32,000 nucleotides of DNA from Candidatus Saccharimonadota bacterium (GTDB taxonomy: Archaea; Nanohalarchaeota; Nanosalinia; Nanosalinales; Nanosalinaceae), in the NCBI RefSeq assembly GCF_029232205.1, contig NZ_CP107255.1, positions 720,001 to 752,000 of the forward strand, in the 5' to 3' direction. The translations under genes and the position numbers were made by a program. The notes beneath the pieces were generated by a model. The model ran no database searches. It was not told the origin of the DNA and was given only the letters and a program-made list of their open reading frames with translations. How positions within the stretch are numbered: the stretch's first letter is position 1; every line of letters begins with the position of its first letter. This document shows, one piece after another, positions 1 to 32,000 of the stretch.

Positions 1-143
1 AGGTGAAGAAGATGGGAAAGGACAAGAAAAAGAAGGACAAGAAGAATAATATCAAAAAGAAAGGAGGGCATCAGCCCAGTGAAGATCCAGGAGAAAAGCC
101 TTCAGGTCATACAGTTACGCTCTCAGACGAAGAAGACGAGTAA
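1..143 (+). CDS. 3' end of an ORF open at the window edge (or a 43-aa ORF from ATG 12); Lys-rich then acidic tail
   Basis: Frame is open from base 3 to TAA at 141-143. Translation is ..MGKDKKKKDKKNNIKKKGGHQPSEDPGEKPSGHTVTLSDEEDE*. No recognisable domain. Confidence 0.2.
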   Translation, partial: VKKMGKDKKKKDKKNNIKKKGGHQPSEDPGEKPSGHTVTLSDEEDE

Positions 144-162
144 TTATTACTCTTTTTCATTT

Positions 163-945
163 TTAGGAATCTTGACCACTATAAGCTGCCTCATAAGCTC
201 TTTCTCCACTTCCTATAGTCGAGCTCTCTGAAAGTTGACATCCAGACAAGGCTTCCATTACTACATTCAGATCCTCGGGAAGATCCTCATGTTTCCAGCT
301 CAGTATTAAAATCTCTCTAAATAGTATTCGGATAAACAGCTCGTGGATAGTTAGATCGTTGCCATCTAACGTGCTAGCAGCGTATACTTTGAAGAACTCT
401 TTCAGATTTTCATTGTCCTCCGCAACTTGTTCAAACTTTTGATACTTGTCTCTCATCTCCTGTTCAAAACTTGATAATGCCCCGCTTATTCGTTCCTCAA
501 CCTCTTCAAAGTCTATCGATGATTGACCTTCGGGAGCGTAATCCTCTTCATTTTCTTTTATCGACGAAATCATGTCTTGAAGTGCGTCTTGTTTCGTAAC
601 TTTTTCACCTTCTCTATCAGTGAATGTTACATCCAGTAAGTATAGTACATAATTCTTCCAGCTTTGATAGAATGCGTTATAATTCAGCTTATAATATTGG
701 GCTTTGGTTCTTTTTCCTCTTTCCAAGAATCCTGCATCCCGTAATTGTTTGATGTAATTAGCTACAGATTCCTTTGATGTGCTATAGCCCATGTTGTTGA
801 GCCTTTCAGTTACCTCCTTCGAGTAAAGCTGTGAGTTTGATAGATTGTAGATATGTAGGATATTGTAGGCCATTTCCGAAGTATAGAGCTTTCTCAGTTC
901 CTCATCAAAGGAATAATCTGGCATATTAGAGGTATAATATGTCAA
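163..945 (-). CDS. hypothetical protein with N-terminal winged-helix-like DNA-binding region
   Basis: 260-aa ORF. Segment AYNILHIY..SKEVTERLNNMGYSTSKESVANYIKQLRDAGFLERGKRTKAQYYKLNY resembles an ArsR/MarR-type wHTH. The remainder is acidic and helical. Confidence 0.55.
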   Translation of the reverse strand: MTYYTSNMPDYSFDEELRKLYTSEMAYNILHIYNLSNSQLYSKEVTERLNNMGYSTSKESVANYIKQLRDAGFLERGKRTKAQYYKLNYNAFYQSWKNYVLYLLDVTFTDREGEKVTKQDALQDMISSIKENEEDYAPEGQSSIDFEEVEERISGALSSFEQEMRDKYQKFEQVAEDNENLKEFFKVYAASTLDGNDLTIHELFIRILFREILILSWKHEDLPEDLNVVMEALSGCQLSESSTIGSGERAYEAAYSGQDS

Positions 946-1169
946 GATTAATAAGAGTTGAGGTTATGTTGTTCTACATGACCAGCTCATCTAGTCAAAT
1001 TAAAGGTAAAAAATCCCAAGTTAAATCTAGTTCATTCACTCTTCACATGACAGATGAAATGAAGGACAACCTCAACAAAACATCAAGAACCACAGGATTA
1101 GGAATGGCAGAAATCGTAAGAAGAGGTATTCACAGCCAATTAAATCAGCTTAAGGAGGAGTCAGAATGA
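939..1169 (+). CDS. ribbon-helix-helix (CopG/Arc-like) small DNA-binding protein; true start more likely ATG 966 or 978
   Basis: The C-terminal 45 aa (SSFTLHMTDEMKDNLNKTSRTTGLGMAEIVRRGIHSQL) fit a beta-strand/helix/helix RHH pattern. The longest start overlaps the divergent gene at 945. Confidence 0.5.
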   Translation: MSRLIRVEVMLFYMTSSSSQIKGKKSQVKSSSFTLHMTDEMKDNLNKTSRTTGLGMAEIVRRGIHSQLNQLKEESE

Positions 1170-1255
1170 AGCAAGACCTTGACACACAACTAGAAAACCT
1201 CATAGAAAAGAAAATGAGAGAACTCAGCCAACAATCTGAGTCTCAAAAACTCTAG
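1166..1255 (+). CDS. possible 29-aa micro-ORF, translationally coupled
   Basis: ATG 1166 overlaps the upstream stop (ATGA) and sits 6 nt after a strong SD AAGGAGGAG (1152-1160). Translation is MKQDLDTQLENLIEKKMRELSQQSESQKL*. It falls below the ORF-track size cut-off. Confidence 0.3.
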   Translation: MKQDLDTQLENLIEKKMRELSQQSESQKL

Positions 1256-1298
1256 AAAAACAGATCTGATCTCCAGTCAGACACTCGCGATTCAAACA

Positions 1299-1502
1299 AT
1301 GACATCACTAATAACCGAATTTAAAAACAGTTCCGAATCGGCCAACAACGGGCCAAAACACCAACTAACAGTCAGATTCACTTCGAGACAAATAAGAAAA
1401 ATCGAGAAATTATCTAGAAACTCAAACATTTCTCTAGCAGAATCATGCAGAAGAATTGTCTCAGAAGGCCTTAAACAAAGAGGTGAAAGATTCCATGGCT
1501 GA
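1299..1502 (+). CDS. ribbon-helix-helix small DNA-binding protein
   Basis: 67 aa. LTVRFTSRQIRKIEKLSRNSNISLAESCRRIVSEGL fits the RHH strand-helix-helix pattern. Confidence 0.55.
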   Translation: MTSLITEFKNSSESANNGPKHQLTVRFTSRQIRKIEKLSRNSNISLAESCRRIVSEGLKQRGERFHG

Positions 1503-2043
1503 AACAAAGACGATAAGCCTAAACAGTGAAGCTCATCGCCTTTACAAAGAACATAAGGAAACCATAGACACACATTTTGACGGAATATCAGGTCTTTTCC
1601 GACACGCACTACGTAACTTGGATGATGGTGAAGCCTTCGATAAAAAGAAGAAACGGCTAAAGCAGGACATAAAGCAGTTTCAAGAAAGGATAGAAGAGAA
1701 ACAAAATGAGATAGAGACTCTTGAAATTCAGCAGAACCTAACTGAAAAGAACGAAAAAGTAGAAGAGCTAGAGAGCAGACTCGACGAACTAAATAAGTCA
1801 ATAGAAAACTTCGAAAGTCAGAAAACTAGAGAAGAATTGGTAGAAGAGCAAAAAAGAAAGAGAAAACAAAGAGGCCACGACATAGATGATCCAGAGGTTA
1901 AGGAAGCTATAGAAAAGAGCGTTGAAAGAGAACTCAGAAAAAGAACTGATCTGGATGATCTTAAACAGGAAAAAGAAAATGTGGAAGAAGAACTTCAAAC
2001 ACTCAAACAGGAAAAAACCAAGTTAGAGACCTTGATCCAATGA
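1495..2043 (+). CDS. RHH-like N-terminus fused to a long Lys/Glu coiled coil
   Basis: ATG 1495 follows SD AGGTGA (1481-1486). The N-terminus KTISLNSEAHRLYKEHKE..ISGLFRHALRNL is RHH-like. About 130 aa of heptad-like K/E-rich sequence follow. The track's longer start at 1456 overlaps the previous gene. Confidence 0.6.
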   Translation: MAETKTISLNSEAHRLYKEHKETIDTHFDGISGLFRHALRNLDDGEAFDKKKKRLKQDIKQFQERIEEKQNEIETLEIQQNLTEKNEKVEELESRLDELNKSIENFESQKTREELVEEQKRKRKQRGHDIDDPEVKEAIEKSVERELRKRTDLDDLKQEKENVEEELQTLKQEKTKLETLIQ

Positions 2044-2065
2044 TTAAGACTACTTACGTAACGTG

Positions 2066-2099
2066 GTTAACTAAGTCTTACTTAACAAGATTAGTTAAC
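2066..2099. repeat. 34-bp imperfect inverted repeat GTTAACTAAGTCTT..AAGATTAGTTAAC
   Basis: Perfect 9-bp arms GTTAACTAA / TTAGTTAAC, extendable to 13-14 bp with one bulged G. Lies in the 2044-2206 intergenic hub. Confidence 0.6.
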
Positions 2100-2135
2100 A
2101 CTGTACGTACACATTCTGAGAGCATAGAATGCCAG

Positions 2136-2159
2136 TTATTTACTTACATTATTTACTTA
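2136..2159. repeat. tandem direct repeat 2 x TTATTTACTTA (13-bp period), iteron-like
   Basis: Exact 11-mers at 2136-2146 and 2149-2159. Confidence 0.6.
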
Positions 2160-2206
2160 ATTAACCGACAAAACCTACAGAAGCTGAGAACGTACGTACA
2201 GACAAA

Positions 2207-2503
2207 ATGAGGCGAAAAACTACATCCTGGAGCCGCAACAGGAATAAAGCCAGATTAGAAGTCACTCTCCCTAAAGGCCTCAAAAAACAAGTAACACAGA
2301 CACTGAAATACAGCTCATTAACCAGAAGCGACCTAGTAGAAGAAAAATTCAGAGAATTCCTTAGAGAACAAAAGAACACAGAAATAATCCATGATAAACA
2401 CGGGGAATTTTCATGCAGATGCGGGGCAATAATGACGGAAGCAGTTCTAGACAAAAATAACGGAAAATGTCCATCTTGCCGTAACAAGATTGAAGAAAGA
2501 TGA
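2207..2503 (+). CDS. RHH-like domain fused to a C-terminal zinc ribbon
   Basis: RLEVTLPKGLKKQVTQTLKYSSLTRSDLVEEKFREFL is RHH-like. CRCG..(x16)..CPSC gives a four-Cys ribbon. Confidence 0.6.
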   Translation: MRRKTTSWSRNRNKARLEVTLPKGLKKQVTQTLKYSSLTRSDLVEEKFREFLREQKNTEIIHDKHGEFSCRCGAIMTEAVLDKNNGKCPSCRNKIEER

Positions 2504-2675
2504 AATTCTCTCTCGTAAACTCTGAAATTCAATTGACTCACTCATATCGGCCTTCAGAGAAGACATGTATGGCCGATTTAGGACATCCTGCGACCTCTTT
2601 TCTGGAGAGGGCTGTACTAAATAGACAAGACTATACTAAAACCACAACACTATATAAAGAAATCAGGGATATTCG

Positions 2676-2936
2676 ATGCCAAATGTAAAGAGCAGGCTGA
2701 TACAGGCCTCAAAGGATAGAACAAGAGACTTCATCAAACCCCAGTACCTCACTCAAGGGACAGATATCTCAAAGATAGAGGCAGGAAGAATACTATCAAG
2801 TTTAGAGAAAAAAGGCCTGCTAGAAAAATGGAGCAAATCAACAGGCAGAGGAGGAACCACCTACAAAATCAAATATCAAAAACAAGATATAGAAAAATTA
2901 GATAAAAGAGATAGCTGGAAAAGTAATTCTGATTAG
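2676..2936 (+). CDS. small winged-helix DNA-binding protein directly upstream of mod (controller-like position)
   Basis: 86 aa. ISKIEAGRILSSLEKKGLLEKWSKSTGRGGTTYKIK fits an HTH plus beta-wing. A TATA-like TATATAAAG sits about 20 nt upstream of the ATG. Confidence 0.6.
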   Translation: MPNVKSRLIQASKDRTRDFIKPQYLTQGTDISKIEAGRILSSLEKKGLLEKWSKSTGRGGTTYKIKYQKQDIEKLDKRDSWKSNSD

Positions 2937-2977
2937 CTTAAACTGTCCATAATCGCAAAATTAAAAGCATGCAAGTC

Positions 2978-2994
2978 GACATATAATATATGTC
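2978..2994. promoter_or_regulatory. perfect 17-bp palindrome GACATATAATATATGTC covering the mod start codon (candidate operator)
   Basis: 8-bp arms pair perfectly around a central A. ATG 2990-2992 lies in the right arm. Confidence 0.35.
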
Positions 2995-4798
2995 AGATGA
3001 AACTGAGCGAGTAAATACTACTACCAATCCTATATCTGAAGAAAAAAGAGATCAGTTGAAGAAAATTTTTCCTGAAGTATTTGAAGAGAATAAAATTGAT
3101 CTAGAGAAGCTTAAAGCAATAATTGGAGAAGAAGACTTATCTGACAGTGATGGATACTCCTTAAACTGGACAGGTCGAAAAGAAGCAATAAAAAATATCC
3201 AAGAACCTAGTAAAGGAACTTTGACGCCTAAAAAAGAACGATCTGTAAACTTTGAGAACTCAGAGAACATATTGATTGAGGGCGAGAATCTGGAAACTTT
3301 GAAGCTTCTAAAGAAGAGCTACTCAGATTCAGTAAAAATGATTTACATAGACCCTCCTTACAACACTGGGAAAGATTTTGTTTATAACGACGATTATAGC
3401 GAAAATCTTCAGAATTATTTGAAGAAGACTGGTCAAATAGACGCCGAAGGTAATGAGCTAACCACTAATAGAGAAACAGACGGAAGATTCCATTCAAATT
3501 GGCTCTCAATGATGTATCCTCGCTTATTTGTAGCAAGGAGTCTGCTTAAGGAAGACGGCGCCATTTTTGTTAATATAGATAATAACGAGTTTCATAATCT
3601 CAAGTTCATGATGGACGAAATATTTGGAGAGGATAATTTCGTCACAACGTTTGTATGGCGAAAACGGAAGGGCGGAGGTAACGATTCAAAATACATCGCT
3701 ATCGACCATGATTATATTCTATGTTATGCTAAAGACAGCGAGAGCCTTCCTGAAGAGTGGTATGTAGCATATGAAGAAGAATACCTAGAAAGGTACAGCG
3801 AGGAAGATGAAAAAGGGAGGTTTTATTGGGATACTATTCAAAGACCAGGACTACAGAACGCAATAGAATACTCTGTAGAAGCTCCTAATGGCAAAGAAAT
3901 TAATATGCAGGCTCAAATTTCCAAAGACACCTTTGAGGACCTTAGGGAAAAAGGCGCTATACGATTTACGGAAGATGATGACGGAGATTGGAGCATTCAG
4001 AGAAAAATCTACAAGCCTAAAGGCAAAACTCCAAGATCAATTCTTCTTGATGCTGGAACTAATAGTGACGGTAAAGAGGCTGTTAGAGAACTTTTTGAAG
4101 GGAAAGACGTATTTGGAGATTCATCGCCTAAACCTCCTCAATTGCTACAAAAACTCATTGATATAGTTTCTGAAGAAGATGAAGATGGATTAATGATGGA
4201 CTTCTTTGCAGGCACGGGCACCTTAGGAGAAGCTGTACTTAGGCAGAACAAGAAAGATGGGGGAGATAGAAACTACATAATGGTTCAGCTGCAGAAAGAG
4301 TTAGAGGAAAAGTTTGAACTAGAGAACACTATTTTAGAAACAGTATCAGATATCGCAAAAGAGAGGATGCATAGGTTGCATGAAAAATTTGAAGATATAG
4401 ACTCAGGTGTTAAAATATTCAGACTTGAAGAATCAAACTACAAAGTCTGGAACGACCTCAGTTCTGAAGATTCCTCAGTTGACGATGTTAAGAGACAGAT
4501 GAAGCTGTTTGAGAATGCACTAGTAGAGGACTACGATGATGAAAATGTCCTCTATGAAATTCTGCTTAAAGAAGGAATGAGCTTAAACGCCGAGCTTGAA
4601 AGAAGATCAGACAGACCGCTTTACGAAATCAAAGACGAAGATGAAACATTCTATGTAAGTCTAGATCAAGATATAGGTGAGGAAATAGTAGAAGGCCTTG
4701 AATACGGCCAGAACACGGTTCTAATATGCCTAGACAACGCTCTTGATGATGACGAGAAAATAAACCTCTCTAACAAACTCAGGCTGAAAACAATTTAG
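2990..4798 (+). CDS. mod: Type III restriction-modification system, Mod subunit (N6-adenine DNA methyltransferase, beta-class motif order)
   Basis: Catalytic motif IV IYIDPPYNTG lies upstream of AdoMet motif I DFFAGTGTLGEA. Size is 602 aa. It sits immediately upstream of a helicase-nuclease Res gene. Confidence 0.9.
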   Translation: MSDETERVNTTTNPISEEKRDQLKKIFPEVFEENKIDLEKLKAIIGEEDLSDSDGYSLNWTGRKEAIKNIQEPSKGTLTPKKERSVNFENSENILIEGENLETLKLLKKSYSDSVKMIYIDPPYNTGKDFVYNDDYSENLQNYLKKTGQIDAEGNELTTNRETDGRFHSNWLSMMYPRLFVARSLLKEDGAIFVNIDNNEFHNLKFMMDEIFGEDNFVTTFVWRKRKGGGNDSKYIAIDHDYILCYAKDSESLPEEWYVAYEEEYLERYSEEDEKGRFYWDTIQRPGLQNAIEYSVEAPNGKEINMQAQISKDTFEDLREKGAIRFTEDDDGDWSIQRKIYKPKGKTPRSILLDAGTNSDGKEAVRELFEGKDVFGDSSPKPPQLLQKLIDIVSEEDEDGLMMDFFAGTGTLGEAVLRQNKKDGGDRNYIMVQLQKELEEKFELENTILETVSDIAKERMHRLHEKFEDIDSGVKIFRLEESNYKVWNDLSSEDSSVDDVKRQMKLFENALVEDYDDENVLYEILLKEGMSLNAELERRSDRPLYEIKDEDETFYVSLDQDIGEEIVEGLEYGQNTVLICLDNALDDDEKINLSNKLRLKTI

Positions 4799-4806
4799 GT
4801 GGTAAA

Positions 4807-7461
4807 ATGGAGTTTGAATTTGACCCCAATATAGACTACCAGCTAGAGGCTATAGACTCTGTTTTAAACTTATTCTCTGGAGATAGATCGCAAGGCAACA
4901 GCATTGCAAGCAGTAAGAATCAATCAGTAGTCGGATATAGATCAGTGCCCAATGAACTGAATCTTTCTGATAAAGAGATTTTAAATAATCTGAAAGAAGT
5001 TCAGCAAGAGAATGAGCTAGATCCAGATGACTCTCTAGAAGGAATGAATTTTACAATAGAAATGGAAACAGGAACAGGAAAGACCTATACCTATCTGAGG
5101 ACACTACTTGAACTGAATAAGGAATATGGAATGCGGAAATTCATAATAGTAGTTCCCTCTGTGGCAATTAAAGAGGGTGTTCTAAAGACACTGAGACAGA
5201 CTAGGTCTCATTTCCAGAACCTCTATGAGAATACAATATACCGTTTCTACGAATACGACTCTAGCGATTTAAGCAAATTAAAGCAGTTTTCTAGGAGCAA
5301 TGAAATTGAGATAATGGTTATGACTATCCAGTCCTTCAGAGACGAGGATAGAAACGTTATTAACAACCCAAATGATAGAACTAACGGCAAGAAGCCTATT
5401 CAACTTATTCAGGAAACTAACCCTGTAGTGGTATTAGATGAGCCTCAAAACATGGAAACAGATAATTCTAAAGAGGCATTAGCAAGACTCAATCCGCTGT
5501 TTAAATTAAGATACTCTGCAACGCACAGAAATTACTATAATCTCCTATACCGTTTAGGGCCTGCTGAAGCATATCAAAGAGATTTAGTAAAGAAAGTAGA
5601 TGTTCTCTCAGTGGTTGAAGACGATGATCACAACAATGTTCTAGTCAAAGTAGTAGAAATAGACAGGTCTTCCCGAGGAATTAGAGCAGAGCTAGAAATA
5701 TACAAAGACTACTCTAACGGCGTAAAAAGAAAGACAACTAAGGTCTACCAAGGTGATGACCTATACGAGAAGAGTAATGGACTAGAAGAATATAGAGGGT
5801 TTGAAGTAAGTGATATAGACCTCAGATACAATACTATCACTTTTGAAAATGGCGTTTCCCTGGATGAGGGGGATGTTCAAGGACTCAACAGAGAAAAATT
5901 AATGGAAACCCAGATAGAAAAAACCATAGAAGAACACTTCCGAAAACAGGAAAAGTTAGAAGACTATGGCATCAAAGTGCTATCTCTGTTCTTCATAGAT
6001 AAGGTAAGCAACTATATAGGGGATGAAGCATTTATCAGAGAGACCTTTGAAGAAAAGTTCAACGAGTTAAAGAACAGAGATGCTAGTTATGCGGAAAGAT
6101 TTGAGAATTATAATGCCGAGGAAGTCCACGATGGATACTTCGCTAAGAAGGATAACGGAGAATACTATAGTGATAACTCCACTAGCTACATGAGAAACGA
6201 TAAAGACACTTATGACCTCATTATGAAGAATAAGGAACGTTTGTTGTCTTTCGATGAGTCAACACAGTTTATTTTCTCACACTCTGCGTTAAGAGAAGGA
6301 TGGGATAACCCTAATGTATTCAATATCTGTACTCTAAACGAGAGTTACTCTAAAGTTAAGAAACGCCAAGAAATAGGGAGAGGTGTTAGAATACCTGTAA
6401 ATCAAGATGGAAAAAGAATATTCGAATCAGAAAATATCCTCACAGTTATCGCAAATGAAAGCTACCAAGACTTTGCTTCTAAACTACAGACAGAATATGA
6501 AGAAGAATATGGAAGTGAAGAATCTGCACCACCAACTCCTCCGAGAGATCGAGTAGAATACGGCCTCAAGGATAAGAGCGAAGTAGATGACGATGTTTGG
6601 GATGATTTTGAAGAACTTTGGAACAGGTTATCTAAAAAGAGCAGATATGAAGTAGATTTTGACACACAAAAATTCCAAGAGAAGTGTATTAACCGTATAA
6701 ATGACATAGAAGTAGAAGAAATCAGATTAAGAATTCAAAGAGGTACTATAGAACACAGCGATGAGGGTATTGATTCGAGACAGTTAGGAGAAGGACAAAG
6801 AGATTTAGGTAACGAACTTACAATACGAAATTTCCTTGAAAGAATTTCTGATCAGACCCAGATAACAAAGGCTACTATCGTTGGTATTCTAGAAGATGTA
6901 GAGAACCTAGACTTACTATTTGAGAACCCTCACCAGTACGTAAACTCTATTATTGATGTTTTGAACAGAGTGAAGAAAGAGATCATCGTTGAAGATATAG
7001 AGTATTACGAGGTTGAAGACTCTTACAGCGTATCAGACTTTGAAGATGAAAGAGAAGGATACAGAGATAACCTTGTAGAAGTAGATAAGTCTGTCTATTC
7101 CTACGTGGAAACCGACTCACAAGGTGAAGAAGAGTTCGCAGAGCGTCTAGATAGTGATGCAAGAATAAAATTCCTAATTAAACTTCCTAGATGGTACAAA
7201 ATTGATACACCTGTAGGAATGTACAATCCTGATTGGGGTCTAGCAGTCGAAGACAGAGATGAACATCAAGAAATTGAGAAGAAGCTATATCTAGTTCGAG
7301 AAACTAAAAAAGGCGACTTGGAAAACTTGAGGCCTAGTGAGCACAACAAGATAAAATGCGCTAAAAAGCATTACATTGAAATTTTCAGCGATCATGATGA
7401 CTCCAATTATGATGTTTACAATGTACAAGGCGGCGTAAATGTAGAAGAACTGATAAATTAA
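4807..7461 (+). CDS. res: Type III restriction enzyme, Res subunit (SF2 helicase plus C-terminal PD-(D/E)xK nuclease)
   Basis: Walker A ETGTGKTYTY, motif II VVLDEPQN, motif VI-like SALREGWDNPNV. C-terminal nuclease signature is NPDWGL..LYLVRETKKG. SD AGGTGG overlaps the mod stop. Confidence 0.9.
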   Translation: MEFEFDPNIDYQLEAIDSVLNLFSGDRSQGNSIASSKNQSVVGYRSVPNELNLSDKEILNNLKEVQQENELDPDDSLEGMNFTIEMETGTGKTYTYLRTLLELNKEYGMRKFIIVVPSVAIKEGVLKTLRQTRSHFQNLYENTIYRFYEYDSSDLSKLKQFSRSNEIEIMVMTIQSFRDEDRNVINNPNDRTNGKKPIQLIQETNPVVVLDEPQNMETDNSKEALARLNPLFKLRYSATHRNYYNLLYRLGPAEAYQRDLVKKVDVLSVVEDDDHNNVLVKVVEIDRSSRGIRAELEIYKDYSNGVKRKTTKVYQGDDLYEKSNGLEEYRGFEVSDIDLRYNTITFENGVSLDEGDVQGLNREKLMETQIEKTIEEHFRKQEKLEDYGIKVLSLFFIDKVSNYIGDEAFIRETFEEKFNELKNRDASYAERFENYNAEEVHDGYFAKKDNGEYYSDNSTSYMRNDKDTYDLIMKNKERLLSFDESTQFIFSHSALREGWDNPNVFNICTLNESYSKVKKRQEIGRGVRIPVNQDGKRIFESENILTVIANESYQDFASKLQTEYEEEYGSEESAPPTPPRDRVEYGLKDKSEVDDDVWDDFEELWNRLSKKSRYEVDFDTQKFQEKCINRINDIEVEEIRLRIQRGTIEHSDEGIDSRQLGEGQRDLGNELTIRNFLERISDQTQITKATIVGILEDVENLDLLFENPHQYVNSIIDVLNRVKKEIIVEDIEYYEVEDSYSVSDFEDEREGYRDNLVEVDKSVYSYVETDSQGEEEFAERLDSDARIKFLIKLPRWYKIDTPVGMYNPDWGLAVEDRDEHQEIEKKLYLVRETKKGDLENLRPSEHNKIKCAKKHYIEIFSDHDDSNYDVYNVQGGVNVEELIN

Positions 7462-7497
7462 GGACTTTTGTATGGATATAACAAACAGTTTGCGGTA

Positions 7498-7776
7498 TTA
7501 AATACCTCTATATCTATTTTCATTATCTTCATAGAGTTGATATAAGTAAAGTATAGCGCCTATTAACAGAATATAGAAAGCCACATCTGAAGCCAACAGA
7601 AACATGTCAAATATCTCCTTAAGGGGGAACAACATCTCATTATGACCTAATTCAGCAAGTAATAGAGCTATTACTACAAAAAATAATGTTGCTTCAACCA
7701 GCTTCATAGGGCTTTCAATCAGTTCATTGATTAACTGATCTATAGGATTATCTTTTCTGTTCTGTCGATTTTTCAC
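7498..7776 (-). CDS. small membrane protein (two predicted TM helices)
   Basis: 92 aa. Hydrophobic stretches are ATLFFVVIALLLAELG and FLLASDVAFYILLIGAILYLY. Confidence 0.4.
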   Translation of the reverse strand: MKNRQNRKDNPIDQLINELIESPMKLVEATLFFVVIALLLAELGHNEMLFPLKEIFDMFLLASDVAFYILLIGAILYLYQLYEDNENRYRGI

Positions 7777-7816
7777 AAAGTAAATTTTATGGATTTACAC
7801 ATCTAATTAATATATC

Positions 7817-7942
7817 ATGTCTTGGTCTGAGCCTAAAGAGCGAGTTCTTGCTAAATTCGATAGATGGGAGAGAAAAGCTAGGAGGGAGAATTCTGATACA
7901 CTGGCTAACATTTTAGAAGATCAGAAGAGCTCTGAAGAATAA
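7817..7942 (+). CDS. possible 41-aa ORF
   Basis: MSWSEPKERVLAKFDRWERKARRENSDTLANILEDQKSSEE*. No SD or recognisable domain. Convergent with the next small ORF. Confidence 0.15.
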   Translation: MSWSEPKERVLAKFDRWERKARRENSDTLANILEDQKSSEE

Positions 7943-7957
7943 AAAAAGAGAGTAGAG

Positions 7958-8077
7958 TTACTTTTCAAGTGCAGCTTCGCAAGTTAGTGCTTTTCTTCCT
8001 TGAAATGCTGTGTTCTCACACCATCTTTGAGTTGCCTCGTTGAACTCTTGATCTGTCAGATCTTTCTGTTCTTCCAT
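7958..8077 (-). CDS. possible 39-aa ORF with canonical SD
   Basis: MEEQKDLTDQEFNEATQRWCENTAFQGRKALTCEAALEK*. A perfect GGAGGTGA (complement of 8087-8094) lies 9 nt upstream of the ATG. Confidence 0.3.
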   Translation of the reverse strand: MEEQKDLTDQEFNEATQRWCENTAFQGRKALTCEAALEK

Positions 8078-8317
8078 TCTTTATTTTCACCTCCTTTAAC
8101 CCATACTAATGTGTGAGATTGGTTTAAAGGTTATGCTTTGTTTTACAAGACTCTTAACCAAAATAGTTAACTAAAAAAGGTAGAATCGCTCAATAAAAGA
8201 TTTAGACAGACAGGCTATCCTTTAAGTTTGACAAAAGAGATTAGTTACAGTTATATGTAACTCGGGGCAATAGATGGCAGAATAGGGCCGCCAAAGATTT
8301 TTCAGCTAGACTATAAT

Positions 8318-9604
8318 CTAACCATTCATCTGCTCCTCCACTATTCTCTCTGCTTCTTTTTCGAGTCTACCATCATCTAAGCCTATTTCTTTCTCTATCA
8401 TATTTGTCTTCAGTTTCTCTTTTGCTTCACTGACTTGGAATTCTTTCACTAGATCTCCCGTTGATAGAGCCTTCCCACATTTGCGGCACACATCAGCTTG
8501 GAACGAGTTTATCTCTTCACACCGATGGCATTCCGCAGGAGTCAACACCTTGCTCTCACGCTCAGTGTTATCTACCTCCTGAAGGTTGAGATGTTCCGCT
8601 ACCCCATGTTCGACATCCTCTTTTGCAACTCTAGCATAATATGCTACCGTAGGACTACCAGGAACCCAGTTCATGTGCTTACATATCCATGCCTCATTCT
8701 TTCCTTGTCTTATCCAATAGACTGTTCTACCCTTTCTAAAGGCATGAGGATTTGTTTTAATTTTCCTTGGAATATCGGTTTTTTCTCTAGCCCTAGACAG
8801 TATTTCAGCAGCACCATTAGCAGAATACTGTTCATCTGAGTGGCTAGAGCGAAACACAAAGGTATCTGGCTCATCACTTCTAGAATCCTTCTCTAAAAGA
8901 TCTCTCATAAATGGTAGTGCCTCGGCCATCGGAACGCTATGGTCGCCTCCCGTCTTTGTATCTCTGAATATTACTTTCCCGATCTTACTAGAGAAATCAA
9001 CATCTCTCCATTTTAGGCCTAATATCTCACCATGTCTACCTCCCGTACTCCATAAAAGCATGATATAGGCCTTATCAATTACTCTAGGAGCCTTTTCAAC
9101 CAATGCTTTAACTGTCTCAGGCAGAGGTAGTCGATCAGGTTCAGTATAGTCATTTTCCCTAGTCAGAGTGAAGTTGATTATATCTTCTCCCGAAAAATCG
9201 TCTTCTACCTGTAGCTCTTCTTTGTACACCTCAATGTAATCAGTGTACATCTTTCTTACGCTCTTCTTGAACTCTCTTTTAGACTCGGTAGCATAGGAAT
9301 CACCGTTCTTTTTACATAATTCTCCTGTGTTTAGCTCTCCTATTAGTTCAGCCATTCGAGTCTTATTCACATCTTCTATATTCCAGGACGTGTATACAGA
9401 TATCTTCTTCCAGTCTTGAAGGTACCTGTTTATTCTTGTCTTCGAATGGTCTTTGTTCCGCATGAAGGTCAAAAAGCTAGGAAAATTAGAGTTACCTTCT
9501 ATTAGAATTTTCTTGTCTCTTTCAGAAATCTGAGAATGGTTTCTTATACTGGTTTTCTGCCTTTGTAGTGTTTGTGATGTATTGTGGATATCGCCTTGTG
9601 TCAT
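8318..9604 (-). CDS. int: tyrosine recombinase / phage-type integrase with C-terminal zinc ribbon
   Basis: Arg box STGGRHGEILGLKWRDVDF, HxxR box HAFRKGRTVYW, and a candidate catalytic Tyr in TVAYYARV. CHRC..(x12)..CRKC forms the ribbon. The gene is adjacent to a tRNA 3' end. Confidence 0.9.
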   Translation of the reverse strand: MTQGDIHNTSQTLQRQKTSIRNHSQISERDKKILIEGNSNFPSFLTFMRNKDHSKTRINRYLQDWKKISVYTSWNIEDVNKTRMAELIGELNTGELCKKNGDSYATESKREFKKSVRKMYTDYIEVYKEELQVEDDFSGEDIINFTLTRENDYTEPDRLPLPETVKALVEKAPRVIDKAYIMLLWSTGGRHGEILGLKWRDVDFSSKIGKVIFRDTKTGGDHSVPMAEALPFMRDLLEKDSRSDEPDTFVFRSSHSDEQYSANGAAEILSRAREKTDIPRKIKTNPHAFRKGRTVYWIRQGKNEAWICKHMNWVPGSPTVAYYARVAKEDVEHGVAEHLNLQEVDNTERESKVLTPAECHRCEEINSFQADVCRKCGKALSTGDLVKEFQVSEAKEKLKTNMIEKEIGLDDGRLEKEAERIVEEQMNG

Positions 9605-9662
9605 ATTTCACAGTTCTCCACCCACATTTAACTTTGACCGAATTGGTTCACAAAAGCAGAAG

Positions 9663-9737
9663 AGCCCCGAGAGGGATTTGAACCCTCGGCCTGCCCCTTA
9701 CAAGGGGGCCGCTCTAGCCAGACTGAGCCATCGAGGC
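9663..9737 (-). tRNA. tRNA-Thr(UGU): tRNA-Thr, anticodon UGU
   Basis: Hand-folded cloverleaf: acceptor GCCTCGA/TCGGGGC (one G-U), D arm GCTC/GAGC, anticodon arm GCCCC-CTTGTAA-GGGGC, T arm GAGGG-TTCAAAT-CCCTC. 75 nt, no encoded CCA. Confidence 0.9.
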
Positions 9738-9822
9738 GGAGTTTGTAGGAATGTTGGTGGTGTTAACTGTTAAATATGGTTGGCCGTCGGTTTATTTAAC
9801 TGATCTGGCCCCTTTTCTTGGT

Positions 9823-10221
9823 ATGGAGGCTTTTGATTTTTCAGGCCATGAGCTGGTTATCGGTGTTATTGTTGTCGGTGCGGCTCTGGCGGGTTACGGC
9901 GGTTTTTTCATGATGCATCAGGATGATATCTCTACTTCAGGTGATGATGTGGAGTATGAGACGGTGAATGCTACTATTTCTTCTACTGATCTGGCAAGTA
10001 TTTCAACCGGGAACGGTACTGTGTACAGGCCTGAGGCCTCTTTCACGTATACTTTCAATGGCTCCCAGTATTCGAGCAACAATGTTTTTCCTACTGAGAG
10101 GCGTTTCCAGTATCCTGCTGATGCTGAGGATCAGATCGATGATTTCAGCGAGGGCGATCAGATTACGGCCTATATTCAGAAGGATTCTCCTGGAGAGGCC
10201 TTTTTGAGAAAACCAGAGTAA
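9823..10221 (+). CDS. membrane-anchored protein, DUF3592-like
   Basis: N-terminal TM is LVIGVIVVGAALAGYGGFFMM. It is followed by beta-rich segments RPEASFTYTFNGSQYSS and GDQITAYIQKDSPGEAFL. TATA-like GGTTTATTTAAC sits about 25-30 nt before ATG 9823. The track start 9751 would abut the tRNA. Confidence 0.55.
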   Translation: MEAFDFSGHELVIGVIVVGAALAGYGGFFMMHQDDISTSGDDVEYETVNATISSTDLASISTGNGTVYRPEASFTYTFNGSQYSSNNVFPTERRFQYPADAEDQIDDFSEGDQITAYIQKDSPGEAFLRKPE

Positions 10222-10299
10222 AGCTCTGATACCAGCGCATTAGTTTTTCTAACATCCCGATACGTCATTTTTAAATAGTTTCACCGATGAGTAGTAGTT

Positions 10300-10557
10300 A
10301 TGAGAGGAGAGGAAAATCTTGAGCCGGGCCTGCGTAATGAGATTACTTCTATTTGCCGTGAGACTGCGAAGACTTTTGATATGACGTGGAATGGTTCCAG
10401 GTGGAAGTGTGAGGTTACCGAGGTCAAGGTGTCTGATGAGGGCGTTAAGCGGTATGGTTTCTACGTCAATGATAAGAACTCTGATAAAGAGTATCAGGCG
10501 AAGGCCGTTATTGAGAACAATGATACTGCTAGCTGGGAGATTGAGGAAGTTAACTAA
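10300..10557 (+). CDS. hypothetical small protein
   Basis: 85-aa ORF. TATA-like TTTTTAAATA lies about 25 nt upstream. No recognisable motif. Confidence 0.45.
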   Translation: MRGEENLEPGLRNEITSICRETAKTFDMTWNGSRWKCEVTEVKVSDEGVKRYGFYVNDKNSDKEYQAKAVIENNDTASWEIEEVN

Positions 10558-10588
10558 TTTGAATCTTCAAGGCCTTTAGTTTGTTGTA

Positions 10589-11548
10589 ATGGATAATTTC
10601 CGGATTACTTCTGAGTTCAGTGAAGTTGAATCATACGAGTTGGAAGGCGATAAGGTTGCTGTAGGTTTCAGGCCTTCCGGCGAGCTTCACGTCGGCAACT
10701 TGCTGAGTATTGGTTATGCCGCGGTGATCGCCGATGAACTGGATTTTGAATTAGACTTGTGGTGTTGTGATACTGACTGGAGCGCACACATCCACGAGCA
10801 TCATCAGCCGGAGAACAACAAAGTGATGAAGCTGTTCTTCCAGAGAGACTGTGAATGTGGCAAACACGAGAATGTTGCCCATCACAGAGTTGATGAGATC
10901 AGGGGTTTTCTGGACGGCCTTGAATCAGAGACTGTTGATGTAGAGGTTAATTTTCTGTCTGATTACCGTGAAGAGTCTTATCTTGAGGCCTTGCGGAATG
11001 TTTTGAATAATATCGATGGTTTTGATGAGATCTTTGGCGGCGGTTTCAGGAGGAGGTATCGTAGTCCTGTTACCGGTGTATGCAGTGAGTGTGGTTTTTC
11101 TCATGCGAAGGGTTCGGCCTATTCCCGAGAATGTGATGAATTGGTGCATTCATGCTGGAATCCTGACTGCAGCCAAGGTTTTTCCTCCACTCCTTTGAGC
11201 GGAGGTATTGGTGTTTATTATCTGGTTGATCCTGTGCGTGATCCTGGCCGGGATGTTGCTGTGCATGTTTTCGGCGGCGACTACAGGGATGCGGAGAAGG
11301 GTCAGAAGACTTCCAAGGTGCTTAAAGTCGCGAGAATCACCGACCTTGCATGCGGAGAGACGCCAGCCTACTTTCTTGGGCCTTTGATTGCCGACGAGGC
11401 TACCGGTAAACCTCTTTCCAAGTCAAAAGATACCGGTCGCACCGTTTCTGAGATAGATGATCTGGAGGAATACGGCAGAGAGATAGCTGTAAAGGTAAGA
11501 GAATGGTTGAATGAAGAGAAAAGATTTGTGTCGCAGGCTGATCTCTAG
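10589..11548 (+). CDS. class I aminoacyl-tRNA synthetase catalytic-core paralog, closest in signature to archaeal class I LysRS; no anticodon-binding domain
   Basis: GFRPSGELHVGN matches the PSGxxHxGN form of the HIGH motif, followed by WCCDTDW. There is a Cys-rich insert (CSECG..HSCWNPDC). GKPLSKSKDTG stands at the KMSKS position. Length is only 319 aa. Confidence 0.7.
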   Translation: MDNFRITSEFSEVESYELEGDKVAVGFRPSGELHVGNLLSIGYAAVIADELDFELDLWCCDTDWSAHIHEHHQPENNKVMKLFFQRDCECGKHENVAHHRVDEIRGFLDGLESETVDVEVNFLSDYREESYLEALRNVLNNIDGFDEIFGGGFRRRYRSPVTGVCSECGFSHAKGSAYSRECDELVHSCWNPDCSQGFSSTPLSGGIGVYYLVDPVRDPGRDVAVHVFGGDYRDAEKGQKTSKVLKVARITDLACGETPAYFLGPLIADEATGKPLSKSKDTGRTVSEIDDLEEYGREIAVKVREWLNEEKRFVSQADL

Positions 11549-11865
11549 GTTACGTCAACGTCTGCGTCGTCAACTCCGTCTGGGCCTCGGTTCTTGACTT
11601 TTTTCTCCTCTTTGTCCTTCAGCCTGTAGACGTTGATGCTTCTTGTGCAGTCTGGACATTCGATCCACCAAGGCCTTGAGTCCAGTTCCTGTTCGCCTTC
11701 GAAGACGTTCTGGCAGTAAGGGCATTCGATCTCGTAGAAGTACATTTCGTTGTCGTAGGAGAACATTTTGACGTATCCGGTTTTCTCTCCTTCGTCGTTC
11801 TCAATTTCTCTGTTTGTTGCGTACTCGACGCGATCGTATTCAATCTCCTTTTCCATCTGTATCAC
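11545..11865 (-). CDS. small zinc-ribbon protein
   Basis: 106 aa. CPYC..(x18)..CPDC gives a four-Cys ribbon. C-terminal tail is acidic. Confidence 0.55.
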   Translation of the reverse strand: MIQMEKEIEYDRVEYATNREIENDEGEKTGYVKMFSYDNEMYFYEIECPYCQNVFEGEQELDSRPWWIECPDCTRSINVYRLKDKEEKKVKNRGPDGVDDADVDVT

Positions 11866-11909
11866 GTAATTTAGTATTCAAGTAGTTTTAAGTTTTCCAG
11901 CGGAACTTT

Positions 11910-12389
11910 TTAGTACATCATATACTCGTAGACCATCTGGATTTCCTCATCGTCAACCTCTATCTCTATCTCTTCAAGGCCTTCATGAGGGAAAAGTGCT
12001 TTCTCTATTCCGAGAACTTCCTTTGGCTCGTCGAACTCAAGTTCCTTGATGTCCGGGTTGAACCTTTTCAGCATTCTGAGATCCCAGTCGTCGCCGCTTG
12101 AAAGAATTCTGAGGTCGTAGCCATCGATTGTTGCGAGAAAGGCCTTTACCAAGTCTTCCTTTGACTCGATTCTGCAGTATACCTGTTCCTGTACTGGTCT
12201 TCCTTTGAGGCCTTCTCTCTCCTCTCCGTCAACCCAGTATTTTTCCACTCCTGGAAGTCTCTCGATGAGGGCCGGGTTTTCTACCTCTGCGATTACATGG
12301 TCTTCGTTGATTTCTGCGGTCTCTGCGCGTTTCTCGAGGTTTTCAACCAGTTGTTCTGGTTTCTCAGTTGGTTTTATTTCTACTTTCAT
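11910..12389 (-). CDS. hypothetical acidic protein
   Basis: 159-aa ORF with native-type acidic composition. No motif recognised. Confidence 0.55.
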   Translation of the reverse strand: MKVEIKPTEKPEQLVENLEKRAETAEINEDHVIAEVENPALIERLPGVEKYWVDGEEREGLKGRPVQEQVYCRIESKEDLVKAFLATIDGYDLRILSSGDDWDLRMLKRFNPDIKELEFDEPKEVLGIEKALFPHEGLEEIEIEVDDEEIQMVYEYMMY

Positions 12390-12442
12390 GTTTACCGTTG
12401 GCCCGGCAAAGCTTTTATTTCAGGACTGTAAAGTCTCTCTTT

Positions 12443-12805
12443 ATGCTGTTCGACAATAGAGGTAATTCTGACTCTAAAGAGGAAGAAGTATCTATCAGTC
12501 CTGCACAGGATTCGAGTTCCCGGAGCAGAGATAACGAGACCGAGATTAACCGTGGAAGAGGAAGTTCGAATACTAGTTCTTCCGGTAGCTCCGGAGGCAG
12601 CGATGACGGTGGGATTGCGATTCCCAGTGCATCTGGCGATGGAAATGCAGTAGATGAGAGCCAGGTTTCCCTGGAAGATATTCACGAGCAGAATAAGAAG
12701 ATTATAGGCCTTCTGGAAAGTCTTACTTCTAATGAGAGTTCTGGAAGCGCCGGTAAAGAGAGCGATGATAAGTTGAAAGGTGATATAGAGAATGAGCTAC
12801 TATGA
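12443..12805 (+). CDS. Ser/Gly-rich disordered protein with conserved C-terminal helix (paralog 1)
   Basis: ATG 12443 follows TATA-like CTTTTATTTC at about -25 to -33. The C-terminal motif LEDIHEQNKKIIGLLESL is shared with the next gene. Confidence 0.5.
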   Translation: MLFDNRGNSDSKEEEVSISPAQDSSSRSRDNETEINRGRGSSNTSSSGSSGGSDDGGIAIPSASGDGNAVDESQVSLEDIHEQNKKIIGLLESLTSNESSGSAGKESDDKLKGDIENELL

Positions 12806-13157
12806 TAACGTTAAAGATTCCGTAAAAGATGAGAAAAAGAAGGCTAAAAGCTCCAGCAGCGGTGGTGGAGGCGGAGGTTCAGGTAACTTCTCCACTCTAC
12901 GTGAGGAGGCCGAGAAAAATGCTGATAAACAGGAAAATGATGATACACCGATTGAGGTTCTAGAGGAAGGGGGTCTGAGCCAGAACTCAAGTAGTTCAGG
13001 TTCCAGCAGTTCCTCCAATCCTATGACTTCGCAGGCCTCTCAGAGTTCTGATAGTTCTTCAGGTTCTGTTGATGCTTCAGGCCTTGAGAAGAAGTTGGAT
13101 AAGATTATTGAGCAGAATGATAGGATGATTGAGATTCTTGAGAGCTTCGGTAACTAG
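12792..13157 (+). CDS. Ser/Gly-rich disordered protein with conserved C-terminal helix (paralog 2)
   Basis: Overlaps the previous gene by 14 nt. The C-terminal motif LDKIIEQNDRMIEILESF parallels paralog 1. Confidence 0.55.
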   Translation: MSYYDNVKDSVKDEKKKAKSSSSGGGGGGSGNFSTLREEAEKNADKQENDDTPIEVLEEGGLSQNSSSSGSSSSSNPMTSQASQSSDSSSGSVDASGLEKKLDKIIEQNDRMIEILESFGN

Positions 13158-13621
13158 AGCTCTTTAATCATTCTTTCTCTCCTGGTTTCAAACCCTTCAT
13201 TTCTGTAAAGTTCTTTAGCTGAATTATTGGCCGTGTCCACTTCCAGCTCCACGCTTTCAAATCCTCTTTCACGGGCCTCTTCCTCTATCCTGTCCAGTAG
13301 CTGTGTTGCGTAGCCTTTTCTTCGGTAGTCAGGTTTGATGTAGATATCGTTTATTTTCAGGTAGTCGCCTCTTGAGAAAATAGGTGCTGGACTGTCTTCT
13401 GTTGCTGTGATAAGGCCTATAAGTTCATCTTCGTGCTCGGCGACGAGTGTTGGATCATTGCTTTCTATCTTGTCCTCTCGCCACTCCACAAGATCATCTT
13501 TGTCCAAGTTGTCTGATAGCTCGTTGATCTCTGCTGTCTCTTCCATTTCGCGGGCTAGAGGTAGCCAGAGCTCTTCAACTATCTGCTTTGCTTCTGATGC
13601 TTTGGCAGGCCTTATTTTCAT
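13154..13621 (-). CDS. GNAT-family N-acetyltransferase
   Basis: Acetyl-CoA motif A is IYIKPDYRRKGYATQLLDRIEEEARERGFESVELEV, followed by NNSAKELYRNEGFE. Confidence 0.9.
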   Translation of the reverse strand: MKIRPAKASEAKQIVEELWLPLAREMEETAEINELSDNLDKDDLVEWREDKIESNDPTLVAEHEDELIGLITATEDSPAPIFSRGDYLKINDIYIKPDYRRKGYATQLLDRIEEEARERGFESVELEVDTANNSAKELYRNEGFETRRERMIKEL

Positions 13622-13902
13622 TATACAATTTCCACGGAGATTTTCTTTCTGCCGCTGGAGTCTTTGGATACTGCTCTTTCTTCTCTGAGGACGAACTCTA
13701 TTTCAAGTTCTCTGTATTCGTCTTCCTCTTCGAACTCCATGGTCAGCAGGTTGTCCTGGTTAGGTTCAATACGTACTTCTTCCTTTCCGCGGAAGCTAAG
13801 GCCTACTTCTCCATCTCTTATTTTATCTGCAAAGCTTTCCAGAAAATTTGCAAGTTCATCGTTTGAAAATTCAAAGTCGAGGTCAAGTTCCCTGCTGGCC
13901 AT
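13621..13902 (-). CDS. amphi-Trp-domain-like small acidic protein, translationally coupled to the GNAT gene
   Basis: 93 aa. The pattern LDLDFEFSNDELANFLESFADKIRDGEVGLSF..RIEP.. then ELEIEF recalls the amphi-Trp family. Its stop overlaps the GNAT start (TAATG). Confidence 0.5.
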   Translation of the reverse strand: MASRELDLDFEFSNDELANFLESFADKIRDGEVGLSFRGKEEVRIEPNQDNLLTMEFEEEDEYRELEIEFVLREERAVSKDSSGRKKISVEIV

Positions 13903-13951
13903 AGAAAAAATAGAATGGTTAAGAGTTTTATTTGTAACTGAAGAGTGTCAA

Positions 13952-14224
13952 TCAATCTTCGCTCATCAGTCGCTTTGAAAGGTAGTGCTCCTTGTCTTCT
14001 AGCTCTCTGATTGCTTCGATACCGAAGAAGTATGCCACCATGATCATCAGGAATCCTAGGTATGCTGGCATTAGATCAGCTGAGTACCTCATCGGGTAGA
14101 GCACTGAAAACAGTAGCAGTGATCCAAGGATGAATAGCGTGAAAGAGATTCCTACTTCAGCATTCAGAGTTAGCTTCGGGAGGCCGAAAACATCTTTCTC
14201 CCGTACCTTATTTTCTTCGCTCAT
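13952..14224 (-). CDS. small membrane protein (two TM helices)
   Basis: Hydrophobic segments are VGISFTLFILGSLLLFSVLY and AYLGFLMIMVAYFFGI. Confidence 0.5.
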   Translation of the reverse strand: MSEENKVREKDVFGLPKLTLNAEVGISFTLFILGSLLLFSVLYPMRYSADLMPAYLGFLMIMVAYFFGIEAIRELEDKEHYLSKRLMSED

Positions 14225-14279
14225 AAAATTATTGCACCTTAAAGATCATTTTCGAAGGCCTTGATTTAAAGCTTTTCAG

Positions 14280-14663
14280 CTATAGATCCTGAACGTCAAC
14301 GTTTCTTTCTCTGCGGTTGAAAGCCGACGGCAGGTGAATATGATAGGTTCCTTCACGTTTCTCGATAACAAGCGGCACCTCTTCCAGAAGACGGGATACA
14401 TTGATGTTGTAGACGCCTTCTTCCTCGACTTTTATTGATTCAAGGTCGAACTCGATGCTGATGTTGCCTCTCTCCTTTTCACCGGCAGCAACCATCTCCT
14501 CAATATCAGACTTAACAAGCTCTTTCTCCTCCTCAAGCTCATCCTCAGAAGTATCTACCTCGTTCTCATACATGAAAAGAGATGAACCACATTCACATCC
14601 GGAAATGAGCTCTTCAGAATCCTCATCATAAGTCTTACCGCAGTTCATACATCTGTGAGGCAT
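14280..14663 (-). CDS. Zn-ribbon protein (DUF2072/OapC-like) of the archaeal GTPase triad
   Basis: N-terminal CMNCG..(x13)..CECG ribbon. It is the third gene after a small GTPase and a DUF2073-like gene. SD GGAGG lies 9 nt upstream of the ATG. Confidence 0.65.
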   Translation of the reverse strand: MPHRCMNCGKTYDEDSEELISGCECGSSLFMYENEVDTSEDELEEEKELVKSDIEEMVAAGEKERGNISIEFDLESIKVEEEGVYNINVSRLLEEVPLVIEKREGTYHIHLPSAFNRRERNVDVQDL

Positions 14664-14777
14664 TCAAAACTCGCCTCCGTGAGTTTTTGCAAGTCCGAAA
14701 CCTTTCAGGTTTCTAGGCTGCAAAAGGCCAAGAAGGCCTTTGATTCCAGAAACTCGGAGAGTTTCGACCATCTTAAA
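14664..14777 (-). promoter_or_regulatory. 114-nt structured spacer with four consecutive stem-loops
   Basis: Plus-strand stems are 14666-14672/14681-14687, 14697-14702/14708-14713, 14723-14729/14735-14741 and 14749-14755/14759-14765. Stems are 6-7 bp, and three begin with GAAAC on the RNA strand. Confidence 0.5.
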
Positions 14778-15167
14778 TCACTCCTTTTCGCTCTCAAGTT
14801 TTGCAAGGAATGAAACTGCATCCCTTTCTTCCTTGATTTTCTCCATTACGCGAGAGTTACCTACGATTGTAAGGCCTCTGCGAGGTTTCTCATCGAATAG
14901 TTTGTCGTATACGAGGTTGCGGGCCTTGTCCAGTCTTGTCTGTCCTGAGTCGAGGCCCATGAACTCTATGCCAGGGAAGTCGTCGTCGACCTGTTCCATG
15001 GCGTTTGTGATTAGTGTGCGTTTTTCGTCAGGAGTCCATCCTTCCTCAAGAACCAGTACTGCGTCATCCTTGACTTTCTGAAGTACGAGCTCCAGCTTGT
15101 CGTCCAACTGATGATCAGACAGCTTGTCTCTTGAGAGAAATTCTATGGTAACTCCATCGTCGCTCAT
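14778..15167 (-). CDS. DUF2073/OapB-like protein of the archaeal GTPase triad
   Basis: 129-aa acidic protein. Its start overlaps the GTPase stop (TAATG). The family name is from memory of the conserved archaeal gene order, not from a search. Confidence 0.6.
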   Translation of the reverse strand: MSDDGVTIEFLSRDKLSDHQLDDKLELVLQKVKDDAVLVLEEGWTPDEKRTLITNAMEQVDDDFPGIEFMGLDSGQTRLDKARNLVYDKLFDEKPRRGLTIVGNSRVMEKIKEERDAVSFLAKLESEKE

Positions 15168-15796
15168 TAACTTAACCTTTCGATTATTTCCTCATAAAGT
15201 TTGTCGATATTTTCTCCCTCTTTGGCAGAAACCTCTAGAACAGGGTGCTGAGGGAAGGCATCACGGACTCTCGAAGGATCTGCATCCTCAAGGTCTGTTT
15301 TATTGGCCAAAATCAGTATTGGAATATCTTTGGCCTCGAGATTTCCGATAATAGTAACGTTAACCTGTGTATAAGGATCTTCTGTAGAATCAAATACTAC
15401 AAGGCATGCGTCAACATCATCAAGATACTTGATGGCCTCTACAATACCTTTTGTAGCTTCCTTGGCGCGGTCCTTGGATTCTTCCTCTTCAAGGCCGTGT
15501 TCTGTAAAGTCCTGGAAGTCTACGTTCGTAGAAATGCCTGGCATGTCCAGAAGGTTCATGTCAATTGTTCTATCGTCGTCCGTCTCAAGCGTAACCTGCT
15601 CCTTCTTCTCAACGGCCCTGGTCTCGTGTGGTACCTCCGAAACATTACTCATTTCCTCTCCAGTCAAATCCATAGAAATCTGATTAGCGAGCGTAGACTT
15701 TCCTGCATTTGGAGGACCGTAAAGGCCTATACTTATGTCATCTTGTTCCGTTGAGCTGAATAGATCGGATATTAACTTTTTGAGACGGCCTATCAT
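15167..15796 (-). CDS. small Era/Ras-like GTPase (OapA-like)
   Basis: G1 GPPNAGKST, G3 DMPG, G4 NKTD, G5 SAK. ATG 15796 (MIGRLKKL) is preferred because TATA-like TTTATTATT lies about 20 nt upstream. The track's longest start is 15856. Confidence 0.85.
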   Translation of the reverse strand: MIGRLKKLISDLFSSTEQDDISIGLYGPPNAGKSTLANQISMDLTGEEMSNVSEVPHETRAVEKKEQVTLETDDDRTIDMNLLDMPGISTNVDFQDFTEHGLEEEESKDRAKEATKGIVEAIKYLDDVDACLVVFDSTEDPYTQVNVTIIGNLEAKDIPILILANKTDLEDADPSRVRDAFPQHPVLEVSAKEGENIDKLYEEIIERLS

Positions 15797-15892
15797 AGTT
15801 TTGACACCGGACAATAATAAATCGGGTCCGTAGGTATAAAAACCGTTCCCATGCAATCAAAATAATAAAATCAGAGGTATCAAGTCACGAAT

Positions 15893-16330
15893 ATGAGAAC
15901 TGAAAAAGGCGTAATGCTGGTGGTTCACAAGAAGCCCAGCAGAGAAAACAGGTACCTGATCCTGAACAGGAAGAAGAACTGGGAGGGCTGGGAGCTTGCG
16001 AAAGGCCATCTGGAAGAAGATGACTACGAGCACACCGTTAAACTTGAGCTCAGAGAGGAGGCTGGTATTGACGAAGGCCAGATCCAGAGTATTGAAGACC
16101 TGGACCACACTGCAGAATGGAGTTTCGAGGATGAAGATGGAGAAGAAGTCCAGCGAGAGTATAAGGCCTTTCTTGTAGAGGTTACGCCTGAAGCAATTGC
16201 AGATGTTGAGCAGAATCCTTCAGATGAACACAGCCAGGCCTTTTTCCTCAGCAAGGAGGACTGTGAAGGCCTTCTTACATATGATAACCATAAGGAAGTT
16301 CTGGAGCTTGGTGCCGAGAAGGCAGAGTAA
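15893..16330 (+). CDS. Nudix hydrolase
   Basis: Nudix-box-like GHLEEDDYEHTVKLELREEAGI (one residue short, Arg position substituted), preceded by the typical W.LAKG context. Confidence 0.75.
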   Translation: MRTEKGVMLVVHKKPSRENRYLILNRKKNWEGWELAKGHLEEDDYEHTVKLELREEAGIDEGQIQSIEDLDHTAEWSFEDEDGEEVQREYKAFLVEVTPEAIADVEQNPSDEHSQAFFLSKEDCEGLLTYDNHKEVLELGAEKAE

Positions 16331-16362
16331 CTGTTTAAAGATCAGATTCTGTTTTTGTTTCT

Positions 16363-16614
16363 ATGTCAAAGCCTGAAGAAATGCTGGAGCTTTACCAGTT
16401 CGAACAGTGTCCTTACTGCAAGAAAGTCAGAGAAAAACTTACTGAACTACAGATTGATTACATTGCTCGGCAGGTAGATGCCAGCGGCGACCGTGAAAAA
16501 GTGAAGGAGATCTCAGGCCAGACAGGAGTTCCTGTACTGGTTGATCCAAACACCGACACAGTTATGCCGGAGAGCGACGACATAGTCGACTACCTGGAAG
16601 AACACTACGGCTAA
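16363..16614 (+). CDS. glutaredoxin-like protein
   Basis: 83 aa. CPYC active site near the N-terminus, with a downstream GVPVL motif. Confidence 0.85.
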   Translation: MSKPEEMLELYQFEQCPYCKKVREKLTELQIDYIARQVDASGDREKVKEISGQTGVPVLVDPNTDTVMPESDDIVDYLEEHYG

Positions 16615-16629
16615 ATTTTCCTCTTCTCT

Positions 16630-17034
16630 TTATTTCTGAGGTTCAAAGTATTCCATTCCCTCATCAAGAACTTCTTTTATCTCATCTAGTCCATATGCGT
16701 CTTCAACATTTACACCTAGATCGGCATGTACAGCTAGGACAGGAGTTACAGCCGCAAGGCCTTCAATATCGTACATTCCTGTTTCATCCCAGTAGATGCA
16801 TGCCTCTGCCCAGAGCTTCGATCCCTCCTCAACTCTGTCAAGTCTTGTTCCCGGGCTTCCAGCTTGTCTGTACCGTTTAAGCTGTTCCTGCACTCGTTCC
16901 AGCTGTTCTTCCTCTCTTCTCTGCTGATCAATCTCCGCCAATGCGTAGAAATGTGAAGCAGTTTCAAGATCCGAGAGCTCATCTATAGAGAGCTGGTTTT
17001 CATTATTATACTGTTCTTTTGATCGGAATTCCAT
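16630..17034 (-). CDS. hypothetical acidic protein
   Basis: 134-aa ORF with native composition. No motif recognised. Confidence 0.5.
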   Translation of the reverse strand: MEFRSKEQYNNENQLSIDELSDLETASHFYALAEIDQQRREEEQLERVQEQLKRYRQAGSPGTRLDRVEEGSKLWAEACIYWDETGMYDIEGLAAVTPVLAVHADLGVNVEDAYGLDEIKEVLDEGMEYFEPQK

Positions 17035-17090
17035 ATGTTGTTATCGACCAGTAAATTAAAAACAGTAGTATTTCCTAACTCTTCATAAGA

Positions 17091-17753
17091 ATGGCAGTCG
17101 ATCGCGATAGCACAGAGGAAGACATATTCTTTGACATAAAAGGAATATTCCCAGAAGCAGTGGATGAATTTCAGGAACAGATGCCGGAAATGAGCGAAGG
17201 AGACTACATGATCGGAGGCCGAATGAGAGAAGACATGAAACCCTTCGTGTACTCAGGCCTTGTATCAGAATTCCCTGTCAACGGAGAAACAGTATTTATA
17301 GTGACAGAAAGAGGAGAACAGGTCCTGGAAGGATACGAAGATCCAGAAGAAGTCACAGCACAGAAACCAACAGTCGACAGAGAAGAGGCCTATGAAGTAT
17401 TCAATGCAGACACCGAAGACTTCGCACAGGCCATCATCTCAGAAGAACTGCTGACACAGTACCGCAGAAAAAAGGAGCAACAAGTACAGAGCGCTGAAGG
17501 AGAGAGCTGGGAGAACTACCTGGACTTCGGGACAGAAATGCTGAACAACTGGGAACAGGTGTTCCACCGAGCAAATAACTCAGAGGATAGAGAACTACAG
17601 CAGTACGCAGAAGAAGTAGGATACAGACTTGACGAACTAACAGAAGGCCTTGTAAACCTTGCAGACGAGAAAGAAGGCCAGCACATCGAATCAGTGAGAG
17701 ACAGCATCTACGAGCTAGAAGGCCTGACAGAACAGTTCAACCACGAAATGTAA
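17091..17753 (+). CDS. hypothetical acidic protein
   Basis: 220-aa ORF. Its stop codon lies inside the promoter box of the next gene. Confidence 0.55.
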   Translation: MAVDRDSTEEDIFFDIKGIFPEAVDEFQEQMPEMSEGDYMIGGRMREDMKPFVYSGLVSEFPVNGETVFIVTERGEQVLEGYEDPEEVTAQKPTVDREEAYEVFNADTEDFAQAIISEELLTQYRRKKEQQVQSAEGESWENYLDFGTEMLNNWEQVFHRANNSEDRELQQYAEEVGYRLDELTEGLVNLADEKEGQHIESVRDSIYELEGLTEQFNHEM

Positions 17754-17757
17754 AAAC
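17745..17757 (+). promoter_or_regulatory. BRE/TATA-like box GAAATGTAAAAAC, 24 nt upstream of the LamG-1 ATG
   Basis: The same 13-mer (one A/G difference) recurs at the same distance upstream of all three LamG paralogs. Confidence 0.5.
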
Positions 17758-17781
17758 TGTTGAAACCAAAAATTCTGTAAC

Positions 17782-20532
17782 ATGCCGATCCCAGGCCTTA
17801 TTTCTAGCAAAAGAACTACCGCAGCAATTCTACTGATAGGCCTTGCCACAGCGATAGCTCTCACACCTGTAAGCTCAATGACAGGAAATGTATTCCAATC
17901 AGCAACACTAGATACAAACAGCACGAGCCAGGCCGCAACCACCAGCGAAGCAACAACATCAAACACAAACTCACTGAACAACGGGTTAACGGCCTACTAC
18001 CGTTTCGACGATGTCAAGGCCTCAAGAGGATATAGTTTACAGTTTGATGGCAGTGATGATTATGTTGAGACGAGAGGTCCTGAGGAACTCTACAATTACT
18101 CAATATCCATCTGGTTTAAAGCAGATAACAGAGGCGGAGAAAGGCCTGTCTTCCAGGACTCTTATGGCGCTCCCGCAGGATACAGCCACGGTTATCCCAC
18201 GATAGGCATGGATCCCTCAGCAATCTACTTTACAGGAGGCTATAACGGTTCAACGTACGATAAGGCAGAGTTAACGAGCGCAGTTTCAGGTAAGTGGTAC
18301 CATGGAGTGCTCGTTAGCAACGGACAAAACTCTAATTTTGAAGCATACGTAAACGGACAAAAAATTGGAGAGACACACTGGGTTTCCGGATCACAGCTGA
18401 ATATAACCAACAGCACAATAGGAGCAAGGCCCGAGAAAGCAAAAAACAACCCGGATCAAACCCATCATTTTGACGGAAAAATCGACCAACTACAAATCTA
18501 TGACAGATCACTCAAAGACTTTGAAGTCAAAAAACTCTACAGAGAAGAACCACTAGCAAAAGGGCTGCTATCCGAGTATCCTCTAAACTCAGGGCCTGAA
18601 AACTGCGACCTGACACAAGAGAATAACTGTATAGAGAATTCTCTAGACTCAGCTTACGATGCAAGGCCCGTCAACTTCAACGACAATAATCTAGATACAG
18701 GCAGCGGATGGACAGATGAAACTCCTGTCAACAGGCCTTCTGCCGAGGACTCCTCAGTTTTCAACTCACTAGGCACAGGGTTTGGTGGGGCAGAAGGAAA
18801 TCTTAACAATTTTGATTTCTCCTCCTCAAGCGGTTGGAGCAGCGGACACATAGGAGAGCACTCTCTCAAATTTGACGGCAGCGATGACTTTGTCAGTGTG
18901 CCCTACAGAAAAACCTTTAACTTCAGCGGAGACTCATGGAGCCTAAGCCTTTGGTTCAAAGCTTCAGGAGATCCTGATGCAGAAGTACTGCTTGCTCAGG
19001 GAGATGGCGCCGAGTTCAATGACGGGTGGACTCTTAGAGATAGCTGGGACTCAACCGGGCCTCTAATGTTCCGATCTGGAGGCAACACATTATCAGCCTC
19101 TGGGGTGTGGGACAATGACTGGCATCATGCCGCAGTTTCCATAGAACCAGAGGGAGAATCACACCTATACGTGGACGGACAGCTTAGAGACAGTGGTGCT
19201 ACCTCAAACTTCGGACCATTCAACTCAACAGAATCATTCTTAATAGGCGATAAAGGGAATGGAGAAATATTAAACGGATCAATAGATGATGTGAGAATAT
19301 ACCACACCGCGCTCACACCCTCACAAGTAGACAAAATCTACAGAAAGCAACCAATTACTGAAAACCTATCAAATCGCTGGAACTTCGAATCAGGAAACCT
19401 CAAAACAGCATATGATACAGGAGACACCACCAACCAAGGAGTTCTGAATACGAACTCTGTAGCAACATACGGTGGTTTAAACTTCATAAGCTCAAAAACC
19501 TCTCAGCAAATATCCTCACTCTCTTTCTGGGCCTCGGAAGACGGAAAATGGAGGCACTATGTTGAAACGAATGGAACTCGATTTATTGACGGTAGGGAAG
19601 AGTCCTGGGGCCATCCTTTAGTCACTAACAGTTCTTATGGTACGAATATTGGTTCTCCTTTCTACGAGTCGGGGATTGTAGAAAATGTCTCTAACTGGAC
19701 TTATGTAGGCCTTGACGGCGAGTTCGATGATCCTGTAGTAATTGTTAATGGCCAGGGAAGCTTTGATGCAGGTGATGAGCCAAGAGAGTCCAGAGCACTT
19801 GTCAGAAATATCGGGCCCGAAGGATTCGAGGTTCAGAATGTTAACGAAAATGATTCGCTGGTGGAAGAAGATATCGGGTATATTGTTATGGAGAAAGGCC
19901 ACCATACTATCGATGGAGTGGAGGTAGAGGCCGGTACATACAATACCTCTGGATCAACCAGTTCCTACAACTGGAATCAATCATTTGGATCCAATTCTAT
20001 AAACATGATTGACACACTGCAGGAGGAAACATCTCACGCGTACAGCTCAAGAGTTGACACAAGTTCCTTGGATTCACAGGGATTCTCGATTTACTGGGAA
20101 TCATTCGACCAGAGTCAGGGGGCAGATCAGGACGGAGGAGGCTTTCAGGCAGGTTACATAGCCTATAGAACCGATCAGTCAAACACCAGGTTTGAAGGCG
20201 ACATATACCCGAACTGTCCAGAAGACACAGACACAGGTGGCTGGTGCCAGGTAAACTTCTCCACAGAATTTAGCGAGACACCGATCATGTTCGCTAACCC
20301 TCTCGGAACAAGCGGAGGAGACCCTTCTGTAGGAAGCTTCTCAGACCTAACCACCGAGGGCGTCAAAATAAGAATTACAGAAGGAGATGTATACGACGGA
20401 GAACAGGGCCACGTCAACGTAGACCTGCCATGGACAGTATGGACAGACAGCTTCGAAGGCAGAATCGACGAGTTCAGGGCCTACAACAGAAGCCTTACGG
20501 ACAGCGAAACAACCAGACTTGGCCTCAAATAG
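17782..20532 (+). CDS. secreted/anchored multi-LamG (concanavalin A-like lectin) protein, paralog 1
   Basis: N-terminal hydrophobic segment AAILLIGLATAIAL, then an S/T-rich linker. LamG-type units run LQFDGSDDYV..SIWFK..WYHG..FDGKIDQLQIYDRSL and LKFDGSDDFV..SLWFK..WHHAA..LNGSIDDVRIYHTAL. A third unit closes with FEGRIDEFRAYNRSLTDSE. Confidence 0.85.
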   Translation: MPIPGLISSKRTTAAILLIGLATAIALTPVSSMTGNVFQSATLDTNSTSQAATTSEATTSNTNSLNNGLTAYYRFDDVKASRGYSLQFDGSDDYVETRGPEELYNYSISIWFKADNRGGERPVFQDSYGAPAGYSHGYPTIGMDPSAIYFTGGYNGSTYDKAELTSAVSGKWYHGVLVSNGQNSNFEAYVNGQKIGETHWVSGSQLNITNSTIGARPEKAKNNPDQTHHFDGKIDQLQIYDRSLKDFEVKKLYREEPLAKGLLSEYPLNSGPENCDLTQENNCIENSLDSAYDARPVNFNDNNLDTGSGWTDETPVNRPSAEDSSVFNSLGTGFGGAEGNLNNFDFSSSSGWSSGHIGEHSLKFDGSDDFVSVPYRKTFNFSGDSWSLSLWFKASGDPDAEVLLAQGDGAEFNDGWTLRDSWDSTGPLMFRSGGNTLSASGVWDNDWHHAAVSIEPEGESHLYVDGQLRDSGATSNFGPFNSTESFLIGDKGNGEILNGSIDDVRIYHTALTPSQVDKIYRKQPITENLSNRWNFESGNLKTAYDTGDTTNQGVLNTNSVATYGGLNFISSKTSQQISSLSFWASEDGKWRHYVETNGTRFIDGREESWGHPLVTNSSYGTNIGSPFYESGIVENVSNWTYVGLDGEFDDPVVIVNGQGSFDAGDEPRESRALVRNIGPEGFEVQNVNENDSLVEEDIGYIVMEKGHHTIDGVEVEAGTYNTSGSTSSYNWNQSFGSNSINMIDTLQEETSHAYSSRVDTSSLDSQGFSIYWESFDQSQGADQDGGGFQAGYIAYRTDQSNTRFEGDIYPNCPEDTDTGGWCQVNFSTEFSETPIMFANPLGTSGGDPSVGSFSDLTTEGVKIRITEGDVYDGEQGHVNVDLPWTVWTDSFEGRIDEFRAYNRSLTDSETTRLGLK

Positions 20533-20545
20533 GTTGAAAACCGGG

Positions 20546-20558
20546 GAAATGTAAAGAC
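20546..20558 (+). promoter_or_regulatory. BRE/TATA-like box GAAATGTAAAGAC, 24 nt upstream of the LamG-2 ATG
   Basis: See 17745-17757. Spacing to the start codon is identical. Confidence 0.5.
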
Positions 20559-20582
20559 ACAGACACAAATAAAATATACAGA

Positions 20583-23500
20583 ATGAAAACAGGCCTAAAA
20601 AATAACAGAAAAACTGCAGTAATCGCGGCACTAGGCCTTATAACTGCAATAACAGTTTTCTCAGGATCCGGCCTCACCGGAGAACTCTCGTCATCAACTT
20701 TGATCAATGATGGAGAACAGCCAAGGACAGCAACCACATCCGACACATCCACAAGCACAAGCACTCTTAACGATGGCCTGAAAGCATACTACCGTTTCGA
20801 CAACGTCAAGGCCTCAAGAGGATATAGCATTGAATTGGATGGATCGGATGATTATTTACAAATACCTAGTTCCGATAGTCTCAATACAACTGGCGCCATT
20901 ACAGTTTCTGGATGGGCTAAATTCGATACCACAGGGCAATCATCAGGATTGTTTGGCAGAGGAATCTACACGGGATCATGCAAAGGCCTAAACCCTTACT
21001 TCATAAGGTTGAATGAATCTGGAAGCCAGCTCGTGTGGAGTCTGGGAAAGGATACCAGTTGCGGTAACTTTGGTAGTAGGGTTACAGACAGCTTCAGCTA
21101 CGAAACAGGAAAATGGTATCACATAGCCGGCGTCTGGAACGGCTCCACAGCACCAAACAGCCAGAGACTTTACGTGGACGGCACAAAAGTAGCCCAAGGA
21201 TCTCCAGGTTTCTCCAATCTTTATAAAGATAATACTTATAACGTTATCGGTTACGGCGAACAGCACCTGGACGGAGAAGTAGACAACGTCAGAGTATATG
21301 AAAGAGCGCTATCCTCCAAAGAAATAAACAATCTATACAAAGGCCTTCCTGTCTCTAGAAACAACCTAATCCTCTACCAGCGATTCAACGAAGGTCCTAA
21401 CAACTGCGACCTTACCACTTTCTTGAACTGCCTCGAAGATGAATCTACGAACAAAAACAATGCAGAGGGCCGCGGCATCGAAGACAATAATCTGGATACA
21501 GGTTCAGGATGGACAAAAGAAACACCCGTAAACAGGCCTTCTGCAGAAGATACTGGAAGACAAAATACCATCTTCTTTGAAGGAGGCGACAACGAAGTCT
21601 TCTTTGAAGGCGGGAATAACGGAGAATTGATGGACTTTGACTTCAACGCAAGCAGCGGATGGACTGCAGATAGCAAGGTTGGAGAGAAGGCTCTGAAGCT
21701 AGATGGTGTTGATGATATAGTCAGAGTTAGAGATAATCCTGACCTGGATTTCAATCAGGAAATTACTGCTTCGGTCTGGTTCAAACCTCTTGAGGGAGGT
21801 AATGGCAGCACTGATAGATCTCTCAATCTCATCTCCAAAAGATGGGGTGGAGGCGGATACACCGATATTAAATTTGAGCTGGGATACAATTCCGCCAACC
21901 AGATTACATGGACTCTGGGAGTTAACGATGAAGTAGAACTTCTTGAAATGACTTCTTCAGAAACCGTGACTCCTGAAACAGGATGGCACCACGCGGCCGG
22001 AACATACAACACCAACACGAACACAGCCAGAATATTTATCGACGGCTCCATGGTGAAAGAAATATCCTACACCGCAGACAATATTACCAGCATAAGCACT
22101 GACGACATGTATATCGGAGGTGGCGACATTTTCAACGATAGATACTACCTTAATGGCAGCATTGATGATGCAAGGCTCTACAGCACCTCTCTTTCACCTT
22201 CAGAAATACAAGAACTATACAATGGAGAACCTGTCAACGATGGCCTTGTAGGAAGATGGAACTTTGAATCAGGAGATGGGGAGACGGCCTATGATACATA
22301 CTACAAGAGCTCTGGAGTCCTGGGAGGATCTTCCATTGATTCAGGGCCTGAAACCTATGGTAGCGGCGGCCAGGTTTCTATGAACGAATCTACTGTTTCT
22401 GCATGGTACAGCAAAGGCGATCTACCTGAGAAAGTAAGTTCTACAGGCCGAAGATATGCTACTTTCTGTCTTCTAGACACCAGCGATGATCAAGGTCTTT
22501 TCAGCATTGGTTCTACACGTGACGGCAACTTTATCCAGATACAGAATCTTTCAACTTCTGGCGACGTAGTTCATACGCGGAATAATACTTTGAACAGAGG
22601 AGAGCTCTGGAGGTTCCCTTGCGATGATTACGGGCCTGACTCCGCTTTCAGGATTAACGCTGAGTATCCTGTATCTGTTGACTATGATTCTATGCTGGAT
22701 GCGAGGACCAGTGACGATGACTGGACTTCGCGGGCCGGAGAAGATATCTGGTTCTCCATGCCTAACGACAACAACGAAATGAGCATCACTGCTTACCGAA
22801 ATAATACCGAGGTAACACTGTACAACAGGAAGGATGAAACTTCTCAGAGCTTTACACTAGATAAGGACGAGTTCTGGACTTGTTCTGACTGCACGAACAG
22901 TCCAACGCTGTTCAACATCAAGACAAACGAAAATCACCCTGTAACAGTTCTTTACGGAAAGTTTGACGACAATTCAGGCTCTGAAATAGTGGCCCCAACC
23001 AGAAAGCTGTACAGAGTCTCGAAGGACTACGCCGAAAACGGCCAGAAAATACACATAGCTGCGGAGAAAGACAACACAGATGTAGATATCACAGATTACG
23101 CAGGAAACTGCACTACAACATCCACTACACTAAACGCAGGAGAAGTCTACTCCGACTCCTGCGGTCAGGGAACAATCAATCTCAAAGTAAACTCTTCCAA
23201 ACCTGTCTCCCTAACCTTAATCGAGGCCGGCGGCGACTACGGCCCAAGCATGTATCGCTCATCAACCAACAACTGGGGAATCGGAAAAGAATACAGCATC
23301 ACCTCAAGCAACGACCAGGGTAACAGCATCAGCCTTATCTCGCTGGCAGACAACAACCAGATCGATATCTCCGGATCCTTCAGCTACTCCGCGGAACTGG
23401 ACAAATACGAGAACCGATACGGTGTAGGAAACCTTCCTGTAAACGAATACCTCAAAATAGAGGCCGAACACCCGGTAGCAGTTGTAGGTGACGCAGGAAG

Positions 23501-23846
23501 CAACTACGAGGCCGCAATGGCCGTACTACCGCTACCTAAAATGAATATTGTAGAGGCCGGAGAATCAGGCATCGGAGTCAGCAAGGATAGAACCTTCGGA
23601 TTCAGCAGCGGCAATATTATCTCAACTGAAGGCCTTCGAACAGACCAATGGCAGAACCTTGTCATGACAGGAGGATCGAGCACCTCTCTATACATTGACG
23701 GCCGCAAAGCCCTGAACACAGATATCTCCTCCAGCGCTGAGAAAGGAAAAATCCGGATTGGAAGAGCTCCCGGAAAAATTGACGAAGTCCGTGTGTACGA
23801 CAGAAGTCTTTCAGACAGCGAAGTCCAAGATCTTCTTTTCCAGTAG
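20583..23846 (+). CDS. secreted/anchored multi-LamG protein, paralog 2, with a large insert in the third LamG unit
   Basis: Hydrophobic N-terminus AVIAALGLITAITVF. LamG closing motifs are LDGEVDNVRVYERALSSKE, LNGSIDDARLYSTSLSPSE and PGKIDEVRVYDRSLSDSE. The central ~500 aa contains repeated ..PV.V.. beta-type modules. Confidence 0.85.
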   Translation: MKTGLKNNRKTAVIAALGLITAITVFSGSGLTGELSSSTLINDGEQPRTATTSDTSTSTSTLNDGLKAYYRFDNVKASRGYSIELDGSDDYLQIPSSDSLNTTGAITVSGWAKFDTTGQSSGLFGRGIYTGSCKGLNPYFIRLNESGSQLVWSLGKDTSCGNFGSRVTDSFSYETGKWYHIAGVWNGSTAPNSQRLYVDGTKVAQGSPGFSNLYKDNTYNVIGYGEQHLDGEVDNVRVYERALSSKEINNLYKGLPVSRNNLILYQRFNEGPNNCDLTTFLNCLEDESTNKNNAEGRGIEDNNLDTGSGWTKETPVNRPSAEDTGRQNTIFFEGGDNEVFFEGGNNGELMDFDFNASSGWTADSKVGEKALKLDGVDDIVRVRDNPDLDFNQEITASVWFKPLEGGNGSTDRSLNLISKRWGGGGYTDIKFELGYNSANQITWTLGVNDEVELLEMTSSETVTPETGWHHAAGTYNTNTNTARIFIDGSMVKEISYTADNITSISTDDMYIGGGDIFNDRYYLNGSIDDARLYSTSLSPSEIQELYNGEPVNDGLVGRWNFESGDGETAYDTYYKSSGVLGGSSIDSGPETYGSGGQVSMNESTVSAWYSKGDLPEKVSSTGRRYATFCLLDTSDDQGLFSIGSTRDGNFIQIQNLSTSGDVVHTRNNTLNRGELWRFPCDDYGPDSAFRINAEYPVSVDYDSMLDARTSDDDWTSRAGEDIWFSMPNDNNEMSITAYRNNTEVTLYNRKDETSQSFTLDKDEFWTCSDCTNSPTLFNIKTNENHPVTVLYGKFDDNSGSEIVAPTRKLYRVSKDYAENGQKIHIAAEKDNTDVDITDYAGNCTTTSTTLNAGEVYSDSCGQGTINLKVNSSKPVSLTLIEAGGDYGPSMYRSSTNNWGIGKEYSITSSNDQGNSISLISLADNNQIDISGSFSYSAELDKYENRYGVGNLPVNEYLKIEAEHPVAVVGDAGSNYEAAMAVLPLPKMNIVEAGESGIGVSKDRTFGFSSGNIISTEGLRTDQWQNLVMTGGSSTSLYIDGRKALNTDISSSAEKGKIRIGRAPGKIDEVRVYDRSLSDSEVQDLLFQ

Positions 23847-23942
23847 GATTCAGCTCAAACAGAAGACAGGGAAACCATATAAGCAAAACTTATACCGGCA
23901 ATTACTAGCTTATATACTTTCAGCTATATAGCGTAGTAAGTT

Positions 23943-24701
23943 ATGCCATTCAAAAGCGACGGCGTAGAAGTAATTGCAGTCGACGACCAGGAAGACATCC
24001 TGGAGCTGACAAAACTATTTCTTGAACGTTTTGAGGAAGATCTCGAAGTAGAGACAACCACAGATCCTGAAAAAGTACTGGAAGACGTAGAGGAAGGCCT
24101 TTACGACGCGGTGCTCTCCGACTACGACATGCCTCGAATCACAGGCCTCGATCTTCTGGAAGAAGTCAGAGAGATCGATGAGGACCTGCCTTTCATTCTG
24201 TACACGGGAAAAGGCTCTGAGGAGATAGCGGCCGACGCGGTAAACCACGGCGTAACCGACTACTTCAGGAAAGAGGCCGGATCAGACCACTACCAGATGA
24301 TTGCCAAAAGCCTCACAGATGCAGTAGACAAGTACAGAAACGCAAAGGAAAGAGAAGTGTTCGAGGCCATAGTCGACAACTCGGAAAACCCTATTCTCAT
24401 CACAGATCCAGAATCCGAGATACTCTACGTAAACCCGGCACTGCTGGAGGTAACAGGATATGATTCAGAAGAACTTCTGGGAGAAAACCTCTCCAAGATC
24501 ACACCTGGCGAAAGCTACGCTGCACTCTACGAGGCCTCAGAAGACGCAAAAGTACTTGAAGCACAGGACGTACGAGGACTGAAGAAAAACGGCGACTCAT
24601 ACAGCCAGGACCAGCAAATCATCCCGATAAAAGGAAAAGATGGATGGCCTGAATTCTACGCATCAATATCAGACCTACTAGAACCCTCAGAAACAGAATA
24701 A
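23943..24701 (+). CDS. response regulator: receiver (REC) domain plus PAS domain, no DNA-binding output
   Basis: REC residues are VDDQ, the phospho-acceptor context LSDYDMPRITG, LYTGKG and DYFRK. The PAS-like part is FEAIVDNSENPILITDPESEILYVNPALLEVTGYDSEELLG. Confidence 0.85.
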   Translation: MPFKSDGVEVIAVDDQEDILELTKLFLERFEEDLEVETTTDPEKVLEDVEEGLYDAVLSDYDMPRITGLDLLEEVREIDEDLPFILYTGKGSEEIAADAVNHGVTDYFRKEAGSDHYQMIAKSLTDAVDKYRNAKEREVFEAIVDNSENPILITDPESEILYVNPALLEVTGYDSEELLGENLSKITPGESYAALYEASEDAKVLEAQDVRGLKKNGDSYSQDQQIIPIKGKDGWPEFYASISDLLEPSETE

Positions 24702-24707
24702 AGACAC

Positions 24708-24720
24708 GAAATGTAAAAAC
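24708..24720 (+). promoter_or_regulatory. BRE/TATA-like box GAAATGTAAAAAC, 23 nt upstream of the LamG-3 ATG
   Basis: The 16-mer CACGAAATGTAAAAAC is identical to the one at 17742-17757. Confidence 0.5.
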
Positions 24721-24743
24721 AAAGAAAGCGAAAACCCAACTGT

Positions 24744-27008
24744 ATGGAGCTAAAAGGCCTGAAAAATTCTACAACAATAATTACAGCCCTACTTCTTACC
24801 GCAGGCCTCACCATAGCTCTAACAAGTTCAACCAGCCCTGCAGGATCAATACTTGAAGGTGAAGAACCAAAATCGCTGGCAGACACCGAAAACATAGAAA
24901 TACAGTCATCAACCAGCTCAGGCCTTCAGAAAGGACTCCAGGCCTACTACCGTTTTGACAACGTACAGGCCTCCAAGGGATACAGCCTGGAATTCGATGG
25001 AACAGATGATTATCTCAGCATTGATGACAGCTCGAGCGTGGATAATACTTTTGGTAGCACGTTCAACTTCACACTGACTGCCTGGGTAAAGATGAATGAA
25101 TGGGAGGACTGGAGAGGAATCCAGAACAAGGCAGGATGCGGGAACTGGAGCTGTACTACCGCCGGAATGTGGACTTATGGAGACGGAATAGTGGGAGTGA
25201 TCGGAATCGATGAAAGTGGAAACCCTCCGAATTCGTATGTAAGAGCTATTCACAAGCCCGGCCTGGGAGAATGGCATCATGCAGCAGCTGTAGGAAATGG
25301 AAGCCACGTCAAACTGTATATTGACGGAGATCTGAAAGACTCCGAGAAAATAACAGATAGCATCAAATCAAATCTCACAACTAACAATCACCCTTTGGTT
25401 GTAGGCCGTAGATGCGCTGGCTGCACTGAGTCAATAAACGGCTCTATAGCAAAAATCCAGGCCTTCAACAGAACTCTAAGCAGTTCGGAAATCTCCAATC
25501 TTTACAATTCGCTTCCTGTATCCGAGAAAGGGAAGGTTCTGTCAGTAGATCTGAATGATGGGCCTAGAAACTGCGATTTAACATCTTCAACTCATTGTCT
25601 TCTCGATAAATACTTCTACTCCAACGATGCAGAGGCTGTAAGCTTCAATGACAACAGTTTGGATACAGAATCCGGCTGGGAAAAGGAAACACCTATCAAC
25701 AGGCCATGGGGAAAAGATTACAGCGTTAATAACAACAAGGCCCGTTTCTTCGGCGGAAACCACGGATCTCTAAATGGATTCGAACTTGGAAACTCAAGCA
25801 CCTGGAAAAAAGGCGTAATAGATAGCGGTTCAGTTGGGCTTGATGGAAATGACAGCTACATTTCTATACCTGATGGAAACAGTCTTCAGCCCACGGATGA
25901 GATATCAGTAGGAATATGGGTTAAACAGAAAGGCGAAAACAACAATTCTGACGGCAACTCACAGATGCTTGTAGAGAAATACTTCTGGGGTTCTTGGGGC
26001 CTTCTACAGTGGGGAGGCGTAGGGAACACAGTTACCTGGCACGTAGAGTTCCAGGACGGGAATGATACAGAAGTTTCCACAACAACACCTCTAACTGCAG
26101 ATGGAGAATGGCACTACCTAATGGGAACGTACGATGGAAAACAGCTCAAAATCTATTTTGACGGAGAACTTGAGGACTCAACCAGTTACCCTGATAGACA
26201 GATAAGTACATCCGGAGGCAACATCTGGATAGGCCGTCACGGCAACAGCCCCCACCACTTCTGGTTCAATGGCTCTACAGACGATCTCCGAATATACAAC
26301 AAGGCCCTGAAAGAAGAGGAAGTCAAAGAGTTAAGCCAGAAGAAAAACGTAGAGAAAAATCTGGTTGGAAGATGGAACTTTGAGGAAGGGGAAGGAACAG
26401 AGGCCTATGACACCTCAAGATTTGAGAGAGGTGGAACCTTCAGCTCGGAAACTGTAAAGACCGGTAACTCAGACGATTACCTAAGGCTTAGATACGGGCC
26501 TGATAGATGGAACTTCGACAGCATCACCGTGTCGGCCTGGATATACCCTGACACTCTTCCAGCCTCCTCAGGATCTCATAGCGACGGCGCACACATCGCT
26601 GGCAGAGTCGGAGGAGTATCCGGACAGGCCGACACCTCAAATACAGATGACAACTGGAGAATTGCAGTAGGCAACTCCAAAATCGGTTTCTACACCGACT
26701 CAGAACAGAACTACGACCACAACATGTACACGCCAAAAATACTGAAAGAAGACAAATGGCAGCATATCACAGCAACCTACAACGCCACAACCTCCAGAAA
26801 GAAACTTTTTGTCAACGGAAAACTACAGACAGAAACAGTAGTATCAAGCAGTCCTCCAGACCCTCTCCACACCAACACCAACCCAGTCAGCATCTTCGGA
26901 ACCCGAAGCTGGGACAGCGACCAGGTATTCAATGGAATGATCGACGAACTAAGAATCTACAATCGTACACTCAGCGAAGACGAAGTAAAGAAACTGGCGC
27001 TAGACTGA
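24744..27008 (+). CDS. secreted/anchored multi-LamG protein, paralog 3 (three uninterrupted LamG units)
   Basis: Hydrophobic N-terminus TIITALLLTAGLTIAL. LamG closing motifs are INGSIAKIQAFNRTLSSSE, FNGSTDDLRIYNKALKEEE and FNGMIDELRIYNRTLSEDE. Confidence 0.85.
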   Translation: MELKGLKNSTTIITALLLTAGLTIALTSSTSPAGSILEGEEPKSLADTENIEIQSSTSSGLQKGLQAYYRFDNVQASKGYSLEFDGTDDYLSIDDSSSVDNTFGSTFNFTLTAWVKMNEWEDWRGIQNKAGCGNWSCTTAGMWTYGDGIVGVIGIDESGNPPNSYVRAIHKPGLGEWHHAAAVGNGSHVKLYIDGDLKDSEKITDSIKSNLTTNNHPLVVGRRCAGCTESINGSIAKIQAFNRTLSSSEISNLYNSLPVSEKGKVLSVDLNDGPRNCDLTSSTHCLLDKYFYSNDAEAVSFNDNSLDTESGWEKETPINRPWGKDYSVNNNKARFFGGNHGSLNGFELGNSSTWKKGVIDSGSVGLDGNDSYISIPDGNSLQPTDEISVGIWVKQKGENNNSDGNSQMLVEKYFWGSWGLLQWGGVGNTVTWHVEFQDGNDTEVSTTTPLTADGEWHYLMGTYDGKQLKIYFDGELEDSTSYPDRQISTSGGNIWIGRHGNSPHHFWFNGSTDDLRIYNKALKEEEVKELSQKKNVEKNLVGRWNFEEGEGTEAYDTSRFERGGTFSSETVKTGNSDDYLRLRYGPDRWNFDSITVSAWIYPDTLPASSGSHSDGAHIAGRVGGVSGQADTSNTDDNWRIAVGNSKIGFYTDSEQNYDHNMYTPKILKEDKWQHITATYNATTSRKKLFVNGKLQTETVVSSSPPDPLHTNTNPVSIFGTRSWDSDQVFNGMIDELRIYNRTLSEDEVKKLALD

Positions 27009-27049
27009 AAATCTATCTGAAATAATTACGAAACTTCTCGTCAACATGG

Positions 27050-27580
27050 CTATAGGTAGTCAGCATTTCTTATTTTTTCCAGAAAGTTCCTATACATCTG
27101 AACGTCCTCTTTATCTAGTTTTTTCAAGGCATCAAAGCGTTCATGGCTCTTTCCAGCTCCAACAGGATCTATAATCTTAATCCCTTCTTCCGGACTATAG
27201 AGTATATTGCCTTCCAGATCACCGTGTACTAGGCCATTTTCATGAAAAGTCTCTAAAGCACTCTCAACTTCATCAATAAGCTCTTCGCCCGCACCGTTCT
27301 CCAAGATATAGTCTCTAAGAGTTGTTCCCTCTATTCTTTCCAAGTAGAAGCCTTCCATTTCTCCAGATTCTCCGTAAATAGCCATCAAAGGCTCCGCAAC
27401 ATTTTCCGGCTCAAGTTCGTACATACTCTCCATATCATTAAACTCTCCTTGAATCTCCGGAAACCTTTCAGCAGCTCTAACCGGAATAGTTCTACCATTT
27501 AGGCCATCATCCTTGAAGTACTCCTCCGCCAGATCAAGCCAATAGAAATGATCTGCAGAAAGATTATCAAGCGAAGACAT
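27050..27580 (-). CDS. small protein-kinase-like (RIO/Bud32/Kdo-type) domain protein
   Basis: Catalytic-loop-like HENGLVHGDLEGNIL, a metal-binding-like IKIIDPVG, and a hinge-like FYLERIEGTTLRDY. No obvious Gly-rich loop. Only 176 aa. Confidence 0.5.
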   Translation of the reverse strand: MSSLDNLSADHFYWLDLAEEYFKDDGLNGRTIPVRAAERFPEIQGEFNDMESMYELEPENVAEPLMAIYGESGEMEGFYLERIEGTTLRDYILENGAGEELIDEVESALETFHENGLVHGDLEGNILYSPEEGIKIIDPVGAGKSHERFDALKKLDKEDVQMYRNFLEKIRNADYL

Positions 27581-27692
27581 AGATCATAAGAGACAAGACA
27601 ATTTTTTCAACCCAACCGCTAACAGACAATCACAATATCCAAGAAAAAAACTTAGTCATTGAACTGAGACAGAAAAGTCGAGCGGACCGGCC

Positions 27693-27718
27693 CTCCAACA
27701 ATCTCCAAGTTGCTCACT
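27693..27718. repeat. direct repeat copy A: CTCCAACAATCTCCAAGTTGCTCACT
   Basis: 23/26 identical to 28599-28624, with a further CTCTCCA match after a 4-nt indel. Immediately preceded by GGACCGGCCC (27684-27693), which equals the tRNA-Ile 3' end. Confidence 0.6.
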
Positions 27719-27743
27719 GCCTCTCCAAAATTGGATAATTCAC

Positions 27744-28526
27744 TTACTTTTTAACAAATATACCCTGACTATTTTTCTCGTATTTGCAGGATTTGGCGAA
27801 ATTTTTCTTACCCAAACCGAGAATTATAGGAGGGAATATCTTGCTAGGATAAGAATATTGAAGTTTAAAGCTTGCTTTCTTTTCGGAACTATTTTCTATA
27901 AACGCATTAAAGTCTATATTAAAAGGTTCAGTGGGAGGAAGAACAATACTTCCTTCTTTACTCCCTTCCGACATTTGAATATCCATATTTCTCGATTCTA
28001 TATTCCAAGACAATTCACCAGGAGAGGCTCCTTCATTTCTAAACCTTGTAAAAACCCTGTTTTCATTATCAGCTAGATCTGGACATTGATTTGTTCCTTG
28101 AACAGTGTAAATATGAGGCGCTCCAGAATACCAAGCAGCCGAGGTGCTTACAATATTAGCTGTGAATAGAAGGATAGTTGCTACGGCGAGTATGAATGTA
28201 TACCTTGAAAGTTTTTTTGAGAACCCTGTTGATTTTCTTTCTAAATTCCTCCTCTCCTGTTTCCTCTGTTCCTTTTTGAGGAATTCAATGCCTTTAGTTG
28301 TTATCTTCCATGTTGTTTTCGGATCTATAGGATCTCCATATTCATTAATACCCTTTGATGTGTCAATACTCTTTACTATCTTTCCTGATTCCGCTAAATA
28401 TGTCTCAATAGTCTCAATTTCCTTATCATTTAGATTAAATTCAACTCGTATCTGAGCCTTCAGAACGTACTTAGGATACCCCTCCTGCAACTTTGCTAAT
28501 ATTTCCTCGACAATTTCGAAGTCCAT
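27744..28526 (-). CDS. hypothetical membrane-anchored protein (wHTH-like N-terminus, one TM, beta-rich C-terminus)
   Basis: ATG 28526 (MDFEIVEEILAKL) is preferred to the TTG start at 28607. TM segment is YTFILAVATILLFTANIVS. AT-rich and Lys-rich, unlike the native genes. Confidence 0.5.
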   Translation of the reverse strand: MDFEIVEEILAKLQEGYPKYVLKAQIRVEFNLNDKEIETIETYLAESGKIVKSIDTSKGINEYGDPIDPKTTWKITTKGIEFLKKEQRKQERRNLERKSTGFSKKLSRYTFILAVATILLFTANIVSTSAAWYSGAPHIYTVQGTNQCPDLADNENRVFTRFRNEGASPGELSWNIESRNMDIQMSEGSKEGSIVLPPTEPFNIDFNAFIENSSEKKASFKLQYSYPSKIFPPIILGLGKKNFAKSCKYEKNSQGIFVKK

Positions 28527-28598
28527 CAATCTATATAGATATAAAAACGGAAGAATTAACTTTCTTTCCAAATTAATTCCGGGGTCACTGGAGGGAGT

Positions 28599-28624
28599 CT
28601 CCAACAATCTCCGAGTTACTTACT
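28599..28624. repeat. direct repeat copy B: CTCCAACAATCTCCGAGTTACTTACT
   Basis: See copy A. The two copies bracket the 27744-28526 gene. Confidence 0.6.
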
Positions 28625-28727
28625 CTCCAGAACGTCTTTTAGTTGTCAAATTCTTAAGTTTTTTAGTGTTGAAATTAAAGTACATTCTCTATTATAAGCC
28701 GTTTTAATTAACTCTTTTCTAGATTTT

Positions 28728-29465
28728 CTAACCGTCGATAAACTCTGGCGTCTTACCTAGGTCTTCAATCTCTTTCTTAATTCCCCCAGTTTCTTCTTCT
28801 ATATACTCCTTGACATCCGTTCCTTCGAACGCATTTTCTAGTTTCTGAATAGTTCCATAACCCAACCAGATTAAATGAACAACCTGGTTAAGCTCTTTAT
28901 CTTCGTCAGGCGTTCTATCAGACATAGAAGCGCCAAGCCTTACAGGGTGTGAAGCATAATTGCTTGAAAGATTATAGAAATCGCCATAGCGCTTGTTCTT
29001 CTTTTTCATTTCACCTTTCTTATTTCCTCTTATTTTGTGAAGTTTATCTACAATACTTAATTCCTCTTTCATTCTATCTTCTGTTGATAAGCCTTCTTCG
29101 TTTAGTTCCTTGACTTCTTGTTTCCATTCCTTCATCATATCTTTAGACTCCGCTCTATCTTCATTTAAACCTTCTAAAACCAAATAAGATTCGTATAAGT
29201 ATCTAAGAGTTCTCTTAAATGACTTGTAATTACAATACTTTGTGTTGATATATCCTTCTTCTAGATTAATCACAGAACTTGTATAGTGTAAGAAGATGTG
29301 CTTGTGATGGTCGTTGAATTCTTCTGGAAACTCTTGCTGGACTTTTTGAAGTTCTTGCATTTGGTTAAGAAGTCTCAGTAATATCGAAACAGGTTTCTTG
29401 TTTTTACCTTCAAGCCCTTCGTTCTGATTTGAAAGAATTCTTTTCTCTATATCTCCTGCGTCCAT
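28728..29465 (-). CDS. hypothetical Lys-rich protein
   Basis: 245-aa ORF in the AT-rich islet. No family recognised with confidence. Confidence 0.5.
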   Translation of the reverse strand: MDAGDIEKRILSNQNEGLEGKNKKPVSILLRLLNQMQELQKVQQEFPEEFNDHHKHIFLHYTSSVINLEEGYINTKYCNYKSFKRTLRYLYESYLVLEGLNEDRAESKDMMKEWKQEVKELNEEGLSTEDRMKEELSIVDKLHKIRGNKKGEMKKKNKRYGDFYNLSSNYASHPVRLGASMSDRTPDEDKELNQVVHLIWLGYGTIQKLENAFEGTDVKEYIEEETGGIKKEIEDLGKTPEFIDG

Positions 29466-29785
29466 ATCAGATATTTTCGTGCCAAACCTGTTATGATTTT
29501 CTCAAGTCGGAAATAAGCGTCGGTTTTTCAGCGTTCTTAGATATCTCTCTTAGTCCTCTATAAAATCTTTTTTCCTTAGGTGTATTTACGGAAGAATTCG
29601 TCTAGAACTTATTTGTTGTGTTCTGATAGTTCTGGATTTTTGAATAGTTTTTCGTGCGTCTGCTTTAGACTGTCAAACACCATTCTTGTGTTTTCTCCTT
29701 TAGTTGCCGCCGTTGAGCTAATATTAGGGTTTGGCGGAGAAGCAGTTCAAAAGATCTTTTGTTAAGATATGAACTCGGAGAAAGA

Positions 29786-29860
29786 TGGACCGGCCCAGAT
29801 TTGAACTGGGGATCTCCACGTTATCAGCGTGGCGCTATAACCTGGCTAAGCTACCGGTCC
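29786..29860 (-). tRNA. tRNA-Ile(GAU): tRNA-Ile, anticodon GAU
   Basis: Hand-folded: acceptor GGACCGG/CCGGTCC, anticodon arm CCACG-CTGATAA-CGTGG, T arm CCCAG-TTCAAAT-CTGGG. 75 nt, no encoded CCA. Confidence 0.9.
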
Positions 29861-29955
29861 TTTTTGACCTTGTGTAGTAGTGTTGACGGGTAAGTATTTT
29901 TAATGCAACGCTAGTAGCCAACTATTTTTATTCAAGTCGAACAGAGTATTTATTT

Positions 29956-30429
29956 GTGGGCCTAAAGCAGGAGTACGGCGAGAAAGTTGAAGAAGTTGAG
30001 GAGTCAGTTCACTTGATTACTTCGAAGAAGTCAGCGTCACGTGTGAAGACTGTGCTGGATTCTTTTCTGCCGCTTGTACTGATTCTGCTTTCGTTTGTAA
30101 TACTTTTCCAGTTCTTTAATTTCGGGCCTGCAGCGGATACGTATATCAGTTATCTTAACTATGTGGTTATTCTTTTCTTTGCTGCCAGGCTGGGTATAGG
30201 CCTGCGGCTTGCGCAGTCGAATACGAAGTTTGTTGAGGATCACTGGCTTGACATGTTGATGGTGATTCCTGCTCTCAGTATCTTGGAGGAGCTTGAGGTA
30301 GGTGCAATCTTCGAGCAGCAGATGGTGGGAGAGAAGGCTACGGCAGGAATAGCGATGGCCCGTAATCTAGGCCTGTCTGCCAAGATGACCAAGATAATCA
30401 GACTGGTTAAGAGAACTGTTACTTTCTGA
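29956..30429 (+). CDS. four-TM membrane protein with voltage-sensor-like features (GTG start)
   Basis: Hydrophobic helices are FLPLVLILLSFVILFQFF, YVVILFFAARLGIGL and WLDMLMVIPALSIL. A final basic helix is KMTKIIRLVKRTV. TATA-like CTATTTTTAT lies about 25-30 nt upstream. Confidence 0.45.
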   Translation: MGLKQEYGEKVEEVEESVHLITSKKSASRVKTVLDSFLPLVLILLSFVILFQFFNFGPAADTYISYLNYVVILFFAARLGIGLRLAQSNTKFVEDHWLDMLMVIPALSILEELEVGAIFEQQMVGEKATAGIAMARNLGLSAKMTKIIRLVKRTVTF

Positions 30430-30501
30430 ATAAGGGCCTTTTGGAACAGGTAAACTGTGGCTGAAGAGTTTGCTGTGTTAGAATAATTTTTTGAGAGGTT
30501 A

Positions 30502-30575
30502 TGGGCTCGACGGGATTTGAACCCGCGACTACCGGCTTAAAAGGCCGGTGCTCTGCCAGACTGAGCTACGAGCCC
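30502..30575 (-). tRNA. tRNA-Lys(UUU): tRNA-Lys, anticodon UUU
   Basis: Hand-folded: acceptor GGGCTCG/CGAGCCC, D arm GCTC/GAGC, anticodon arm CCGGC-CTTTTAA-GCCGG, T arm GCGGG-TTCAAAT-CCCGT. 74 nt, no encoded CCA. Confidence 0.9.
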
Positions 30576-30622
30576 CTCCTTGTAGAAAATAAATGAGAGG
30601 ATATGTTTTAAGTAAAAATCCC

Positions 30623-30841
30623 TTATACGGTTTCCTGCTCAAAGTTGCCGTACTGGATGTTCTGTAGAGAGCTGTAGGGTACGAAGATTTCTCGGGCCTC
30701 GATTCTGTGGGCCTTTTCGTCTTCGGTGATTACGTGAGGCTTTTCGGCCTCTACACCTTTTGCTTCTCTTTTCAGGTGTTCTTCGGATTCCAGTAGGAAG
30801 TCTCCGGATTCCGTTAGTAGGATTACTTCGTATTCTGCCAT
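30623..30841 (-). CDS. hypothetical 72-aa acidic protein, last gene of the Sm/L37e operon
   Basis: Its ATG (30839-30841) directly abuts the L37e stop codon (30842-30844). Confidence 0.5.
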   Translation of the reverse strand: MAEYEVILLTESGDFLLESEEHLKREAKGVEAEKPHVITEDEKAHRIEAREIFVPYSSLQNIQYGNFEQETV

Positions 30842-31002
30842 TTACTCTTTCCTTGGCTTTGCTTTGTTGAAGTCGTTTCTTTTGGATGTGTTTCCGAAGC
30901 CACATGCTGCGCATTCCTTCTTTCTGAGGTGGAATGCTTTCTTGCCGCATCTACGGCATTTGCCGTGGCTTTTCTTGTTTCGTTTTCCTTTGTTAAGTCC
31001 CA
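30842..31002 (-). pseudogene. rpl37e: ribosomal protein L37e (eL37), reading frame broken by an apparent 1-nt deletion (possibly a sequencing error)
   Basis: From ATG 31002 (SD AGGTGA 8 nt upstream) the frame reads [14 protein letters not shown]. The zinc-ribbon part [38 protein letters not shown] is in the -1 frame from about 30959. The span is 161 nt, not a multiple of 3, and the second frame has no in-frame start. Confidence 0.75.
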
Positions 31003-31029
31003 TTATGTGTCACCTGTGAAAAGTCGTTT

Positions 31030-31269
31030 TTATTCCGGGCTGACAAAGAGTACGTTGTCGCCTCTTACGAAGAGCTTACCGTAGTCTGTCTGTCCGTCTT
31101 CTGTCTTTACGGAAGCATTTTCAAGCCAGATGTTGAGGTGCTTGTCGAATGCCTGTAGTTCTCCTGAAACTGTAGGTTCCTGATCTCTTCCGTATGCTTT
31201 TAGTTTTACTAGTACGTTTCCTTCTTTGGCCCCATCTAGAACGTCAAAAGGCCTTTTGTTATCTGCCAT
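31030..31269 (-). CDS. Sm-like (LSm/SmAP) RNA-binding protein
   Basis: Sm1-like NVLVKLK....G.LQAFDKHLNIWL and Sm2-like FVRGDNVLFV. Lies upstream of L37e, as in many archaea. Confidence 0.85.
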   Translation of the reverse strand: MADNKRPFDVLDGAKEGNVLVKLKAYGRDQEPTVSGELQAFDKHLNIWLENASVKTEDGQTDYGKLFVRGDNVLFVSPE

Positions 31270-31355
31270 TGTTTAGAACACCTGTAAACATACAGAACCC
31301 TGACAACTTATATAAACCTGACTGGAGTAGAAAAATAGAGATATGATCTTGGTTA

Positions 31356-31931
31356 TTACTCAAGCAGATTTCCTAGATCTTTGAGGCCTTCGATAGCCTC
31401 TTGTGTTCTTTCAAGTTCATTTTCAGCATTGCTTTCGAAAGGTTCTGAATACGTTATGCGCATTTCACCATCTTGGATTTCTTCGTCATCGCTATCATAA
31501 GACGTATCAAACTCCAACATTACGCCAATCACACCGTCTGTATAGTTTACCCCAGCATTAATTTCTCCATCTATTGATGTTTTAATTGGATTTGGAAGTT
31601 GTGTGTTTTCTGATTCAGGAAGTGAGTCGTCAAACATTGCATCTTTATTTTTTCTCCAGTAATTGGATTCTTCTTGTCTCCCTGAAGCCTGAGCACTTGA
31701 TTCGCTCGCGCCTGCAACGTTTAGTAAGTACTTGGCAGCTTCATCTCTCTGAAGTTTTTCGGTTGTTGCACCTCTGTCTCCCCACTGGTATGTCATAGAA
31801 ACTTCTTCGGAAGGGTCTGAGATTGCCGTCTTAACCATTTGAGATGCTCCCGATGGCGTTGTCTTACCTGTTATTTTGATATCTGCTTCTGCGTCCATGT
31901 TGTTTTCGTAGTCTGAATCGACTGCTCTCAT
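31356..31931 (-). CDS. hypothetical acidic protein
   Basis: 191-aa ORF. No motif recognised. Confidence 0.5.
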   Translation of the reverse strand: MRAVDSDYENNMDAEADIKITGKTTPSGASQMVKTAISDPSEEVSMTYQWGDRGATTEKLQRDEAAKYLLNVAGASESSAQASGRQEESNYWRKNKDAMFDDSLPESENTQLPNPIKTSIDGEINAGVNYTDGVIGVMLEFDTSYDSDDEEIQDGEMRITYSEPFESNAENELERTQEAIEGLKDLGNLLE

Positions 31932-32000
31932 ATGTTGTTATTATGTAGTGACAAATAAAAAGGTTGTGGTGTTTGAAAGCAGGAATCAAGATTCTTTATA

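Follow-up and report, generated by a model that had tools for sequence, protein, structure and literature searches.

A probable family of exported LamG-fold surface proteins in a nanohaloarchaeal symbiont, two of them with modules nested in the third LamG domain

The window analysed here is a stretch of 32,000 nucleotides from the published genome of Candidatus Nanohalovita haloferacivicina BNXNv. Four open reading frames (ORFs) on its + strand are considered, three for LamG proteins, termed P1, P2 and P3, and one for a REC-PAS protein:

17782..20532, + strand, P1 (paralog 1), 916 aa, WEL23663.1; parts in order are a signal or anchor, Ser/Thr-rich linker, LamG1, Cys connector, LamG2 and a LamG3 split by a triple H-type-lectin-like module
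20583..23846, + strand, P2 (paralog 2), 1087 aa, WEL23664.1; the plan of P1, with LamG3 split at aa 653/1007
23943..24701, + strand, REC-PAS gene, 252 aa, WEL23665.1, between P2 and P3
24744..27008, + strand, P3 (paralog 3), 754 aa, WEL23666.1; the minimal form, its three LamG_3 domains all intact (aa 80-253, 351-531 and 538-754), connector at aa 259-325

The ORFs confirm what an earlier, sequence-only reading of this DNA had reported, namely three same-strand genes for proteins of 916, 1087 and 754 aa with a regulator between the second and third; the LamG genes together occupy 8.3 kb, however, not the 8.7 kb given there. The intergenic gaps (P1/P2, P2/REC-PAS and REC-PAS/P3) measure 50, 96 and 42 nt. 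P1, P2 and P3 are exactly the BNXNv entries WEL23663, WEL23664 and WEL23666, annotated as LamG proteins, and the REC-PAS protein has a BNXNv counterpart with 100% identity. Although the sequence-only reading knew of no described system with such an organisation, the LamG genes of this same genome have already been treated in the literature: the available text of PMC10266531 counts at least 14 PKD/LamG genes in BNXNv (6.15% of the genome) as putative host-attachment proteins, and reports that three LamG genes of the sister strain SVXNc share a single operon with adhesin-like genes.

All three proteins score above the gathering threshold of Pfam PF13385 (Laminin_G_3, 27.6 bits), as the proposal of a LamG fold had predicted, with 147.2 bits for P1, 203.5 for P2 and 231.8 for P3 over two, three and three stretches, respectively. 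The remaining Pfam matches are to other Laminin_G families (Laminin_G_1 and Laminin_G_2), Pentaxin, Toxin_R_bind_N and IgGFc_binding, with PF02973 (sialidase N-terminal domain) above cut-off in P1 and P3; at E<=0.01 the Pfam matches to P1-P3 include no catalytic family of glycoside hydrolases. The fold is borne out by an AlphaFold2 model of P3 (mean pLDDT 79.8), for which Foldseek found 476 PDB matches at E<=0.001, the best being neurexin LNS and laminin LG domains (E 1e-17 to 1e-13) together with the botulinum toxin receptor-binding domain. The leading entries (3qcw, neurexin, E 3.5e-17; 5xau, laminin, E 1.7e-15; 1dyk and 6hox, the four spanning E 3.5e-17 to 1e-12) are all receptor-binding domain arrays. 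P3 shares its jelly-roll with eukaryotic LNS/LG domains (neurexin 1-alpha, laminin alpha LG1-5) and clostridial neurotoxin Hc-N, but sequence identity to them is 9-14%, P3 lacks EGF spacers and toxin domains, and the different arrangement of domains keeps whole-chain TM-scores low (0.17-0.22).

YYRFD, NCDLT, ETPxNRP and RWNFE occur once each in P1, P2 and P3. The blocks earlier described as a shared blueprint are indeed common to all three, although most are the ordinary first or last strands of LamG_3 domains, and only the two-cysteine connector is family-specific. Likewise, each protein has the three LamG domains claimed for it, but the third is not contiguous in P1 and P2, and the motif G.ID[DE].R.Y.R.LS, said to end every unit, is degenerate in unit 1 (GKIDQLQIY in P1, GSIAKIQAF in P3). 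In P1 the connector lies as follows:

18553..18756, + strand, P1 connector, aa 258-325, with NCDLT...C and ETPVNRP and two family-invariant cysteines

This is the best-conserved region of the family (mean 51%, versus 28-34% for the LamG domains), with C277, C285, T316, P317, N319 and P321 invariant in all 10 of 10 members; taken alone, it matches nothing in Pfam at E<=10. Its cysteine pair probably forms a disulfide. We define a subfamily here by a signal or anchor, LamG1, a two-Cys connector with TPxNxP, LamG2, and an RWNFE-led LamG3 ending in G.IDE.R.YNR.L; P1, P2 and P3 all show this plan, which is conserved across the 10-sequence alignment.

LamG3 is intact in P3 and interrupted in P1 and P2 by an insert of 315-353 aa, a model of the intact domain matching P1 at 527-574 and 890-915, and P2 at 553-653 and 1007-1087. 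The inserted material comprises:

19612..20418, + strand, P1 inserted module, aa 611-879, nested in LamG3 and made up of three H-type-lectin-like repeats
22542..23600, + strand, P2 insert, aa 654-1006, with an IgGFc_binding-like (PF17517) module at aa 810-969

In P1 the insert is one instance of a three-repeat module of ~260 aa that occurs in 7176 representative proteins, and a profile of this module, built without window sequences, matches P1 611-879 at 105.8 bits. Compared directly with Pfam H_lectin (PF09458), the insert reaches 15 bits (E 0.028), under the 24-bit threshold; two of its homologues score 33.2 bits (P0121) and 24.8 bits (P0123), and seven of eight sampled relatives of the module match H_lectin at E 1e-6 to 1e-18. 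These profile comparisons suggest something like a triple H-type-lectin module, differing from other PF09458 modules in being nested inside a LamG domain. Searched as a profile, the insert had no significant match among PDB sequences, and in the full-length AF2 model of P1 the insert region (residues 588-890) has pLDDT <50. In P2, IgGFc_binding scores 43.2 bits with the full protein and 48.6 bits with the insert alone (cut-off 25.6), and a metagenomic relative, P0007, has the same insert. The LamG3 inserts of relatives include Gly_rich_2, COLFI and FG-GAP. The nesting of modules within LamG3 is new as a detail, if a modest one.

Apart from the window proteins, only a few metagenome contigs of hypersaline type were found to encode the NCDLT...C / ETPxNRP connector. 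Elsewhere, members of the family occur either singly, surrounded by housekeeping genes, or as arrays of five, and no partner gene accompanies them consistently. A family-pattern scan of genome contigs returned weak bacterial LamG matches only and no nanohaloarchaeal locus, and the exact P3 and P0001 sequences had no match in the contig index. Homologues at 22-29% identity occur in Moraniibacteriota, Doudnabacteria, Pacebacteria, Aenigmarchaeota and Altiarchaeales. The multi-domain PF13385 proteins of CPR and DPANN organisms likewise have tandem LamG_3 domains with a leader strand GL.gyW.Fd and a closing motif G.IDevRiYnRaLs..Ei, but they lack the connector, and many are giant (3000-7700 aa). 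What has been published on LamG/PKD proteins in nanohaloarchaea grown in culture (Reva et al. 2023, PMC10266531; La Cono et al. 2020, PMC7443923) concerns the same organism and the same genes, for which host recognition and fixation are predicted; the available portions of both papers handle these genes in aggregate, and contain neither the two-Cys connector plan, nor the split LamG3 with nested modules, nor a shared upstream box.

The sole NCBIfam model matched by P1-P3 is NF052521, for TafC, a haloarchaeal Tat-fimbriae subunit whose C-terminal LamG has been modelled at the filament end, pointing outward (PMC11821415). LamG is common to both, and the matches (52.7, 92.0 and 87.3 bits against a cut-off of 410) cover profile positions 186-362 of 373, the LamG part only. 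Membership among TafC proteins or Tat substrates was rejected on these sub-cut-off scores and on the lack of a TafA-like donor-strand domain and of a twin-arginine signal. SPEARE, reportedly described by Hamm et al. in 2019, is said to be a giant Nanohaloarchaeota protein that combines domains for serine protease, adhesion and restriction endonuclease functions; this identity was also rejected for P1-P3, which are 754-1087 aa long and have no protease or endonuclease domain in Pfam.

Each of P1-P3 starts with a single hydrophobic segment (residues ~9-30) followed by a Ser/Thr-rich stretch, as the earlier reading had noted. The hydrophobic window (KD19 1.7-1.96) is at residues 9-16 with K/R before it, and there is none elsewhere in the three proteins. 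Their cysteine counts are even (4, 10 and 6), and D+E make up 14% of residues, versus 25% in cytoplasmic neighbours. The N-termini of P1-P3 hold no Tat twin-arginine motif and no N-terminal cysteine or lipobox; the available text of PMC10266531 has BNXNv using Sec and describes its Tat system as likely inactive. We infer that P1-P3 are Sec-exported, with a predicted signal peptide or signal anchor, and the export proposed earlier agrees with the single N-terminal segment, the even cysteines and the low acidity. Since none of the three has a C-terminal hydrophobic anchor, their C-termini ending in the LamG closing motif, a cleaved signal peptide could allow release instead of surface binding. 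No S-layer or PGF-CTERM model in Pfam or NCBIfam matches P1-P3, and assignment as an archaeal S-layer glycoprotein or PGF-CTERM anchored protein was rejected for want of a model match and a C-terminal hydrophobic segment. N-glycosylation sequons are not enriched (observed 18, 13 and 14; expected 12.8, 16.7 and 10.6). A conserved G-L near the N-terminus had pointed to a type IV pilin-like (class III) signal, a candidate that was dropped because the Gly is followed by charged residues and a [KR]G-hydrophobic junction is missing.

Upstream of the four genes lie the following elements:

17745..17757, + strand, promoter-like box GAAATGTAAAAAC upstream of P1, with TGTAAAAA at -33 to -26 from the ATG
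20546..20558, + strand, promoter-like box GAAATGTAAAGAC upstream of P2
23910..23917, + strand, TATA-like TTATATAC of the REC-PAS gene at -33 to -26, read from intergenic sequence
24708..24720, + strand, promoter-like box GAAATGTAAAAAC upstream of P3

An A/T box thus stands at -33 to -26 before each gene, that of the REC-PAS gene differing from those of the LamG genes. Within the window the exact 10-mer GAAATGTAAA has just three copies, all of them 36-37 nt upstream of the start codon of a LamG gene; the P1 box overlaps the stop codon of an upstream 220-aa ORF, and A/T-rich boxes at the same distance also precede other window genes. The position is that expected for a leaderless archaeal transcript, and suggests a promoter role. 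No oligo-T terminators were found between the four genes, so that read-through co-transcription with the REC-PAS gene is possible. A scan for sigma-70 promoters and intrinsic terminators gave results below shuffle expectation; these models are not applicable to archaea.

We consider it probable that P1-P3 belong to a family of nanohaloarchaeal surface proteins with a lectin fold and Sec-dependent export, and that the REC-PAS gene simply lies next to theirs. The signal peptide or anchor would be followed by a Ser/Thr-rich, probably glycosylated stalk and then by a constant body of LamG1, two-Cys connector and LamG2, while LamG3 would bear the variable part, intact in P3, with an H-type-lectin-like head in P1 and an IgGFc_binding-like head in P2. 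The proteins would project from the symbiont, which is an ectosymbiont of Haloferax. Their targets would be glycans or glycoproteins, either in the envelope of the host or in the surrounding polysaccharide matrix, with the paralogs offering differing binding heads. Each gene would be transcribed from its own A/T box, and the REC-PAS protein would not be a dedicated regulator. The role in surface interaction and glycan recognition suggested by the sequence-only reading agrees with host-attachment proposals for LamG proteins in the literature (PMC9563170, and the available parts of PMC10266531 and PMC7443923), where it is a prediction too. More speculatively, and with rather more doubt than belief on our part, LamG3 may serve as a conserved scaffold for display, at whose favoured insertion site unrelated binding modules (triple H-type lectin, IgGFc_binding-like, Gly_rich_2, COLFI/fibrinogen-like, FG-GAP) have repeatedly been exchanged. 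On a constant stalk of LamG1, connector and LamG2, each symbiont would then carry a small, cassette-like set of heads that would determine the host surfaces to which it can attach.

LamG-rich surface proteins are standing candidates for the means by which DPANN symbionts recognise and hold their hosts. The locus is of a known kind, and the cluster adds no new kind of system. P1-P3 are three compact relatives from a cultivated symbiont-host pair, one minimal (P3) and two with distinct nested lectin-like heads, and therefore form a convenient set for binding and blocking experiments.

Sugar-binding folds, as ConA-like/LamG and H-type lectin domains are, would also suit CBM-like capture of free poly- or oligosaccharides (xylan, glucans, host exopolysaccharide) feeding sugar uptake instead of attachment, and BNXNv comes from a xylan-degrading consortium in which, by the available text of PMC10266531, it lives on sugars released by others. 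We nevertheless hold this to be unlikely: the examined contexts of family members show no linked gene for a glycoside hydrolase, a transporter or sugar metabolism, the closest structures are protein- or glycoconjugate-receptor-binding modules, not CBMs, and FG-GAP, COLFI and IgGFc_binding inserts are typical of adhesins.

It seems quite improbable that P1-P3 are structural or self-associating proteins of the symbiont's own envelope or matrix (S-layer-associated, biofilm) with no partner recognition, a role that exported proteins with a Ser/Thr-rich stalk could fill and for which TafC, also bearing a LamG, offers a parallel, its adhesive potential and possible biofilm role having been suggested (PMC11821415). 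The TafC model is matched over its LamG part only (52-92 bits versus 410), NCBIfam gives no S-layer or PGF-CTERM match, and copy number, placement and inserted modules vary among related genomes and paralogs; this variation fits a variable interaction surface better than a conserved envelope scaffold.

The REC-PAS protein matches Response_reg (76.1 bits) and PAS_9 (44.9 bits) in Pfam and has D14, D15, D60, T88 and K110 all in place; no DNA-binding or other output domain was found in it by Pfam, and no histidine kinase domain among the Pfam-scanned ORFs of the window. Its orthologues on three other nanohaloarchaeal contigs (49-63% identity) have ribosomal, MsrA, tRNA-synthetase and similar genes as neighbours; the flanks retrieved, of up to 10 kb, contain no LamG gene and show no synteny with the window neighbours, and in four other contexts no regulator stands beside LamG family members. 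It is probably a widely conserved nanohaloarchaeal gene that is not part of the LamG set, and it should not be assumed to regulate the LamG genes. The sequence-only reading had joined the LamG genes and the embedded regulator into one candidate surface-interaction system; in such a regulated system PAS sensing would control the expression or activity of the flanking LamG genes, and in its favour are a common strand, short gaps without terminator-like T-runs, the complete canonical REC residues, and the identical upstream 10-mer as a possible common regulatory site; we give this little credence, as the REC-PAS protein lacks an output domain, the Pfam-scanned window ORFs gave no histidine kinase domain, the REC-PAS gene has its own, different TATA-like box, and the adjacency is absent in three orthologue and four LamG contexts. 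A dedicated regulator-target cluster was rejected as the main reading on this non-conserved adjacency, and a dedicated regulated system is without support.

The local DNA identities from which recent duplication or gene conversion had been proposed are about right (48/60, or 80%; 54/66, or 82%, with a run of 39/41 inside). Protein identity among P1, P2 and P3 is 31-32%, however, and at the DNA level only three or four blocks in the motif regions resemble one another (29-111 nt, 64-82%). Codon identity at conserved residues is 0.43-0.46, which we read as largely randomised synonymous sites. Because of these low values and short blocks, neither recent duplication nor wide gene conversion is supported, and both were rejected; on sequence comparison P1, P2 and P3 are old paralogs. 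One run of 12 codons between P1 and P2, the sole such run, is a mild outlier (P = 0.012).

The gene cluster is real, and the sequence-only reading described it correctly: three same-strand ORFs for triple-LamG proteins (P1, P2 and P3) are found, with the ORF of a REC-PAS regulator (RR) between the second and third.

17782–20532, +, P1, 916 aa
20583–23846, +, P2, 1087 aa
23943–24701, +, RR, 252 aa
24744–27008, +, P3, 754 aa

Laminin_G_3 is matched in all three LamG proteins at 147–232 bits (Pfam; cut-off 27.6), and each has, where a signal or anchor and a linker were read from sequence, a single, N-terminal hydrophobic segment followed by a Ser/Thr-rich stretch; no C-terminal anchor is found in any of them. 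Cysteines number 4, 10 and 6 (P1, P2, P3), all even, and Asp plus Glu make up 14% of residues, versus 25% in cytoplasmic neighbours. The fold assignment is borne out by the P3 structure model (mean pLDDT 79.8, pTM 0.67), whose three beta-sandwich domains find their best PDB matches in neurexin LNS1-6, laminin LG domains and clostridial toxin receptor-binding domains.

Exact look-up finds P1, P2, RR and P3 in strain BNXNv as WEL23663.1 to WEL23666.1, where the annotation is LamG domain-containing protein or, for RR, response regulator; RR is 100% identical to a Ca. Nanohalovita haloferacivicina protein. The BNXNv genome encodes a fourth member of the family at another locus: P0001 (WEL23625.1), which shares 40% identity with P3. 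According to the genome paper (PMC10266531), BNXNv carries at least 14 PKD/LamG genes, which make up 6.15% of the genome, and the sister strain SVXNc has five proteins with several LamG domains each (at most five); three of the genes for these proteins share an operon with adhesin-like genes. PKD/LamG proteins are predicted there to recognise and attach to the host. LamG proteins with a signal peptide are also listed as Sec-exported candidates for cell-cell interaction (PMC9563170). The surface-interaction role proposed from sequence therefore agrees with published prediction but is not new; both the class to which the cluster belongs and the genome that carries it were published before. The family forms a larger array on a JGI metagenome contig (L001, Ga0535675_0002050), where positions 1–15063 hold five multi-LamG genes side by side, divergently oriented; one gene has an FG-GAP insert in its third LamG unit (LamG3) and one has five LamG units. 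On contig L014 a single triple-LamG gene adjoins two Cdc6/Orc1-type genes.

High local DNA identity had suggested recent duplication. The two blocks sampled do reach 80% and 82% identity, with a 39/41 core, but DNA similarity among the paralogs is limited to short blocks of 29–111 nt at 64–82% (BLASTN and a repeat finder). Overall protein identity is 31–32%, and where two paralogs have the same amino acid the codon is identical at only 43–46% of columns; we read synonymous sites as largely randomised. The outlier is a P1–P2 run of 12 identical codons for YYRFD-VKASRGY (P = 0.012, permutation), spanned by 39 of 41 nt common to P1 17995–18035 and P2 20787–20827, which may reflect micro gene conversion or chance. 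These figures argue against recent copies and for old paralogs kept alike by selection on motifs.

The shared blueprint is family-specific only in part. Aligned with their best database relatives, the GL.AYYRFD and GRWNFESG..AYDTS blocks are the usual LamG_3 leader strand and G.IDE.RIYNRSLS..E is the usual closing strand; unrelated LamG_3 proteins carry the same consensus. What sets the family apart is the connector that joins LamG1 to LamG2, NCDLT...C...ETPxNRP: 10/10 family members keep both its cysteines and its T, P, N, P unchanged. The connector is the best-conserved region (mean identity 51% versus 28–34% for the LamG domains), has pLDDT of ~75–89 in structure models and matches no Pfam family.

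Matched against a LamG3 model derived from three proteins in which that domain is intact (P3, P0001 and the L014 protein), the third LamG is split in P1 (model positions 2–49 at residues 527–574, 175–200 at 890–915) and P2 (2–114 at 553–653, 118–201 at 1007–1087). The same kind of split is seen in relatives, in most cases between model positions ~66 and ~120, and the insert type varies from protein to protein: IgGFc_binding (PF17517) in P2 and its metagenomic look-alike P0007, Gly_rich_2 in P0003, COLFI in P0005 and FG-GAP in a 986-aa protein of L001. For the P1 insert three homologues were found, two of them matching H_lectin; its profile retrieved 7176 representative proteins, with an H_lectin match in 7/8 sampled, and when rebuilt without window sequences matched P1 611–879 at 105.8 bits, in three repeats. 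Because P1's own Pfam H_lectin score is sub-threshold and the AF2 model failed over the insert, it may be called H_lectin-like by transitive homology only. The split LamG3 with interchangeable nested modules is the sole part for which we found no published description, an incremental, testable detail. The P1-type triple H-lectin-like module also occurs in a 496-aa ENA metagenome protein (P0122), fused to a thioredoxin/DsbA-like domain and preceded by a Tat-like signal match; it is unusual to find a lectin module paired with a disulfide oxidoreductase.

We propose that the LamG proteins would be Sec-exported and then either stay anchored through the N-terminal helix or be set free by cleavage. 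In each, a glycosylatable stalk would carry a rigid body of LamG1, connector and LamG2, followed by a third LamG with a variable head, and the proteins would bind glycans or glycoproteins of host or matrix. CBM-like substrate capture and a role in the cell's own envelope are less well supported, as is a regulator-controlled system. In favour of the last, RR adjoins the LamG genes and has REC and PAS domains (Pfam) with an intact receiver (D14, D15, D60, T88, K110). Against it, Pfam finds no output domain in RR. RR-like proteins of equal length (40–71% identity) are common in hypersaline metagenomes, and in three longer contigs (L077, L079, L081; 49–63% identity) the orthologues lie among genes for a ribosomal protein, MsrA, a GTPase, His-tRNA synthetase and other housekeeping functions, with no synteny with the window and no LamG gene in the fetched flanks of up to 10 kb. 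Conversely, no regulator stands beside the LamG family members of L001 (five adjacent), L014, L082 or L083. The embedded regulator is thus best read as a coincidence of adjacency.

Exact copies of the 10-mer GAAATGTAAA occur three times in the window, each 36–37 nt before a LamG start codon, and are identical despite divergence of the coding sequences to ~31% identity.

17745–17757, GAAATGTAAA box upstream of P1
20546–20558, GAAATGTAAA box upstream of P2
24708–24720, GAAATGTAAA box upstream of P3

With this spacing, TGTAAA(A/G)A falls at -33 to -26 of the LamG genes; RR has TTATATAC there, and most window genes an A/T-rich box. Such a position is the geometry of the archaeal TATA box driving leaderless transcripts, and we infer that the LamG and RR boxes act in this way. 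Since each gene has such a box, each probably has its own promoter; read-through is possible, since no oligo-T terminators lie between the LamG and RR genes.

The surroundings of the cluster include the following.

2990–4798, type III restriction-modification methylase
4807–7461, ResIII helicase with endonuclease domain, partner of the methylase
8318–9604, -, tyrosine integrase, directly adjoining tRNA-Thr
9662–9737, -, tRNA-Thr
14280–14663, -, homologue of origin-associated protein OapC (Pfam, 73 bits)
17091–17753, +, very acidic 220-aa protein (D+E 26%), directly upstream of P1
27050–27580, -, RIO/Kdo-like mini protein kinase, 176 aa, convergent with P3
29786–29860, tRNA-Ile
30502–30575, tRNA-Lys

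Positions 1–9737, which hold the methylase-helicase pair, form a low-GC block (0.36–0.38 versus 0.43–0.48 in the core) that looks like an element integrated at tRNA-Thr. Judging by the OapC homologue, a replication origin region may lie a few kb upstream of the LamG genes. The acidic ORF, whose stop codon is overlapped by the first GAAATGTAAA box, has no Pfam match or hydrophobic segment and was not detected by tblastn in the related loci compared. The kinase has sub-threshold Pkinase and RIO1 matches; a RIO1-family gene lies ~4 kb from the RR orthologue in L077, and the two kinases are not detectably similar (tblastn). A second low-GC stretch (27000–30600; 0.37–0.39) holds ORFs without Pfam matches and then the two tRNAs, whereas the LamG cluster is core-like in GC.
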